A stretch of 64,000 nucleotides of DNA. Origin: Ignisphaera sp. (GTDB lineage Archaea; Thermoproteota; Thermoprotei_A; Sulfolobales; Ignisphaeraceae). Both the position numbers and the translations under genes were made by a program. A model generated the notes under the pieces. The model had not been told where the DNA came from, made no database searches, and saw nothing but the letters and a program-made list of their open reading frames with translations. Location: contig JAWAHS010000002.1 in assembly GCA_038889075.1 (NCBI GenBank), positions 140,930 through 204,929 of the forward strand, read 5' to 3'. Below, piece by piece: positions 1 to 64,000 of this stretch (within the stretch, counting starts at the first letter, position 1; each line of letters begins with the position of its first letter).

Positions 1-2
1 GG

Positions 3-1718
3 GTTTATATTGCTATGGTTACGGCAACACTTGGACACATGGTTGATCTGGTTACCGATGAAGGATTCCATGGTGTTAAAACCGAACAGGGTAAGTACAT
101 CCCTATATATGACTTTATAGCTAGGTGTAGAAATTGTGGATATCAACATGTTGGAGTATACGACTCATGTCCATACTGCGGTTCTCTGAATATATTTGTA
201 AGTTCATCGGTATACAACGTTTTAAAGAAGCTAGCCCTGGAGGTTGATAAAATATTTATTGCTAGCGATCCCGATACTGAGGGTGAAAAGATAGCTTTTG
301 ATGTGAAATCACTCCTTCTACCATACAATAAAAATGTGTATAGAATAGAATTTAGAGAGGTTACAAGGAGCGCATTTCTAGAGAGTCTTAAGAATCATAG
401 AGATGTAGATATCAAAAAAGTTGAGGCGCAAATAACGAGGAGGATAGCTGATAGGTGGATAGGATTTGAAGTAAGTTTATGGTTACAGAACTACTTTAAT
501 AAACCTTGGCTTGGTGCTGGCAGGGTACAAACCCCTATACTACTATGGAATGTAGATAGGTACAGGGAGTATAGAGAGAAGCTAGGATATGTAGTGAAAT
601 TTGATATAAATGGGTATACTGGAAGGCTATACCTAGGTAATATTGGTAGAGAGTATGTTGAGAGGATAGTGTCTATCATCAATGAAAAGGGATTTGAAGT
701 AGAGAATGTTAAGGTATACGAGAAGATTATACCACCACCACCTCCATATACAACAGATACACTATTGAGTGATGCTAGCAACTTTCTAACCTTTTCAGCT
801 TCGAAAACCATGTCGATAGCACAGACGCTATTTGAATTAGGTTTTATAACCTATCATAGAACCGATTCAACGAGGGTCTCGCCCATAGGGATAGCAATAG
901 CCAGAGAGGTGCTTAGTAGGGCTGGTATGATACAGCAGTTCACTCCAAGGACCTGGGATAGGGCTATAGAGGGGGAGAATGCACACGAAGCTATAAGGCC
1001 AACCAATCCCTACACCCCTGATGAGCTTATAGAGATGGCGGTACGGGGCGAGGTGGGAATCATTGTAAATATTGGTAAGGAGCATATCAAACTCTATGAC
1101 CTGATATTTAGACGTTTTATAGCGAGCCAAATGAGCCATGCAAAAATTAGATTTATGAGTGCTACTCTTAAGATTGATAGATATAGCGTGGATGTGGAGG
1201 TACCAGTAGAGATTATTGAAGAAGGATTCACTAAGGTATATAGAATAGTATACCTATTTCCTCAGTTAAAGGAATTATTAAATGTAGGAAGTATAAAACC
1301 TTCCTCAATTACTGTAACTAAGGGTTCTGATAGGGGATTGTACAGGGTTTCGGATTTGATTAGATTACTTAAGGAACATGGTATAGGGAGACCCAGTACT
1401 TATGCAAAAGCCATAGACAATAATATTAGACACGGTTATATAATACTAAGTAAGAGGAAGAAGGTAGCTATACCTACTAAACTTGGAATCGAAGTATCGG
1501 ATATAATAAGGGAGCACTTCGAAAATATTGTTGGAGCTAATGCTACACGAGATCTTGAGAAACTCATAGACTATGTTGAAGAAGGATCGATGGAGATCTA
1601 CGAGGCTCTTAACCGGATTAAAAGTGTCGTCGATGCTGTACAATCAGCAACTAGCATACAATCCTTAGCAGGATTGAATACCAGCACAGATTTAGCTTTA
1701 ATTACCTCGGTACAGTGA
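3..1718 (+). CDS. rgy: Reverse gyrase, C-terminal topoisomerase IA part (5' truncated by the window edge)
   Basis: Frame is open from position 3. GHMVDL, zinc finger CRNCG..CPYCG, TOPRIM ASDPDTEGEKIA, GAGRVQTP, catalytic Tyr in GFITYHRTDS, AHEAIRPT, GIGRPSTYA. Confidence 0.93.
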   Translation, partial: VYIAMVTATLGHMVDLVTDEGFHGVKTEQGKYIPIYDFIARCRNCGYQHVGVYDSCPYCGSLNIFVSSSVYNVLKKLALEVDKIFIASDPDTEGEKIAFDVKSLLLPYNKNVYRIEFREVTRSAFLESLKNHRDVDIKKVEAQITRRIADRWIGFEVSLWLQNYFNKPWLGAGRVQTPILLWNVDRYREYREKLGYVVKFDINGYTGRLYLGNIGREYVERIVSIINEKGFEVENVKVYEKIIPPPPPYTTDTLLSDASNFLTFSASKTMSIAQTLFELGFITYHRTDSTRVSPIGIAIAREVLSRAGMIQQFTPRTWDRAIEGENAHEAIRPTNPYTPDELIEMAVRGEVGIIVNIGKEHIKLYDLIFRRFIASQMSHAKIRFMSATLKIDRYSVDVEVPVEIIEEGFTKVYRIVYLFPQLKELLNVGSIKPSSITVTKGSDRGLYRVSDLIRLLKEHGIGRPSTYAKAIDNNIRHGYIILSKRKKVAIPTKLGIEVSDIIREHFENIVGANATRDLEKLIDYVEEGSMEIYEALNRIKSVVDAVQSATSIQSLAGLNTSTDLALITSVQ

Positions 1719-1789
1719 ACCTTAGTCCACAGTTGAAAGCCTGCCCTCTGAGGCTGGAGGAGATAGGATATAGGGGAACATTTCAATAA

Positions 1790-2080
1790 CTATGATTTCT
1801 GTATGGATATTTTTATATATGAAATCCTGCGACCCTTAATTAGTTGGCTACCTATCTCAACATTTCTAAGTGTAATTCTATCTCCAAGTCTTGTTAGTAG
1901 TATGTTATAGAGTGTTACGGCTCTGGAGATGTGCCTCCCTCTTCCAAGAATTTCTATAGAATTAACATCTCTATTCAGATTAACTATTGCTTCAAGGAGA
2001 TAATCTCTTAACGGTCTATTACCTAAAACTATAGTTCTCGTAGAGTCCTCAGATCGAAAGCTCAAATCCTTCAACCTCAT
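1790..2080 (-). CDS. Alba-family DNA/RNA-binding protein (Alba2-like)
   Basis: 96 aa. IVLGNRPLRDY...GRGRHISRAV...IGSQ...RISYIKISI follows the Alba pattern. Confidence 0.85.
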   Translation of the reverse strand: MRLKDLSFRSEDSTRTIVLGNRPLRDYLLEAIVNLNRDVNSIEILGRGRHISRAVTLYNILLTRLGDRITLRNVEIGSQLIKGRRISYIKISIQKS

Positions 2081-2320
2081 AATAGATTTAGCTCTTCACT
2101 GACTATTAAGTAGATATGATAATATATGAGAATATAAGTGTTATGGACAGTGACGTAGATGATCTGGTAAAAGGATTGGCTGTGGTCATCTTCTAGGTGC
2201 AGTAAAATGGTAGGCATACTCAATTCTAGCCCTAGGTATACAATCAATGAGTACAGCATTTCTAGGGTATGCAGCTACCTAGTATTATAGTGACATCACA
2301 TTATATATTTACAGCTACAT

Positions 2321-4096
2321 TTGGGCAAAACTATGGTTAGATACATAGAGGGTAAGAAAATCTCGAGTAGATATAGTATTGATATGAGAATTTACAGGGA
2401 ATATATTGTAGAACTCATAATCACTTTAGTAGTATTGATAGGTGAAACCTTAGCTATAGTATTGAATATAGATAGATTTAAAATTGCTTCACTATATGAA
2501 TTGGCTTCAAATCCTGTTAAACTCATTGTTTATACAGCATACGTCTTGAGTATAGTTATCGTTCCTATCCTTGTGATGCTGAGTTTTAATGCTGCTAAAG
2601 AATTGGTAGAGATATATAGAAGATTTAGTTTAAAGAGTTTAAGTAATGTTAACGTTAATTGGATAAGAAGAAATATATGGCTGGTGCCGGTATTAACGGT
2701 ACTGTCATTCACCTCAATTTTATTTGGTATCATCACAAATTACCGTTACATAGTACTATTCTCATTGATGCCTCTACTTCCACTCACTATAGTGATTTTG
2801 AAGCCTATTATAGAGGTGTACAACCATAGAAGATCAATCGATATTGAATTGAAATGGTTTCTAATAATGCTATCGATCATTGAGGGTATAGGTACTAATA
2901 TAGGGTTTTTAATTGAGAAATTAAAAAGAGCTCCCATTTTAAAATCTATAGCAAAGGAAATGATTGTAATAGATAGAGATTCTAAGATCTACTTTCTATC
3001 CCACATAGATGCGATGCTATATAGGGCGAGAGCCACCCCCAATGAGAAGCTCGGAAGAATTTTCATGGGATATGCATCCAAAGTTAGAGAGGGTGGCAAT
3101 GTGTCAGCATGGCTTAAAACTAGAATTGATGAAGAGATTCTAGGAAGCGAATTTAGTATGAAGCTATATGTTGAACGAATGGCCATAACTATAAGTCAGA
3201 TAGCACTGGTTATCTATGTCATTCTTCCACTAATCATGGTCTCTACTTCAATGGTTCTAAACATTCAGTTTGCAATAGTAATTGCAGTTCTAGCGACTCC
3301 TTTCCTTATATCAATTACCTATTCAATAAGACCTAAGACACTGGATGTCATACCTATAAAATATATAGTGCAACCGGTAATAGTATACATAGTACTTTCA
3401 ATTATTCTATATAACATCATACCAGGTTACTCCCTACTACTCTCATGGATTGTAGGGCTTGTGGTTGGCTATAGAACATATAGAATGGTGAAGGATGTAG
3501 AGGGTCTCGATAGAGATTCGCTGGAAATTTTAAAGAATGTTATAGAGCTTAGAAGAAGTGGATACAGCATTATAAAAGCATTGGAGTATATAAAGCAAAA
3601 CAACATATTGGACAAGGCGACATTAAGGAATCTCGAAATAGTATTGAATAGAGTGGTCCAAGGAAACTCGTTGGCAGAGATAGGAGCAAAAATCCAATCA
3701 CCATCATTTCTATTTCGATATGTAGTATTCATTTTAGGAGTTATCCACGAGTGTGGAGGAGGAGATGATGAAGTGCTTCGATCACTATATGAAAGCATTT
3801 ACAGGATAAAAATCATGGAGAATAACGTTAAAAAATTATCACTATTCTTTGAGATACTGTCAATAGTGAATGTATTTATTATGGTATGGATCTGGAGAAC
3901 AGTCTCCCCCCTAGTAATGGCATTAAATACATACTTGCTAGGAGATATAGGCGCTTCCTCGATTCCAATTCTCATACTTATATCGCTGATATGTTTCAAG
4001 TTCATCTCATCAGTTATTAAGAGGGGGTTGCCGATATTTGAACCGAGAGATTGTATAGCAATAGCTATAGGAGCTATAGCTGTAAATCTAATTTAA
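2321..4096 (+). CDS. Type II secretion F / TadC-like pilus platform membrane protein
   Basis: Multiple TM segments and two T2SSF-like soluble repeats (ATPNEKLGRIF...GG; LRRSGYSIIKAL...QSPSFLFRY...GG). Sits directly upstream of a pilin. Start is uncertain. Confidence 0.7.
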   Translation: MGKTMVRYIEGKKISSRYSIDMRIYREYIVELIITLVVLIGETLAIVLNIDRFKIASLYELASNPVKLIVYTAYVLSIVIVPILVMLSFNAAKELVEIYRRFSLKSLSNVNVNWIRRNIWLVPVLTVLSFTSILFGIITNYRYIVLFSLMPLLPLTIVILKPIIEVYNHRRSIDIELKWFLIMLSIIEGIGTNIGFLIEKLKRAPILKSIAKEMIVIDRDSKIYFLSHIDAMLYRARATPNEKLGRIFMGYASKVREGGNVSAWLKTRIDEEILGSEFSMKLYVERMAITISQIALVIYVILPLIMVSTSMVLNIQFAIVIAVLATPFLISITYSIRPKTLDVIPIKYIVQPVIVYIVLSIILYNIIPGYSLLLSWIVGLVVGYRTYRMVKDVEGLDRDSLEILKNVIELRRSGYSIIKALEYIKQNNILDKATLRNLEIVLNRVVQGNSLAEIGAKIQSPSFLFRYVVFILGVIHECGGGDDEVLRSLYESIYRIKIMENNVKKLSLFFEILSIVNVFIMVWIWRTVSPLVMALNTYLLGDIGASSIPILILISLICFKFISSVIKRGLPIFEPRDCIAIAIGAIAVNLI

Positions 4097-4151
4097 GTAA
4101 AACGTAATACATCTACACACTTTAAAAATCTAGGGATATCCTGGGGAGAAA

Positions 4152-4649
4152 ATGGCAGAGTACATATCTTTGAAGAGAATTACTACTAGAGCGATGAGTG
4201 AGCTACTAGCTTTAGTACTAGGTATAGCAATAACGGTGGCTGTAGGAATGACGCTCTACACATTCATACCAAACTATCTAACTTCAATGCAGCAACAACA
4301 GAAAATAGCCCTAGTAGTCCACGACGTCTTTTCGGTAAGTAGCAGTGAAGCTATATTAACACTATCTATAAGAAATCTTGGTACAAAGGAGGTAAAGGCA
4401 GTAAATATAACCATGCTATCGCCCGTAAATTTAAATGTCGAGTTAATAGCGCCTAGCATCAAGTATAAGGTAGTAAACTCTACGCTAGGAATAGATAAGC
4501 TGGGTTTGCCTCCAGGACATGAAAGCATACTAACAATTCGATTGAAGGGAAGCGATATAAGCGTCGGATCCAAGGTTGTCATAACAGTCTCAGCCAACTA
4601 TATAGATGGTAGTACAGCATCGGCATCGGTACAAGCTCTCATAGTCTAA
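4152..4649 (+). CDS. Archaeal type IV pilin
   Basis: Class III signal peptide (TRA|MSELLALVLGIAITVAVG), then a beta-rich domain (IRNLGTKEV). Upstream TATA (tttaaaaa) and GGGGAG SD. Confidence 0.8.
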   Translation: MAEYISLKRITTRAMSELLALVLGIAITVAVGMTLYTFIPNYLTSMQQQQKIALVVHDVFSVSSSEAILTLSIRNLGTKEVKAVNITMLSPVNLNVELIAPSIKYKVVNSTLGIDKLGLPPGHESILTIRLKGSDISVGSKVVITVSANYIDGSTASASVQALIV

Positions 4650-4678
4650 TCATGATAAAATATCTAGGTAGACCAATG

Positions 4679-4685
4679 TTTTTTT
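4679..4685 (+). terminator. Oligo-T terminator after the pilin gene
   Basis: T7 run 30 nt after the stop codon. Confidence 0.4.
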
Positions 4686-4716
4686 ATATTACGGCATTGC
4701 TATATTTCATGTTCAA

Positions 4717-4730
4717 GAAAAGTTTATAAA
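4717..4730 (+). promoter_or_regulatory. BRE/TATA promoter of tRNA-Tyr
   Basis: GAAAAG-TTTATAAA ending about 28 nt upstream of the tRNA 5' end. Confidence 0.7.
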
Positions 4731-4757
4731 ACTAGATAGCCTCTTCCTACAATAGAT

Positions 4758-4847
4758 CCCGCCGTAGCTCAGCGGCAGAGCGCCCGGCTGTAGTGGGGCA
4801 GGGCTGTAGATACCGGGTGGTCGGGGGTTCAAGTCCCCCCGGCGGGA
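4758..4847 (+). tRNA. tRNA-Tyr(GTA) with an 18-nt intron at 37/38 (4794-4811)
   Basis: Acceptor CCCGCCG/CGGCGGG plus discriminator A, D arm GCTC/GAGC, anticodon stem CCCGG/CCGGG, GTA at 4790-4792, T arm GGGGG-TTCAAGT-CCCCC. BHB motif present (CTGT/GTAG helix, 3-nt bulges). CCA not encoded. Confidence 0.97.
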
Positions 4848-5044
4848 TTTTAAATCTCCATCGTATTTCACTCTGATCACCATGTTATTAGAAATTTGTT
4901 TAAAATCATTTCTGATCATATAACATTTCCAATTCTGAAAGAACTACCATTTCTTTGAATAATTTACTAGTAAACTATCTAAATGAAACTCAGTTATCAA
5001 GAGATTAAAATTTAGGAAGACAGATTATAATATACGAAGATTTA

Positions 5045-5101
5045 ATGATGATGGAGGTGATCTCAGACCCTCCTAGGGATGATGGAAGATCAACCATCTG
5101 A
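5045..5101 (+). ncRNA. C/D-box sRNA (candidate)
   Basis: C box ATGATGA (5045-51), 12-nt guide, D' CAGA (5064-67), CCCT-cct-AGGG hairpin, C' ATGATGG (5079-85), 12-nt guide, D box CTGA (5098-5101). Canonical archaeal spacing, intergenic. Confidence 0.75.
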
Positions 5102-5497
5102 GGTAATTAGTCGAGTATACATTAGGGTCGCATAGATGAATTGTAACGGTATTTTTCAGACCATGAAAGTGTCATCATGTATCAGCTCCTGCCAGTAACA
5201 TCATAAAAGCTTACGATCCAATACATCTACTACAATCTTGTCACTGTATTTGGATTTAAAAATTTTGTGCGACATCTCTTTCGATAAACTTACAGAGTGT
5301 TTGAATTTATCTAAGGCATATTATCAATGGTGTGAAATAGCAAATATTTAGTTATCCAATTTAATAATATAAGCTAATCAGTTAAATAATATCTCTACCT
5401 ATAGACCATGTGATATGGCATGTATAATATGTATAGGGGATGAGATGCTATCAGTATATAAGCCTCTTCTAAATAAAATATATCGTTGGTGATAGAT

Positions 5498-6109
5498 GTG
5501 GGGCTCGTTAGGAGAACAGGTCCTGGAACAAAGTTGAAGGGTAGGAAGGTTGCTATAATAGTGGCAAATGAATTTGAAGATGTGGAGCTACTCTATCCAT
5601 TTCTAAGACTTAGCGAGGAAGGGGCTGAGGTAATAATCATGCCTGTTAAAACGGGTCTCCATCCACGGCCAGCAATTTCTGAAAAGCCTGTAACTGGTAG
5701 ATTTGGTACTCCGATACCGTTGATGGTGTTTGGAGAGGGTGAAAGGTATGTTATAAAGAGTTTGGATGAAGTTAAGCCTGGGGAAATAGACGCTCTAATA
5801 ATACCAGGAGGGTTCTCACCCGATTCACTACGTATAAATGAGAAAGTTCTAAGATTTGTAAAGGACGTATATGATGCAGGCAAGATAATTGCAGCCATAT
5901 GTCATGGACCGCAGGTACTAATTTCTGCAGGTCTTGTAAAGGGTAAGAAGGTTACTAGCTATAAGGCAGTAAAAGATGATCTAATAAATGCCGGTGCCAT
6001 GTTCGTTGACGAGCCAGCTGTAAGGGATGGTAATATAATTACCGGTAGGGTTCCCGATGATCTACCTGAATTTTGTCAGCTAATAATAGAAGCACTATCT
6101 TCAAAGTAG
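5498..6109 (+). CDS. pfpI: PfpI/DJ-1 family protease/deglycase
   Basis: FEDVEL, IIPGG, nucleophile AICHGP, DGNIITGRVPDDLP. Start placed at the GTG 5 nt after GGTGA. Confidence 0.88.
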   Translation: MGLVRRTGPGTKLKGRKVAIIVANEFEDVELLYPFLRLSEEGAEVIIMPVKTGLHPRPAISEKPVTGRFGTPIPLMVFGEGERYVIKSLDEVKPGEIDALIIPGGFSPDSLRINEKVLRFVKDVYDAGKIIAAICHGPQVLISAGLVKGKKVTSYKAVKDDLINAGAMFVDEPAVRDGNIITGRVPDDLPEFCQLIIEALSSK

Positions 6110-6173
6110 ATTGATGGTTGCTAACAACGTTTTTTAAATTATAATAATTCAAATTACGTTCTAGGTTATTGGT

Positions 6174-7052
6174 GTGACTAAAGAAGTTGAGAGGTATCCC
6201 CTACGTAACAAGCCATTCATATCGATAGCCATTCCATCATCATTTATATCAGAAGCGCCGGATCTGAGGGAGAAAACACGTAAAATCGGATACATTGGAC
6301 GGGCATCGGCTATTTTCCGTGTAGAGGAGGTCATGATATATGTAGATGATAATGACGAAAATGCTGAAATTATCACAAAAATTTTAAGGTATCAGGAAAT
6401 ACCGCCGTATCTGAAAAAGAGAATGGTAAGCAGGGATCCTATACTTAAATATGCCGGAATTTTGCCTCCCCTTAAAACACCTCATCATATAAACCCAAAA
6501 ATCTATGGTTTGAATATCCGTGAGGGAATTGTAGAGTATAGCAATAATATAAAGAGCATAGTCGATATAGGGATGGATAAGAAAGGCATTATGTATAACT
6601 CAATCCTGCCCATAAGGACTAGAATTACCGTGAGGATTGTTGAAGAAACGCAGGATTACTATATTGTAAAACCTATTGAGAAAAGTGATGTTGAGGTGTA
6701 CTGGGGGTATACGGTTAAAAAATTCGGTTCGCTTCGAAATCTAATAGACTATTCTATATCTAAAAGCTATATGATTATAGGAGCATCTAAAAAAGGTTCG
6801 ATGCTATACAGTATAGAGAGTGAATTGGGCAATGCTATGATAAGAGCAGGGAAGGTACTACTACTATTTGGAGGGCCTAGGCTTGATATAGATGAGATAG
6901 CCTTAAGTGAAGGCATAGATATAGATAGGTATTGTCACTATATAGTGAATTTCGTACCACGCCAGGGAGTAGAGAGTATACGTACAGAGGAAGCAGTATT
7001 CATAGTACTTTCTATAGTCAACTATCTTAAGGAAAAATTACTGCTGCAATAA
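6174..7052 (+). CDS. SPOUT RNA methyltransferase (DUF171/MTH1/SPOUT1 family)
   Basis: SIAIPSS, IGRASAIFRV, PPYLKK, GILPPLKTPHH, YWGYTV, QGVESIRTEEA. Confidence 0.88.
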   Translation: MTKEVERYPLRNKPFISIAIPSSFISEAPDLREKTRKIGYIGRASAIFRVEEVMIYVDDNDENAEIITKILRYQEIPPYLKKRMVSRDPILKYAGILPPLKTPHHINPKIYGLNIREGIVEYSNNIKSIVDIGMDKKGIMYNSILPIRTRITVRIVEETQDYYIVKPIEKSDVEVYWGYTVKKFGSLRNLIDYSISKSYMIIGASKKGSMLYSIESELGNAMIRAGKVLLLFGGPRLDIDEIALSEGIDIDRYCHYIVNFVPRQGVESIRTEEAVFIVLSIVNYLKEKLLLQ

Positions 7053-7135
7053 TGCACTAAAATGCGCTAAACCAATACTCGTATATTGAGGATTCAGATT
7101 TAATACTGTGTCACGTTATAGTAACGATAGCAGAA

Positions 7136-8395
7136 ATGGGGTGTTTATTAAGGATGGATACAATTGAAAAGGTTGTAAATGGATTCAAAGAGAGATACAG
7201 TCAAGAACCAAACAGCATCGCCTCTGCTCCAGGACGATTAGATTTTCTAAATACACATCAAGACTATAAAGGGCTGCCTGTTGTAGCTGTTGGAGTAAAT
7301 CTAAGAACATATGTAGCTATTAGAAAAAGTAATGAGAAATACTGTGAAATTTTTTCAGAGAATATAGGTCTTAAGGACGAATTTAATATAGACAATATTA
7401 GCCTTGTTAGAGGAAGATGGTTTGGCGACTATCTAAGGGCCTCCATAATTGCTCTGAGGAAACACGGATATGATGTAACGGGATTCAGGGCATATATCAA
7501 TAGTGAAATACCCATAGCATCTGGTTTAGGTAGTAGTGCTGCATTAACCGTTGCCTTCATAAAAGCACTGGATTCTGAGTTCAATCTCAAGTTATCTAAA
7601 AAAGAGATTGCAGAGCTCGCCTTTGAAGCTGAGAATCAGATAATGGGAATACCATGTGGGAGGCTAGACCAATACGCCTCATCATATGGAGGAGTGGTAT
7701 TAATTAATACAAGACCTCCATACAATGTTGATGAGCTAAGGTTTAGCAAAGGGCTATTCATAGTTGTCGACTCAGGAATAAGGCACTCAACAGCTGATAT
7801 ACATCCTAATAGGCAGAGGGAGATAGAAGAGGGTCTTAGAGAACTTCTGTCAATGGAGATACCCAATCACATTAGGAATAAACTCGGCTATAGATTTTGG
7901 GAACCGAAGTGGGAAGAGTTGTCAGAAGATGAGCTGAAGCCCTATCTTGCAAATATAAATAGAATTTCTCTAAATAGAATACTATTTACATTAAGAATGC
8001 ATAGATCAACAATCATTGCTATAAAAATCATGAAAGGTGAGAAAATCAGTATCGATGAGATAAGTACTGCAATAGAAATTAGCAAAGGTGAAGTAGAGGG
8101 CATTCTAAATACTAGTGATTGGGATTTAAGGCTCCTAGGTATTGTGATGCTATATCAACACCGACTCCTAGGCGAACTCTACAATGTAAGTCTACCAGAG
8201 TTGGATAGGATAGTAATTGAAATAACAAATTCGGGTGCATATGGTGCAAAGCTATCAGGTGCAGGTCTAGGGGGTGCAGTCATAGGTTTGGTAAAGGATT
8301 CTAAAATAGGTAAAAAGGCACTCAGTAAAGTAATAGGTAGCTATGCTACTAACGGATACATCGTTAATGTAGATATAGGTGTAACAGCTCACTAA
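7136..8395 (+). CDS. galK: Galactokinase (GHMP kinase)
   Basis: APGRLDFLNTHQDY, PIASGLGSSAA, CGRLDQ, GAKLSGAGLGG. Adjacent to galT. Confidence 0.85.
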   Translation: MGCLLRMDTIEKVVNGFKERYSQEPNSIASAPGRLDFLNTHQDYKGLPVVAVGVNLRTYVAIRKSNEKYCEIFSENIGLKDEFNIDNISLVRGRWFGDYLRASIIALRKHGYDVTGFRAYINSEIPIASGLGSSAALTVAFIKALDSEFNLKLSKKEIAELAFEAENQIMGIPCGRLDQYASSYGGVVLINTRPPYNVDELRFSKGLFIVVDSGIRHSTADIHPNRQREIEEGLRELLSMEIPNHIRNKLGYRFWEPKWEELSEDELKPYLANINRISLNRILFTLRMHRSTIIAIKIMKGEKISIDEISTAIEISKGEVEGILNTSDWDLRLLGIVMLYQHRLLGELYNVSLPELDRIVIEITNSGAYGAKLSGAGLGGAVIGLVKDSKIGKKALSKVIGSYATNGYIVNVDIGVTAH

Positions 8396-8399
8396 AAGG

Positions 8400-9386
8400 A
8401 TGGTGAAGTCTATGGAGTATAGAAAGGTACAGGAGCTTAGATGGGATCCTACACTAGGTGAGTGGATAATGGTATCTAACATCAGGGATTTAAGACCATG
8501 GCAACCTGAGAACTTCTGCCCCTTTTGCCCCGGAGCACCTGAAACTGGATTTGGGTGGGATACACTAATATTGAAAAATAGGTATCCTATGCTAAGTGAA
8601 GAACCCATTCCACCTGGGAAGTACAACTTCTACTCTACAGCACCATCCTATGGAAAATGCTATGTTGTAATAGAGACTCCAAAACACGACGTTGATGACA
8701 TAAGCGACCTGGACTATACTGAAATCTATAGAGTATTTGAAAATGTTAAGAGAAAAGAAGAGGAAGAAGCGAAGGATCCTAAGGCGGTATACTTCCTCTT
8801 CTTTAGGAATAAAGGTAGAGAGATAGGAGTTTCACTTACACATCCGCATTCACAGATATACGTTCTACCATTCATACCAATTAAAATACTGAGGGAATTG
8901 ATAAATTCAAACAGGTACTACAGTAAAAAAGGACGATGTCTATTTTGTGATATACTGAACACTGAAAGAGAGTACAGAGAAAGAGTAGTCGCTACTACAA
9001 AGTATTGGACTGCCTTCATACCATTCTATGCCCATTGGCCATTTGAGGTACACATATATCCGACGATTCATACGCAATTATTGTTGCAACTAGATTCTGA
9101 AATAGTTGAGGATATGGCTAGAATAGTAAGGAAGGTGTTATGCGGAATTAAAAATATATTTGAAAAGCCTATGCCATATATGATGGTACTTCACCAAGCA
9201 CCACTGAAAGGAAACTATAAATTCTATCATATGCATATAGAGATATACGGCATCTATAGAATGGTAGGGAAATTGAAGTATGCAGCAGGAATGGAAACGG
9301 GTGGAGGTAACTTTACATATGATAGTACACCAGAGGAAGCAGCACATATACTATACGGTGCTATAAGGACGAAATGTGAAGAATAA
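8400..9386 (+). CDS. galT: Galactose-1-phosphate uridylyltransferase
   Basis: CPFCPG, NRYP, NKG..IGVSLTHPHSQ (HxHxQ), CLFC. Confidence 0.92.
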   Translation: MVKSMEYRKVQELRWDPTLGEWIMVSNIRDLRPWQPENFCPFCPGAPETGFGWDTLILKNRYPMLSEEPIPPGKYNFYSTAPSYGKCYVVIETPKHDVDDISDLDYTEIYRVFENVKRKEEEEAKDPKAVYFLFFRNKGREIGVSLTHPHSQIYVLPFIPIKILRELINSNRYYSKKGRCLFCDILNTEREYRERVVATTKYWTAFIPFYAHWPFEVHIYPTIHTQLLLQLDSEIVEDMARIVRKVLCGIKNIFEKPMPYMMVLHQAPLKGNYKFYHMHIEIYGIYRMVGKLKYAAGMETGGGNFTYDSTPEEAAHILYGAIRTKCEE

Positions 9387-9609
9387 AAACTTACACGTTT
9401 TATCGCAAGTGCTAATGGATTTAATGCTTCCAAGATTTTCTAACTATTGAATGATATGACCATTAATTCTAATTTTTATCGAATCGTATTGATGGAGTTC
9501 CATAAGATACCTATAAACATCTTAAGAGATGAATGATGATAGATAGATTCTGCTAGTAAAATAGGATAAAACATTTATTAGCTAGAGATATACTTAATTA
9601 TATGGTGGG

Positions 9610-10845
9610 ATGGTGTTACGTAAAACTATAATACCCTTGGGAGGCCTGGGTACTAGGTTACGTCCACTTACGGTTGAGACTTCAAAGGCTCTAGTTAGAT
9701 TTCTTAATAGACCACTTATAGAATTTACAATTGTTAAGTTAGCTAAACAGGGTGTAACAGAATTCTATATGGGGGTAAGTGGTTATTTTAATTATAGGGA
9801 AGTTTATGACTATTTCGGTGAGGGTCTAAAGATTAGAGTAAAGTATGATTTACCTAATGTTAGGATAAGGTATCAACCAAACGAGGAGAGTATAGGTAGT
9901 GCAGATTGTGTAAGGATAATCATGGATTACTATGATATTAGAGAACCGGTGCTAATTGTACAAGGTGATCTACTGTTTGACATAGATCTTCAAAGTATGT
10001 GGGCATTCCATATAAAAAATAACAGTTTTATGACTATAGCAGTAAAGTATCTTGAGAAGGAAGAGGAGTTATCACATTTTGGTGTAGCAGATATAGATTC
10101 TGAAAATAGAATTAGGAGATTCGTTGAGAAACCTAAAACATTAAAGGAGGCTCCAAGCAATTTCATAAATACGGGGATATATGTACTTTCAACTGGTTTT
10201 AGAGATTTTCTAAATAGCGATATAGTTAATTATATGAGGCAGAGAAACATGATGGATTTTGGGCAGCACATAATTCCATTGGTTATACAGATGTTTGGCA
10301 GTGTTTATGCATATGAGCTAAAAGGATACTGGTTTGACATTGGAACGCCAGAGAGATATTTAGAGGCAGTATTCTATCTTCTCCAACATATGACACCAGA
10401 GGAGCTGGAGGCAAAGCCATTAACACCCAATGTTAAGGTGCAAGGGAAGAGCCGAGAATCTAATATGCTACACCAGGAAATACTATCAAAGATTGTGAGA
10501 GGTGAGATAAAAACTGATGGCGAGATTCTTATAGGTAGGCATGTAAAAATAGGAAAGAATGTTTCACTATCGGATTCCGTAGTAGATAACTATACTATTA
10601 TCGAAGACGAAGTAAACATCAACAGGAGTGTAGTCATGGATAGATGTAGAATAGGTGCTCGAACCTCTATATCAAATAGTATAATAGGAAGGCATGTCAG
10701 AATACAAAAAAATGTTAAAATAGTTAACAGTGTTATAGGTGATGACACGATAATCGGGGATAATGTTACTCTTGTGAATACAAGGGTATGGGCTCATAAA
10801 GAGATTTCTCCAAACGCCCATATAGAAAACATAATTTTTAGCTAG
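9610..10845 (+). CDS. NDP-sugar pyrophosphorylase (nucleotidyltransferase with hexapeptide repeats)
   Basis: GGLGTRLRPLT..SKAL, FVEKP, WFDIGTP, C-terminal left-handed beta-helix repeats. Confidence 0.88.
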   Translation: MVLRKTIIPLGGLGTRLRPLTVETSKALVRFLNRPLIEFTIVKLAKQGVTEFYMGVSGYFNYREVYDYFGEGLKIRVKYDLPNVRIRYQPNEESIGSADCVRIIMDYYDIREPVLIVQGDLLFDIDLQSMWAFHIKNNSFMTIAVKYLEKEEELSHFGVADIDSENRIRRFVEKPKTLKEAPSNFINTGIYVLSTGFRDFLNSDIVNYMRQRNMMDFGQHIIPLVIQMFGSVYAYELKGYWFDIGTPERYLEAVFYLLQHMTPEELEAKPLTPNVKVQGKSRESNMLHQEILSKIVRGEIKTDGEILIGRHVKIGKNVSLSDSVVDNYTIIEDEVNINRSVVMDRCRIGARTSISNSIIGRHVRIQKNVKIVNSVIGDDTIIGDNVTLVNTRVWAHKEISPNAHIENIIFS

Positions 10846-10899
10846 CCTTATTGAATTATATGATGAAGATGCAATTTAACTCTCTATTAAAATGCTCTA

Positions 10900-12444
10900 C
10901 TAAATTGCAATCTTAGATAGAAGTGAATAAACACTTGCTAGCCACGATTTTATTGCCTTAGGATTCCAAAATTCAGCCCACCAATAATCGCTATCAAGTA
11001 CGTGATAAAATGACCATAAAGTATTTCTCAGATTTATATCATTTTTCACAATCATTTTATAGAGTCTAATGAGGTCGTAAGCTTTAGAAACTTCGTACCA
11101 TAGAGATTTCTGTTCGTATAGTTCCCCATCCCATTTATAGAAGCCGTTTAGCCATGATGTAGTTGGTATATACAGGAGTTTTCTAATTTGGGAGCAACTT
11201 TTGGTAACCTCATTTAGCGTAGATGTTTTCACAAATCCTTTCCTCTGAAGCACATCAAGATATCTATACATTGTGTAGAGGAAGGGGTATGTATTTCTAG
11301 GATATTTAGAGAAAATCATCCAGTTTTCACCGTCAAGCGCTATTGTAACAATACCTCTTCTTCTTAGAAGCTTCATTATAACGGATTGAGCACCTTTAAT
11401 TGCATGAGATTCTGAAGGAAAGTTGTTATTAAAGCCTATCGTATCACTTATTTCCTGATCCCTAAACAAAACCTTCAGCTTATTGCCATCGTATACAACT
11501 TCATAGGGTTCATATATCGTACCCTTATCTCCAACAGCTCTATGGAAATGGCTTTTGCCACATAGTACAGTATACTCTATACCACTACTGTGGTAGATCT
11601 TTACAAGTCGATCATGCCAAGCCATTTCGGGAGTCCAAGCACCCTTAGCTGAAACCCCGAGAATTTCATAGGTTAGCCTAATCCCCAAATCAAGCTCCTC
11701 TCGAATTATATCCTCCATGCCAAATCTATCTATCAGATAGCCTAGAATTGTATGCGCATAAACAGATGTGAGGACCTCTATGTTATTTGTTGATACAAGA
11801 TCCTTAAACATCTTTAGAGTTTCTTTTACCATTTCTATTTTCACATCACTACTTGGTATAGATATACCATCTTCAGTTGTATATCCATTCTCTATAGCAG
11901 ATTTCCACTGGTATAATAAACTTGGAGATAAATGGACAACGGTCTTTACATTTGGAAATAGGGAGTATATCTTAGCATGGACATAGTAAGGGCCGCCTAG
12001 AGTGTATGGTTCAAAAAGATTGTACCACACCCATCTAAATGGATAATCCGCAAAATATTTTCCGTTTGGAAGATAGTTGGGTGGCTGATGATGATGCCAT
12101 ACGATAATAGCTTCTACCAGTCTTGATGGTCTCTCATGTAGTTCTACTGAAAGAGATTCCTCAGCTATATTATTACATGCTTCCACTCTAGACGTTATGG
12201 ACATTTCTGCATTGCCATAAGTGTTGGATGGTAATGAAAATTGGAATAAGGCATAGGCAGTAGATCCATCTATTATTTTAGCAACCTTTTTCTCTCTATG
12301 TATATCAATTCCTCTATCTATTATTTTAGCCCTAAGCTCTACTTCAATATTATTACAGTTGGAAACGTTATATACATAAACTTCAGTAGCGACATCATCA
12401 CCATGTGTGTATGCCATTGAATCTGGTACTATGGCCACATTCAT
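10900..12444 (-). CDS. GH57 glycoside hydrolase with an N-terminal beta-rich domain
   Basis: WHHHQP, nucleophile WTPEMAW, ISDTIGF, ALDGENW, LDSDYWW. Confidence 0.88.
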   Translation of the reverse strand: MNVAIVPDSMAYTHGDDVATEVYVYNVSNCNNIEVELRAKIIDRGIDIHREKKVAKIIDGSTAYALFQFSLPSNTYGNAEMSITSRVEACNNIAEESLSVELHERPSRLVEAIIVWHHHQPPNYLPNGKYFADYPFRWVWYNLFEPYTLGGPYYVHAKIYSLFPNVKTVVHLSPSLLYQWKSAIENGYTTEDGISIPSSDVKIEMVKETLKMFKDLVSTNNIEVLTSVYAHTILGYLIDRFGMEDIIREELDLGIRLTYEILGVSAKGAWTPEMAWHDRLVKIYHSSGIEYTVLCGKSHFHRAVGDKGTIYEPYEVVYDGNKLKVLFRDQEISDTIGFNNNFPSESHAIKGAQSVIMKLLRRRGIVTIALDGENWMIFSKYPRNTYPFLYTMYRYLDVLQRKGFVKTSTLNEVTKSCSQIRKLLYIPTTSWLNGFYKWDGELYEQKSLWYEVSKAYDLIRLYKMIVKNDINLRNTLWSFYHVLDSDYWWAEFWNPKAIKSWLASVYSLLSKIAI

Positions 12445-12534
12445 TTCAGCACTCCTATGTAGTCTTATTTTACTAAGATAAATAAAAACAGTTATAGTTA
12501 TGTAGTATACTGCAACAGCTTAAGCTTTAATGAA

Positions 12535-14079
12535 CTAAGATACCTTAGATCCACGTAGAATTGAAATTACCATTTCTCGCAATTTTTCATAATCCTTAAT
12601 ACTGTTGACGTTCTGTGACAGTTCTTCTAATCTTGTTGCAATTTCATCTAACATGAAGAATGTTCTTATCCAGTTAGCTAAATCACCCCTACGGAGATGG
12701 TATATAATCGATTCTACTGGAACCTTCTCTAGCAATGTAATGAGTTCTGGGAGACTGCGTGCTTTTAAGCTTAGAGGTCTTCCAGGTGTTAAATAGAATT
12801 GAAATGAATAGAGAGATGGTAGGACAATATTATATGCATATTTGTATGGATTTTCAGCTATTTTACTAGATATAGCTGAGGCAAGAGCTGTTAATGCCTC
12901 AGTGTAAACTCTTAATGCAGTAAATAGGTTTTTGTATGGAGAGAAGTAGGTGTGAACCTCACCGGCAGCGCCACCTTTCATAGAGAGATAGTATAGATGA
13001 TCACTAGAGCCAAGCATTCTCCAGACCCGTAGATGATCATTGCCAACTGCTTTGGCATACGGCTCTAGGAATGTATAGAATTCGAAGATAGTTTTCTGGA
13101 TTTCGTTACCTAGCCAAGCAGATAGATCCCTCTCGTCAGCCCAACTTATTGTATTCCAAGGTGGTACATTATATACGTCTCGAATGGGGTACTTAAATGC
13201 TGCTGTAGAGGGAAATTCTGTAGCTATATTGTACTTTGCAATTTCTAGCGGAAGCCATCTTAGGAATTCGTGTATACCTGTATTGATACTATGATGTTCC
13301 CCAAATGTTTCGTAGTCTATGGCTACAAGTATTACATCGCCACTTGTTTGAGAAAGCCATTGAGCATACTTTTCGGCTGTAAGTGGATACTGATCCCATT
13401 TTTTATCTGAAAATCTAAAACCTATATCATCGCTAAGCCTATAGTTTCTGAGTAACACCCTTATATCTGAACCCCATGCTTTATATACATAATTAGGGCT
13501 TCTCCAACCTAGGACACAGTCTACACCCTCAGTTAGAATAACCCTATATCCCAGTTTATTAAGAAGGTGTGCAATATTGTTATTATATATAAATTCTGTG
13601 TTTTCCACCACAATAGGCTCGATGCCAAATATGTCACGGAGTAGACCTCTGTGCATGGCAATCTGCTCTATAAATTCATCATACTCAGGAAATAGGGATG
13701 CAAGGCTATGGTAATATGTTTGCTCAACAAGTTCTACAATACCATTAGAAACAGCTTCGGAAATCAACTCCACAACCATTCTATTCCATTTCAAAGCCTG
13801 TTCTATAAAAACACCGCTCATACTAAGTGAAAACTTAAAGTATTTGCCATATCCTTTGAGATCCTTATTTACATCAATTAAAATTTTTGTTGCCGGAATG
13901 TAGCAGTTTAGCGCCACTCTATTAAATATATTTCTATTCAAATCCTCATCAAATAAGGCAGTATACAGTAGTCTACTGTTTGACGATGATTTGAAGGAAT
14001 TCTTAATTAGATGGAATACTATGTCGTCTCTTAACCTGTAAGGCTGATGAACTTCAAACATAAATACGATATCAGTCAT
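12535..14079 (-). CDS. GH57 alpha-amylase with a C-terminal DUF5752-like domain
   Basis: FEVHQPYRL, ENTEFIYN, LSDDIGFRFS, DYETFGEH, SSDHLYY; tail SIIYHLRRGDLANWI. Confidence 0.9.
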   Translation of the reverse strand: MTDIVFMFEVHQPYRLRDDIVFHLIKNSFKSSSNSRLLYTALFDEDLNRNIFNRVALNCYIPATKILIDVNKDLKGYGKYFKFSLSMSGVFIEQALKWNRMVVELISEAVSNGIVELVEQTYYHSLASLFPEYDEFIEQIAMHRGLLRDIFGIEPIVVENTEFIYNNNIAHLLNKLGYRVILTEGVDCVLGWRSPNYVYKAWGSDIRVLLRNYRLSDDIGFRFSDKKWDQYPLTAEKYAQWLSQTSGDVILVAIDYETFGEHHSINTGIHEFLRWLPLEIAKYNIATEFPSTAAFKYPIRDVYNVPPWNTISWADERDLSAWLGNEIQKTIFEFYTFLEPYAKAVGNDHLRVWRMLGSSDHLYYLSMKGGAAGEVHTYFSPYKNLFTALRVYTEALTALASAISSKIAENPYKYAYNIVLPSLYSFQFYLTPGRPLSLKARSLPELITLLEKVPVESIIYHLRRGDLANWIRTFFMLDEIATRLEELSQNVNSIKDYEKLREMVISILRGSKVS

Positions 14080-14151
14080 CTATAACGCCTAGGATTATAA
14101 AAATGAATGATTATATAAATTTTTAATAATATTCTTAATGAGTCACAACTG

Positions 14152-15201
14152 GTGAGTGAATTGGAAAACTCCGACAATCCATATCTTATAGAGAGGTTAA
14201 CTACTATAGAGATTCGGAAGAGGAGTATAAGTGAGCTTATAAGGGCAATGGCCGACACAGCATATCAAGGGCGCGCTCTAGGAGAAGTCCACAACATTAT
14301 TATTGATATGTTGACCGATCCTGATGTAGTTATATTTATGGGTCTAGCAGGCTCTATGAGTACAGCTGGTATGTGGAAGATTATAAAGTGGTTTATTGAG
14401 AACAGATATGTAGATGTACTCGTTTCTACAGGAGCCAATATTTCAGAAGATATATATGAAGCAATGGGGTTTAGCTACTATAAGGGAAGCCCATATGTTG
14501 ATGATGGTGAACTACTAAAATATAAAGTTGACAGATTCTATGATGTATTCGCCAGTGAGATTGCTTATAGAGAGATGGAGAATTTGATAAAAGACTTTAT
14601 ATGCACACTTCCAAGTGGCTCTATCTTTTCAACAGCAGAGTTTCTATATCTATTTGGGAGGTATCTAAACAATAAAAATATAGACGGCATTGTCTCCGCA
14701 GCGTATCGCGTTGGTGTGCCAGTATTTTCACCAGCTCTAGTAGATAGTGGATATGGTATTGCAGCAGTACTAGCATTAAGAGAATCTAACCATAGAGTAG
14801 TACTAGACATGGTTAAAGATTTTGACCAAATTGTTGAAATAGGTAGAAGAGCAACAAAGATGGCCGCAATTTATATTGGTGGGGGGGTTCCAAAAGATTA
14901 TATTAATCTCGTTACTGTAGCACAGACACTAATAGCCGAAAAGGCGGGTTTAAAGGACTACTACAAATCACTCGAGTATGTAGTTCAGATAACAATGGAT
15001 TCACCGCAGTGGGGAGGACTATCTGGTGCAACACTGGAAGAGGCTGTAAGTTGGGGTAAGGTTTCGCCGAGAGCAAGGAAACGGGTCGTCTACGTTGATG
15101 CTACAATAGCATTGCCATTAATTGCTCATGCAGTCTATGAAGAAAATATAAAAAGAAAGAATCCACCTGACTTTAAATGGTTCTTTAATCACCTGGCGTA
15201 G
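14152..15201 (+). CDS. dys: Deoxyhypusine synthase
   Basis: VSTGAN, GGGVPKD, GGLSGATLEEAVSWGK (catalytic Lys), DATIALP. Confidence 0.9.
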   Translation: MSELENSDNPYLIERLTTIEIRKRSISELIRAMADTAYQGRALGEVHNIIIDMLTDPDVVIFMGLAGSMSTAGMWKIIKWFIENRYVDVLVSTGANISEDIYEAMGFSYYKGSPYVDDGELLKYKVDRFYDVFASEIAYREMENLIKDFICTLPSGSIFSTAEFLYLFGRYLNNKNIDGIVSAAYRVGVPVFSPALVDSGYGIAAVLALRESNHRVVLDMVKDFDQIVEIGRRATKMAAIYIGGGVPKDYINLVTVAQTLIAEKAGLKDYYKSLEYVVQITMDSPQWGGLSGATLEEAVSWGKVSPRARKRVVYVDATIALPLIAHAVYEENIKRKNPPDFKWFFNHLA

Positions 15202-15286
15202 AAGCAACATAGTCGTATGTTCTAAGTATAAAAACTTATTTTCTCTGTTGTTTATGGTATGCATTAATTGCTGGTGTATGTGCTGA

Positions 15287-16003
15287 ATGTTTAATAGTAA
15301 GGCAATTAAGAAGAGTGAAAAAATAAGAATTCTAAAGATGCTTAAAGCGCTAAACTTCTTCTACAGTTTGAGAGAATTAGAGGAAATGCTAAATATTCCT
15401 TTCCAAAGCCTTTGGAAATATGTGAATTTTATTGGAGTTCCAAGTGATGAGATAGCAAACGAAATTATAGAGAGAATATCTAAATCGAGGATCATTGAGA
15501 ATACATTAGTAGAGATGGCCAAGAGCAATAGCAGCAATTACTATAGTTTAGTTAGAAATATAGGATTTATAGAACTATTTACACTAGTAGTAGAAGAGAT
15601 GCTGAGGAAACTTAATATCGATATAGATTGCATATTTAGTTTGTCACAGGAAGGAGCACCGATAGCAACCTCTCTAGCATTGGAATTAGGATCAGAGATA
15701 TGCTTTCCATTAACAAATAGAAATATTCGTGAAGATGTAGCAAAGATTGTATGGTACTATTCGTATAGTGAAAGGGAATATAAATATATGCTAATTCCAA
15801 GAGAGTGCATTCACAGAGACGAAAGGGTACATATAGTTGATGTAGCTATGGATGATTCTGAGAAACTAAAGCTAATCATATCATTGATGCGAACAAACGG
15901 TGTAGAGGTTGTAGGATTTTCAACTGTATATATATCTAGTGAGTGTCTAAAAGTTCTAGAGGAGAACAATACACAAATTCTTTACTATACACATATAATC
16001 TAA
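15287..16003 (+). CDS. HTH plus degenerate phosphoribosyltransferase domain, putative regulator
   Basis: N-terminal HTH (YSLRELEEMLNIPFQSLWKYV..P) followed by a PRT-like region (EGAPIATSLA, RVHIVD). Confidence 0.65.
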   Translation: MFNSKAIKKSEKIRILKMLKALNFFYSLRELEEMLNIPFQSLWKYVNFIGVPSDEIANEIIERISKSRIIENTLVEMAKSNSSNYYSLVRNIGFIELFTLVVEEMLRKLNIDIDCIFSLSQEGAPIATSLALELGSEICFPLTNRNIREDVAKIVWYYSYSEREYKYMLIPRECIHRDERVHIVDVAMDDSEKLKLIISLMRTNGVEVVGFSTVYISSECLKVLEENNTQILYYTHII

Positions 16004-16065
16004 TGCTATATGTATCTACAGATAATTGAATAAAGTTTTTTAATAACCATATAGTAGGTAATACT

Positions 16066-16149
16066 ATGGTGAAAGAAGTGTCAAAGAAGCCGGAAAAGAA
16101 AGAAGCTAAGAAGGAGGAGGCTAAGAAGGAAGAAAAGAAGAAGAAATAA
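16066..16149 (+). CDS. Small Lys/Glu-rich protein (27 aa, or 23 aa from GTG 16078)
   Basis: MVKEVSKKPEKKEAKKEEAKKEEKKKK*. TATA-like element at about 16032-16046; GGTGA 5 nt before GTG 16078. Below the ORF-track cutoff. Confidence 0.6.
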   Translation: MVKEVSKKPEKKEAKKEEAKKEEKKKK

Positions 16150-16252
16150 TGCGACTGTTATATGGGTGAGAGGGCTGTTTCTAAATAGATAGTTGTTGTG
16201 GGAAGCTAATGAATTTTTAAAGGAAACACTACTGTGAGGCGTGAGGGGGAGG

Positions 16253-16684
16253 TTACCCAAGCAATATAATGGGTTGACCTACATTAACGTATGAACCATC
16301 CTTAACTAAAATCTTTTTTACAATACCGCTTCTAGGACTTTTAATTTCTATCTCCATTTTCATCGATTCAACTACTGCAATAGTATCACCCATGCTTACT
16401 CTATCACCTTCACTAACAAATATTTTTAGAATGCGTCCAGGTATTTCGGAGAAGATAACATTCTCTTCAAGGAGGCTAGACCCAATCTCTATAGATTTTT
16501 GGATCGTGCTAACATGTTCGTTAACCTTGTTATGGGTATTCCTACTTAATAGCTGTGTAGTATTATTGTTATTATTCTCAACTACATGTACTATATATTC
16601 TTTGGAACCTATTTTTATCCTAAGGGTATCCTTTTGCTCTTCAAATATTTCAACATCATATCTTTTATTATTCAATTCAATCAA
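16253..16684 (-). CDS. Biotin carboxyl carrier protein
   Basis: PGRILKIFV.EGD.V..GD...VVESMKME.EI.SP.SG.V, the biotinylation motif. True start may be ATA 16705. Confidence 0.9.
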   Translation of the reverse strand: MIELNNKRYDVEIFEEQKDTLRIKIGSKEYIVHVVENNNNNTTQLLSRNTHNKVNEHVSTIQKSIEIGSSLLEENVIFSEIPGRILKIFVSEGDRVSMGDTIAVVESMKMEIEIKSPRSGIVKKILVKDGSYVNVGQPIILLG

Positions 16685-16927
16685 TAGTTTATGTCTAGAC
16701 TTTATAGTGTATCACCACTTCAATCCCCAGTCTTCCATTAACTAGCTATATAGTTGAAGTAGGGGTTAGATAAGAGTTTTGTTTGTAATTATGGAATACG
16801 ATTTTTATTAGAATTATTGTTAAGGTGACGCAACCCTTATTTAACTGAGGAGTCTTAGCTGAAGTAAGCACATAGTTTTTGAAATGGTGTTTTTGAAGAT
16901 ATAATCGATTTTGATAGGGTGATACAA

Positions 16928-18502
16928 GTGGTTATGGGGGAAAGGGAAGAGATTACGATGTTGAAGGAAAAGGTTAACATAGCTAAGCTTGGAGGTGGAC
17001 AGGAAGCAATAAATCGACAGCATGCTGCAGGTAAGCTTACCGCTAGGGAACGTCTGGAGTTACTATTTGATGGTGGGATTTACACAGAAATTGATATGTT
17101 TGTAACCCATAGAGCCACAGAGTTTGGTATGAGTACAAGGAAAGCCTATGGTGATGGTGTTGTAACAGCATTTGGCAAGGTTAATGATAGGTTTATTGTA
17201 GCTATAGCACAGGATTTTACATTTATGGGTGGTTCCGTAGGCGAGATGCATGCAGCTAAAATTGTAAAAGCATTGAACTATGCAATGTCATCAGGTGTGC
17301 CAGTAGTTTTCTTTAACGATTCAGGTGGTGCTAGAATTCAGGAGGGTGTAGATTCGTTAAAGGGTTACGGCGATATATTCTACCTAAATGTTATGGCATC
17401 AGGTTCAGTACCACAAATAGCTGTAATAATGGGGCCATGCGCAGGTGGTGCTGTATATTCTCCTGCATTAATGGATTTCATAGTAATGGTTAGTAAAATA
17501 TCGTATATGTTTATCACAGGACCAAAGGTTGTAAAAGCTGCAATCGGGGAAGAGGTTACTGAGATGGAGTTGGGTGGACCAGAGATCCACGTTACAAAGA
17601 GTGGTGTAGCGCATTTCCTAGCAGAGAATGAAAGGGAAGCTATAGATATTGTTAAGAAGCTATTGTCATACATACCATCAAATAGTTTAGAGCTCCCTCC
17701 AAGGATTCAAACAGATGACGACCCAGAGCGAAGAGCTCCGCTACTTAATGATATCATTCCAGAGGATCCTTCAAAACCTTATGATATGTATACAGTGGTT
17801 GAAAATGTTGTAGACCATGGAACATTTTTTGAGGTTCAGAAAGATTTTGCTAAAAATGCAATAATCGGTTTCGCTAGACTACACGGATATAGCGTTGGTG
17901 TTGTTGCTAACCAGCCTCTTTACTATATGGGTGCACTGGACATAGATGCCTCTGATAAAATTGCTAGATTTGTAAGATTTTGCAATGCTTTCAATATACC
18001 AATTGTAACATTTGTTGACGTACCTGGTTTTGTCCCAGGAACATTCCAAGAGTATAGAGGAATAATTAGACATGGAGCAAAGATACTCTACGCATATGCT
18101 GAGGCGGTAGTGCCGAAACTTACCGTAATAACTAGAAAGGCCTATGGAGGAGCATATATAGCTATGGGTTCAAGACATCTAGGTGCAGATTTTGTAATCG
18201 CATGGCCAACAGCAGAGATAGCTGTAATGGGGCCGGATGCCGCAGCCGAGATAATCTGGCGTAAAGAGCTTCAAGCAATTAAAGATGACGGTGAAAGGGA
18301 GAAGATGCTACGAAAACTGGCAGCTGAATATAGGGAGAAACTTACTACACCCTATTATGCAGCATCAAGAGGTTATGTAGATGCTATAGTAGAGCCTAGT
18401 GAAACTAGAAGTATTCTTATAAAAGCACTAGAGTTTCTAATAACGAAAAGGGAGATAAGAATTAGACCACCACCTAAAAAGCATGGTCTAATACCCCTTT
18501 AG
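16928..18502 (+). CDS. Acyl-CoA carboxylase/decarboxylase carboxyltransferase subunit (PccB/MmdA type)
   Basis: GKLTARERL, DSGGARIQEG, GPCAGGAVYSPA, DVPGF.PG, RKAYGGAY, KKHGLIPL. Confidence 0.93.
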   Translation: MVMGEREEITMLKEKVNIAKLGGGQEAINRQHAAGKLTARERLELLFDGGIYTEIDMFVTHRATEFGMSTRKAYGDGVVTAFGKVNDRFIVAIAQDFTFMGGSVGEMHAAKIVKALNYAMSSGVPVVFFNDSGGARIQEGVDSLKGYGDIFYLNVMASGSVPQIAVIMGPCAGGAVYSPALMDFIVMVSKISYMFITGPKVVKAAIGEEVTEMELGGPEIHVTKSGVAHFLAENEREAIDIVKKLLSYIPSNSLELPPRIQTDDDPERRAPLLNDIIPEDPSKPYDMYTVVENVVDHGTFFEVQKDFAKNAIIGFARLHGYSVGVVANQPLYYMGALDIDASDKIARFVRFCNAFNIPIVTFVDVPGFVPGTFQEYRGIIRHGAKILYAYAEAVVPKLTVITRKAYGGAYIAMGSRHLGADFVIAWPTAEIAVMGPDAAAEIIWRKELQAIKDDGEREKMLRKLAAEYREKLTTPYYAASRGYVDAIVEPSETRSILIKALEFLITKREIRIRPPPKKHGLIPL

Positions 18503-18596
18503 TGCTATGATGGATAAATATGTTTTCAGTTTAAAGTCCATATTTTTCAAAAGTTTTTAATTCGAGTAACAATGGGAAGTCTTTTATGGAGGAGCA

Positions 18597-19352
18597 TTGT
18601 TGAACGATAAAGTATCCGTAAATTATCATGAAATCTTAGAGGATCGATATATAGAGGATGTGGTAAGAAGGATAAGGTTACTATTCTACATTGAAGACTC
18701 AATTGAGTTTCGTATTAATGAAGAGGAACTACAGAATTTAGAGATTAGAATAGACGGATTGCTAAAAGAGGATATCGGTAGGATTACGGTCTACGGAGAG
18801 GGAATAGCTGGCAATTTTGAATATAGAGACATTTACGAGGGTGTTGAAATAATTTTTAAACGTGGCAAAGGAATCGGTTACACTATATCGGAAATATATA
18901 GAGTTTTGGGATTTAGGATTGCAAAAAATGCGGTTGGTAGATTAAGTAAGTATTTATCTCATGGTAGAGAATATCTAATGGCGATCCTACTTAATGGAAT
19001 GACAATCATGCTTGAAGGATTTGAAAGATCTGTGGTCATTCCAGTATTGGAAAACACGATATTCATCGCTCACACTCATCCTAAAACATGGCAGACGGTT
19101 TTCTCTCGCAAAGACTTAATTGCTACATTGGATATTATATCAAAGAGAGGACTCGGGGCATGTGTAATTGCTATGGGGGCCGCTCTCTGTATTTTACGTG
19201 AAAAAGCTCTCACATTTGAAGAGTATGAGAAATTCGAGCTCCTCATCAATGACTATGGTATGGCGACAAAAGATGTGCTGGAGAGGGCTGAATTCAAATC
19301 ACTATACATACTATATTCGATGCTCGATCTCTATAGCTATTCCTTTGGATAG
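18597..19352 (+). CDS. Hypothetical protein with a C-terminal JAB/MPN-like motif
   Basis: GREY ... IAHTHP-x7-SRKD. Confidence 0.55.
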   Translation: MLNDKVSVNYHEILEDRYIEDVVRRIRLLFYIEDSIEFRINEEELQNLEIRIDGLLKEDIGRITVYGEGIAGNFEYRDIYEGVEIIFKRGKGIGYTISEIYRVLGFRIAKNAVGRLSKYLSHGREYLMAILLNGMTIMLEGFERSVVIPVLENTIFIAHTHPKTWQTVFSRKDLIATLDIISKRGLGACVIAMGAALCILREKALTFEEYEKFELLINDYGMATKDVLERAEFKSLYILYSMLDLYSYSFG

Positions 19353-20143
19353 TATCTTACCGATTTACCATCTACATCTATATATATATTGAGTAGATTT
19401 TCAAGTCCACTACTCTTGATCTTCGGCATGAGCACAGCTTCCAGTTGGAATAATCCAGCAGATTCACTCATATATACTATAATGTCTATGGGTCTTTTAA
19501 AATTCTGGCTTTTTTCAATATCAACTCTTTTTATGCTTAAAGCTGAAATGGCGTGCATATCCAATTTGCCTAATCTATATGGTATGCGCGCTCTTCCTTC
19601 AGCCATATCAAGGCCATCACTAATTTTTACAATACCACATTCTATTGATAAGCACTGGATATTGTAATCGGATGCATAGATATTGTGTAGTATTTCCTGT
19701 CGTATACTTATTGCTCTACGTCCATCAAATCCCAGTCTACTCAGTACCCTATCTATAATATCCTTTGCAATTACTACACCTAGCAATTCATGATTTACTC
19801 TGTGGATAGCGTTTCCAATATCGTGTAAATAGGAGGAAATAAGTACGATTATCTTTACTTCATCAATGTTTTTAGCCGTTCCATCCCTTATATACGTCAT
19901 CTCGATACCGATGCCGTAAAGAATATCAATGAGTTCCAGCGATGTGCCTGCTACAATTCTGGCGTGTATAATACCATGGTCATTATATTTGAGCCTAGAA
20001 ACAGCCATGATATTGCTCATCCTTAGTAACTCGATAATCTCAGAGTCATCCTCAAGTATCTGATGGACTTTCTTAATAATAGGAAAGGTATTTGAATGTT
20101 TGTATATTAGATCTGGGGAAACGGTAACCATGATTTCAACCAT
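19337..20143 (-). CDS. HD-domain metal-dependent phosphohydrolase
   Basis: YNDHGIIH, YLHDIGNAIHR, SDGLDMAEGRARIPY. Confidence 0.88.
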   Translation of the reverse strand: MVEIMVTVSPDLIYKHSNTFPIIKKVHQILEDDSEIIELLRMSNIMAVSRLKYNDHGIIHARIVAGTSLELIDILYGIGIEMTYIRDGTAKNIDEVKIIVLISSYLHDIGNAIHRVNHELLGVVIAKDIIDRVLSRLGFDGRRAISIRQEILHNIYASDYNIQCLSIECGIVKISDGLDMAEGRARIPYRLGKLDMHAISALSIKRVDIEKSQNFKRPIDIIVYMSESAGLFQLEAVLMPKIKSSGLENLLNIYIDVDGKSVRYYPKE

Positions 20144-20435
20144 TTATATAGAATACATAGTTTGTGCAGCTTTTTAACCTATGATTTAAAAATGGTGAAA
20201 GCAATTGTAGATAACAAGGACGGTCTTCCTATGAGTTTGTAATCAGTATTTGTATTACGGTAAATGCAAGCTCTATGCTACTAGATTTAACAGCTGCCTA
20301 TAATTGACATTAACATCATGTGGGCGGTGAACTATGTGGAAATACTTAGATACAATCACCAAAGATACAGCTACCAAATGGCCAGATATCAGAAATGAAA
20401 ATCTAGGGGTAGATGGTAGAAATTTTCAACTTCAA

Positions 20436-20972
20436 TTACATGTATAACTTATCGGGTTTGCGCAGGTGTTCCGACAATACCTTATTTAGTAGTTCAATAC
20501 ATTTTCGAACCTCACCTTTTACGGCATCCATGGTACCACTAAATAGAAATGTTGATGGAGATAGAATTATATCTGGGTTCGTTGCCCTTATACATCTGGC
20601 TATGTATACGTTTTTGTTTGATGTTTTTTGTATAGCTATATGGTAGTCCTTATTATTTACTATTGCTACAATTCTGTATGGATAGAGCATAGGCATTTTT
20701 TTCGCATTCGATGAACTGATCAATTCATTCAATCTATCGCTGGAAACTCTAAGATAAACCTTTAGATCTACTGTTAAAAAAATTTTCCCAAAATCCTCTA
20801 AACACGTAAATACTCTATCCAGATCTTCAGCCTCAAAATAAATATAGTTATCAATACTGCTAGCTCTTAAATTCTTAGCTCCACAAATAGATAGTCGTTT
20901 TACTGTTTTAGTGAATTCATAATGATCCCTAGTGGCTATTCTAATTGAAGCACGCATAATCATACAAACCAT
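20436..20972 (-). CDS. Hypothetical protein
   Basis: 178-aa ORF directly abutting the valS stop, so probably co-transcribed. Confidence 0.65.
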   Translation of the reverse strand: MVCMIMRASIRIATRDHYEFTKTVKRLSICGAKNLRASSIDNYIYFEAEDLDRVFTCLEDFGKIFLTVDLKVYLRVSSDRLNELISSSNAKKMPMLYPYRIVAIVNNKDYHIAIQKTSNKNVYIARCIRATNPDIILSPSTFLFSGTMDAVKGEVRKCIELLNKVLSEHLRKPDKLYM

Positions 20973-23432
20973 CTACGACGAGAAAGGCACTAAAAAGAGA
21001 TTATCGCCTAGATCGATATAGTTTTGAACGCTGGGTTTGCCAATTTGCACCTCCTTGATCCTATGGAGGTACTTGATATCCCGAGCAAATATTGCAATCT
21101 CTTCAGGTATGTAAAGTATCGCTTCTAATTGTTGAGTAAGCTTAATGTTGTTGTCTTTCTTATATTTCCATATCAAGCTGTTTACTCTATATAGATATGG
21201 AAGTCTATGTTTTAAATCGGTCTTGGGTATTTCAATAGCTTTAGGCAAAGTTTCAAAGTGGATCGACTTTTCACTATATATCTTTCTCCATATATAGTCG
21301 GTAATAAACGGTAAGATAGGTGCTAGGAGAAGTAGTGCATTTTTTAGTAATGTGTGTAGTGTAAACCACGCACTCTTTTGCTCATTTTCATTAAATGTAG
21401 CCTCCAGATTGTATATCCGCGGTTTAACCATCTCAATATAATTGTCAGCTATCTCATCCCATATAAAATGGTACAGCGTGTGGATAGGTTTGTAGAAGTC
21501 CATCTCCTCGTAGCTCTTTCTAACATCTTCTATAATTTCATTCATTCTATTCAAAATCGCAAGATCGAGTGGGTATAGCTCGCTGACCTCTTCAATATAT
21601 GGTATAGCTGAAATGAAACGGGCTATGTTTAGGAGCTTTGTAACAAATAAGGCCCCTGTCCTTAGAAGCTGTTCAGAGAATCTATAATCGCTACCAAGTT
21701 TAGCAGCAGCTGCGGACCAAAATCTAAAGGTGTCTGCACCATATTTTTCTATATACGGTTCCGGATAAACAACATTTCCTTTACTTTTATGCATTGCCTC
21801 ACCTTTTTCATCTAAACCCATGCCATTTATTCTAATATAGTCAAAGGCGCATTTCCCAAGTAGCTGGTATATTCTTAGTAATGAATAGTAAAGCCATGTC
21901 CTAATGATTTCGTACCCTTGAGGTCTTAGAGTCTTGGCTCTATTACTAATGTAGAGTTCGAATATGTGCGGATATTTTGATATACCTGCAGCATATAAGA
22001 CAGAGATTGAGGAGTCGAACCATGTGTCGAATACCTTTGTCTCTCCAACTAGGTATTCTTTTGGAGCTCCACAGTTTGGGCAGGAGTCCCATGGAGGAGG
22101 CTCCTTCCACGGTCTATAGTACCTCTTTGCTTCAGGTACTAAAATGGAGCCACACGATTTACATCTCCATATAGGAATCTCAGTTGCATAATATCTTGTC
22201 TTAGATATAGGCCAGTCCATAGTTATAGAATCTATCCAATCTAAAAGCTTCTTTCTATGCTCCTCTGGTATAAATTTAGAGTTCTTAGTGACTTCCTTAA
22301 GAAGGTCTTTGTATTCGAGTTGCCTTAGAAAGAATTCTTGAGTATGTATGAATTCTATCGGTGTGCCACAGCGCCAACATACAGGTACATTTCTCTCAAT
22401 TCTATCAATTTTCACAAGTAAACCTCTATTCTTCAAAAGCTCAATAATATGTTTTCTCGCTTCACTAATCTTAAGATTTGCCAGAATATTTGCACCATCA
22501 TCTATGGTACCATCCATCTTTACTATTAACCTAGGCTTAAGACCTAATTCCCTAATGATCCGAACATCGGTTTGATCGCCATAGCTACAAATCATCATTA
22601 AGCCGGTACCAAATGTGGGGTCAACTGATTTATGTTCTACAATATCAACACTATAGCTATAGAGTGGAACGACGATTTTTTTACCCTTTAAACGCTCATA
22701 TCTCGCATCATTAGGATTGTATGCGACAGCTATGCATGCACCGAGAAGTTCAGGTCTTGTAGTAGCTATCGTGAGAATCTCTCCATCAGATGATTGGAAG
22801 TTTATGTAGTAGAGCTCAGCATTTTCATTTCTGTATTCAACTTCAGCTTCGGCTAACGACGTTTTACACCGGGGGCACCATATAACCGGTCTCTCCGCTT
22901 CATATATATACCCCCTTTTCCACATTTCTATAAAGGTACTTTGTGTGATTTTCCTATATTCTTCGCTATCCGTACCTTCACGCCAATATTCAAAGATACA
23001 GCCAAGCTTCCTCCATATGTTAATAAACTCCTTTTCAGTTTCATCGAGGTGGCTCTTACATAGTGTAAGAAATTTCTCTCTTCCTTCGATAGTTTTCGCA
23101 ACTTCATGGGGATTTATTCCATACGTTCTCTCCACAAAAACTTCAACTGGCAATCCATTTCTATCTGCATAGAACGGTATTAGCACATTGTAGCCTAGCA
23201 TTTTATATGCACGAGCAACCATATCTATTTGAACATAGTGAGCGGCTTGACCAACATGAGGTTTACCAGATATGTATGGAGGTGGGGTATCAATTATAAG
23301 CGTAGGATTTGCAGCATTGTAGCTAAATTTAAATAGACCCTCATTTTCCCATAACTTTACTAGTAATTCTTCATATTCATGCCTCCACCTAGTATCCTCA
23401 ATCTTTGGTTTGAATTTTTGGCTCAGCATCAT
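20973..23432 (-). CDS. valS: Valine--tRNA ligase
   Basis: IDTPPPY.SG.PHVGQ (HIGH), WCPRC.TSLAEAEV, ATTRPE, GTG..MIC.YGD, DTWFDSS, AMHKSKGN (KMSKS). Confidence 0.95.
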   Translation of the reverse strand: MMLSQKFKPKIEDTRWRHEYEELLVKLWENEGLFKFSYNAANPTLIIDTPPPYISGKPHVGQAAHYVQIDMVARAYKMLGYNVLIPFYADRNGLPVEVFVERTYGINPHEVAKTIEGREKFLTLCKSHLDETEKEFINIWRKLGCIFEYWREGTDSEEYRKITQSTFIEMWKRGYIYEAERPVIWCPRCKTSLAEAEVEYRNENAELYYINFQSSDGEILTIATTRPELLGACIAVAYNPNDARYERLKGKKIVVPLYSYSVDIVEHKSVDPTFGTGLMMICSYGDQTDVRIIRELGLKPRLIVKMDGTIDDGANILANLKISEARKHIIELLKNRGLLVKIDRIERNVPVCWRCGTPIEFIHTQEFFLRQLEYKDLLKEVTKNSKFIPEEHRKKLLDWIDSITMDWPISKTRYYATEIPIWRCKSCGSILVPEAKRYYRPWKEPPPWDSCPNCGAPKEYLVGETKVFDTWFDSSISVLYAAGISKYPHIFELYISNRAKTLRPQGYEIIRTWLYYSLLRIYQLLGKCAFDYIRINGMGLDEKGEAMHKSKGNVVYPEPYIEKYGADTFRFWSAAAAKLGSDYRFSEQLLRTGALFVTKLLNIARFISAIPYIEEVSELYPLDLAILNRMNEIIEDVRKSYEEMDFYKPIHTLYHFIWDEIADNYIEMVKPRIYNLEATFNENEQKSAWFTLHTLLKNALLLLAPILPFITDYIWRKIYSEKSIHFETLPKAIEIPKTDLKHRLPYLYRVNSLIWKYKKDNNIKLTQQLEAILYIPEEIAIFARDIKYLHRIKEVQIGKPSVQNYIDLGDNLFLVPFSS

Positions 23433-23673
23433 GTTTCACTCAAACCATTTTAAACTAAGGTTCTAAGACTAAAAGATACAGCTTATCAAATTATAAGCTA
23501 TACTACACCTCTTGCAACCGAAAATTACCTTCCATGATAGAAGGGTTAACGATGTTATATAACATCACTTGGGTGGGCTAAGATCGATTAACTAATTAAA
23601 GAGATCCTCATTTAAGAATACAATGTTATAGGGCTCTTAGTTGGAGAGTTATTAAGATTTTTATGCCTAGTTT

Positions 23674-24975
23674 TTGGAGGATATCTATCTGAGGTGTAAT
23701 TTCATGCTTCATTTTATCTGGGGAGTTTCTACAACCATAATAATGTTTTCATTTATCTATGGTATACCTTCTCTATACAGTATTCTACGAGATCTTAAAA
23801 GGGTTGTATGGATAAATATTAACTCATCTAGAAATAGTGGGAACCTCTATGATTTACCAATGATATTAATAATCCTACCCTTCTATAAGGAGGATAGAAA
23901 TTCTATTGAGGAAACGTTTACCAGTATTGTGAGGCAGAAGTATCCTCATGAAAAAATTTATGTATTGCTAGTTCTAGAAAGAGATGATGAGCAGACGTAT
24001 AGGCATGTTTTAGAACTTTCAAGTATTTTGTCAAGTGCTGGAATAGATTTCAAACTAGTTTCAAATTCTTCTGAGAGAAGGGGTAAAGCCTATGCAATTA
24101 ATAGAGCAATAGAGTTATTTAAGGAGATGGCAGATATAATTGTTGTATTTGATGCAGGGGATAGAATAGTAGATGACATGTACTTGTATAAAGTTTCCTA
24201 TCTAATATCAAATCATGGATACAGTGTTGTTGGGACTAAAGTCTACAGAGTGAGCAGCAATATTATCGGAAGGCTCTCGTACATCGATACACTTCTGTGG
24301 TACAATGTTGGTCTACCAGGACTTGTAAAAATTACGAAAATTCCTTTAGTTAGTGGTGAAGGTCTGGCATTTTCTAAGAAGTTTTTAGAGGAAATCGGGG
24401 GTCTACCAGAGGTGTTAGCCGAAGATGCTTACCTTACAATACTAGCTGTCTCGATCAATAAACCTATAGCACTTCTGGATAGCGTTATATTTGAGGGGGC
24501 ACCATCGACTATAACTAGCTATGTAAAACAGAGGATGAGGTGGTACAGAGGCACGCTACAATGTTTTAAGGATGTCATTACTAAACATAGGCATCGAGTT
24601 AGGAGAAGGATGCTAATAACGCTTGCTATAGCTTATCTTCAGCCTATAGCGCTGATAGCACCATTTGTATCAACAGTAATTATAATAATGTCTGTATTCA
24701 TAAATGTGCCATATATTACACTACTCGTAGCAAAAATAGAGCTCGTAACAATAGTCTTAGCTCCACTATATGTACTAGTGAACATGAGGTATTTCGATCC
24801 TGTAGCGTTTTTAGAACCATTCAATTGGATGTTACAGGGTATAGTGGCTCTCATTGCATTGATGCCGATAAGAATTCCGTGGTTCAGAACTTCATCCAGG
24901 GCCGGTATAAATATTAGTGATATGTATGTAAAGGTACGGAGAAATACTGTTGTAGATAGAGATTCACAAATTTAA
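23674..24975 (+). CDS. GT2 processive glycosyltransferase (cellulose-synthase-like)
   Basis: PFYKE, GKAYAIN, FDAGD, LAEDA, QRMRW, with N- and C-terminal TM helices. Confidence 0.85.
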   Translation: MEDIYLRCNFMLHFIWGVSTTIIMFSFIYGIPSLYSILRDLKRVVWININSSRNSGNLYDLPMILIILPFYKEDRNSIEETFTSIVRQKYPHEKIYVLLVLERDDEQTYRHVLELSSILSSAGIDFKLVSNSSERRGKAYAINRAIELFKEMADIIVVFDAGDRIVDDMYLYKVSYLISNHGYSVVGTKVYRVSSNIIGRLSYIDTLLWYNVGLPGLVKITKIPLVSGEGLAFSKKFLEEIGGLPEVLAEDAYLTILAVSINKPIALLDSVIFEGAPSTITSYVKQRMRWYRGTLQCFKDVITKHRHRVRRRMLITLAIAYLQPIALIAPFVSTVIIIMSVFINVPYITLLVAKIELVTIVLAPLYVLVNMRYFDPVAFLEPFNWMLQGIVALIALMPIRIPWFRTSSRAGINISDMYVKVRRNTVVDRDSQI

Positions 24976-25177
24976 TCTAGTTAAATGTAGTTGAACAATT
25001 TTGAATTGCGTGGCTGGTATAGAATATTTGATTGAATTGAATAGTTCTGTTCTTTAAATATCTTAATTAATAGTGTGCTGGACAATCGAGGCCTATTCCT
25101 ATATGTCAAAACCGCTTCTTAGCTAAGTAAAGGTTAAATATCCCTATCCTTGCTATCATTAATGCTGGTGTATAAAA

Positions 25178-25408
25178 ATGGCTAAGGTACGTGTAGATAA
25201 AGATACCTGTATAGCCTGTGGGGTGTGCTGGGCTTTAGCACCAGACGTATTCGAACTGGACCCAGCTACTGGTAAAACAAGAATAAGGGAGCCGTACGTA
25301 AAGAGCGATGGCGAGAAGGAGAGCATTGGTGAAATACCTGATACTCTTGTAGAAACGGTAAAGAATGCAGCATCGTCATGTCCTACAGGTTCGATTGTTG
25401 TCGAATAG
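25178..25408 (+). CDS. Monocluster ferredoxin
   Basis: VRVDKDTCIACGVC..LAPDVF ... AASSCPTGSI. Confidence 0.92.
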   Translation: MAKVRVDKDTCIACGVCWALAPDVFELDPATGKTRIREPYVKSDGEKESIGEIPDTLVETVKNAASSCPTGSIVVE

Positions 25409-25480
25409 ACCAGGTATATCGTAATGTAGTTATTTTTTATACTGCTTTTATATAGCAACACATATTGTAAGACAACAATA

Positions 25481-26794
25481 CTAGCATACATATACTTTCG
25501 AAATCCTTGAAATACTTCTTAGACCATAGATGAGGCCACCATTTCTCAATTCAATAATAAGTTTTGCAATCTTCTCCTGTTCACACCACTCGCCATATGC
25601 CTTACCTAAACCTATGAGTTTTGCAATTGTTTTCCTCATTTTTTCATCGAGGAATTTAGTATTTAGGTCAGAATATGGTGTACCAGGTAATGGGATAAAG
25701 GTGTGTATATGGAATCTCACATTAAATTTGCCAATTTCTTGGATAAATTTTATGGTATCCGTGAGATCGTCTTCTTCTTCAAATGGAAAGCCGAATATTA
25801 AATCTACATCTACTGCGAATCCATATCTATTCAGTATCTCCACAGCAACTACGACATCCTCAACACTATGTTTTCTATGGATTATTTTGAGTATTCTATT
25901 TGAACCACTCTGTGCACCTACAATAACTCTGCTGTTATTAACATACCTTTTCATCTCTCTAATTATATCATCTGATACAGAATCGGGTCTTAATTCACTT
26001 GGGAAAGTTCCAAAGAAAATTCTTCCACCGTATTCCCTAATGCTTCGATGAAGCTTTTGTAGTAAAAGAAGCACTGCATTAAAATCTGGTTTTATACCAT
26101 CTGGACTTCCATAGCCTAGCGAATTCGGTGCTATGAATCTAATATCTTTCAATCCCCTAGATACCATTAGTTTAGAGTATTCAGCTACGTTATCAACATC
26201 TCTATACCGTGGTCTACCAAAAACATAGGTAACTTGGCAGAAGTAACATGCAGATGAACACCCCCTCATAATTTCTATGGGATTAAACCGATTTCTCCAA
26301 TATGGAAAAGGAGCATAGAGATTCAAATCCACATACCTACTTCTCCTCCTTATAACAAGTCTATCATCTTCGATAAAGGCTGTTCCACAGACCCTAAAGT
26401 CATTATTGCATGATATAGCATTGAGAAGTTCGGCCAAGGTCTCCTCTCCCTCACCAAATACTACTACATCAAATCCAAGCTTAGTTAATGTGCCGAGAGG
26501 ATCCCCTGAAGCATGAGGACCTCCAGCTACAAAGATAGCATTATCTAAATAACTTCTTAGCAACCCTACAGCATTTTTGATTATGGGTAGCTGAGGAGTC
26601 ATAAATGTAAAACCTATGACTATCTTTTTACATTTTCTACTAATATCAATTATATTATTGATAGGTAAACCGTGCGAATCCAGTTGAAATAAATAGAAGG
26701 CATAGTTATTTACAATAGGTTCGACTCCTGCCAGCAGGATATTTGCACTATATTTACTATCTTTACTAAAGATCAGTATGAAGCAATCCCTCAT
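25481..26794 (-). CDS. B12-binding domain / radical SAM protein (MJ1487-like)
   Basis: VAGGPHASG, GEGEET, EIMRGCSSACYFCQ, GAQSGS, PLPGTP. Confidence 0.88.
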   Translation of the reverse strand: MRDCFILIFSKDSKYSANILLAGVEPIVNNYAFYLFQLDSHGLPINNIIDISRKCKKIVIGFTFMTPQLPIIKNAVGLLRSYLDNAIFVAGGPHASGDPLGTLTKLGFDVVVFGEGEETLAELLNAISCNNDFRVCGTAFIEDDRLVIRRRSRYVDLNLYAPFPYWRNRFNPIEIMRGCSSACYFCQVTYVFGRPRYRDVDNVAEYSKLMVSRGLKDIRFIAPNSLGYGSPDGIKPDFNAVLLLLQKLHRSIREYGGRIFFGTFPSELRPDSVSDDIIREMKRYVNNSRVIVGAQSGSNRILKIIHRKHSVEDVVVAVEILNRYGFAVDVDLIFGFPFEEEDDLTDTIKFIQEIGKFNVRFHIHTFIPLPGTPYSDLNTKFLDEKMRKTIAKLIGLGKAYGEWCEQEKIAKLIIELRNGGLIYGLRSISRISKVYVC

Positions 26795-26898
26795 CTTTAT
26801 ACTAACCCGATTCCAAGTTTTTTAATTTAGACTTAACAGTACTTATGAGGGTTTGATATATATATACTTTGTAAAACAGCGTAGTACAGGGGGAGCCA

Positions 26899-27852
26899 AT
26901 GTTATACGATAGATTCAATAGAGCACTAAGGAATTTAAGAATCAGTGTAACATATGATTGCAACTTCAACTGCATCTACTGTCATAAGGAGGGATGGGGT
27001 TACAGAGATGATGATATCCTCACAGCTGAGGAGATCGGAATTATAGCATCTGTTGCAAAATCTTTAAATATAGACGAATTTAAACTAACAGGTGGTGAGC
27101 CTCTTCTTAGGAAAGATATAGTTAAAATAGTTGAAATTCTTAGAAAGCTTAATCCTAGAGATATTTCAATGACTACAAATGGGTTTCTTCTCGATAGACT
27201 AGCAAGACCTCTCTGCGAAGCGGGTCTTATGAGACTTAATATCAATTTACCTACGCTTAATAGAGAAAAGTATAGAATGATTACCGGTGTAGACGGCTTA
27301 GAAAATATATTAAAGGGGATAGAGGTTGCACACGAATACCGACTACCTATAGCATTAAATGTCGTTCTCCTTAGAGATATTAATGACAATGAATATAGAG
27401 AATTCATAGAGTTTGCACAGCGTTATGAAGCTAAGGTAAGATTTATCGAATTGGAGCCCATTATGATTGATGCTGAGGTATTTAGGAAGCTGTACATCTC
27501 AGCTAGTAAAGTCATCGATTATCTAGAGGGGATAAGTATATCCAAAACCTATAGAGAACTTAACCATAGACCTGTGTATACCCTTAGCAATGGTGTTAAG
27601 GTCGAGGTTATTAAGTGGCTTGGAAATAGGTATTTCTGTTCATACTGTAATAGAATAAGGCTATCTCCTAATGGAGTTCTGAAACCGTGTGTAATGATTG
27701 AATATGGAGTCGATTTAAAACAGTTTCTAAGACCCACAGTAGATCTTGATGGATTAAGAAAAGCATTTGCTGAGGTAAATCAGATGAGAATACCATATAA
27801 TATGGTGCTCCATAATAGAACTTTCATTACAAAATCTATGCAAAACTCTTAA
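26899..27852 (+). CDS. moaA: GTP 3',8-cyclase
   Basis: DRFNR...LRISVT..CNFNCIYCH, TGGEPLLR, FCSYCNRIRL..G.LKPC. Confidence 0.92.
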   Translation: MLYDRFNRALRNLRISVTYDCNFNCIYCHKEGWGYRDDDILTAEEIGIIASVAKSLNIDEFKLTGGEPLLRKDIVKIVEILRKLNPRDISMTTNGFLLDRLARPLCEAGLMRLNINLPTLNREKYRMITGVDGLENILKGIEVAHEYRLPIALNVVLLRDINDNEYREFIEFAQRYEAKVRFIELEPIMIDAEVFRKLYISASKVIDYLEGISISKTYRELNHRPVYTLSNGVKVEVIKWLGNRYFCSYCNRIRLSPNGVLKPCVMIEYGVDLKQFLRPTVDLDGLRKAFAEVNQMRIPYNMVLHNRTFITKSMQNS

Positions 27853-27897
27853 GTCAGCTAGATCTAGTAGAAGCTTTACCTTATAGGGTTAAAATCT

Positions 27898-29163
27898 ATG
27901 GTTATGGTGTATTTTGATCAAGTAAGATACCTTGAAGATACTCTAGAGATAGCATATAGGGATGGTTCTCTAGAGACCAATAGGCTAACTGCTTCAGTAC
28001 ATGGCTATAGATTTAATAGAGATGGATGCTGGTTTATTACATCAATTCAAAATAGCAGTCCAACGGATCTTAATATCATTAAGGCAAAGGCGATGAGATA
28101 TTTAACTGATAGAAGTTGCGGAGGTTTTGCTGAGGCAGCTCTCTTTAAAGGATACATTGAAGTAGGGAGAGAATTGCCTCAAGAAGATGAGATAGTCGAA
28201 CTAATTAAAAATCTATGTGATGAAGCGAAAGCATTGAATAGTATAAGATGTGAGATAATAGTTGATATGAAATCTATGGAAAGAGAAATCGTGAGAGAGA
28301 ATGGCGAGATAGCTCGTGAGGTTAGAAAGGTAGTTGAAATTGAAGTTGGTCTTATGAAATTATATGAGGCCTCCTCACAAATTTTTGCAACAAACTATAC
28401 AGCCATAATTCCATGGACAAAGGAGCACGTCACGAAAACCATAGATATGTTATTTCGGGAAACTATAAATAAATTCAATACGTATTCAAAGGCACGTTCA
28501 TTAAAACCGTATCAGTATGGTAGGGCTAATGTTATACTAGGTTTTGAAGCGGCTGCTGCATTAATACATGAAGTATCTCATCTACTTGAGGCAGATTACC
28601 AGCATAGCCAGAGGTTGGTAGGTAGCATAATTGCATCGAAAGATTTTAATGTATATGATAGTCCGCACGACTATGACTCACCGACAATAAGGTTCTTTGA
28701 TGATGAATCTGTTTCGACTAAGAAAAGAACGTTGGTTGAGGATGGTATTGTAAGGGATTTGCACCATACTAGAAACACTGCTGCGGTACATGGATCAGAA
28801 CCTGGCTCAGCCTACGGATTATTTCAAAGACCAATACCATTTCATACTACATTGGTTCTCAGATCAGGAGATTGGAAAGAGATGGAAATGGTAAGTGAGA
28901 CGAGGGAAGGTTTCTACATTGGGGGAATAGCCATGGCAACTTTAGAGAGAGGTTATATAAGAATGGTACCCGATAATAGCTTTATTATTGAAAATGGTGA
29001 ATTCTCTGAGGCCGTGAAGATTCGTGAGGTTAAGGTACCATTAGCAAGTCTGAAAACAATAAGTGCAATATCTAGAACACCTCGGACCAGAGTATCGAGG
29101 GAGAGGGGATGGATCATAGCTGAGAAGGCACCATATGTAAAACTGGAAGTATTTGTTATGTAG
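27898..29163 (+). CDS. TldD/PmbA family protein
   Basis: LIHEVSHLLEAD, FFDDESV.TKK..LVEDG, IENGE. Confidence 0.75.
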   Translation: MVMVYFDQVRYLEDTLEIAYRDGSLETNRLTASVHGYRFNRDGCWFITSIQNSSPTDLNIIKAKAMRYLTDRSCGGFAEAALFKGYIEVGRELPQEDEIVELIKNLCDEAKALNSIRCEIIVDMKSMEREIVRENGEIAREVRKVVEIEVGLMKLYEASSQIFATNYTAIIPWTKEHVTKTIDMLFRETINKFNTYSKARSLKPYQYGRANVILGFEAAAALIHEVSHLLEADYQHSQRLVGSIIASKDFNVYDSPHDYDSPTIRFFDDESVSTKKRTLVEDGIVRDLHHTRNTAAVHGSEPGSAYGLFQRPIPFHTTLVLRSGDWKEMEMVSETREGFYIGGIAMATLERGYIRMVPDNSFIIENGEFSEAVKIREVKVPLASLKTISAISRTPRTRVSRERGWIIAEKAPYVKLEVFVM

Positions 29164-29761
29164 TACATAAATCCATAGCAATCTTTCTTACATATAATGC
29201 TAGCACTAGGGAATCTAGTAATATTATGCCTAAGATTCGATTCATGAAGTGGCAACTATATTTAATTCTTATGGTATGACTATCAATAGGAATGTATAGC
29301 CTTACTTCATTTATATATTCTCCCGAACTCTTTGGATGGATATTTCTAAAGGATTCTATATACTCAATAACTCTATCTACTAATTCCCCTGCACTAGAAT
29401 ATTTCAAAATACCTTTAGCTGTTACTACGATAAAGCTATTTTCCCTATAGATGAGGGTAAGTATGGTAGATATGCTATTATCGAATTTCAATTTTATATT
29501 ACAGAACGTTTTACTGACATATTTCTTCAACTCGTTGAGGTAATTATATAGCACACAATAGAGCAGGTCTGCCTCATAGAATTCAAAAACAATAAAGTTG
29601 TTATTAATATGTCTATATAGAGAACCTAGGCTACAGTCAATACCACTATAGTCACCACGTAGAATAGTTTCACTGGGAACAAAAGCATAGCAGAGATTTC
29701 CATACGTATAGAATCTTTCAGCAATCTTCATTGTCTTCTTTAGTGACATCTTTGTCATCAC
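29156..29761 (-). CDS. Hypothetical protein
   Basis: 201-aa ORF filling the gap, with no recognised motif. Confidence 0.5.
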   Translation of the reverse strand: MMTKMSLKKTMKIAERFYTYGNLCYAFVPSETILRGDYSGIDCSLGSLYRHINNNFIVFEFYEADLLYCVLYNYLNELKKYVSKTFCNIKLKFDNSISTILTLIYRENSFIVVTAKGILKYSSAGELVDRVIEYIESFRNIHPKSSGEYINEVRLYIPIDSHTIRIKYSCHFMNRILGIILLDSLVLALYVRKIAMDLCTT

Positions 29762-29966
29762 GTTTTAAAGTCTATGTACGGTCTCTGCTTTAAGATCTTT
29801 AAAGTAAAGAGACTGGGCAAAGCAGGAGGAGATCTCAAGTAGAGGTTTGCCCTAGGTAACGGGAGCTAGTGGTACGGTATGTGATGGGCAAATAGCAAAG
29901 GATTTTTATATGCCGATAAAATCCTATGGAACTCAACTATACTCACACTACTAGCTATGCATGGAT

Positions 29967-30332
29967 CTATGTAATATCTTTAGCATCTAGACCAACATCC
30001 TTTAAGATAATTTCAGCAATTCTCTTTTTAATCTCCATATCATTTGTTGATGATAATATGAAACCTAGTGCAATTATCTTTGTACTCCTTCTAATTGCTG
30101 AAGTCAGGTTATCCATTGAGTCTCTAACTTCCCTAATACTTTGTATAACATGTATTAAGAGCTCCTGTATATGCTCAAGCTGGTGTACTACAGCATCAAT
30201 TCTGGAAACTCCACCTTCCTCGCTAAGGCTATGCTGGTGAATACTCTTTTCAATTTCCTCACTTATTTTTCTTACATCCTCTTCACTCTTAGGAATCTCC
30301 ATTCTACCGAATTTAATCACTATTGTCATCAC
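29967..30332 (-). CDS. Hypothetical coiled-coil protein
   Basis: 121 aa with heptad-like helices. TATA and GGTGA upstream. Confidence 0.65.
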   Translation of the reverse strand: MMTIVIKFGRMEIPKSEEDVRKISEEIEKSIHQHSLSEEGGVSRIDAVVHQLEHIQELLIHVIQSIREVRDSMDNLTSAIRRSTKIIALGFILSSTNDMEIKKRIAEIILKDVGLDAKDIT

Positions 30333-30494
30333 CTAGATTTTCGATCTCTCACAGTGAATTTATTATATATAATAACTAATATTTTTATTTTAATATCGAT
30401 CTAATTTATTTTAATAGATTTATCTTATACGATTTAACCTTTCCAGATCTTTGTGCAATATTTAATAGTAATGTTGTATCAATTAGTTGCTTTG

Positions 30495-30980
30495 TCATCT
30501 TATGTTATCTAGGTTTTCGTACTGGTAGCTACCTCGATAGGTAAAGCTTGTTTTTCTATCCATGTAAATGAATACAAGCTGGGCTATCTGAGCAGACGTC
30601 TCAATTTCTATTCCATTTGGATTGAAAACTACCATTAACCCCTCGCCTCTACCATTATATCCAGGATCCCATACAGCAGTATATATTGTTGCTCCTGCTC
30701 TTAATAGAGTTGATCTCGGTATTGCTAGAGCTATTGCATTGTTAGGAACCTCTATTACCTCTTTGTATCGTATTTTGTAGGGTCCAGGTCCGAGTATATA
30801 GAGATTCCTTTCATTAGGTTTAATTTCATCTACTTCAGGCAGATATTTATATTCGCGGTGTAGCTTACCTCTATCTTTAAAGACGAAGATTTTATCTAGA
30901 TGTAGCTTTAGACCAGCACAATCAATATCGTTAACTCTAAGGTTGAATATTTCTAAGAGTGTTTCAGGAGATAATATCAT
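30495..30980 (-). CDS. Trimeric dUTPase / dCTP deaminase family protein
   Basis: PRSTLLRAG, AVWDPGYNG, IAQLVF, YRGSYQ.EN. Confidence 0.88.
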   Translation of the reverse strand: MILSPETLLEIFNLRVNDIDCAGLKLHLDKIFVFKDRGKLHREYKYLPEVDEIKPNERNLYILGPGPYKIRYKEVIEVPNNAIALAIPRSTLLRAGATIYTAVWDPGYNGRGEGLMVVFNPNGIEIETSAQIAQLVFIYMDRKTSFTYRGSYQYENLDNIR

Positions 30981-31042
30981 TATACAGTTCCCGGTGAAGT
31001 GCTGTAGGTGTAGGAAATTTTATAAAACAGCATCCCTATCCA

Positions 31043-32869
31043 TTAATGGGCCACGGTCTTTGTTAAATACCTTGGGCTATCTATAGGTCTTCCCAATAGT
31101 ACACCAAGTCTATATGCCATAAATTGCAGTGGTATGGTCATGGCTATAGGAGTTAGATGTCTTTCAAAATATGGGATGCGTATTACGGTAGCCTGACTCA
31201 GACTATCTAGATACTGATCTGTATCAAATCCTATTACAACGGTTTTCGCACCTCTATCAATTGCAAGCCGAATGAGATCGTATGTAGGTAGTATAGCAGG
31301 CTTTTCAAAGGGTATGAGGAATATTGTGAATATTCCACTCTCTAATAAAGACTGCGGTCCATGTCTAAATTCACCAGCCTCTACACCCTCGGCATGAACA
31401 TATGCTGTCTCCTTAAACTTTAGAGCCCCTTCTAACGCGATTGGATACGTTATTCCTCTTGAAGTTATATAACCACTCCTACAGTTCATTATGTATTCGG
31501 TAGCTTTTGATGCTTCCATATCTATTCTCCGCATATGGTTTAGTAATACTTCGCCGAAAGACCACAGCTTCTTAATACGCTCCCTATATTCCGAGTCGTG
31601 TAGTCTTCCATTATGGCGTGAGGCATGTAGTGATATTAGGTATAGAAGCGTAAGTGTTGATGTAAAGGTTTTTGTAGCAGGTATAGCAATTTCAGGACCG
31701 GCAGCGACAGGCAGGTAAAGATTTGATAGATTGGCAAGTCTGGATCCTATATAGTTTGTTATACCCATAATAGTTGCACCTCTCACCTTGGCTTCGAAAA
31801 CAGATTGTATAACATCTTTGGTCTCACCAGATTGCGAAATGGCTATAATAACAGTACCTGGAGATACATTCTCTACATAATATAGTGGGAATTCAGCAGC
31901 GCTAACAACAATCGAATTTATTCCAGCAAGCTCAGAGAGGTAGTAAGAGGCTATTAGACCTGCATGGAGACTCGTACCATTACCTATGATAAATACATTC
32001 TTAGCATCGGAAACAAGTCTTGCTGCAAATGATAGATACTTTTCTTGTACTGATGATAGGGTTCTGAGAATAGAGTAAGGAATTTCATATATTTCTCTGA
32101 GCATGTGATGGGGATAACCATCTCTATCAATGTAATTGGGATCTATATCAAGTGCTCTGAAAGATTTCTGTCTCCTGCTCGAATCCAAAGTACTATAAAC
32201 TTCAATGCCATCTCTAGTAACTAGTGCTACTTCATCCCTTTCCAGTACAGTGTATCTATTCACAACACTGTAGAGAGCTCCCCTATTTGATGAAATAACG
32301 AATAGATTATCTGAAATACCTATAAACATGGGCATCAATGATGTATAGACAGCAATACAATTGCATTTAGAATTCAATATAGCAAAGCTATGAAGACCTG
32401 AAACCTTCTTTACAACATCCATGATAACGTCTGGAAAGTTGGACAGACTTTGAAGCAAATCTTCAATTAGATGGGCAATGATCTCGAAATCGCAGCGCGA
32501 TACAACTCTATGGCCTCTAAAAATAATTTCATCTTTCAATTTCTCATAGTTTGCAATAGCACCGTCTCCAACAACGGCTACAATACCATTACAGTCGGTA
32601 TGGGGCTGGGTATTCTCAGCATGAGGTTTACCATGTGTAGCGTATCTGGTGTGGCCTAATGCAATCCAGCTATTCCATTCACCTAATCTATACTTTTCTG
32701 CTACCATATCAATTCTTGTAGCATCTTTGAATACCTTAATGCCTCCATTAATAGGTATTGCTATTCCACTACCATCGAAACCTCTATACTCAAGTGCTTT
32801 GATACCCTGAATTACAATACCAATAACATTACGCCCATTACGAGAAACAGCGCCGAAGATTCCACCCAT
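31043..32869 (-). CDS. glmS: GlmS-like protein (GATase-2 plus two SIS domains) with a degenerate glutaminase site
   Basis: LEYRGFDGSG, GHTRYATHG, SQSGET, ATKTFT, ALKFKE, EFRHGP, PRYLTK. N-terminus is MGG rather than MCG. Confidence 0.8.
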   Translation of the reverse strand: MGGIFGAVSRNGRNVIGIVIQGIKALEYRGFDGSGIAIPINGGIKVFKDATRIDMVAEKYRLGEWNSWIALGHTRYATHGKPHAENTQPHTDCNGIVAVVGDGAIANYEKLKDEIIFRGHRVVSRCDFEIIAHLIEDLLQSLSNFPDVIMDVVKKVSGLHSFAILNSKCNCIAVYTSLMPMFIGISDNLFVISSNRGALYSVVNRYTVLERDEVALVTRDGIEVYSTLDSSRRQKSFRALDIDPNYIDRDGYPHHMLREIYEIPYSILRTLSSVQEKYLSFAARLVSDAKNVFIIGNGTSLHAGLIASYYLSELAGINSIVVSAAEFPLYYVENVSPGTVIIAISQSGETKDVIQSVFEAKVRGATIMGITNYIGSRLANLSNLYLPVAAGPEIAIPATKTFTSTLTLLYLISLHASRHNGRLHDSEYRERIKKLWSFGEVLLNHMRRIDMEASKATEYIMNCRSGYITSRGITYPIALEGALKFKETAYVHAEGVEAGEFRHGPQSLLESGIFTIFLIPFEKPAILPTYDLIRLAIDRGAKTVVIGFDTDQYLDSLSQATVIRIPYFERHLTPIAMTIPLQFMAYRLGVLLGRPIDSPRYLTKTVAH

Positions 32870-32930
32870 AATTTTCCACCTGAATAATACTGTTCTGGTA
32901 GCTTAGTATATGGCAACTTTATATAAAATT

Positions 32931-33608
32931 TTAACTGTTAATTGTAATTTGTGGTATTAGATATCCAGATTGGTATCTGATAATACCCATAGCAACGGAT
33001 CTTCTAATAGCATTCAATACGAACTCTCTATCGTATCCTAATGTTTTAACCATATATCTAAGTAGCTCTGAGGCCTTTATAGAACCAAATTCCTTTACAT
33101 GATTTACAACCTCCCTATATATCAGTACAACATCCTCCGGTATCTCCAATTTATATATGGAGCAGCCTTTTACGCCCAATACAACAATATTACCCTCATG
33201 GGCATCCAATATACTGTATGTATTTGGGTTAATTTTTCTAACCTTGTATACATTCCATGCAGAATTTCCAAGCTTATGAATGCGGTGAAGCTTTTCTGCC
33301 AATACAAAAATCTTATTTGTGGTTGTGAGACAACTTAACAATTCATCTGCATCGATATTGTTAAGGATTATAATATGTGCATAGACATTATCTAGGCATT
33401 TAAAACTATCTATTAAGAGAATGTTATTACCATCTCTAATTATTTCTCTAATTAAATACGATGGAATTTTATATGAAGTCGCTATTACAATGTTTTTAGA
33501 CGACAGATGTGACAATTCATTTGCAATATTCAAGCCTAACATAATATTAAAATTGATAAATGGTGAAATTATGATGGCTCTATCTTGATTAATAATATTA
33601 GTAAGCAT
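32931..33608 (-). CDS. Hypothetical protein (possible degenerate P-loop fold plus C-terminal winged helix)
   Basis: 225 aa. C-terminal GSIKASELL...LGYDREFVLNAIRRSVAMGII..QSGY is wHTH-like. Confidence 0.55.
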   Translation of the reverse strand: MLTNIINQDRAIIISPFINFNIMLGLNIANELSHLSSKNIVIATSYKIPSYLIREIIRDGNNILLIDSFKCLDNVYAHIIILNNIDADELLSCLTTTNKIFVLAEKLHRIHKLGNSAWNVYKVRKINPNTYSILDAHEGNIVVLGVKGCSIYKLEIPEDVVLIYREVVNHVKEFGSIKASELLRYMVKTLGYDREFVLNAIRRSVAMGIIRYQSGYLIPQITINS

Positions 33609-33736
33609 AGTATATACCTATCTATACCTTATACATACTTCAGTGCTAAAAGGTTATAGCAATTTACTATAATGGTTTGGTAGAAGCAGGACATCTTTTC
33701 CATAGTTTCAGAGACACCATGTTAACTAAACTATGA

Positions 33737-34951
33737 TTAACTAAAATGTGTGGTATTTTCGGCGATTCCCATGTTAAAAAGCTTATGGAGTCTTTCGAGT
33801 GCCTTTCTTTTAATTTTTATATCTATTCTTGCCTCCGCTATTGCTTCTTCAAGAAATGCTATAGTTTCTCTCATAACGCTTAGCTTTATAGGATAGGGCA
33901 CACCATCTTTACCTCCGTGTGCATAGGAATATATGAATGGATCTAGTGGATGGGTAACGGGATCTTTGGATGAAGGTTCCTCTCCATATACTAGATTAGC
34001 AATAAGTGCTAGAGCTCTCATAGTTTCAGCTCCTACACCCTTTAATATTAGGAGCTCTTCAAAACTTGATGGTTTAATATCTGATAGAACGTGTAATGCT
34101 CGTTCTATTCGATTTATGTTGATAATAGGTTTGTAGAGTAGTGGGTTTTCCATAGGATCTACATCCTTAATAGAACTTAAATTATGTAGGCTATTTCCTT
34201 TGCTGATCCATGATTCAAGGGATAGGTTATTTTTAAGCATACGATTTATTTCAGCTATCTTTCTTACCAATATACTTGGCGAGGCTGAATTGATTAAATC
34301 TATAATAGTTCTTCTAATGCTTTTAGAAGAATGGTCAACAAGATTCAATGCTTTACCAATAGAGTTGCACGCAATACCACTATGTGGATCAGTCTCTGCT
34401 GTGACCATGTTATATATATGGTATCGGCGAGCCATTTTTAAATCGGTATTCATACCCTGTTGAATAACAGTCCATGTATTATTGCGTGACAATATAATGC
34501 TGTGAATGTATAGGGAGTATCCATCTTGCAGTGCAGCACTATCTATCTTTGCAGATAGCATACTTATGTATTTAAGATTATCAACATCAACATCACCACT
34601 TCTATCTAAAATGTCTGCCTCATCTAAAATATATCTAGAATCAATCCCCTTACCTCCTAGTACAGCTATACCCAAATCATTGAAGGTATATACGTTAGCA
34701 AAATCCTTAAGAACATAGAGAACAACTGTTGTAGAACCACTGCTATCCCAATCCATACCAATTACATTATTAAAGGCTTGAAACCATAGAGGATCCGATA
34801 ATCTTTCAATAAGCTTATCAGGTCCAAAAACATCGATTATGTATAGGGCTATTGCTCTTCCAAGTTTCTTCATGTACTGTAGGAGTCCTGGTGGTACATG
34901 TCCAGTGTGAAGGGGCAGTTCAGCCGATCCCTTTACATGCATATCTATCAA
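33737..34951 (-). CDS. DUF763 family protein
   Basis: AELPLHTGHVP, RLSDPLWFQA, GMDWDSSGSTT, QQGMN, GVGAETMRAL, AHGGKDGVPYP. Confidence 0.9.
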   Translation of the reverse strand: MIDMHVKGSAELPLHTGHVPPGLLQYMKKLGRAIALYIIDVFGPDKLIERLSDPLWFQAFNNVIGMDWDSSGSTTVVLYVLKDFANVYTFNDLGIAVLGGKGIDSRYILDEADILDRSGDVDVDNLKYISMLSAKIDSAALQDGYSLYIHSIILSRNNTWTVIQQGMNTDLKMARRYHIYNMVTAETDPHSGIACNSIGKALNLVDHSSKSIRRTIIDLINSASPSILVRKIAEINRMLKNNLSLESWISKGNSLHNLSSIKDVDPMENPLLYKPIININRIERALHVLSDIKPSSFEELLILKGVGAETMRALALIANLVYGEEPSSKDPVTHPLDPFIYSYAHGGKDGVPYPIKLSVMRETIAFLEEAIAEARIDIKIKRKALERLHKLFNMGIAENTTHFS

Positions 34952-35070
34952 GTTATTGCCTTACCTTTAGGACATTTATAAATACAGACCCTCTAGCAAA
35001 AGTGATTTGAACATCCAATGCTTACATAGGTTTATATCCTTAATTTGTAGCTAAATACTTGGTGATATCG

Positions 35071-36678
35071 TTGATTATAGCACCTATAAGGATTAGTGAT
35101 GTATGGCTACTGACCTTTGAATACGATGGTATAGCATCTCTAGGTGGGCTTGGAAGGGCTGTTGCAATGTATGCAAGAGGACTTGTTAAAGAGGGATACA
35201 AGGTTACGGTTTTCATGCCTTCTCATGGAAGGCATCTCTCTCAGAATATACGGGGGCTGAGATCTGTTGAGGGGTTTACTGCCTGTGGACATAGGATTGG
35301 TATTGATGGTAATAGATATCGGTACTGTATGGGAGCTGATGAAGTTAATATTGATGGTGTTAGGGTAATACTATTTAAGGGGTTGGATAGCGCTACTGGT
35401 AAGTTTCTTGATGATTGGAGCATCTATGCAAATGTTGAAGAAAAAGTCTGTCTATATACTAGGGCACTTATACACTGGATAGATAGATTCAATGAAATTC
35501 CTCACATAATTCACTCAAATGATTGGACCACAGCATTGGCGGGAGCAGCATTGAAGGTGTTCTTCGAGATGAAGGGCTATTCTATTCCTTTTGTATATTC
35601 AATTCATCTACTATCATGGAAGTCTTTTCCTTGGCACTACGCTTCTAGTGACTGGTGTGGTATACCAGATGTTCTACACAGAATATGGAGATTTAATAGA
35701 CATGAGACTGTAACTACGAGAGCTCTCTGGGACAGTGTTTATGGCAGTGTTGATCAGTATGCGGCAATAGAGTCTGATGTGCTAGTAACAAATAGCTGGA
35801 GCTATATGGATGAGATTCTGAGTCGATTTGGCAGGTGGATGGAGGAGAAGACATTTGTTATACATAACGTTACTGATTGGAAGGTTGAAGATGTTGAGAG
35901 TGAGGTGGAGAGAATGCTTGGTATGAAAAGCCGTATTGAGATTAGGAGAAGGGTGTTGAATATGTTAAGTAGAGAATTGTCTACGAGAAAAAGTGGTGAA
36001 TTAAGTGATTGCAGATTTCTCATCTCTGCTGCGGGGAGGATTACGTGGAGTAAAGGTTTTGATCTCCTTATTAACGCGTTAGATCATGTCAATAGAGATG
36101 TTTGTGCCGTGATAATGGGTATACCAATAGGGGACTCGGAGTATGAAAGATTTCTCTCTAATATTGCTAGCAGTAGATGGGGTAGAGTGTTGGTTATTCT
36201 AGACCAAGTTGAACGGACGTTGCTAAAGCTCATAATATATGCATCAAACGTATTTGTAGTGCCATCAAGATATGAACCCTTTGGAATGGTGTCTATAGAG
36301 GCTCAAGCATTAGGAACGCCAGTAGTTGTTAGCGCTGTTGGCGGGCTCCCGGAGACAATTATAGATCTGAGATACGATCCTACTTATGGTAGTGGTATAG
36401 CTATACAATTAAACGATCTGTACAGCATGGGTGAGGCCATAAACGACCTATCGTGTCTGACAGAGTTTGCAGATACCAATGATAGGGGTGTTCTAGATCG
36501 CCTTAGAAGCTCATGGGCTATAAACGCTGTAAGAAGAAACCCACAGATTAATGTAAGGGATAATGCAATCAAATGGGTTGAAAGTAAATTTAGAGAGAAT
36601 AGATTGAGAGAGTTGTTAAGATCTTGCTATGAAAAGGCGAGAAACTACGCTTACTATAGAGCCTTGACACCTCTATAG
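35071..36678 (+). CDS. Glycogen/starch synthase-like GT-B glycosyltransferase
   Basis: SLGGLG, VFMPSHG, HSNDW, GRITWSKGFD, PSRYEPFG..SIEA..LGTP. Confidence 0.85.
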   Translation: MIIAPIRISDVWLLTFEYDGIASLGGLGRAVAMYARGLVKEGYKVTVFMPSHGRHLSQNIRGLRSVEGFTACGHRIGIDGNRYRYCMGADEVNIDGVRVILFKGLDSATGKFLDDWSIYANVEEKVCLYTRALIHWIDRFNEIPHIIHSNDWTTALAGAALKVFFEMKGYSIPFVYSIHLLSWKSFPWHYASSDWCGIPDVLHRIWRFNRHETVTTRALWDSVYGSVDQYAAIESDVLVTNSWSYMDEILSRFGRWMEEKTFVIHNVTDWKVEDVESEVERMLGMKSRIEIRRRVLNMLSRELSTRKSGELSDCRFLISAAGRITWSKGFDLLINALDHVNRDVCAVIMGIPIGDSEYERFLSNIASSRWGRVLVILDQVERTLLKLIIYASNVFVVPSRYEPFGMVSIEAQALGTPVVVSAVGGLPETIIDLRYDPTYGSGIAIQLNDLYSMGEAINDLSCLTEFADTNDRGVLDRLRSSWAINAVRRNPQINVRDNAIKWVESKFRENRLRELLRSCYEKARNYAYYRALTPL

Positions 36679-36745
36679 AAATGTGTCTGATATAGGTAAA
36701 GCTTTTTAGGTAAGGGGTCCTTCAGGCTATAGCTGAAGATGAGAC

Positions 36746-37750
36746 TTGATGGTTTTAGCAATTGAAGTTCGGGATCTAGTTAAAATCTATCCGGGTGGAG
36801 TTAAAGCATTAAATGGTGTAAATCTAGATGTAGATGAAGGTAAAATCTATGCTCTTCTAGGTCCTAATGGAGCTGGTAAAACTACACTAATTAGAATTAT
36901 AACTACGCAGATTAGACAGACAAAAGGTTATGTGAAAGTTTTTGGATATGATACATCTATCCAGGGATCTAGAGTTAGAGCATTAATAGGATATGTCCCG
37001 CAAGAAATGTCGCTATGGAATGATCTGACTGGATATGAAAATATGCTAATCTACTCCAAGATTTATGGAATACCATCTAGTAAGAGGAGAGGACTTATTG
37101 AGGAACTTTTAGAGTTCATGGATTTAGAGGAAGCCTCCAATAGAATTGTTAGAACATATTCAGGAGGAATGATTAGGAGATTGGAGATAGCGATAGCTTT
37201 AATGCATAAACCAAGGCTGTTGGTTCTCGATGAGCCAACAATAGGTTTAGACCCCGTGGCTAGAAAGCTTGTGTGGGAAAAGATTAGTGAGTATCGAAAA
37301 GAGTATGATATGACGATATTCTTTGCCACACACTATATGGATGAAGCTGATAGATATGCAGATTACATAGCACTTATGAATCGTGGAGTGGTGATAGCTA
37401 GAGGTAGAGCTGATGAGCTTAAACAGACCATTGAAGGTAATAGGGTGACGCTAAGGCTATCTACGAGTAGTACTGATATCATCAATATCGTTAGTAAAAC
37501 AGAGGGTGTTGAGATCCTCAGTTTTAATGGTGACACAATAGAATTTACGGTGCAAAATATATCGTATGTTTTACCGAAGATTCTAGAGGAGCTGTTTCGA
37601 AACAATCTTAAAATCTGTGAAATAAAGATACATGAGGCAACGCTTGATGATGTTTTTATAAAGCTGACGGGTAGGAGAATATCCGAGGAAGAGCATGGTA
37701 GGTACAGAGAAGCCGTTACTGTGAGAAAAATGATTAGACGGGGTAGCTAA
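36746..37750 (+). CDS. ABC exporter ATP-binding protein (DrrA-like)
   Basis: GPNGAGKTT, YSGGM, LDEPT.GLDP, THYMDEA, TLDDVFI.LTG. Confidence 0.93.
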   Translation: MMVLAIEVRDLVKIYPGGVKALNGVNLDVDEGKIYALLGPNGAGKTTLIRIITTQIRQTKGYVKVFGYDTSIQGSRVRALIGYVPQEMSLWNDLTGYENMLIYSKIYGIPSSKRRGLIEELLEFMDLEEASNRIVRTYSGGMIRRLEIAIALMHKPRLLVLDEPTIGLDPVARKLVWEKISEYRKEYDMTIFFATHYMDEADRYADYIALMNRGVVIARGRADELKQTIEGNRVTLRLSTSSTDIINIVSKTEGVEILSFNGDTIEFTVQNISYVLPKILEELFRNNLKICEIKIHEATLDDVFIKLTGRRISEEEHGRYREAVTVRKMIRRGS

Positions 37751-37752
37751 AG

Positions 37753-38523
37753 GTGTATGAAAGACTTCAAGCTATAGTACTATCCATTTTAGCAATGATT
37801 GAAATGGAGCTTAGAAGACTTAGACACGATCCACTAGAAATTATTACAAGGGCAATACAGCCTGTTCTCTGGGTATCGGTATTTGGTGTCGTAATGGCTA
37901 GGGTCAGAGCATTTCAAGGTGTTGGAGACTATATAACATTTATTACTCCTGGTGTGATACTTCAATCATCAACATTTATTGCATTAGCGTACGGAATATC
38001 GTTAGTGTTTGAAAGAGATTTAGGGATATTAAAGAAACTGGTTACATCCCCAATACCTAGAAGCTCTATAGTTATCGGAAGAGCTCTTGCTGGTGGGATA
38101 AGAGCCTCTACTCAATATATTATAGTTCTCGCATCTGCCATAGCTGTAGGAGCCAAAATTATTGTCAATCCAGTAAATCTACTATCGGGTTACATCTTCC
38201 TCATATATGGCTGTATGGGCTTTACATCGCTATCTATGATATTAGCAATAACTATGAAAACCCGTGAACGGTTTATGGGAATAATTGGTGCTATAACTAT
38301 GCCATTATTTTTTGCAAGCAACGCTCTCTATCCAATTGATGTAATGCCTGGAATCATAAAGCACCTTGCTATCATAAATCCTCTGACCTACATTGTAGAT
38401 ATGCTCAGAAAACTGCTTGTATACAATTCATGTGAAATCCTAAACGATATAGTCATATTAACAGTATTTGTAGTCGGTGTAACAGGAATAGCCATAAAGA
38501 TATTGAATAGAATAGTGGAATAG
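37753..38523 (+). CDS. ABC-2 type permease
   Basis: About six TM helices, PLFFASNALYP, INPLTY.VD; coupled to the ATPase gene. Confidence 0.9.
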   Translation: MYERLQAIVLSILAMIEMELRRLRHDPLEIITRAIQPVLWVSVFGVVMARVRAFQGVGDYITFITPGVILQSSTFIALAYGISLVFERDLGILKKLVTSPIPRSSIVIGRALAGGIRASTQYIIVLASAIAVGAKIIVNPVNLLSGYIFLIYGCMGFTSLSMILAITMKTRERFMGIIGAITMPLFFASNALYPIDVMPGIIKHLAIINPLTYIVDMLRKLLVYNSCEILNDIVILTVFVVGVTGIAIKILNRIVE

Positions 38524-38745
38524 CAGCATCTAAAGTACAGTCTAGATAGAGAGTTCTATTTCAAACGCTTATAGGCTTCTCAGGATACATCATCTTTATT
38601 ACATGCTTATTGTAATTGCTAGTTGTCTCTATGTATGTTGTACTATCCTTGGGTTACCACGATTAGAAGCTGTAGCTATAATTATAGACAAATATTTTAC
38701 CTTTAAGCACAGTATATCTAAAGTGTAATACAATGGCGTTGGCCT

Positions 38746-39132
38746 ATGAAGTTAAGGAATCTATTTAGTGCAGATGAAGGCGTTAGAGTAGCCGTTGAAT
38801 TGGATAGTATAGAAAGAGCCGTATTGAATAATGTATATGGCGTTGATGTTTGCACATCTAAGTATAGAATTGTAAGGTTATTAGAGCTTTTCAACAGTTT
38901 GAGAGCACTATTGGCACTTTACAAATCGTCCACTAAGAAATTTGATAGTGGCTGTTTTATTGTTCTAAGTGAAGATGATTCTGGTTGGAATATGGTTAAG
39001 GCATTCTGTAGGGATAAAGGATTTGATGACAAGGAAAGCTGTGTTCACCATATTATTGATATTTTAACTGAGTTCCTCCACACTATTGCTGTATTTCAGC
39101 AAATGGAGTTGTCTAGGGGCGAGAACCGTTGA
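38746..39132 (+). CDS. Hypothetical protein
   Basis: 128 aa; stop overlaps the next start (TTGA). Confidence 0.55.
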   Translation: MKLRNLFSADEGVRVAVELDSIERAVLNNVYGVDVCTSKYRIVRLLELFNSLRALLALYKSSTKKFDSGCFIVLSEDDSGWNMVKAFCRDKGFDDKESCVHHIIDILTEFLHTIAVFQQMELSRGENR

Positions 39133-39773
39133 ACATATATACACTTGTTATTCAAACCCTAATGATCTCACCATCAGGTGCTTTAAGCCCTGGTCCTCTA
39201 ACCTTTGCTACAATGGCGTTGGGCATCAATGGTGGTTGGAGGAAAGGTGTATATGTTGCATTAGGTCATACATTTTTTGAACTGCCCTACATCGCATTAA
39301 TAGCATTTTTCATGAATATTATTAGGGATATTCTTTCTGGTTCTATAGGAGATTTAATAACAATAGCTGGTGTAACAATAATACTATTCTTTGCACTATC
39401 GCTTATTAAAGACTCTATAAAGGGTTCCAACCCAGATGCTAGAAATGTTATTAGTGGAATAGGTAATGCTTTTGTCATGGGATTCCTATTTACTTCATTA
39501 AATGTGTTCTTTTTATTGTGGTGGTTAAGTATAGGATTTAGCTTAATACTACTAGCACTTGAGGCGGGCTTCGTGGGACTCTTAACAATGTATCTTGCTC
39601 ATATTTGGATGGACTTTTTATGGCTTTCACTTGTCGCTGAAGCTGGAAAAAGAGGTACGGTAATATTCGGAAGGCGGGGCTATAGAATAATGCTAGCATT
39701 ATTTGGTATACTACTCCTGTTTTTTGGCATAAATACAGTACTAAAGAGGTTTTTCTCCATATCATTACTATAA
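39129..39773 (+). CDS. LysE family transporter
   Basis: SGALSPGP, GHTFFE, LNVFFLLWW; highly hydrophobic. Confidence 0.85.
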   Translation: MNIYTLVIQTLMISPSGALSPGPLTFATMALGINGGWRKGVYVALGHTFFELPYIALIAFFMNIIRDILSGSIGDLITIAGVTIILFFALSLIKDSIKGSNPDARNVISGIGNAFVMGFLFTSLNVFFLLWWLSIGFSLILLALEAGFVGLLTMYLAHIWMDFLWLSLVAEAGKRGTVIFGRRGYRIMLALFGILLLFFGINTVLKRFFSISLL

Positions 39774-39847
39774 ACTTTTTTAAATTCAGCAGATAATCAG
39801 TAATATTTGACATAGATGTATAGTCTGCAAAAAGGTGGTAGGCTTTT

Positions 39848-40999
39848 GTGGAACTAAATACAACACCTATCACACCGTGGGAAGCAGAAGCCTTTGTAGA
39901 TTATGATAAGCTTATAAAGATATTCGGAGCAAAACCCCTTACGGATAATGAAGTGGATATGCTAAAAAGTGTTACCAACGATGTACACATAATGATTCAT
40001 AGGAGGGTATTCTATTCCCATAGGGACTTCGATAAATTTCTAGAAGCATATAAATTTGGTAAAAAGTGTGCTCTATATACGGGTAGAGGACCCTCAGGAA
40101 ATACGCATCTTGGTCACATACTTCCATGGATCTTCACTAAGTGGCTTCAAGATAGGCTCGGATTAGATCTATTCTTCCAGATGACTGATGATGAAAAGTT
40201 TTGGCATAGTGAAGAAAAGGATCTTGAAGACTTTAATAGTCTTGCGTATGAAAACATTCTCGACTTAGCTGCACTTGGCCTAGATTATAGGAAAACGCAT
40301 GTAATAATTGATTCAGAGGATATAAGATACATGTATCCAATAGCCATAAAGGTAGCTAAAAAGATCACATTGTCCATTCAGAAGGCAACATTTGGCTTTA
40401 CAGACTCTACAAATATCGGCATGATATTTTATCCAACTCTGCAAATGACTGTAGCATTCTTACCATCAGAGTTATTTGGAGAACCTGTTGTAACGCTCAT
40501 ACCTGCTGGTATTGATCAAGATCCGTACTGGAGAATTGCAAGGGATATCGCTACTTCATTAGGGTACCCAAAGCCTTCTCAAATTCACAGCAAACTTCTT
40601 CCCGGACTTGGTATAGGTGGTAAAATGTCTTCATCGAAACCTGAAACCGCTATATATACAACAGATCCTCCCGAGTTGGCGTATAGTAAGGTAATGAAGG
40701 CTTATACTGGTGGTCAGCCTACTGCTGAACTTCAACGAAAGCTCGGAGGGAATCCTGATGCATGTCCGGTATACAAGATGTATGAGATGATATTTGAAGA
40801 AAATGATATGAGGCTAAATGAGAGATACCATTTGTGTAGGGGAGGAGGTTTGTTATGTGGTGAATGTAAAGCTGAACTCGGTGATAGAATAGCTAGATTT
40901 TTGAAAGAGCATCAAAGTAGGAGGATTAAGGCTGTAGACTATATTGAGAAATACCTTATCAGAACCAAATTTGCACCACCGATGATAAAGAGAACCTAA
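39848..40999 (+). CDS. trpS: Tryptophan--tRNA ligase
   Basis: TPWE, YTGRGPSG.THLGH, QMTDDEK, DQDPY, KMSSS. Confidence 0.95.
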   Translation: MELNTTPITPWEAEAFVDYDKLIKIFGAKPLTDNEVDMLKSVTNDVHIMIHRRVFYSHRDFDKFLEAYKFGKKCALYTGRGPSGNTHLGHILPWIFTKWLQDRLGLDLFFQMTDDEKFWHSEEKDLEDFNSLAYENILDLAALGLDYRKTHVIIDSEDIRYMYPIAIKVAKKITLSIQKATFGFTDSTNIGMIFYPTLQMTVAFLPSELFGEPVVTLIPAGIDQDPYWRIARDIATSLGYPKPSQIHSKLLPGLGIGGKMSSSKPETAIYTTDPPELAYSKVMKAYTGGQPTAELQRKLGGNPDACPVYKMYEMIFEENDMRLNERYHLCRGGGLLCGECKAELGDRIARFLKEHQSRRIKAVDYIEKYLIRTKFAPPMIKRT

Positions 41000-41221
41000 A
41001 ATCTATTGAAAGATGATGGAAAATATTGTATCGAGTTACAGCTTTCAGGTTTTAGAAGTTTTAAAGAATTCCATTTAATTTGATGCACCGATAATCCGTA
41101 ATGAGATTGCAATGGCAAAGCTTATTAGAAAGGAATCATCCTTAAATACTAGTAACAAATCCCTTTAAGCAATGAGCTTTTTATACTCCACAGTGGGTAG
41201 AGAGTTTACATGTGAGAAACC

Positions 41222-41758
41222 ATGCAGCTACAAATGAAAAGTGAAGAATACCTAAACTTTCTATTATCTAGAAGAAGCATTAGGAGATTTAAACCAACAG
41301 ATGTAGACGCAAATCTCATTAAGAGAATTCTCGACGTTGCTCGGTATGCTCCTAGCGCAGGTAATAGACAGCCATGGATATTTATTGTTGTGACGGATCC
41401 TGAAGTAAAGAGTAGACTTGCCAAAATTCATAGATGGGCGTATCCGCTAGAAAATGCACCAGTTGGAATAGTAGTTGCATGCAATAGGGAAGTTTCACCG
41501 GAATCTTATCAAGTTGATTGTACGTGTGCAACCATGTATATAATGTTTGCGGCTCACGCCCTTGGACTAGGAACAGTATGGCTACAAACGCTTAGAAATA
41601 TAGAAGATGTTCAGAAAATACTAGATCTTCCAAGTAACTATATACCTGTTGCAATGCTAGCTGTAGGTTATCCGGATGAACAGCCTGTAGCAAGATCGAG
41701 AAAAGAATTGAAGGACATAGCATTTCTAAACAGATATGGAACGACCATCCAGCTGTAG
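41222..41758 (+). CDS. Nitroreductase family protein
   Basis: RRSIRRF, APSAGNRQPW.F, AHALGLGTVW, GYP. Confidence 0.92.
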   Translation: MQLQMKSEEYLNFLLSRRSIRRFKPTDVDANLIKRILDVARYAPSAGNRQPWIFIVVTDPEVKSRLAKIHRWAYPLENAPVGIVVACNREVSPESYQVDCTCATMYIMFAAHALGLGTVWLQTLRNIEDVQKILDLPSNYIPVAMLAVGYPDEQPVARSRKELKDIAFLNRYGTTIQL

Positions 41759-41914
41759 AATAGATGTAGCGGTATCCTAACTTTTTTATTACCGAATACA
41801 TAGAAAAACGGTTTTTAGGTAAATTGCTATACGGCGATCAATCGGTACGGTAATTCTTTATATAAAGATTTATATCTGGGTTAAGAATTCTACATTATGG
41901 AAAAGTGGTGAATT

Positions 41915-42805
41915 GTGCCTATAGCGATTGCTATTGCTAATTATAAGGGAGGTGTTGGAAAGACCACATTAGCTAGCGTAATAGCTGCTACATTTGCTGA
42001 ACGCTTTAGAAGAAAAACAATAATTATAGATGCGGATCCTCAATCTAATATTACTGAGGTTTTTGTCTCTTCTATAGATTTTGATAAGATTTCTTACTAT
42101 GCTAAGAATCAAGGTAAGGTTTTTTCACTAGAGTGGATTATAGGTTCAGGGGAACCGTTGATATACAGTATAACCGATAATCTTGCCATAGTCCCATCGA
42201 AACCAGAGTATATAGGACTGGCAAAATTTTTAATTGTACCGGCAGAAAGGATTCAAGGGCTTAGAAGAGAAATCGATGAAAAACTGAGAGATTTCGACTT
42301 TATAATTCTAGACCTTCCACCCCAGATGTATGGACTTATAGGACCCCTCATAAAGATAGCAGATGCCCTTATAACACCTGTAACAAAAACTAGTTTTGCC
42401 CTTACGGCACTATATTACCTAATTAGGGATATCCGGAGTATCCCACCAAATGAACAACCTCCATTCCTAGGCGCAGTGCTAACAAGGTTTAGAAGGAATG
42501 AGACAATAAATATTGAATTGTATAGGAGAAGAATTAAAAGAATAGTAGATGAGGCATATAGGTCTATGGCAATGAAATGGGAACTTGAGGGAAAGATACA
42601 CTCATATGCATTTGATAATGTATTCTATGCACATCCAAAGCTTGCGGATATAAGAGCACTACCATTTGATGAAAGTGATAATGTTAGAATGATAAGGGTT
42701 GTAAGAGGTAAGGTGAGATATTCGAGTCAAATACTGTCATTTGTAGAGCCTCTAGTATCTGAGCTTAAAGATAGAATTGAAGCAGCACTACAAGTACAAC
42801 GTTAG
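41915..42805 (+). CDS. ParA/Soj family ATPase
   Basis: Deviant Walker A NYKGGVGKTT, DADPQSN, LDLPP. Confidence 0.88.
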   Translation: MPIAIAIANYKGGVGKTTLASVIAATFAERFRRKTIIIDADPQSNITEVFVSSIDFDKISYYAKNQGKVFSLEWIIGSGEPLIYSITDNLAIVPSKPEYIGLAKFLIVPAERIQGLRREIDEKLRDFDFIILDLPPQMYGLIGPLIKIADALITPVTKTSFALTALYYLIRDIRSIPPNEQPPFLGAVLTRFRRNETINIELYRRRIKRIVDEAYRSMAMKWELEGKIHSYAFDNVFYAHPKLADIRALPFDESDNVRMIRVVRGKVRYSSQILSFVEPLVSELKDRIEAALQVQR

Positions 42806-43023
42806 CTATAGTTGTATTAGATGTATTAGATTTAGATTTAGAGAATATATTTAGCGGACCGACGTAACAGATGTAGCGTATTGCGCTCTCGCTCCTACTA
42901 AGGATGAAAACAGATGGATGTATAGCTCCACTGTTACTATATTTTCCTTTCCATTTGAAGGAAGATATCCTCAGCTATAAAGGATAAAGTTTAAAAATAG
43001 AAGGGTATATCTATTCACACTGG

Positions 43024-44040
43024 GTGATATCCATTACTAAAAAATTGATGAATAGACCTGAGGATATTGTTAGGGAAATGTTGGAGGGTATGGCACTCGC
43101 ATTTCCTGATATAATAAGATTGGATCCTCAGTGGAACAATGTTTATAGGAGGTATAGAAAACCTACTAACAAGGTTGCTCTCGTATGTGGCGGAGGAAGT
43201 GGACATGAACCAGCGCAAGCTGGCTATGTAGGTTATGGAATGCTTGATGCAGTTGCAGCTGGACATGTATTTACAGCACCTCCTGCACCACAGGTATTTG
43301 CAGCAATAAATGAGGTAGCTAATGATGCAGGGGTTTTGGTTATAGTTACGAACTATACTGGAGATGTTATGAATTTTGGTATTGCTATAAAGATGGCTAG
43401 TGCAAAGGGTATCAAAGTCGATTACATTATCGTGAACGACGACGTTGCTATTCAAGATCCACCTAGGAGGAGAGGAACAACCATCACTATTCTCATTAAT
43501 AAGATTGCAGGAGCGGCAGCTGAGGAAGGGAAAGATCTCGGTGAGGTTAAGAAGGTGGCGCAAAAAGTTCTTGATAATGGTAGGGATATAGGTGTAGCTT
43601 TAACACCATGTGTACTACCTACTACAGGAAAGCCGACATTCGAACTAGCATTAGATGAGATAGAGTTTGGTATAGGTGTACATGGAGAAGCGGGTGTAAG
43701 AAGGATAAAGTACATTCCATCGAAAGATTTAGCAAGAATGATGGTAGACGCCATAGTTGATGATCTAAAGTTGCAAAAAGGTGATGAATTAGCATTGGTT
43801 GTCCAGGGTACGGGTGGTACACCATATATGGAGAAGTTTGTATTTTATAGAGATGTGAGACTGTATGTCGAATCCCTAGGGTTTAAAGTATTTGCAAGTT
43901 GGGTTGGCGAGTTCTTCACTTCATTAGATATGCAGGGAGCGAGGGTGGCTATTTTAAGGCTTGATGAGGAATTGAAGAGGCTTCTCATGGCACCAGCATA
44001 TACAATTGCTATTAGAACTCCTGGTGTGGTTATATCGTAG
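43024..44040 (+). CDS. dhaK: Dihydroxyacetone kinase subunit K
   Basis: GGGSGHEP, NYTGDVMNF, DDVA, RRG, substrate His in GVHGEAG, TSLDM.G. Confidence 0.92.
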   Translation: MISITKKLMNRPEDIVREMLEGMALAFPDIIRLDPQWNNVYRRYRKPTNKVALVCGGGSGHEPAQAGYVGYGMLDAVAAGHVFTAPPAPQVFAAINEVANDAGVLVIVTNYTGDVMNFGIAIKMASAKGIKVDYIIVNDDVAIQDPPRRRGTTITILINKIAGAAAEEGKDLGEVKKVAQKVLDNGRDIGVALTPCVLPTTGKPTFELALDEIEFGIGVHGEAGVRRIKYIPSKDLARMMVDAIVDDLKLQKGDELALVVQGTGGTPYMEKFVFYRDVRLYVESLGFKVFASWVGEFFTSLDMQGARVAILRLDEELKRLLMAPAYTIAIRTPGVVIS

Positions 44041-44056
44041 TATAAAAGGGGTTGGT

Positions 44057-44707
44057 ATGGATAGACTGAGCTCGAGAGATATCTATAGCATTATTCTACT
44101 GGCCAAGCGATACATAGCAGAGAATAGAGAAGAGCTTTCGCGACTCGACTCTGTAATTGGGGACGGAGATTTCGGTATCAATATAAATAGAGGGTTTGAA
44201 CTTGCTATAGAAAGGCTTAGTACAATAGATCCTGATAAAACAGATATTGGAACAATATTGATGACTGTTGCAAATGCATTGCTGGAGAGTGTTGGAGGAG
44301 CTTCAGGACCACTATTTGGTGGGCTGTTCATGAATATGGCCATGACCTCTTTAGGTAAATACGAAGTGGATTTGGCAACAATAGCCAACATGTTCAATGA
44401 TGGTCTTAAAGGGGTGCGAGAAATAGGAGGGGGGACAATGCCTGGCGATAAAACACTTATTGATTCGCTGTACCCAGCTGTAGAAGCATTACAGCAAGCA
44501 GTTAGGGAAAATAGAGATATTGTAGCAGCATTTAAGGATGCATTAATAGCTGCTGAAAGAGGTGCTAAGGCAACAGCAAATATGGTTGCAAAAAGAGGTA
44601 GAGCTAGCTATCTTGGTGTGAGAAGTATAGGTCATCAAGATCCAGGAGCTACGGCAATATATCTAATAATTAAAGCATTCCATGACTATACCTCAGGTAA
44701 ACGATGA
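44057..44707 (+). CDS. dhaL: Dihydroxyacetone kinase subunit L
   Basis: LDSVIGDGDFG, GGASGPL, GDKTLID, GRASYLG.RS.GHQDPGA. Start placed at ATG 44057 after GGGG..GGT. Confidence 0.92.
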   Translation: MDRLSSRDIYSIILLAKRYIAENREELSRLDSVIGDGDFGININRGFELAIERLSTIDPDKTDIGTILMTVANALLESVGGASGPLFGGLFMNMAMTSLGKYEVDLATIANMFNDGLKGVREIGGGTMPGDKTLIDSLYPAVEALQQAVRENRDIVAAFKDALIAAERGAKATANMVAKRGRASYLGVRSIGHQDPGATAIYLIIKAFHDYTSGKR

Positions 44708-44976
44708 AGCTCCTACCTAGATCATCTTATTTGCTTAAATTTCATCACTAGAAGATATTGAATATAGATTCATCAAAATCAAAAACTTCACATTTATTGA
44801 TGAATGTTTAGCATCCTCTTCACATAAGCTTTCTCAGGAATTGTTTCAATCGTTATGTACATTGGTGCGCAGTGAGGCACCGTGAAGTTTCTAGCAATGA
44901 ATGCTAAGAGCTTTCACAATCTATCCAAAACCATACCACTGTGAAATAGATGATAAAGAGTTGGATGCAGACATGG

Positions 44977-46425
44977 TTATAGCAATAGCATCCTGTATTT
45001 GGTAATATTGTTGGTGAAGCCTAGTGCCTTAGAGAATCTGTGTATTAGATTGTATACTTCAGCTTCGTATTTCCTTCTAATATCCTCATCGCTGTAGTAC
45101 AGATTAATTAATTCATTTCTTAATCTCCTATAACCACTGCTATCTCTTATTGCTTGAAATAGATAGAAGTAGTGTCTAAATATGTCAGCTCTAGGACTCC
45201 TTTTATATAGGGGATCTTTATCTTTCTTCTCTTCGTACGCTTTTAAAAGTCTTTCAAGCTCCGGGGAATAGATACCGCTTTTGGTTTTTATTACAGAGTG
45301 TATGTGTTCAAGAACAGAGTCGTAGATTTCATCATAGATTCTTCTTGGCTTAGTTCCAGGTGCGGATTGGTGTAGGATTTCGAGTAGGAGCTGTATCAGC
45401 ACCCCAGACATTTTGTACTTTACGAAACCGCCTGTTGCCATTTTTATAACTTCCCATACTCCACTACCTTTATCAGAGTATGGATTAGCACCGCTACCGG
45501 AGTGTATGGAAATGTATATGCCCAGTGATGAGAGTACCGTATGCAGGTTTTTAACGTGTTCATAGAGTTGATTTACATCTTCAGTGTAATCCTCCCTCTT
45601 TCTAAATCCTATGTTTGGTGCTAGAAAATCTATATTGATACCTCTGTGTAATAATTCCATTGAATAGAATAGAACATCCTTTATACCGGTTTTTAATGGA
45701 AGTTCATCTAGTGCCACTTCTAGTCCAAACTCTCTTTCACTGTATTTCTTAATGATATTCAGTATCCTTTCAATGTATTCGATGCTTCTACTGTACTTCA
45801 ATGCAAGTTTAGCTACATCGATTTTGGTGAATTTAATGAATAGTATCCTATCGTCTGATACAAAGTTGAAATTTCGTAGGAATCTGTTCTCAAGCGATCT
45901 TCTGTAATCAGATTCAAACTGATTTTCATATCTATACAGAAGTTCTTCATTAGAAAGCATCTCAACTTTCGCGTCTACAAGTTCACAAGTGTCTATGGTT
46001 ACAAAATCTACGCCTCCTGCTCTAGCTACTTCTTTGAATTCCTCCTCAATATAGTTTAAAGATTCGTCTATCTCTGTTGTACTTAAACCCTCCTCTATGG
46101 CTACACCTGCTATTCTCTTTAAAGCTCTTTCAACACTACCCATAATAGATACATGGTCGGCTTCAATCTCTATAGGTATTGAAAATTCTTTGGAGAATTC
46201 TTCTGCTTTAGTTATATACTCACTGATCGAGGTACCTGTGTGTCCTAAATAGAAGTGTTTTGGATCTAGAGAGGCTATGAATCTCTGTGGTGCTGTTTCT
46301 CTATTAAATGAAAGCATTAGAGTTCCAGTAATGTTTAGTTCCTTAAAGCTTCTAAGTATGGCAGGTACAACTATTTCCGGGATTCTAATTCCAAAGGCAG
46401 GTCTAGGTATTTTACCTAAATACAT
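44977..46425 (-). CDS. uxaE: Tagaturonate/fructuronate epimerase family protein
   Basis: EADH, TID, EVALDE, LAP..GF.K..DY, SIHSGS..K; hexuronate gene context. Confidence 0.78.
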   Translation of the reverse strand: MYLGKIPRPAFGIRIPEIVVPAILRSFKELNITGTLMLSFNRETAPQRFIASLDPKHFYLGHTGTSISEYITKAEEFSKEFSIPIEIEADHVSIMGSVERALKRIAGVAIEEGLSTTEIDESLNYIEEEFKEVARAGGVDFVTIDTCELVDAKVEMLSNEELLYRYENQFESDYRRSLENRFLRNFNFVSDDRILFIKFTKIDVAKLALKYSRSIEYIERILNIIKKYSEREFGLEVALDELPLKTGIKDVLFYSMELLHRGINIDFLAPNIGFRKREDYTEDVNQLYEHVKNLHTVLSSLGIYISIHSGSGANPYSDKGSGVWEVIKMATGGFVKYKMSGVLIQLLLEILHQSAPGTKPRRIYDEIYDSVLEHIHSVIKTKSGIYSPELERLLKAYEEKKDKDPLYKRSPRADIFRHYFYLFQAIRDSSGYRRLRNELINLYYSDEDIRRKYEAEVYNLIHRFSKALGFTNNITKYRMLLL

Positions 46426-46510
46426 TTATTGATACCCATAAGGGGTAAAATTCAGCAGCTAAAAACTTTTAAGTATTTTGAAATTTGGAGAGTATAGATG
46501 GGAGATAGCC

Positions 46511-47440
46511 ATGCTATATGGCTACACTGTCAGAAGAGGGCACGAAATTGTAGCAAGATTTCCATGGGATATAGGTATCGTTGCCTTTATGATATTTCCA
46601 GATTTGACACAATTAACTAAAGACTTTAGTGAGAGATTGAAACCCTTAATTGTAGACCCATTTTTCGATTTAATTGAAATGACACCCATAGTAGATGATG
46701 TAGAGTGGAATAAAGTCGCGAAACTAAATGAGGATTACGAAAAGAGATTTGCACTAGCACTTCAGCCACTTATAATAAATAGAGGTTTAAATGTTAATGC
46801 TCTAGATGAAGTGGAAAGAAGAAAAGCAGTTGAATTCATACTCAACGAGGTTCGTAGAGCAGGTTTGAGAGGAATGAAGGCTGTAGGTCTGTGCTCAGGA
46901 CCCAATGTGGAGGGTCCTAATAGGGAAGTAGCTATGGAAGCCCTTGTCAAAAGCCTTACTGAAATTGGAAGCGAGGCCTCTAAATATGGTATGAAGGTAT
47001 TCTTAGAGACGTTCGATATCATGTGGGATAGAAAAAGACTCGTTGGACCACTATCAGAGACGGTAAAGGTCGTAGAGAAGGTAAGGGAGGCTGTTAGAGA
47101 TGTTTACATAATGTGGGATCTAAGCCATGCTCCATTATTAAATGAGGAACCCGAGGTGCTGAAATCCTATCCAGAGTTCGTAGGCCATATACACATAGGA
47201 TGTGGAAAGAAAGTTGGTGATAAACTCCTAGATACACATCCAGGCTTCTATAGACCAGGAGCTCTCAATACAGAGGTGGATGTTGTAAGACTCCTCAGAG
47301 TGCTACACGATATTGGGTATAAGGGTGCTATCAGTTTTGAAATAAAACCAGAACAGGATCAGAATCCATTTGAAGCACTGAATGCTGGAAAGGGTGTTCT
47401 GCTAAGGGCATTTCAACTATATCTAGATTCAATACTCTAG
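46511..47440 (+). CDS. Sugar phosphate isomerase/epimerase (TIM barrel)
   Basis: LE.FD, WDLSH, HIHIG, DTHP, SFE metal-ligand pattern. Confidence 0.8.
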   Translation: MLYGYTVRRGHEIVARFPWDIGIVAFMIFPDLTQLTKDFSERLKPLIVDPFFDLIEMTPIVDDVEWNKVAKLNEDYEKRFALALQPLIINRGLNVNALDEVERRKAVEFILNEVRRAGLRGMKAVGLCSGPNVEGPNREVAMEALVKSLTEIGSEASKYGMKVFLETFDIMWDRKRLVGPLSETVKVVEKVREAVRDVYIMWDLSHAPLLNEEPEVLKSYPEFVGHIHIGCGKKVGDKLLDTHPGFYRPGALNTEVDVVRLLRVLHDIGYKGAISFEIKPEQDQNPFEALNAGKGVLLRAFQLYLDSIL

Positions 47441-47510
47441 CGAATCTGTATACAGTAACTTAGCCATAACGCTTTTAAACTAAATCTCTTTTTCTTTTTG
47501 GGGATGCATC

Positions 47511-48464
47511 TTGATAAATATAGTTACTTATAGAGAATTAAAAGATGTTGAAGCATTAGAATATTCTTGTAGAATACACAATGTAGCCTTTCCTTATGAT
47601 AGCGTAGAGTGCGATATATACAAATCATTCATAGTGGATGATGAAAACTTTAATGAAGAGTTCACACTATTTGCGATTGATAAAGAGAATAGAATTAGAG
47701 GATTCTTAATAGGTGTTGAAATATCCAAGGAGCCTAGGGATGCAGTGAACAATTTTAGAGAGTATATTTGGATAAAGGATCTAGCCATAGATATAGCGCT
47801 TCCTTCTGATGAGTGGAGGAAGGTTTTCATAGGGTTACTCTCATCATTCGAGGAAATGGTAAAAAGATATGGAAAGAAGCATATTGTCCTCTATGCTTAT
47901 GCACCGTACTATTTCATGCCAGGTATCAACATACTTTACGAAGATTATGTTGAGATGTTCGAAGTCTATGGATTTAAAAAACGTGAAGATTCTGTTAACT
48001 ATGAGGTGAATCTATCAGAATTCTATTACCCAGATAGAGTTAGAAAAATCGAAAATACGTTAGTGTCTGAGGGGATACTATTTAGAAAAGGAAGGAACGG
48101 AGAAGCGCCATATGTAAGTGAATGGGTTGGTAAAACGTTTAACAACCCGTTCTGGCGTTTAGAAACCGAGTACTCCTTCAGAAGCAAACCTCCGACTATA
48201 TGGATAGCAGAACAAGGTGGTGAGTTAATAGGATTCGCAGTATACCTCCGTATGAAACGAAATGAGTTTGGACCTGTAGGAGTGGATCCGAATAGAAGAA
48301 GACATGGTGTTGGTACGGTGTTGCTATTTAAAGCGTTATATGATTTAAAGCAGCTAGGATTTAAATACGCAGTTATACCATGGACATCGCACCTATTCTT
48401 CTATACGCAGGTACCGGGGATAGCTAGAATCAAACACTATTATATAATGACCAAAACTCTGTAG
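47511..48464 (+). CDS. Tandem GNAT N-acetyltransferase
   Basis: C-terminal acetyl-CoA motif FGPVGVDPNRRRHGVG; degenerate N-terminal GNAT domain. Confidence 0.8.
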   Translation: MINIVTYRELKDVEALEYSCRIHNVAFPYDSVECDIYKSFIVDDENFNEEFTLFAIDKENRIRGFLIGVEISKEPRDAVNNFREYIWIKDLAIDIALPSDEWRKVFIGLLSSFEEMVKRYGKKHIVLYAYAPYYFMPGINILYEDYVEMFEVYGFKKREDSVNYEVNLSEFYYPDRVRKIENTLVSEGILFRKGRNGEAPYVSEWVGKTFNNPFWRLETEYSFRSKPPTIWIAEQGGELIGFAVYLRMKRNEFGPVGVDPNRRRHGVGTVLLFKALYDLKQLGFKYAVIPWTSHLFFYTQVPGIARIKHYYIMTKTL

Positions 48465-48522
48465 GTAAAATAGTGTAGACAGGTTTACAATCAGAAGTGC
48501 AGTTCCTTAGAGTAGAATGAAG

Positions 48523-49341
48523 TTAGAGCTCGTCTAGAATCTTTTTTATTATCCTAACCAACCCTGAATACGATTCCCTTGTTCCCTCCTCCTTGCTTCC
48601 AGATTGAGGTACGTAGTGTGTTTCCAGCGATAGAATAATGTCTCTATCTCTACTTATAACATCCCTTAACTGTCCCTCATAATCTATCATACCTTTGCCA
48701 ATGGGTTTAAATACAAATTTACCATTTTCTACCGATGCATCTTTTAGATGAAGGTAAAGTATCTGATCCTTGATTTTACTGTAGCCGTATGGATAGGGTG
48801 TTTCTCTAGCAAAGAATGCATTGCCGGGATCCCATAGCACCTTCACATATCTACTCTTTAATTTATCCAGAAGCATCCGAAGCTCTGTGCCTGTGCCGAT
48901 GAAGCACGAATATTCATTTTCAACTATTAAATGAACACCCTCTTCTTCGGCTAGTTCTATGGCAGGTTGAAATTTCTCTACTATTTTATCAATATACAGA
49001 TCTAGCGAACCCTGCCACCAGAATGTAAATATCCTTGTATACCCAAGGTCGAAGAATTTCGATATCTCGATTGCTCTCCTTAGTATAGATAGATGGTCCC
49101 TATACCCTCTTTCATCATCAATGTAAATCTTGAATGTAGGGGAACACACATGTGAAACCTTGATACCATATCTATCTACAAGTTTTCTCACATCACGGAG
49201 CTGACCATCAGAAAGCTCAACAATATATCTATTCCATAGTGTTCTAAGCTCAACATAGCTGGCTCCAAGCTCTTTAATAACCTTTAAAGCGTGTTCAAAA
49301 TCCTGTGAGATTTCATCAGATATTATTGATAGATTTGACAA
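48523..49341 (-). CDS. Sugar phosphate isomerase/epimerase (TIM barrel)
   Basis: ISDEI, VELR, VENE, WDPGN, HLKD, SLETH. Start placed at TTG 49341 after GGGTG, which removes the overlap with the divergent gene. Confidence 0.85.
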   Translation of the reverse strand: MSNLSIISDEISQDFEHALKVIKELGASYVELRTLWNRYIVELSDGQLRDVRKLVDRYGIKVSHVCSPTFKIYIDDERGYRDHLSILRRAIEISKFFDLGYTRIFTFWWQGSLDLYIDKIVEKFQPAIELAEEEGVHLIVENEYSCFIGTGTELRMLLDKLKSRYVKVLWDPGNAFFARETPYPYGYSKIKDQILYLHLKDASVENGKFVFKPIGKGMIDYEGQLRDVISRDRDIILSLETHYVPQSGSKEEGTRESYSGLVRIIKKILDEL

Positions 49342-49425
49342 GGGGTTGCACCCATATCGATACTCTGTAAACAGCTGTATTAAAAATTTATATATTTGAG
49401 TGATGGAATATAGCGGGGGTAGGCC

Positions 49426-50496
49426 ATGCCCCATAGGATAGGTGTAGCCGTAGTTGGTCTCGGTGCTATTGGACGTGTTCACGTTGAAGCCATTAAAGAT
49501 CTTGAGAGGTCCACGGATTACGTGAAACTTGTTGGTGTTACCTGTTTAAATCGGTCTCTTATCGATGGATTTGCATCTAGATATGGATGCAAAGGGTACT
49601 ACTCATATGACGATGTTGTTAGGGATCCAGAGGTGGATGTTGTAACAATAGCAACTCCCCATTATCTGCATGCATGGCAGGCTATGTATGCTATGGAATT
49701 TGGTAAGCATGTTATTGTAGAGAAACCTATTGCAACAACAGTAACAGCTGCAAAGGAGATGATATTAAAGGCTAGGCGTAAAGGAATTAAGCTAGGCGTA
49801 ATCTATCAGGGGAGGTATGCTGATGGTGTGAGGGAGCTTAAGAAACATCTAGATGGTGAGTCAATTGGTAAACCACTGCTGGTCATAGGTGAGATGATGT
49901 GGTTTAGAGATGAAGCGACGTATTATCTAAAGGATGAACTTGCTAGAAGTTGGAGAGGTATGTGGTCGACAGAAGGTGGAGGGGCATTAATAAATCAGGC
50001 AATACACACGATAGATTTAATGTTATGGTTTGGAGGCGAGGTTGATGAGGTAGTCGGATATATTGACAACCTTGTACACCAATCTATAGATGTTGAGGAT
50101 ATCGGTATAGGGTTGATGAAGTATAGAAGGGGAGGATACGGTGTTCTCACTGCAAATCTCTTTACAAAACCATCTACATATCAGTATAGAAAGATAAGGG
50201 TATTTGGTACAAAGGGGCAAGCTGAACTATGGGATAACGAGTTGGTTCTACTAAAGAGTGAAGAAGGTCTATCAATAGAGAGAAGTCCTGGATATTCAAC
50301 TGAAACAATAAAGGTTCCAGGTGGACTACATAGGAGATTGTTTGAGGACTTCTTTATGGCACTACTTAACGACAGAGACTTTCCAATAACAGGTGAGGAA
50401 GGGTTAAAGAGCCTTGAGATAGTTAGAGCCATATACTATTCAAGTACAAGAAAAGTGCACGTAAAACTTCCATTAGAGGTTGATGGTATTCTATGA
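49426..50496 (+). CDS. Gfo/Idh/MocA family oxidoreductase
   Basis: GLGAIG, ATPHYLH, VEKP, WRG....GGGALINQAIHTID. Confidence 0.92.
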   Translation: MPHRIGVAVVGLGAIGRVHVEAIKDLERSTDYVKLVGVTCLNRSLIDGFASRYGCKGYYSYDDVVRDPEVDVVTIATPHYLHAWQAMYAMEFGKHVIVEKPIATTVTAAKEMILKARRKGIKLGVIYQGRYADGVRELKKHLDGESIGKPLLVIGEMMWFRDEATYYLKDELARSWRGMWSTEGGGALINQAIHTIDLMLWFGGEVDEVVGYIDNLVHQSIDVEDIGIGLMKYRRGGYGVLTANLFTKPSTYQYRKIRVFGTKGQAELWDNELVLLKSEEGLSIERSPGYSTETIKVPGGLHRRLFEDFFMALLNDRDFPITGEEGLKSLEIVRAIYYSSTRKVHVKLPLEVDGIL

Positions 50497-51290
50497 AATT
50501 TACATTTACAACTCTAGCATATCCGCATCTAAAACTTGAAGAGGTTCTCGAAAGAGCTAAGATATTTGGTTTAGATGCAATCGAACTCAGAGTAGCTGAA
50601 GATGGAATACACATTAAGCCGCACTATCCTATTGATAAAACATATCTGAGGATTATAGAGGAAAGTGGTGTGAAGATAGCATCCATCGCTGGATATGCCA
50701 GATTCTCCTCTATATCTGATGAAGAGAGGAAGAGGAATGAGGATCTACTCAGAACCCTCATTTTAATGGCTGAGGAACTTGGAGCAAAGGCTGTAAGGGT
50801 GTATGCAGGTAGGTTTCCAGATGATGTGGAGAACTCAATTAGGAGAATATCTGAGAGCTTAAATAGACTGGCAGAATACTCTTATAAACACAACGTCTAC
50901 ATAGCCATAGAAACACACGATGAGCTAACAAAACTTGAGGTACTACTAAAGCTTCTCGGAAAACTCCATCCAGAGATAAAAATACTGTACGATGTAGCTA
51001 ACATGATTATGGTGGGAGAAAGACATGAGAAGGTATTTCCACACATAGCGGAGAGGATAGTGCATGTACATGTAAAGGACTTCGTTATAGTAGAGGGTAA
51101 GAGGGTCTTTGTAAGACCTGGAAGAGGTGTAGTACCCATCTGTAAAGTTCTAAATGATCTCAAATCAATAGGATACCGGGGCTACGTCTCTGTTGAGTGG
51201 GAGAAAATGTGGCATCCAGAGCTTGAGGATCCGGATACAGTAATACCGCTATACATAGATTTTATGAAGAGATGCTTAAACAATATTTAG
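50493..51290 (+). CDS. Sugar phosphate isomerase/epimerase (TIM barrel)
   Basis: IELR, IETHD, YDVAN, HVHVKD, SVEWEK.WHP; ATGA coupling to the oxidoreductase gene. Confidence 0.85.
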   Translation: MKFTFTTLAYPHLKLEEVLERAKIFGLDAIELRVAEDGIHIKPHYPIDKTYLRIIEESGVKIASIAGYARFSSISDEERKRNEDLLRTLILMAEELGAKAVRVYAGRFPDDVENSIRRISESLNRLAEYSYKHNVYIAIETHDELTKLEVLLKLLGKLHPEIKILYDVANMIMVGERHEKVFPHIAERIVHVHVKDFVIVEGKRVFVRPGRGVVPICKVLNDLKSIGYRGYVSVEWEKMWHPELEDPDTVIPLYIDFMKRCLNNI

Positions 51291-51404
51291 ATTTACTTAA
51301 TTTTGCTTACCCTTTAACCAGTTTTCCAGTACGGCTATAGATAAGTTTTTAAAGAGAGGTCACGGACTTCTTTCTCTAGCCTCAGGATGTGGTGAAATAA
51401 CTTT

Positions 51405-53546
51405 ATGAAGATATCAAAAGAAAATGTAATCGATATTCTAAAAAGAGCTAAGGTAGACGCTCTCTCATTACCAATGGAACCACGCATAGATCATGCTGAT
51501 CATATAATCAAAACGTCGTTAATGGGATGGACGAAACTCGCAGCTGATCATATTTTACATCCAGAAATGGGTAGTTGTTTGATAGATGTTGTAGGTTCCC
51601 TTATTAGGAGAATAGGTCTACTTATTAGAAGTGAAAGAATAGATGATGGATCAAGTGCCGAGGAAGGGATAGTTCGAAGAGCAAGACTATATGATACTAT
51701 GTTTGAGATGGTATTCAATTTGGTTGGTGCTGAAAGTAGATGGGCAGGCTTTGCCTCAGAAATGGTTGAGCAGGTTGTGACGACCATCAAAAACGCATTT
51801 GATGAATGGGAGGATATTGAAAGAAGAGAGCTTGGTGAACCGATAGTTATTGAGGCCGTCATCGAACTTCAGCTCAGAGAGTTGATGAAGGTTAATAAAG
51901 GTAGGAGCCTTGTTGCAGAGATTGCACAAAGAGTTTCAAAGAAGGTATCGAAGTTAGGGTGTGCAAGAAGCTATATAGAGGCTATGATATATGAAATCAG
52001 AAATAACTTCTATAGAAAGGCATACGATTTAAACCTTTGCAAGTTTGGTAACGATTACGCACTTGGCTTGCGATTCTTGAGACATCTAGGATTTGTTCAA
52101 GTTTCGACAAATCCTGTATTAGCGGCTAGAGCCTACGATGATGATTCTGAGCTATGGAGTAGGTTTAGGAAATATGCAGAGGAAATTCTCGTGAAGGAGC
52201 ATCCAGAATGGTTTAGAGAGCCTGAGAGATACGCTGACGATATAACCATGGAGGCAACCAGGTTTGCACTACTAGATAATTTCTACGTATTTAGGATACC
52301 ATTTATACTATCAAAGTATCATGATGGTCTGGTGAGCTATCAATTAAATCCACTGATTGCACATGACGTTGAGAAGAGTGTGGAAGCTGTAAAAATATTT
52401 GCCACTAGATTGGAGAAAGATCTAGCAATATACGATGAATATCTCTGGTGGGGTTATAGTGTTCCTGAGAAGGGAAGACCGGATCTTGTTATAAAGGTAG
52501 CAGCAGCATATCCTGCAGCAATTGAAATTGCCGAGAGGATAAACGAAATGGGTGTAGGTCAGAATATTACGGTAAGCTACACTGTTAGTCAGGAGGTTCT
52601 GATAGGTGTTGCTGCTATGAAGGGTATGGCAAAGGCTATAAAGAAAGGAATTATGCCGACCCAAACCTACGATACAAACATGGGTGGTAGATTGGAGGAT
52701 CACCTTAGGGAAGATATAGCTGCCAGACTTCTTCTAAAGGGGTTGGAGAAGGTAGAGGAGCATAGAAGGTGGGCTGTATTAGATAAATTAGCAAAAGGTC
52801 TAGGAGTAAAGGAGGATGTATGGGGTGAGGTGAAGAGAAAAGGTCTGAAGAGTGCTGTAGATCACCTATGTAGTCATAGGGTACTGGGCAGGAATATGGT
52901 AAGAGATCCATATATAGATGCGCTGGTGGAGCTGAATATCTATGGTACTAGAGAGGAGACGTTGAAAAATGTTAAGATGCTTGAAGAGGCTATAGAGCTT
53001 TCGGGAACCTTTGTAGCCCAGAGAGTATATGAGATACTATTCTCACCTTGGAATCGTGAAAAGTGGATAAACTACCTCATCAATGAAGTGGGTATTACCA
53101 GGGAACAGGCTGAAATAGTAATTGATAGAATAGATCTCCTTCCAGCATCTAAGAGAAAGCCTATCGACACCCTCTATACATTTGCTTCTAGGAATATGAC
53201 AAATACTGAGTTCCCCGATCACCAACTAAAGGTTGTAAATGAGGTTGCGGAGAAAGGTATAGAGCTCGATGAAATTAGGGAGTCTATATACCAGACCCTG
53301 GAGAATCGATACCTAGAGATATTGATGCAGTATGAGGATTTTGTAAAAGCATACGAATCTTCTCCTGAGCTAAATGACCTCCTTAAGAAAGTTGGCATAG
53401 ATAAAGACTATGGGAATAGAGGTGTAAGTCCTGCTGATTGGCCAAGGTACGGACCGTGTGTAAAGACTATGAATGAATTCACTAATGAGTACCTAGCATT
53501 TAGATCAAAGGTTGTAGAACTTATAAAAACTATATCATCTCCATAA
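51405..53546 (+). CDS. Transaldolase/FSA-family protein with a long N-terminal extension
   Basis: GND, STNP, VSYQLNP, Schiff-base VIKV, NITVSY, GGRLED. Confidence 0.75.
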   Translation: MKISKENVIDILKRAKVDALSLPMEPRIDHADHIIKTSLMGWTKLAADHILHPEMGSCLIDVVGSLIRRIGLLIRSERIDDGSSAEEGIVRRARLYDTMFEMVFNLVGAESRWAGFASEMVEQVVTTIKNAFDEWEDIERRELGEPIVIEAVIELQLRELMKVNKGRSLVAEIAQRVSKKVSKLGCARSYIEAMIYEIRNNFYRKAYDLNLCKFGNDYALGLRFLRHLGFVQVSTNPVLAARAYDDDSELWSRFRKYAEEILVKEHPEWFREPERYADDITMEATRFALLDNFYVFRIPFILSKYHDGLVSYQLNPLIAHDVEKSVEAVKIFATRLEKDLAIYDEYLWWGYSVPEKGRPDLVIKVAAAYPAAIEIAERINEMGVGQNITVSYTVSQEVLIGVAAMKGMAKAIKKGIMPTQTYDTNMGGRLEDHLREDIAARLLLKGLEKVEEHRRWAVLDKLAKGLGVKEDVWGEVKRKGLKSAVDHLCSHRVLGRNMVRDPYIDALVELNIYGTREETLKNVKMLEEAIELSGTFVAQRVYEILFSPWNREKWINYLINEVGITREQAEIVIDRIDLLPASKRKPIDTLYTFASRNMTNTEFPDHQLKVVNEVAEKGIELDEIRESIYQTLENRYLEILMQYEDFVKAYESSPELNDLLKKVGIDKDYGNRGVSPADWPRYGPCVKTMNEFTNEYLAFRSKVVELIKTISSP

Positions 53547-53592
53547 CCAGCTTTACAACAATTAACTTAGTATTGTTTGGTGGTCTACCCCC

Positions 53593-54876
53593 TTGTCCAA
53601 GTTGTATAGTGAGTTATTTGGGGAAATAAAGGATATACCAGTTATCGATGTACATCAACATCTGAACCCATTATCACTCTCGGCTAAGAGTATTGATGAT
53701 ATTGTGTTCTACCACTATATAGTAACAGAACTTGCATCCTCTGGTATGTCTAGAGAGCTTCTCGAAAGGTATAGAGGGGTTGAGAGGTTAAAGGTAGCAG
53801 CAAACTACATCAAGTACATAAGGAATACCTCTACCTTCTGGTGCTTAAAGTCTATACTCAGAGATCTCTATGGTTTCGAACTAAGAGGTTTAGAGCCAAG
53901 TAATGTAGAGGAGCTGGTTACCGCAGTTAGTCAGAAATTTAGCGATGAGACATGGGCTAAGCACATCTTAAGGGATAGAGTTCCCGTAGAAAAGTCGTTT
54001 CTAACAATAAATCCACTTGAAAGGATGGTACAATATGACAGGGAGCTGTTTACAGGAGCTCTAAGAATGGATCCAATACTACCTAACTTGACCCAGTCTG
54101 GTTTAAGGCATTTAGAGGGGATATTATCGCTAGAGATAGTAAATTCCAGTATACTTGAAGAGGCGATTATAGCCATCCTTAAGAGATTTATAGGAAGTAT
54201 TGTGGCTGTTACAATAAATGTTCAGCCAGACGACGAATTCATCTCTCTAGCTACTAGTAGAAGCGATAAATCTACTGTAGATACTTACCTGAGTGTCTTA
54301 AGATCACAAGGTATACTAGATCCTCTAGCTAGAAGTACCATTGCATCATATATTCTTAGAATCGTACTTGGATTCTGTGAAGAACAGAAGTTAGCTGTTC
54401 AATTGATGCTAGGTGTAAAGAGACCTGTAGCAGGTGCCTCACCACCAGATTATGCTATAACTCTATTCAATCCCCGTCAGATTATTGATCTAGCGAAACT
54501 CTTTTCAGCATATCCAGCCGTAAAATTCGATGTATTTATAGCAGATGCTTTGATGAATCATCCAATGACAGTTATAGCCAAGAACTACCCCAACGTTTAT
54601 CTAAGTGGATACTGGTGGTACTCTATGTATCCAGAATTGATTAGATCATACCTCCGTTTAAGACTTCAGATGCTACCATATAATAAAATAGGCGGATTCT
54701 TTAGCGATGCATATATAGCAGACTGGGTCTATGGAAAGGCAGTGCTAGCCAAGAGTCAGTTAGCACATATATTGACAAACTTTATTGAAGAGGGATTCAT
54801 AGACAAGGAAACAGCACTTGAGATAGCAAGAGCACTTCTAAATGAAAATGCAAAGTCTCTATACAACCTGATATAG
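53593..54876 (+). CDS. uxaC: Uronate (glucuronate) isomerase
   Basis: IDVHQHL, YHY...EL, QLMLG, WWY, FSDAY. Confidence 0.8.
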   Translation: MSKLYSELFGEIKDIPVIDVHQHLNPLSLSAKSIDDIVFYHYIVTELASSGMSRELLERYRGVERLKVAANYIKYIRNTSTFWCLKSILRDLYGFELRGLEPSNVEELVTAVSQKFSDETWAKHILRDRVPVEKSFLTINPLERMVQYDRELFTGALRMDPILPNLTQSGLRHLEGILSLEIVNSSILEEAIIAILKRFIGSIVAVTINVQPDDEFISLATSRSDKSTVDTYLSVLRSQGILDPLARSTIASYILRIVLGFCEEQKLAVQLMLGVKRPVAGASPPDYAITLFNPRQIIDLAKLFSAYPAVKFDVFIADALMNHPMTVIAKNYPNVYLSGYWWYSMYPELIRSYLRLRLQMLPYNKIGGFFSDAYIADWVYGKAVLAKSQLAHILTNFIEEGFIDKETALEIARALLNENAKSLYNLI

Positions 54877-54960
54877 CATTTTTAAGATTCTTAAAAGGAT
54901 TGTCTATTAGGGCAAACCTTATATATCTAATCCCTCTTCTATAGCATGCTGTGAACAGAG

Positions 54961-56700
54961 TTGAAATCGTGGTTCAGACCTAGAATACCTCTCGATGGTT
55001 TTTGGAAATTCAAAATGGATAGGGAACTGGTTGGCGATAGAGAGGAGTGGTATAGAGGGTTTAGCTCAGCTGATCTCATATATGTTCCATCATCTTGGAA
55101 TGAACAAAATCCAGAATGGGATCAATTCACTGGTGTGGCTTGGTATCAGAGGGATTTCTATGTCGATGGTTCTCTAAAAGGTAAGCTAGCATGGATTATC
55201 TTCGATGGTGCTGGATACAGGGCTAGGGTATGGGTGAACGGCAATTTCATAGGGGAACACGAGGGGTCATTTACACAGTTTAGATTTGGTGTTGGCAGCA
55301 TCAAATATGGTGATTTAAATAGAATTGTTGTTAGGATAGACAATACACCATCGGTATCCGACTTACCTCCAGCAAGGGAGCTTAATGTAACAGCTTTTGA
55401 CTTCTTTCACTATGGGGGTATCCATAGACCTACATACTTAGAGTTTACAGATACGTGCTATGTTGACGACGTCACCATAAATGCGGGTGGCGATGGAAGC
55501 TTTAAGACATCCATTGATATAGTATGCAACAGACGTGTTGATGTAAAGCTTGCTTTAATGGATAAGGAGTTGTCAGAGGTATTGTTTGAGGAGATGATAA
55601 GAGATGTTGAACCTGGTCAATTCAGATATGAGAGGAGATTCGATGGTGTCAGGCCGTGGAGTCCTGAAGATCCGAATCTATATAACTTTGTTGTTGAGAT
55701 CTATACAGATGGTGTTATGAGGGACTCGGTTTATGAACGTATAGGGTTTAGAACTATTGAAGTTAGAGGGGGGAAGATATATTTAAATGGACGACCAGTA
55801 TTCCTCAAGGGGTTTGGCAGACATGAAGATTTCCCAGTACTGGGTAAGTACATGCATGGTGCAGTTCTCATAAGAGACTTCTACCTAATGAAGAAAATAG
55901 GTGCCAATTCCTTTAGAACCACACACTATCCATATTCAAATGAACATCTAGATCTAGCTGACGAATTTGGCTTTATGGTGATTCTAGAGCCCCCGCTATG
56001 CTACTCAGGTATGGATCGTATACTTAGTAGAGAGGAGATAGCGAAACTCTTTAGTAGTGAGGAATACTTCACGAAGGCAAGAAGATTTGTTGAGGAGATG
56101 GTGAAGCAACATAAGAATAGACCATCAGTAATAATGTATAGTGTAACAAACGAACCGCCAAGCGATATACCAGAGGTAGCAGAATTTATAAAAAGAATGG
56201 CTCATCTCTTTAAAGAGCTGGATCCTTCAAGGCCAACAACATTTGCCTCTCATAGATCCATCAGAGATCTCGCCCTAGGTCATGTAGATGTGATATCGCT
56301 TAACTATTATCGTGGCTGGTACTCCGAATGGGGTGATATAGCAAGGGGTACTGAAGTTATGCTAAAAGAGGTAGAGCAAATCCATCAGAGATTTCCAGAA
56401 AAACCGATAATTATAACAGAATTTGGAGCAGATGCCTATCTAGGACTACACAGCGATCCACCACAGATGTGGTCAGAGGAATACCAGGCAGAAATGATTA
56501 GAAGCTATGTTGAGGTGCTGAGTAAGAGGGATTATGTAGTAGGGTTACATATATGGAATTTCGCAGACTTTAGAACCCCGCAGAATCCACTAAGAACAAT
56601 ATTGAATAGAAAAGGAATCTACAGCAGAGATAGACAGCCAAAGCTATCAGCATTAATATTATCAAAACTATTTAAAAATATACCCACATTCATAGAATAG
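54961..56700 (+). CDS. uidA: Beta-glucuronidase (GH2)
   Basis: DFFHYGGIHR, GFGRHED, FRTTHYP, acid/base TNEP, nucleophile TEFGAD, WNFADF, and the glucuronidase-type NRKG motif. Confidence 0.9.
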   Translation: MKSWFRPRIPLDGFWKFKMDRELVGDREEWYRGFSSADLIYVPSSWNEQNPEWDQFTGVAWYQRDFYVDGSLKGKLAWIIFDGAGYRARVWVNGNFIGEHEGSFTQFRFGVGSIKYGDLNRIVVRIDNTPSVSDLPPARELNVTAFDFFHYGGIHRPTYLEFTDTCYVDDVTINAGGDGSFKTSIDIVCNRRVDVKLALMDKELSEVLFEEMIRDVEPGQFRYERRFDGVRPWSPEDPNLYNFVVEIYTDGVMRDSVYERIGFRTIEVRGGKIYLNGRPVFLKGFGRHEDFPVLGKYMHGAVLIRDFYLMKKIGANSFRTTHYPYSNEHLDLADEFGFMVILEPPLCYSGMDRILSREEIAKLFSSEEYFTKARRFVEEMVKQHKNRPSVIMYSVTNEPPSDIPEVAEFIKRMAHLFKELDPSRPTTFASHRSIRDLALGHVDVISLNYYRGWYSEWGDIARGTEVMLKEVEQIHQRFPEKPIIITEFGADAYLGLHSDPPQMWSEEYQAEMIRSYVEVLSKRDYVVGLHIWNFADFRTPQNPLRTILNRKGIYSRDRQPKLSALILSKLFKNIPTFIE

Positions 56701-56822
56701 TTTTCTTTAACATAATAATCTCTGTAATACTATTACGCAGCATATCATCATAATAGTGCTAGAGACCGACTAAGACCATAAAGATTTATATAGCTGTTCT
56801 TTCCGTTACCATACTGGAATGG

Positions 56823-59234
56823 GTGCTGCAGATGATATTAGGTAGAACCCTCGCCTCTATACTTATAGCTACAATTATAATTTTATCACTTCTATCAACA
56901 GTCACCATACAGAATCTAAATGCACAGCTTGCGTTGCCACCAGGCGTTAAAAGAGAGGAAACCGTTATCTTCGATGTTCAGATAAGTAGCGTTGCCAATC
57001 CAGATAACTGGAATCCCTGGGTTATAGGCACACAGGCTACAGTTATAGGTATTAACCAAGTCTGTATGTCACCACTCTACTACACTGACTACAAGGATGG
57101 TGTGACAAAGCCGTGGGTTGCAGAAAGCCTACCCACCTACAGCCCTGACTTTAAGGAGCTAACAATAAAGATTGTAAAAGGCATATACTGGAGTGATGGA
57201 ACACCATTTACAGCCAGGGATATCGTGTATGCTATAAATGTCTCTAAAGCAAATAGTAAGCTAAGTCCATATGCAACCCTAAATGCATGGGTGGAGTCTG
57301 CATGGGTTGTAGACGACTATACGCTTACCATAAGGCTCAAAACTCCAAATCCATACTTCCACTACATGGCCTTTACCTTGATAGGCCCCGGCATATACAA
57401 CTACATGATGCCGAAACACTACTTTGATGCCAACGGTATTACCGCAGAAAATGCGCACACATTTCTCTACAACCCACCGCTGTGTATAGGACCATATGTA
57501 CTCCACTCATACGACCCTGGCGGTACGTGGTTCCTGTGGAAGAGAAGGGATGACTGGGACAGGTCCTCAATTAAGCCACTCTACGATAAAAAGATTGTTC
57601 TATGGCCTGGCCCCAAGTATGTTATGTTTAGAGTGTTTAAGACCGAGACGGATAAGATTGTAGCAATGGCTAGAGGAGAACTCGATTGGATTTTTGATGC
57701 CACTTGGCAGGCATGGGAGTCTCTAAAGAGGATGCTTGGTGATAGGGTGCAGGCATGGTTACCGTATTATCCATATTTCTGGGGCTATGATACAACAGTT
57801 AGAGGTATATACTTTAACAATATGAGGTATCCATATAACATAACTATGGTTAGATGGGCACTCACACTAGCCATAAACATGACGGAGGTTATGACAATAG
57901 GGTATAAGGGTGTGCAGAGAATGACTGTAGTACCGAGTGCTGCTGCATGGCCAGCGGAGGCATTCCTAACATACACACTTTTACTAGACGATCTACTCAA
58001 CATGGAGCTAACACTACCAAATGGATCAAAGATTAAGGTTTACGATCCATCACATCCAATTAGAGTATATCAATGGGCTAGAGCCACAGGTCTACTAACA
58101 AAGGACTTAACGGAATCTGAAATTAGGTGGAACTGGGGTGCTGGATGGTGGAGATACGCACCAGATGCAGCAGAACAGATATTAAGAAGTCTGGGATTCT
58201 CTAGAGGACCAGACAAAAAATGGAGGCTTCCAGATGGAACACCATGGAAAATGAAGTTAAATATACCTGCAGGTTTCGAATTTGATGCCATAGATCTAGG
58301 TCTAGCTGTTGCAGAACAGTGGAGGAAATTTGGAATAGATGTAGAGGTAATACCACTAGAGGCAGCAACATTCTGGACTCCTCAATTAAACTATGGAGCA
58401 TTTGAAGTAGGTTCATACTGGGGTACAAGTGGAAATGATCCTAATGCAATACCAATACACCTCGAAGGATGGAGATGCGCCTACGTAAAGCCCATAGGGG
58501 AGTATTCACCAAATGGTGCGAGATACTGTAATCCAAAGTTTGATGAAGCACTACTAAAAGCTATGACCAATCCACCAGGAACCCCTGAAATGATAAATTC
58601 TCTGAAGGAGGCTATACTAACAATGATTAAAGATATGCCAGTTGCATGGGCTGGAAACTGTAAAAAGCTACTACCGGTCCTAACAGACTACTGGACCAAC
58701 TGGCCATCAGCCTACAACTTCTATACAGGTATCAAACTATGGGGTAATCAAATGGCACAGCAGGTAATAGGCAACCTAATACCAGTTAAATCAACTATAG
58801 ATACTCCAACAAGTAGACCTATAAATGAACCACCACCAGGCACGATAACATTCCCAGCACTTCCAGAAGAAGCGATGAAGAAACTAGCAGCAGCCTTGGT
58901 AAAGCCTACCCCTACCCCGACTCCAACGCCAACACCTACACCATCTCCTACTCCTAGGCCAACCCCGACACCTACCCCAACACCTACCCCAACCCCAACA
59001 CCTACCCCAACACCTACTCCTTCGCCTACTCCTGTGCCTGGTGCTGTAACAGTTACCGTTACTAGAACAGAAACAGCAACAGTAACATCAACAGCAGTAG
59101 TAACATCAACAGCAGTATCAACAACAACAGCAACAAAAACAGAGACAGTAACAGAATGGACAACAACAACAGCACTAGCAATAGCACTACTAATAATAGG
59201 AATAGCAATAGGATGGTTCATAAAAAGAAAATAG
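56823..59234 (+). CDS. Family 5 (Opp/Dpp-type) ABC substrate-binding protein, probably for oligosaccharides, with a PT/T-rich linker and C-terminal TM anchor
   Basis: Signal peptide, WSDGTPFTARD, IGPY, VRWAL..AIN, PT repeats, terminal TM helix plus KRK. Confidence 0.9.
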   Translation: MLQMILGRTLASILIATIIILSLLSTVTIQNLNAQLALPPGVKREETVIFDVQISSVANPDNWNPWVIGTQATVIGINQVCMSPLYYTDYKDGVTKPWVAESLPTYSPDFKELTIKIVKGIYWSDGTPFTARDIVYAINVSKANSKLSPYATLNAWVESAWVVDDYTLTIRLKTPNPYFHYMAFTLIGPGIYNYMMPKHYFDANGITAENAHTFLYNPPLCIGPYVLHSYDPGGTWFLWKRRDDWDRSSIKPLYDKKIVLWPGPKYVMFRVFKTETDKIVAMARGELDWIFDATWQAWESLKRMLGDRVQAWLPYYPYFWGYDTTVRGIYFNNMRYPYNITMVRWALTLAINMTEVMTIGYKGVQRMTVVPSAAAWPAEAFLTYTLLLDDLLNMELTLPNGSKIKVYDPSHPIRVYQWARATGLLTKDLTESEIRWNWGAGWWRYAPDAAEQILRSLGFSRGPDKKWRLPDGTPWKMKLNIPAGFEFDAIDLGLAVAEQWRKFGIDVEVIPLEAATFWTPQLNYGAFEVGSYWGTSGNDPNAIPIHLEGWRCAYVKPIGEYSPNGARYCNPKFDEALLKAMTNPPGTPEMINSLKEAILTMIKDMPVAWAGNCKKLLPVLTDYWTNWPSAYNFYTGIKLWGNQMAQQVIGNLIPVKSTIDTPTSRPINEPPPGTITFPALPEEAMKKLAAALVKPTPTPTPTPTPTPSPTPRPTPTPTPTPTPTPTPTPTPTPSPTPVPGAVTVTVTRTETATVTSTAVVTSTAVSTTTATKTETVTEWTTTTALAIALLIIGIAIGWFIKRK
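58905..59033 (+). repeat. Pro-Thr dipeptide repeat coding region
   Basis: About 20 (P-T/S/R) units with varied codons. Confidence 0.85.
59082..59117 (+). repeat. 18-bp tandem duplication (VTSTAV x2)
   Basis: GTAACATCAACAGCAGTA occurs twice, exactly. Confidence 0.9.
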
Positions 59235-59246
59235 AATAAAAAGAAA

Positions 59247-59253
59247 TTTTTTT
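59247..59253 (+). terminator. Oligo-T terminator after the binding-protein gene
   Basis: T7 run 13 nt after the stop codon. Confidence 0.5.
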
Positions 59254-59293
59254 AAATTTCAAACTACTACTTTTTATTCATTAGGTGTTTTTA

Positions 59294-60211
59294 ATGGTTA
59301 TAGAGAGGCTTATGGATGGATTTAGAGTTAAGGTATTTTATGTTAATGATATTATTATTGGTATCGCATTGGATATCGGTCCTAGGATACTGTATCTAGC
59401 TCCTAAGGAAAGACCAGAGCTCAATCTATTTAGCATTTTACCTGATTTTGGTGTTAGTACTGAGGAAGGGTTTTGGAGAATATATGGAGGTCATAGGCTT
59501 TGGGTTTCACCTGAGGCGATGCCGAGATCCTATTCCCTTGATGACAAGGGTATCTCAGTCGAGGTTAAGGAGGATAATATTGTGGTGGTAGGTAATCCAG
59601 AACCGCAGAATTGTATTTTGAAAAGTATTGTAATAAAGCCCTCTTCTGTGAGTGGAGTTATTGAAGTTGTTCACAATATTACCAATATTGGTAGATGGCC
59701 TTTAGAGTTTTCTTGTTGGGCTCTCTCAGTTATGAAAAGGGGAGGATTTGCTATAGTACCTATAAAGCCTATGCCCGTTAATGGTAAGGGTCTTCTACCC
59801 GATAGAGTGCTATCTATATGGCCCTATACAAGGCTAACAGATGAAAGGTTCATTCTTTCAGATAATTACATATTTGTAGTTCAAAATCCGTCCATAGAAA
59901 GGCCGTTTAAAATAGGAGCCAGGGCGAATCCTCCATGGATAGGTTATTACGTAGATGGTTATGTCTTCGTAAAAATGTTTAGATATGAAAAAGAACTGTA
60001 TCCTGATTTCAATGTCTCGGTAGAGGTTTATACAAATAATCTATTCCTAGAGCTTGAAACAATAGGACCCTTGAGGAGGATAGATCCAGGTGGAACCAAT
60101 ATACATACTGAGTTTTGGAAAATTGTAAAGGTAGGTGATCTAAAGCCCAACGAAAACGATATAGTGAATAAATTAGAGCCTATTTTAGGTTCACTGTTTT
60201 CTAACTCTTAG
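59294..60211 (+). CDS. Conserved hypothetical protein (DUF4380-like / aldose-epimerase-like)
   Basis: GPRIL, YGGHRLW.SPE, ELET.GP...H.E.W; located in the sugar cluster. Confidence 0.65.
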   Translation: MVIERLMDGFRVKVFYVNDIIIGIALDIGPRILYLAPKERPELNLFSILPDFGVSTEEGFWRIYGGHRLWVSPEAMPRSYSLDDKGISVEVKEDNIVVVGNPEPQNCILKSIVIKPSSVSGVIEVVHNITNIGRWPLEFSCWALSVMKRGGFAIVPIKPMPVNGKGLLPDRVLSIWPYTRLTDERFILSDNYIFVVQNPSIERPFKIGARANPPWIGYYVDGYVFVKMFRYEKELYPDFNVSVEVYTNNLFLELETIGPLRRIDPGGTNIHTEFWKIVKVGDLKPNENDIVNKLEPILGSLFSNS

Positions 60212-60699
60212 CTAATCCTAAGTTACCTTGGTTAAAAATAGAGGATTACAGAAAATACATCATTTACTGATCCATAGTTATGGTTATCTAATTCCACATT
60301 AGATTATGCTAATCTAGACAGGGTTTTCCTTTACTATTAAATATTCCAATCTCATTTTAGGTTTAGTACCACAGGTTCTACTACGACTTGAAGGTAGTAG
60401 TCGAGAATAAGACAGTAATACAGATTTATTTAAGATTAGCTTAGGGTATTTGCCGACGAACTCCTATAGATTATGTAATCAAATACATTATACCAGCTTT
60501 CCTTTAAATACTGTTAGGGATAATGGTATCGGTTTAGATTGTTGAAACGGTATTTATATTATGTTAATAAATTTACGAAGCGTTGTAGAAGTATTCTATG
60601 CTAAGTACAATGTATAATAGTATATACCAGAATTAGTGTTTTTAAATAGAGTCATAAAGCAGAAAATTTATACGTAGGTTTCAAATCTACCTAAGTTAG

Positions 60700-61824
60700 G
60701 TGGAGAGGATGGTTAAATACGAATCGCTGAGCAGATTGGATGAATTTACAGGATTTTTGGAGGGTGATATGATTGACGCATTCCTAGAGGTATTCCATGT
60801 AAAATTTGGTAGCGGGACATGGGCAGCGGGACCTTTTAGCGATAGATTTATGGCTAGAGGGTACTTCCCCGGGCTATCCTCAGATATACTTTCAAAGATT
60901 GAAAGAATAAAGAAAGCAGGGATAAAGGCCTTTGTTCCCATAAACATGGAGTTTTTCGATGAAAAATTCAATGTTCAGTGGGATCTTGTTGATAAAGTTA
61001 AGGGCTATGCCGAAGCTAACGGCATGATTATTGCTGGATTTGCTATAGATCTCTCTGGAGTTCCACAGCTTAGACTCGGTACCCTAGCTAACCCTGATCC
61101 ATCTCTTAGGAGAAAATCCATGGAGATACTTATAGAGAGTATGGAGATAGCTAAGAAGTTTAATGTCGATGTAGTTTCATTTTGGCCCGGTCAAGATGGA
61201 TGGGACTATAGCTTTGAGATCAACTATGGTAAGAAAATAGCGGTTTTCCTAGATGGATTAAGGGAACTTGCTTCTGAAGCTATTAAACGAAACATGATGC
61301 TATGTATTGAAGCTAAGCTTAAAGAACCTAAGGAGGGCAACATGATTATACCAACGACGCATGCTGCAATTGTTATGGCTAGGAAACTTAATGATGAACT
61401 TGGTAGAAAGGTTGTTGGTATAACAGTCGACTATGGTCACGAACTCATGTACGCTGTTGAGCCAGCCTATACAGTATACCTTTCCCATTACTTTGATGTA
61501 CCTCTTCTGTCAATACATATAAATACAGCTAAAACCCATAGCAATGATGAGGATAGAGTTGTTGGAACGGGGGATGTATGGCAGCTTATAGACTTTCTAT
61601 ATGCAACCATAGATATTGGATACACAGGATGGTATATACTGGATCAATTCACATATAGAATGGATCCCGTAGATGGTATGAGACTATCCAAGGAATTCTT
61701 TGCTAATGCTATGAAGAAAGCTCTGGAAATCTATAGACATAGAGATGAACTTGAGAAAATCCGAGAAGCAGGAGATCAGGCAAAGGTACTCGACCTAGTT
61801 AAAAAGATACTATACAATTTCTAA
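60700..61824 (+). CDS. Xylose/L-rhamnose isomerase-like TIM-barrel protein
   Basis: FWPGQDG, EAKLKEP (compare EPKP.EP), DYGH, DED, LDQF. Confidence 0.8.
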   Translation: MERMVKYESLSRLDEFTGFLEGDMIDAFLEVFHVKFGSGTWAAGPFSDRFMARGYFPGLSSDILSKIERIKKAGIKAFVPINMEFFDEKFNVQWDLVDKVKGYAEANGMIIAGFAIDLSGVPQLRLGTLANPDPSLRRKSMEILIESMEIAKKFNVDVVSFWPGQDGWDYSFEINYGKKIAVFLDGLRELASEAIKRNMMLCIEAKLKEPKEGNMIIPTTHAAIVMARKLNDELGRKVVGITVDYGHELMYAVEPAYTVYLSHYFDVPLLSIHINTAKTHSNDEDRVVGTGDVWQLIDFLYATIDIGYTGWYILDQFTYRMDPVDGMRLSKEFFANAMKKALEIYRHRDELEKIREAGDQAKVLDLVKKILYNF

Positions 61825-62165
61825 CCTATACAAACCATTTTTAATTTAACTTAATATAGATAAACATAACAATATCTTTGATTTAGATCGTTTGCATTTT
61901 GCATAGCGCACTACTAGATAAACATTATTAATCATAGTGTCCTCTATGATCCAGGAACAGACTAGAGGCAATTTAGCTTAAGCTCTAACTATGTTGATCA
62001 AATTAATATTAGATGTATTAGAAAACTGTGTAGAAAATCCAATTATAGTGGTCGAGGAACTGCATATGCATATAACTATGCCCTACTGCGTCCATATTCC
62101 ATCTAGGAATTGAGTGTATAGATTTATAATTACCTCTAAAGGTATATACTTACTGGAGAGGATAT

Positions 62166-62993
62166 ATGGTGCATGAATTGGTGAAATATATTGAGGAATT
62201 TCTAAAGCTTTCTGAAGAAGAAGCTGTTAGAACACTTGTTAAGAAGGTTATGTATCCCGATTTTGATTTGGCATTTGAAAAAGCTAGAAGAATACTATGC
62301 ATAGCACCACATCCTGATGATTGCGAGGTTGGTGCAGGTGGAACAATAGCATCGCTTTCAAAAATGGGTAAGGAGGTATTTCTCGCTATAGCTACCGATG
62401 GTTCATTAGGAACCTCGGATCCAAATCTAGCACCGCAACAGCTAGCATATATTCGTATGATGGAGCAGGAGGAGGCAGGTAGGATAATAGGTGTAAAAAA
62501 GGTTATATGGTTTGGATACAAGGATGGATACATGCCATATGATCGAGAGGCTAGATCAAAATTTGTTGAAGTGATAAGAGCTCTAAAACCAGATGTTGTA
62601 CTTGCCCCAGATCCGTGGCTTTCCTATGAGGCACATCCAGATCACAGAAATACAGGACTTTTATCAGCTGAAGCGATTATGGTAACAGGTTTGCCACATT
62701 ATGTTGAGGAGGGTTCGCTAATTGGTTTAGAGCCTTGGCATGTAAGGTATGTAGCATTCTACTATACATCAAAGCCAAACTACTACTACAATATAACGGA
62801 TACAATTGATGTCAAAATGAGGGCTTTAAAAGCCCACAAGTCACAGTTTGAAGCTAATTGGAATGAATTTGAAACTCTAATAAAATTTATAGCAACCCTA
62901 TACGGCAAGAGAGTTGGCGTAGGTTATGCAGAGGCTTTTAAACTACTTCCAACGCAGCTGATTCATGCTATACCATTTGCAGAAATAATATAA
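62166..62993 (+). CDS. PIG-L family deacetylase (diacetylchitobiose deacetylase-like)
   Basis: APHPDD, TDG..G, YEAHPDH, HKSQF, AEAF; size and termini resemble Thermococcales Dac. Confidence 0.85.
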   Translation: MVHELVKYIEEFLKLSEEEAVRTLVKKVMYPDFDLAFEKARRILCIAPHPDDCEVGAGGTIASLSKMGKEVFLAIATDGSLGTSDPNLAPQQLAYIRMMEQEEAGRIIGVKKVIWFGYKDGYMPYDREARSKFVEVIRALKPDVVLAPDPWLSYEAHPDHRNTGLLSAEAIMVTGLPHYVEEGSLIGLEPWHVRYVAFYYTSKPNYYYNITDTIDVKMRALKAHKSQFEANWNEFETLIKFIATLYGKRVGVGYAEAFKLLPTQLIHAIPFAEII

Positions 62994-63183
62994 AGTACCG
63001 TTCTATGGCCATCACGATAGCGGAACATGATACATTAATTGATGAGTTGAAGATCGAGAAAGAGATATAATGATTACTTAGATGATTAAGATGAGATCTA
63101 TTTATACATCCTCTAAGCATCTTCAAGATAGACAGAAGGAAGGTCTATGATACAGTAATTCAATTTATCAAGGCGAAAATGGG

Positions 63184-63744
63184 ATGGCTACAATCGAGGC
63201 ACTATATAGTTTATGGAGATTCACGGGTATCGTAGCAGCTGTTTTAGCATGGTTTATTATACTACTCTCTATATTACAGAATCCGTGGTTCAACGTATAT
63301 AGGCATGCCCTTAGTGATTTAGGGGATTCCAGAGCCAATAAACCATGGATCTACAATATCGGATTGATAGTTATAGGTTTAATAATCTGTGTATACTCCC
63401 TCTATCTTACATATATAGCAAATAGTAAGGCTCACATTTATGCTTCAGCTCTACTCTTTATAGCAGGGATATTTCTAGCATTGATAGGGGTCTATCCAAG
63501 TGGAACGAGACCTCATACCTTTGTCTCAACATGGTTCTTCATACAGATGTGGCTAGCCTTATTAGCAACAACAATCGGTATGGTAATAGATGGGAGGACA
63601 ATTTATGCTATAGTTCTTGGAACTATGGCCATTATAGGACCGCTAGGAGCGATATTCATTAAATGGCCCTCAGTAGCTCTACAGGAGATTTTTGGAATCG
63701 TAATCATCGATATTTACATTATAATTTTAACAATGGTTTTTTAA
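63184..63744 (+). CDS. DUF998 family membrane protein
   Basis: NPWF....ALSDLG, YN.GL, LIGVYP...PH, multiple TM helices. Confidence 0.8.
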   Translation: MATIEALYSLWRFTGIVAAVLAWFIILLSILQNPWFNVYRHALSDLGDSRANKPWIYNIGLIVIGLIICVYSLYLTYIANSKAHIYASALLFIAGIFLALIGVYPSGTRPHTFVSTWFFIQMWLALLATTIGMVIDGRTIYAIVLGTMAIIGPLGAIFIKWPSVALQEIFGIVIIDIYIIILTMVF

Positions 63745-63864
63745 ATAGAATTATACTACAACATTTCATGTCGGATACGCAATTAGAATATGCCACTGCC
63801 AGTCACTACATTCATAAGAATAAAAGTATAAATTTTTAGAAGGGTAAAGTTCTTCGGTGATGCT

Positions 63865-64000
63865 ATGGATTATAAACCGAGTTGGGAAAGCATCAGAAGA
63901 CATTATGAAATTTTCAACAGAGAATTCAGACCATCATGGTTTCATGATGTGAAAATAGGTGTTATTATCCACTGGGGTTTATACTCTGTACCAGGCTGGG
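63865..64000 (+). CDS. Alpha-L-fucosidase (GH29), 5' part; runs off the window
   Basis: MDYKPSWESI...PSWFHDVKIGVIIHWGLYSVPGW matches the GH29 N-terminal signature. GGTGA SD upstream. Confidence 0.85.
   Translation, partial: MDYKPSWESIRRHYEIFNREFRPSWFHDVKIGVIIHWGLYSVPGW

Follow-up and report, generated by a model that had tools for sequence, protein, structure and literature searches.

A conserved box C/D sRNA of Ignisphaera with guides antisense to both ends of 16S rRNA, a candidate guide for methylation of C1533

Introduction

Which RNA, if any, is encoded at positions 5045–5101 (+) of a contig from Ignisphaera, a heat-loving archaeon, and what would it do with complementarity to both ends of 16S rRNA? 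The window analyzed here is a 64,000-nt stretch of contig JAWAHS010000002.1 (assembly GCA_038889075.1, positions 140,930 to 204,929), from a host genome of 1.95 Mb in 25 contigs with 39.5% G+C. The locus is flanked by an intron-containing tRNA (4757–4848) and a 207-amino-acid ORF that starts at 5486, which lie 640 nt apart. An initial annotation, made from the letters of the window, described it as a box C/D sRNA with one guide for each end of 16S rRNA, and suggested that it may methylate a residue next to the anti-Shine-Dalgarno (anti-SD) sequence and/or bridge both termini as a chaperone resembling the eukaryotic U3 snoRNA.

Both suggestions touch on published work. Seistrup et al. (PMC5389701) mapped 2′-O-methyl groups at the 3′ end of 16S rRNA and, in the part of the paper that treats this site, reported Cm1533 in Ignicoccus hospitalis by RiboMeth-seq as a modification that "involves a presently unknown sRNA". 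According to the same text, sR13 of Nanoarchaeum equitans guides Am1534 and uses its second guide for A1408. For the second suggestion, the relevant section of a 2021 review (PMC8339473) states that no such U3-like RNP is known in archaea.

Results

Anatomy of the sRNA gene

The element reads AUGAUGA / 12 nt / CAGA / 11-nt spacer / AUGAUGG / 12 nt / CUGA on the + strand, as the initial annotation had laid it out. The terminal boxes, C (AUGAUGA, 5045–5051) and D (CUGA, 5098–5101), are canonical (RUGAUGA and CUGA), and the internal boxes are degenerate, each one base off the consensus: CAGA instead of CUGA for box D′ (5064–5067), and AUGAUGG, deviating at its last base, for box C′ (5079–5085). 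The D′ guide UGGAGGUGAUCU (5052–5063) and the D guide AAGAUCAACCAU (5086–5097) are antisense to the 16S 3′ and 5′ ends, respectively, and are separated by a variable spacer, CCCUCCUAGGG (5068–5078), with a possible 4-bp hairpin; all features lie on the + strand. Both the C-to-D′ and the C′-to-D spacings are 12 nt, as expected for an archaeal box C/D sRNA. Taken with the conservation described below, boxes and spacings bear out the proposed identity, and judged by these sequence features 5045–5101 (+) is a true gene of ~57 nt for an archaeal box C/D sRNA, which resembles an ordinary methylation guide in size and spacing and carries no extra domain.

The genomic setting is consistent with such a gene. 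A loose C/D regular expression finds 17 sites in the genome, this locus included, against 0–1 in five shuffled genomes, and genes for fibrillarin, Nop5 and L7Ae are present (PF01269, 341.5 bits; PF01798, 250.5 bits; PF01248, 100.1 bits), with those of fibrillarin and Nop5 adjacent to each other. At the gathering score, the tRNA is the only Rfam match in the window and none falls on the sRNA locus; here the best match, from a search that was also run at E ≤ 10, is sR47 with 15.9 bits against a threshold of 40. RF01145 (sR14) yields seven sub-threshold matches in the genome, none of them at the locus, and was rejected as the family: a single-guide relative in another genome (G031) reaches just 25.2 bits against a threshold of 38. 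The fold of the sRNA is no better than that of its shuffles (z = 0.06), so that intramolecular structure between the guides is not special. The two guides can indeed pair with each other, a caveat raised from the start, because the two 16S ends that they match are mutually complementary.

In the metatranscriptome of RNA run X1, assembled contigs match the tRNA and the genes on either side with 95–99% likeness and leave 4887–5501 uncovered, which, X1 not being a small-RNA library, is no test for a 57-nt RNA and no support for one either. Raw reads of runs X2–X4, which hardly contain the organism and are likewise not small-RNA libraries, gave 0, 0 and 1 read. The upstream tRNA (4757–4848, +) scores 59.2 bits with Rfam and receives no anticodon name from ARAGORN; one X1 contig shows small gaps at 4800–4803 and divergent sequence past 4797, and may represent a relative's copy or the spliced form.

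Conservation in relatives

At least 21 related genomes contain a full-length homologue. A BLAST search of 61 related genomes returned matches spanning both guides in 12 relatives, and a regular expression added G002 as the thirteenth. In an alignment of 14 genomes, UGAUGA of box C, GGAGGUGAUC, GAUG, AGAU-AACC and CUGA of box D are invariant, while spacer and flanks drift. The D-guide core AGAU(C/U)AACC is present in 14/14, its sole change being a C to U (G012) that keeps a G-U pair, and across homologues hardly any change affects the guide cores GGAGGUGA(U/A)C and AGAUCAACC. Within box C′, GAUG does not vary and the other positions do. The spacer ranges from 3 to 16 nt and is unconserved in sequence, yet the boxes stay in register, and the conserved unit of 54–67 nt consists of two box pairs, two guides and the spacer, with nothing else. 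This pattern of invariant boxes and guide cores against drifting spacer and flanks settles the reality of the sRNA.

A sequence-only model (R1) extended the survey to 151 genomes of the order, 61 of which matched at E ≤ 0.01; the family to which the window belongs (f1) contributes 15 of its 18 other members to these. Counting the locus itself, 18 matches span the whole model at E ≤ 2e-6, and weak full-length matches were obtained in G088, G041 and G109 (E 0.001–0.007). Nineteen homologues could be parsed with a regular expression that fixes both guides at 12 nt; G077, G010 and G011 fell outside this expression and were read by eye. Throughout the parsed set (19/19), the D′ guide forms 10–11 Watson–Crick pairs with GGAUCACCUCCU at the 16S 3′ end and the D guide forms 7–11, plus G-U pairs, with CCGGUUGAUCCU at the 5′ end; several relatives prolong the D guide to ..CCGG and thereby reach 10–11. 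Boxes and guides are hence both conserved in relatives, a check that had been proposed together with the original claim. A D′ box of the form NNGA stands at 12-nt spacing in 10 of the 19, and by eye one base later in four more; CAGA, CGGA and UAUU are among the forms that this box takes in nature. One D guide, GGGAUUAAUCGU of G028, is ambiguous, with eight Watson–Crick and three G-U pairs on the 16S 5′ end or seven contiguous Watson–Crick pairs at 16S nt ~151–157, and was not counted as support.

The 16S ends could be read in 18 relatives, and both are identical in all 12 f1 genomes among them; a search for guide–target covariation therefore meets no informative variation. Three members of a sub-clade of the same genus (G001, G010 and G011; loci L191–L193) carry a variant D′ guide, AGGAGGUGAAC(C/G), with a single A-A mismatch at position 3. 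In G001 it pairs up to both ends of the 12-mer (11/12). The C′ box of the three is strongly degenerate (GUGACUG/AUGACUG). A pattern scan of the whole collection (GGAGGTGATC, gap, AGATCAACC) was uninformative: it produced bacterial chance matches, and among the 80 matches listed none is flanked by boxes C and D. Three archaeal matches among those listed were discarded as lacking boxes, two of them having the appearance of coding sequence.

Targets on the organism's own rRNA

The 16S gene of this organism lies on another contig (G000:C19:13466-14971); it starts with AUACCGGUUGAUCCUGCCGG at the 5′ end and closes with GCGGCUGGAUCACCUCCU at the 3′ end. When both guides were compared with the organism's own 16S and 23S rRNA, the best site of each was one terminus of 16S, in agreement with the matches that had been predicted from a consensus. 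The D′ guide pairs best with 16S nt 1495–1505 (GGAUCACCUCC; 10 Watson–Crick pairs plus one G-U), and the N+5 rule points to C1499, the C of GAUC, in a G-C pair. In the E. coli numbering used in the relevant part of PMC5389701 (U1528-G-G-A-U1532, A1534-C1535), this residue is C1533. The D guide pairs best with 16S nt 6–13 (GGUUGAUC; eight contiguous Watson–Crick pairs), N+5 falling on U8 in an A-U pair; mismatches occur at positions 1, 2 and 11, the first two box-proximal. We take nt 6–13 to be the 5′ strand of helix 1 plus the stretch that is later drawn into the central pseudoknot.

In a sample of 2000 random 12-mers, runs of at least 10 occurred in 21 and runs of at least 8 in 393 (~20%). 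The D′ match is unlikely to arise by chance when taken singly, and the D match taken singly is not significant; several other sRNAs of the same genome also have best runs of 7–8. Among tRNAs no target emerged, the best run on a real tRNA being six Watson–Crick pairs. An apparent 10-nt tRNA target was rejected because the "tRNA" in question is a false ARAGORN call across a duplicated piece of the 16S 3′ end beside an N run. Here a second copy of the terminal ~90 nt of 16S (G000:C19:13240-13330) follows an N run (13330-13424) just downstream of the gene, probably a scaffolding artefact. The repeat leads ARAGORN to a 1.3-kb "tRNA-Thr", and the N run hides most of the 16S trailer.

The two ends of the organism's 16S rRNA can pair with each other at -22.6 kcal/mol, a value reached by 0 of 500 shuffles and by 27 of 1462 other 16S windows, and a long leader/trailer stem adjoins them. 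Immediately ahead of mature 16S lie 21 nt (CCCCGCGGCCUUGCGGCCGCG) that hardly vary across the genus and could fold into a hairpin; they may be a processing signal.

A convergent neighbor with a third guide for the 16S termini

A second C/D sRNA lies 54 nt away on the opposite strand (5156–5204, −), reading AUGAUGU / UACUGGCAGGAG / CUGA / UAC / AUGAUGA / CACUUUCAUGGU / CUGA. Its Rfam match to snoPyro_CD, with 29.4 bits at E 2e-4, does not reach the gathering score. The best rRNA site of its D′ guide is 16S nt 12–20, directly 3′ of the stretch targeted by the D guide of the first sRNA (nt 6–13), and that of its D guide is 23S nt 1851–1858, so that, of the four guides in the convergent pair, three are directed at the ends of 16S. 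The arrangement recurs: 13 of 19 related loci have a convergent sRNA with the D′ core GGCAG at a distance of 0–108 nt, and these GGCAG-core guides are complementary to AUCCUGCCGGA over up to 11 nt. In G018 and G021 the D boxes of the two sRNAs abut, reading CTGATCAG. Like the neighbor's counterparts in relatives, the Pyrobaculum sR19 family, Iho sR58 and Mka sR23 have the D′ core CGGCAGGA (e.g., AUUCGGCAGGAG); the guide in this genome, UACUGGCAGGAG, differs from them by a G-U pair replacing a G-C pair.

The two guides as separate modules

Outside the window's family, the guides occur apart from each other. Family f3 joins box C and the D′ guide to unrelated D guides, in 17 of 18 genomes by R1 and in at least 28 of 52 by a pattern composed of GANGANGA and the guide, and the same D′ guide with an unrelated D guide is found beyond the order in G237 and G230. 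The pattern gives lower bounds, skips the window's own copy because the base ahead of box C is an A there, and in a reversed-pattern control matched three of 325 genomes. With these queries family f13 yielded nothing (0/18 by R1, 0/47 by pattern); a single 16S was read in f13, and its 3′ end is ..CCUCAC. Conversely, a D guide complementary to CCGGUUGAUCCU in all 12 positions is present in G098, G044 and G160, joined in each of them to a D′ guide other than the present one, and a 10-nt version of it sits on the single-guide relative of G031. This modular occurrence shows that selection acts on each guide through its own target and, since each is retained with unrelated partners, that bridging is not needed to keep either. 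Going by these distributions, the union of both guides in one molecule characterizes the window's family and is no necessity.

The same two modules appear on separate RNAs in I. hospitalis, whereas here they share one. In the supplement of PMC4644070, as far as its sRNA entries go, the RNA-seq-derived Iho sR305 carries GGGAGGTGATCA (in D′-guide position) and the likewise RNA-seq-derived Iho sR155 carries GGGATCAACCGG directly before CTGA, and for both RNAs both targets are given as "NP", i.e., none predicted. The sR305 entry has unusual boxes (GAGGAGGA ... CCGA). We found its 66 nt letter for letter in G043, with variants in three more genomes of the family (4/6). These f9 sRNAs (G043, G072, G081 and G063; L216–L219) have a terminal stem CCGG...CCGG, with GAGGAGGA replacing box C and CCGA replacing box D, so that the U-U position becomes G-C; their guide GGGAGGUGAUC is invariant and the second guide variable. 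In that lineage the RNA may represent a variant of the K-turn and act as the guide for Cm1533, a link between sR305 and Cm1533 that is drawn here and that the relevant portions of PMC5389701 and PMC4644070 do not make.

Discussion

A candidate guide for Cm1533

The N+5 residue of the D′ guide is the C of GAUC, i.e., C1533, which makes the sRNA a good candidate, by complementarity, for the missing guide of Cm1533. The position at which the initial annotation predicted a methyl group is one that RiboMeth-seq found 2′-O-methylated in I. hospitalis (PMC5389701, section on the 16S 3′ end); this measurement comes from a related archaeon of another genus, and the target of the D′ guide very probably is Cm1533. 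The explanation that we consider probable as a whole is that of a C/D sRNA whose RNP methylates C1533 via the D′ guide, pairs with the 16S 5′ end via the D guide and acts on the precursor. Once transcribed, the RNA would assemble with L7Ae, Nop5 and fibrillarin. Its D′ guide would pair with the last 11 nt of 16S, the anti-SD tail, and by the N+5 rule direct 2′-O-methylation of nt 1499 in the organism's own count, and its D guide would pair with nt 6–13 (CCGGUUGAUC in relatives), where N+5 designates U8. The mutual complementarity of the 16S ends and the adjoining leader/trailer stem suggest that the RNP most likely acts on the precursor while the two ends are close together, and pairing alone may help hold the two strands apart. 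As the D′ box has the form NNGA at 12-nt spacing in just 10 of 19 homologues, D′-guided methylation may be inefficient, or shifted by one base or more in some species.

The closest precedent is sR13 of N. equitans, a box C/D sRNA with one guide for the 16S 3′ tail (nt 1531–1540) in the accounts that PMC5389701 and PMC4644070 give of it. It directs the verified Am1534 inside the anti-SD sequence, where a 2′-O-methyl group is likewise predicted here, and the authors of PMC5389701 propose in this context that sR13 times the folding of the 16S 3′ region. The Ignisphaera sRNA differs from it in its register, which is one base off (C1533), in using the D′ guide for the anti-SD tail and in its partner guide, which targets the 16S 5′ end instead of the decoding center (A1408); N. 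equitans moreover belongs to a different phylum. A guide to the anti-SD tail was thus already known (Neq sR13), and guides of the neighbor's type were already listed (Pyrobaculum sR19, Iho sR58, Mka sR23). Taken singly, each half of the sRNA is ordinary. What is new is the targeting of both 16S termini by one conserved sRNA, the three-guide cluster formed with the convergent neighbor, and the candidate assignment of a guide family to the orphan modification Cm1533. In a literature search that combined Cm1533 or C1533 with archaea and sRNA, PMC5389701, in its text on this site, was the one paper found, and as far as this search shows no such assignment is in print.

Pairing with both 16S termini and the comparison with U3

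Mutual complementarity of the 16S ends is also the basis of the idea that the RNA bridges them. One may ask whether the sRNA mainly acts by pairing, as a chaperone resembling U3 that clamps both 16S termini while its neighbor covers nt 12–20, prevents a duplex between the termini, postpones helix 1 and the central pseudoknot and controls 3′-end cleavage, with methylation incidental or absent. The invariance of the guides in homologues where the D′ box is not NNGA at 12-nt spacing (9/19) and C′ is degenerate would fit this role, as would the stability of the duplex between the organism's own 16S ends (-22.6 kcal/mol), the stem flanking both ends, the aim of three of four guides of the convergent pair and the retention of the dual arrangement across family f1. 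Dennis et al. (PMC4644070) proposed such roles for dual guides with distant targets in the part of their paper that treats them. We nevertheless hold this reading to be unlikely: each guide is kept singly with unrelated partners in other families, Cm1533 is a real methylation in I. hospitalis (PMC5389701, as excerpted above), the RNA has the size and spacing of an ordinary methylation guide without an extra domain, and modification-independent processing snoRNPs are not known in archaea according to the pertinent section of PMC8339473. Of the two roles first suggested, methylation gained from the state of C1533 in I. hospitalis, and U3-like bridging lost ground with the finding of each guide on separate sRNAs in other families; we grade an end-bridging chaperone role as possible but unsupported.

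Two published cases come near to such pairing. In Table 3 and the Fig. 5 legend of PMC4644070, the guides of a single sRNA, Neq sR15 or sR17, pair with two far-apart strands of a helix, as likewise proposed here, and a chaperone role is suggested there. Their helices (h28 and h30) belong to the mature fold, whereas here the strands are those of the two 16S termini, and a duplex between these would exist in the precursor only or as an alternative structure. The entries of that Table 3 include no pair of guides for the 5′ and 3′ ends. The eukaryotic U3 snoRNA has C/D-type core proteins and pairs with the small-subunit rRNA 5′ segment that forms the central pseudoknot (PMC8339473, passage on U3). 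The organism's own 16S 5′ segment is in like manner complementary to the D guide (nt 6–13) and to the neighbor's D′ guide (nt 12–20), a functional likeness and not a membership; the long 5′ domain with boxes A/A′ and the box B/C domain of U3 are absent from the conserved unit of 54–67 nt. U3 is several times longer, has boxes A/A′/B and a box B/C domain, forms hinge pairings with the 5′-ETS, uses dedicated proteins and is not known to methylate. It is conceivable, if on balance doubtful, that the convergent pair, with guides on 16S nt 6–13, nt 12–20 and the last 11 nt, is a working archaeal counterpart of U3, a trans-acting C/D RNP that would part the 16S termini in a stem-closed or circular precursor and time central-pseudoknot folding and 3′ cleavage by Nob1, leaving Cm1533 as a mark of its passage.

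Remaining alternatives

The weaker of the two rRNA matches raises the question whether only the D′ guide is functional and the D guide is an orphan, its 8-nt match to the 16S 5′ end being a decaying or fortuitous one in this genome. Its mismatches at positions 1, 2 and 11 and the ease with which random 12-mers reach eight contiguous pairs (~20%) speak for this reading. It appears improbable to us in view of the core AGAU(C/U)AACC in all 14 aligned homologues, the 10–11 Watson–Crick pairs in relatives and the full 12/12 complementarity of the same guide in other families, and several other sRNAs of the genome make do with best runs of 7–8. Less probable still is that the sRNP masks, or competes for, the anti-SD tail of the mature 30S subunit and so modulates initiation on mRNAs led by Shine-Dalgarno (SD) sequences. 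The guide is a perfect SD mimic (GGAGGUGAUC) and the 16S 3′ tail is single-stranded in mature subunits; direct support for such masking was not found in this analysis, and the second guide targets the 16S 5′ end, which is buried in the mature 30S, which argues for action on the precursor.

A chance motif, or an SD or leader element of a small ORF, in place of an RNA gene can be dismissed: GGAGGTGA alone does resemble an SD sequence, as the initial annotation had cautioned, and a 7-codon ATG frame opens at 5079, but no + strand ORF of at least 30 amino acids begins before 5238, 18 nt separate the SD-like stretch from the ATG, spacers in relatives range from 3 to 16 nt without any shift in the register of the boxes, and the 17 genomic C/D sites face 0–1 in shuffled genomes. 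The conservation pattern contradicts this reading.

Implications

With the methylation-guide reading as the probable one, the sRNA family provides a concrete candidate guide for Cm1533, an orphan modification in the anti-SD tail. Putative targets can also be given to two Ignicoccus sRNAs known from RNA-seq, for which the publication predicted none. The locus and its convergent neighbor would furthermore offer a testable case for whether archaeal C/D RNPs aid the processing and folding of pre-16S rRNA as U3 does in eukaryotes.

Follow-up and report, generated by a model that had tools for sequence, protein, structure and literature searches.

The window analysed here, a stretch of 64,000 nucleotides, belongs to an Ignisphaera-like genome that is 99.58% complete, and carries the gene cluster listed in Table 1. 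Every ORF named in an earlier, sequence-only reading of this DNA was found where that reading had placed it, and the distance of about 45 bp reported between the transaldolase-like gene and the isomerase gene downstream on the same strand computes to a stop-to-start gap of 46 nt. Absent from that reading were five genes lying between the UxaE-like and transaldolase-like genes, which specify three xylose-isomerase-like TIM barrels, a protein with a GNAT domain and a Gfo/Idh/MocA oxidoreductase.

Table 1. Genes of the cluster, with their positions in the window, strand and the matches on which each name is based
Gene product	Position	Strand	Match
DhaK	43024–44040	+	Dak1, 376 bits; TIGR02363, 383 bits (cut-off 406)
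DhaL	44006–44707	+	TIGR02365, 190 bits (cut-off 138)
UxaE-like protein, 482 aa	44977–46425	-	PF16257, 87.8 bits (cut-off 27.1)
Xylose-isomerase-like TIM barrel, 320 aa (cluster c1; IolO/ketose 3-epimerase kind)	46478–47440	+	
317-aa protein	47511–48464	+	GNAT acetyltransferase domain, C-terminal
Xylose-isomerase-like TIM barrel, 319 aa (c12)	48523–49482	-	AP_endonuc_2, 109 bits
Gfo/Idh/MocA oxidoreductase, 356 aa, distantly IolG-like (c4)	49426–50496	+	TIGR04380, 122.9 bits (cut-off 355)
Xylose-isomerase-like TIM barrel, 265 aa (c12)	50493–51290	+	AP_endonuc_2, 126 bits
TAL_FSA protein, 713 aa	51405–53546	+	PF00923, 33.2 bits (cut-off 27)
Uronate-isomerase-related amidohydrolase, 427 aa	53593–54876	+	PDB relatives
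GH2 beta-glucuronidase-type hydrolase	54961–56700	+	PDB relatives; NF007538
Family-5 solute-binding protein of an ABC importer, 803 aa	56823–59234	+	SBP_bac_5, 153.5 bits

The PF00923 match of the 713-aa protein spans residues 223–400 only (34.8 bits in a profile search of its own genome), and phmmer found no match to it in the PDB. Its AF2 model (pLDDT 94.7) starts with a helical N-terminal domain (approximately residues 1–210); the TAL barrel begins near residue 213, a helical insertion (approximately residues 430–575) sits between barrel strands, and the C-terminal region is helical as well. In Foldseek the best matches are all transaldolases [TM (target) 0.65–0.69 for the top ones and 0.58–0.69 over the solved examples, 10–15% identity], and all 37 matches listed at E ≤ 0.001 are transaldolases or aldolases of the PF00923 family. 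The protein represents a long-form branch, compact and as yet uncharacterised, within the transaldolase/fructose-6-phosphate aldolase superfamily, a family of 720 homologs; a separate small TAL/FSA homolog is encoded by the same genome.

Among 45 homologs residues D217, S234-T235-N236-P237, Q313, K364, N387, T389, R429, K583 and R584 are invariant and S582 nearly so. K364 aligns with the lysine of the "IKIP" and "IKVPAT" motifs in the small TAL of this genome and in 3r5e and 3clm, and is the predicted Schiff-base lysine, kept on the fourth strand. Q313, in "SYQLNP", aligns with the glutamate of "VS[IL]EV[DS]P" in 3r5e and 3clm, and the protein thus lacks the catalytic glutamate of classical transaldolase (EC 2.2.1.2), Glu96 in TalB. 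FSA has a glutamine at this position, together with a catalytic Tyr131. The position of TalB Phe178 and FSA Tyr131 is apparently occupied by Met426, from a by-eye reading of "TNMGGR" against "SPF/YVGR". An Arg/Ser/Arg site (R429, S582, R584), predicted to bind an anion, is conserved and by analogy would accommodate either a carboxylate or a sugar phosphate.

With FSA and the classical transaldolases (PF00923; 3clm/7oey of N. gonorrhoeae, 3r5e of C. glutamicum and 1onr, E. coli TalB) the protein thus has in common the barrel, the putative Schiff-base lysine, the T-N-P motif, the Asn and Thr after the lysine strand and the putative anion site. Unlike these enzymes of approximately 220–350 aa, it is enlarged by a helical N-terminal domain (some 210 aa), by helices inserted within the barrel (some 145 aa) and by an extension at the C-terminus, and its gene context is one of sugar acids and inositol rather than the pentose phosphate pathway.

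The 427-aa isomerase possesses no Pfam match and reaches only 37.2 bits with NF002794 (cut-off 387). Its PDB relatives include 4i6v, "Amidohydrolase 2" [2e-39, over the full length], the uronate isomerase BH0493 [3.5e-12] and the TM0064-type 1j5s [6e-9], and the alignment retains the H-x-H ("HQH") and "WWY" motifs, "VHQHLNP" pairing with "PHSHINP". The gene had been called uxaC; the relationship to uronate isomerases stands, in its BH0493/4i6v form, whereas membership of the canonical UxaC family does not, the score being far under the cut-off. The protein belongs with the BH0493-type uronate isomerases of the amidohydrolase superfamily, its substrate being a predicted one. The GH2 protein, earlier called a beta-glucuronidase, is beta-glucuronidase-like: although under the equivalog cut-off of NF007538 (446.9 bits, cut-off 544), it matches 4jkm [3e-103] and E. 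coli GUS [5.6e-93]. Aligned with the E. coli and C. perfringens enzymes it keeps the catalytic motifs NEP and TEFG as well as N-x-K ("NRKGIY" versus "NKKGIF"), the carboxylate motif of GH2 beta-glucuronidases.

No mannonate or altronate dehydratase, KDG kinase or KDPG aldolase had been seen in the window, and this holds. Nor does a complete Ashwell pathway lie elsewhere: a profile search of the whole genome gave no match to UxuA, GD_AH (UxaA), Mannitol_dh, Eda or UxaC (PF02614), control genomes being positive for each Ashwell family searched. Among the 56 other genomes carrying the transaldolase-like family, UxuA was above its cut-off in nine and Mannitol_dh in two. About 50 kb upstream (C2:80178–92422) there are genes for an ABC importer, a glyoxylate reductase (594 bits) and IolG, IolM, IolN and IolO-like proteins, the iol genes being consecutive on one strand (C2:88202–92422). 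They score 500.9 bits for IolM (cut-off 450), 243.7 for IolN (245), 324.7 for IolG (355) and 194.3 for IolO (300).

In one fixed sample of 401 Thermoproteota genomes the transaldolase-like family is present in 57, as a single copy each. The sequence-only reading had associated this gene with the epimerase and isomerase at one locus, and the association recurs: 27 of the 28 genomes with a UxaE-like gene and 31 of the 36 with an isomerase ortholog also carry the transaldolase-like gene. IolN was detected at E ≤ 1e-30 in 27/56 carriers versus 4/104 non-carriers, and above its cut-off in 15 of 56 versus 0 of 104. The genomes behind these counts are not phylogenetically independent. Neither a UxaE-like gene nor an isomerase ortholog was found in 15/57 carriers.

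The transaldolase-like gene also adjoins epimerase, isomerase or inositol-to-tagaturonate genes in many genera, and in one 1084-aa protein (P0231) a transaldolase-like N-terminal half is fused to a UxaE-like C-terminal half (BLASTP 1e-21). Neighbourhoods were counted at 52 loci from 20 genera, as raw numbers without a null control. The commonest neighbour is c1 (21/52 loci, 7/20 genera), followed by a glyoxylate/hydroxypyruvate reductase (17 loci, often immediately 3' on the same strand), the Gfo/IolG-like c4 (14 loci, 5/20 genera) and the UxaE-like gene, which adjoins at 13 loci. Others are IolM (nine loci; 521 bits versus 450), glycerate 2-kinase (five), IolB (four; 234 versus 205) and IolN (four). 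At locus L086 all of these are clustered with the transaldolase-like gene, and in 17 of the 20 genera there is at least one such neighbour. Fuculokinase-like neighbours occur in some genera. A glycerate 2-kinase is encoded in the Ignisphaera-like genome, a glycerate kinase being among the enzymes for which the earlier reading had advised a search. The reductase and this kinase, both recurrent beside the family, are what further conversion of the proposed C3 acid would require.

The proposal that DhaKL channels dihydroxyacetone to DHAP fared less well, as the linkage is not conserved. DhaK is encoded in six of the 401 genomes, of which just two are among the 57 carriers, and was not found in the other three genomes of the same genus; its adjacency to the cluster is confined to the window and a close relative, L001, and is not seen in L002. 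DhaK and DhaL are probably a lineage-specific addition outside the conserved module, so that free dihydroxyacetone, if released, would have no general sink.

We consider the chances close to even, though slightly adverse, that the 713-aa protein breaks the carbon-carbon bond in a non-Ashwell route by which hexuronates and inositol are degraded; the substrate, products, direction and fate of dihydroxyacetone are those that we infer. Glucuronides would be imported and then hydrolysed by the GH2 enzyme, and the BH0493-like isomerase would yield D-fructuronate or, with galacturonate as substrate, tagaturonate. Inositol would be converted by the Thermotoga-type IolG-IolM-IolN-IolO operon through 5-keto-L-gluconate to tagaturonate, and the UxaE-like 4-epimerase and an IolO-like 3-epimerase paralog would bring the keto-uronates to the fructo configuration. 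The 713-aa enzyme, forming a Schiff base at K364, would then cut between C3 and C4 to give a bound dihydroxyacetone unit and tartronate semialdehyde. As a candidate reaction this cleavage of fructuronate, put forward in the earlier reading, is well supported by context, because the classical enzymes are missing, the family co-occurs with uronate and inositol genes, reductase and glycerate kinase are neighbours, and a fusion exists. Where a lineage has IolB, the enzyme would instead act on 2-deoxy-5-keto-gluconate and yield malonate semialdehyde. The C3 acid would pass to hydroxypyruvate, be reduced to D-glycerate by the glyoxylate/hydroxypyruvate reductase and be phosphorylated to 2-phosphoglycerate by glycerate 2-kinase. 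The C3 ketol might be set free as in FSA, at which the glutamine in the glutamate position hints, or be handed to an aldehyde acceptor. Weighing against the scheme are the 15 carriers in which both the epimerase and the isomerase gene went undetected, the genera where housekeeping, ADH-synthase/class I aldolase-like or fuculokinase-like genes adjoin the family, the scarcity of DhaK among carriers, and the PfkB and DHDPS-family genes elsewhere in the genome.

The nature of the epimerase bears upon this scheme. As a member of Pfam UxaE it partly justifies the name uxaE given to it earlier, its PF16257 match covering residues 134–378 and profile positions 160–390 of 475 only; it is divergent, however, with no NCBIfam model matching, and its closest solved relative, 9kcs/9kct [6.8e-115], is labelled just "isomerase," while a bona fide UxaE, that of Cohnella, scores 2.6e-7. 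A citation in the accessible part of the sources names an archaeal (Thermoprotei) relative as a tagatose 4-epimerase with neutral fructose as substrate, and the UxaE of Thermotoga is described as epimerising fructose too. Because of that label and that citation the UxaE-like epimerase need not act on uronates, and one might read it as a 4-epimerase of tagatose and fructose, or of their 6-phosphates, with the 713-aa protein as an FSA-type fructose(-6-phosphate) aldolase or a transaldolase in galactose or tagatose catabolism. The resemblance of R429, S582 and R584 to the phosphate site of transaldolases is consistent with such neutral or phosphorylated ketohexoses, as are the GH53 galactanase and DeoC/LacD-family aldolase which adjoin the family in two genera, and the tagatose-kinase-like PfkB and GatZ-like gene flanking the iol operon. 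We nevertheless regard this as unlikely: of the 27 epimerase genomes tested, 22 also have IolN, whose pathway yields a keto-uronate; the adjoining isomerase family and N-x-K glucuronidase are known only as uronate-specific; and neighbouring reductase and glycerate kinase genes suit a C3 acid and not glyceraldehyde 3-phosphate.

The TIM barrels of the cluster bear upon a second alternative. The family profile of c1 matches TM_0416 (IolO) [6.5e-30] and then ketose 3-epimerases, YgbM reaching just 6.8e-6, and Foldseek returns the same set; with the NCBIfam IolO model it scores 44 bits (cut-off 300). A gene with a GNAT domain is kept next to c1 at six loci. The c12 protein at 48523–49482 matches NCBIfam epimerase or IolE models weakly. 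Two known dehydratases, UxuA and IolE, are TIM barrels of the same fold class as the xylose-isomerase-like proteins. A cryptic Ashwell-like route could be assembled from non-orthologous enzymes, with reduction by a Gfo/Idh/MocA protein, a Zn-ADH or a 2-hydroxyacid dehydrogenase, dehydration by a xylose-isomerase-like barrel, phosphorylation by a PfkB kinase and cleavage by a KD(P)G aldolase of DHDPS type, leaving the 713-aa protein to act elsewhere, for example in sugar-phosphate rearrangement or the supply of aromatic amino acid precursors. The genome does encode nine PfkB and three DHDPS-family proteins, one of the latter adjoining a GH28 and a rhamnogalacturonan-lyase-like gene and another lying between a xylose-isomerase-like barrel and a 2-hydroxyacid dehydrogenase; moreover an ADH-synthase/class I aldolase-like gene neighbours the family in 4/20 genera, and housekeeping genes adjoin it in three. 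This explanation seems to us quite improbable, since all of these PfkB and DHDPS genes lie outside the window and none is in the cluster, the small TAL/FSA homolog is already available, and both the occurrence of the family in 27 of 28 epimerase genomes and the fusion protein would go unexplained.

Keto-uronate cleavage by the 713-aa protein, the reading we prefer, would share features with known systems. Sulfofructose transaldolase (sulfo-TAL) is a TAL-fold enzyme which converts a fructose analogue anionic at C6 to a C3 acid aldehyde, upon which a dehydrogenase then acts. The logic of the proposed route is the same, by description rather than by sequence; the proposed substrate bears a carboxylate instead of a sulfonate, and the 713-aa enzyme is of a different and far larger branch. 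Thermotoga maritima degrades inositol and hexuronates by IolG, IolM, IolN, IolO and UxaE, followed by UxuB, UxuA, KdgK and KdgA, IolO being a 5-keto-L-gluconate 4-epimerase which forms tagaturonate according to the accessible part of the source (PMC12632266). The present genome shares with it IolM over the cut-off, a borderline IolN and IolG-like and IolO-like genes in one operon, as well as a UxaE-family gene in the window. In contrast, UxuB, UxuA and Eda, which make up the later half, are lacking from this genome and from most carriers, and a glyoxylate reductase stands in the operon instead. The E. coli Ashwell pathway likewise has a uronate isomerase homolog as entry and beta-glucuronidase as source; here UxuA, UxaA, UxuB, UxaB and Eda are lacking, and the entry isomerase is a distant one, of the BH0493/4i6v type.

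Our search of the literature found no paper on such a keto-uronate-cleaving route. It is possible, if somewhat doubtful, that hyperthermophilic archaea, and some bacteria with fused enzymes, use a third hexuronate/inositol route via D-fructuronate and a giant FSA-like class I aldolase. If true, the route would be neither the Ashwell isomerase pathway nor an oxidative one, and tartronate semialdehyde would enter lower glycolysis via hydroxypyruvate, glycerate and 2-phosphoglycerate.

Contigs from an RNA library cover the gene for the 713-aa protein, and one of them (52812–54321) crosses its junction with the isomerase gene. In RNA library X15 a single contig (46495–48070) bridges c1 and the GNAT-domain gene. 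Word depth in this library is highest, by a wide margin, over the gene for the solute-binding protein, at about 500 versus 0–42 for the adjoining genes.

The gene order in the window, taken from an ORF listing together with Pfam and NCBIfam scans, agrees with the cluster described in the sequence-only reading, in which glucuronidase, uronate isomerase (uxaC), epimerase (uxaE), transaldolase-like and dihydroxyacetone kinase genes lie together. The stop of the gene for the 713-aa TAL_FSA protein (hereafter TAL-like) is separated from the start of the isomerase gene by 46 nt.

Genes of the cluster in the window and members of the inositol operon on the same contig
Feature	Position	Strand	Basis or score
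DhaK	43024–44040	+	ORF + Pfam/NCBIfam
DhaL	44006–44707	+	ORF + Pfam/NCBIfam
UxaE-family protein	44977–46425	-	ORF + Pfam/NCBIfam
c1, xylose-isomerase-like TIM barrel	46478–47440	+	ORF + Pfam/NCBIfam
GNAT protein	47511–48464	+	ORF + Pfam/NCBIfam
TIM barrel	48523–49482	-	ORF + Pfam/NCBIfam
Gfo/Idh/MocA	49426–50496	+	ORF + Pfam/NCBIfam
TIM barrel	50493–51290	+	ORF + Pfam/NCBIfam
713-aa TAL_FSA protein	51405–53546	+	ORF + Pfam/NCBIfam
427-aa isomerase	53593–54876	+	ORF + Pfam/NCBIfam
GH2	54961–56700	+	ORF + Pfam/NCBIfam
Family-5 solute-binding protein	56823–59234	+	ORF + Pfam/NCBIfam
ABC importer	within C2:80178–92422	operon strand	
Glyoxylate reductase	within C2:80178–92422	operon strand	594 bits
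IolG	within C2:80178–92422	operon strand	324.7 vs 355
IolM	within C2:80178–92422	operon strand	500.9 vs 450
IolN	within C2:80178–92422	operon strand	243.7 vs 245
IolO-like epimerase	within C2:80178–92422	operon strand	194 vs 300

The names given to the isomerase and epimerase genes hold in part. The "UxaC" is related to the BH0493 uronate isomerase (3.5e-12), but distantly: it has no Pfam match, reaches 37 bits where the cut-off is 387, and finds its best solved relative in 4i6v (2e-39). The "UxaE" lies above the Pfam threshold, but it matches part of the model only and Cohnella UxaE at a mere 2.6e-7. Its nearest solved relative is 9kcs [“isomerase”, 6.8e-115], which, as a guess, we take to be the Thermoprotei tagatose 4-epimerase of Chen et al. 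2024. The GH2 protein is of the beta-glucuronidase type; its catalytic and N-x-K motifs align and its score falls under the NCBIfam equivalog cut-off. Downstream of the binding-protein gene are a 308-aa ORF without Pfam match (59285–60211) and a 374-aa xylose-isomerase-like TIM barrel (60700–61824), both conserved in the close relative L001.

A search of a large protein collection returned 720 homologs of the 713-aa protein, the best 120 of which are about 700–750 aa long and archaeal wherever named. At 50% clustering the full-length proteins form about a dozen clusters, and more distant relatives measure about 450–590 aa. Phmmer against the PDB gave only a chance match to a HIT protein. The top Foldseek matches of an AF2 model (pLDDT 94.7, pTM 0.91; input 45 homologs) are transaldolases, with TM target 0.65–0.69 and 10–15% identity. 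In this model the barrel begins near residue 213, is preceded by a helical domain of ~210 residues, and is interrupted by a helical segment at ~430–575. Invariant residues include D217, S234-T235-N236-P237, Q313, K364, N387, T389, R429, K583 and R584, while S582 is nearly invariant. K364 aligns to the Schiff-base lysine strand of 3r5e, 3clm and the small TAL of this genome, hhalign against the last aligning the lysine strand alone. The motif SYQLNP aligns with VS[IL]EV[DS]P of 3r5e and 3clm, placing Gln313 at the position of the Glu in these transaldolases. We take this column to be that of TalB Glu96 and of Gln59 in FSA; presumably R429, S582 and R584 are counterparts of the TalB phosphate site. 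In 7oey, labelled "E93Q", the aligned catalytic-Glu column is still E.

In sum, alignment and model predict an aldolase-type enzyme of class I that is intact, shows an FSA-like change and has a pocket for binding anions. It fits no known subfamily by size or by sequence, and probably represents a new branch with TAL/FSA chemistry, the substrate class and pathway of which are probably new as well. The ordinary 222-aa TAL/FSA homolog of the genome (G000:C5:73347–74015, minus strand; L015:1474–2142) also has Gln ("HVQVPG") in the catalytic-Glu column of the alignment, and because of this residue may be FSA-like rather than a transaldolase.

In one fixed set of 401 Thermoproteota genomes the TAL-like family is present in 57 (the carriers), always in single copy. 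The co-occurrence expected of the UxaE-like protein and the isomerase was observed: 27 of the 28 genomes with the former are carriers, the exception being 82% complete and belonging to a carrier genus, as are 31 of the 36 with isomerase orthologs (E ≤ 1e-85; 37/50 at the 1e-10 search threshold). All 12 genomes of family f30 possess the enzyme and none the isomerase. IolN (3-dehydro-scyllo-inosose hydrolase) was found at E ≤ 1e-30 in 27 of the 56 other carriers versus 4 of 104 non-carriers picked by handle number, and above its curated cut-off in 15 versus none. Fisher tests are extreme for UxaE, isomerase and IolN, with p-values that overstate the case because the genomes are related. Where UxaE-like or isomerase genes lie away from the TAL-like gene, their neighbors are housekeeping genes (tRNA synthetase, cytochrome bd, adenosine deaminase, TsaD) and uninformative. 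G211, a complete genome from the same genus as the window, has next to its TAL-like gene a UxaE-like gene broken into two pieces (G211:C1:319526–320951), with one TGA and one TAA within the larger match.

TAL-like and UxaE-like sequences also occur in one polypeptide. P0231, a 1084-aa protein matched by the TAL-like family profile, bears the family motifs GNDYA, TTNP, SLQVNP, FKLPGT, MNGRL and ASLR in its N-terminal half, and its residues 642–951 match the UxaE-like protein of the window (1e-21). Its cluster includes a second long member, P0278 (1262 aa). Both, from public assemblies, are natural fusions of a short-form TAL-like relative with a UxaE-like domain. Two other long matches to the family profile, P0224 and P0266, were checked and are not UxaE fusions. 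When metagenomes were scanned with P0212, a bacterial relative of 583 aa, two loci were returned, both with ordinary 215-aa transaldolases only.

Whole-genome family searches of the 1.95-Mb, 99.58%-complete assembly revealed no UxuA, GD_AH (UxaA), Mannitol_dh (UxuB/UxaB), Eda or canonical UxaC, and control genomes gave matches for each classical-pathway family searched. No Ashwell pathway is found elsewhere in the genome, in keeping with what had been seen in the window; a glycerate kinase, also sought, is present as glycerate 2-kinase. Among the other carriers UxuA exceeds its cut-off in 9/56, with a strong match in 7 and solely within three families without a UxaE-like gene, and Mannitol_dh occurs in 2/56; most carriers thus lack UxuA and UxuB. 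A cryptic KDG route in this genome is possible. Besides its small TAL/FSA homolog and one weak MR_MLE match, the genome holds three DHDPS-family aldolases and nine PfkB kinases; one DHDPS gene lies beside genes for GH28 and a rhamnogalacturonan-lyase-like protein, and a second has a TIM barrel on one side and a 2-hydroxyacid dehydrogenase on the other. The former belongs to a pectin-related cluster (G000:C14:10073–19588, L097), where the lyase-like protein is a beta-propeller and where a DHO_dh/ferredoxin protein and an aldehyde:ferredoxin oxidoreductase are also encoded. This cluster points to galacturonate as a natural substrate and possibly to a non-phosphorylative KDG-type branch.

ORFs within eight genes of the enzyme, from 51 homolog-bearing loci and the window, were clustered by BLASTP and counted without a null control. 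The c1 TIM barrels are the most frequent (21/52 loci), followed by a glyoxylate reductase (NF009714; 506 bits against 455) at 17/52, often immediately downstream on the same strand, Gfo/Idh/MocA proteins (14/52) and the UxaE-like protein (13/52). IolM (521 bits against 450) is near in 9/52, a DeoC/LacD-type aldolase with ADH synthase as best match in 8/52, and the isomerase in 6/52. Five loci each have GH2, glycerate 2-kinase, inositol-1-phosphate synthase and a fuculokinase-like FGGY kinase, and four each IolB (234 bits against 205) and IolN. At locus L086 a single block comprises the enzyme, UxaE-like, c1, IolG-like, IolM, IolO-like (212 bits) and IolN genes. At least one of the clusters c1, c4, c5, c6, c9, c24 and c32 is nearby in 17 of 20 genera; the other three have housekeeping neighbors only. 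Within c1, proteins of ~265 aa, among them one that scores as IolO-like, are joined with a second subgroup of ~310 aa. We take c1 for a putative epimerase because the profile of the long subgroup matches IolO (6.5e-30) and ketose 3-epimerases far better than YgbM (6.8e-6), which led us to reject hydroxypyruvate isomerase and with it a candidate for turning tartronate semialdehyde into hydroxypyruvate; Foldseek does not separate these candidates.

Dihydroxyacetone kinase, to which the sequence-only reading had assigned the channeling of dihydroxyacetone to DHAP, proved not to be a conserved partner. DhaK occurs in 6/401 genomes and 2/57 carriers (Fisher test null), and outside the window L001 (enzyme 86% identical) is the one locus where DhaK and DhaL adjoin the cluster, L002 (85%) lacking them there. 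The rarity of DhaK speaks against a general need for this kinase; in the two close relatives where it adjoins the cluster it may be a local solution. The DhaK of the 43024–44707 pair is 76% identical to that of G051, a genome of another family, and is absent from the three other genomes of the genus to which the window belongs; this patchy spread suggests recent transfer.

Fifty kb upstream of the window (G000:C2:140930–204929), on one strand of the same contig, lies what by its gene content appears to be a complete Thermotoga-type inositol operon. Beyond it, on the opposite strand, are a tagatose-kinase-like PfkB gene and a GatZ-like gene (region G000:C2:80178–94888, L121). From tagaturonate onwards the Thermotoga route employs UxaE, UxuB, UxuA, KdgK and KdgA. 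Unlike Thermotoga, this genome lacks the lower half (as UxuB and UxuA), and its operon instead includes the reductase family found after the TAL-like gene in other genomes. The tagaturonate itself derives from IolO, described in a passage of PMC12632266 (citing Rodionova et al. 2013) as the 5-keto-L-gluconate 4-epimerase of T. maritima.

The earlier proposal, that fructuronate is cleaved to a dihydroxyacetone unit and tartronate semialdehyde, is partly supported: its link to keto-uronates is strong by context, its link to DhaKL not conserved. In the route we envisage, 2-keto-hexuronates would be supplied by glucuronidase plus isomerase, by the Thermotoga-type inositol route, and in some lineages through IolB. 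Two epimerases would set C3 and C4, and the TAL-like enzyme would cut C3–C4, a chemistry requiring a 1,3-dihydroxy-2-keto unit and an anionic tail. The C3 acid would be reduced to glycerate and then phosphorylated; dihydroxyacetone would be released or transferred, the Gln hinting at release. That the TAL-like enzyme performs this cleavage we propose tentatively, with slightly less than even confidence. A reading in which the UxaE-like/TAL-like system acts on neutral sugars is alive: in a passage of PMC11907403 Thermotoga UxaE epimerises fructose too, and PMC12042125 cites Chen et al. 2024 for a tagatose 4-epimerase from Thermoprotei.

Our literature search found no published aldolase or transaldolase for fructuronate, tagaturonate, 5-ketogluconate or hexuronates. 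Searches joining fructuronate, transaldolase and tartronate semialdehyde gave no such route among the matches listed (titles and abstracts), and those for an Ignisphaera transaldolase or for archaeal IolM/IolN inositol catabolism found nothing relevant. Should keto-uronate cleavage prove true, it would supply the lower half that inositol and uronate catabolism lacks in many Thermoproteota and give archaeal glyoxylate/hydroxypyruvate reductases a physiological role. The transaldolase/FSA superfamily would gain a carboxylate-accepting reaction alongside the sulfonate-accepting one, and a thermostable C–C bond enzyme would become available for sugar-acid chemistry.

Assembled contigs of the metatranscriptome X15, 95–99% identical to the window, cover c1 and the GNAT gene (46495–48070), the TAL-like gene (51414–52742) and parts of GH2; another (52812–54321) crosses the TAL-like/isomerase junction, a span over two genes being no proof of one transcript. 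The 803-aa binding-protein gene reaches a word depth of ~500 in X15 against 0–42 elsewhere. RNA libraries can contain DNA, and the very uneven depth is weak evidence that the X15 signal is RNA. From RNA runs X23 and X24 no contig was placed on the window. A repeat was flagged within the binding-protein gene (59104–59215). A 92-nt tRNA-like gene at 4757–4848, for which ARAGORN left a two-letter anticodon undetermined, may be an intron-containing archaeal tRNA.
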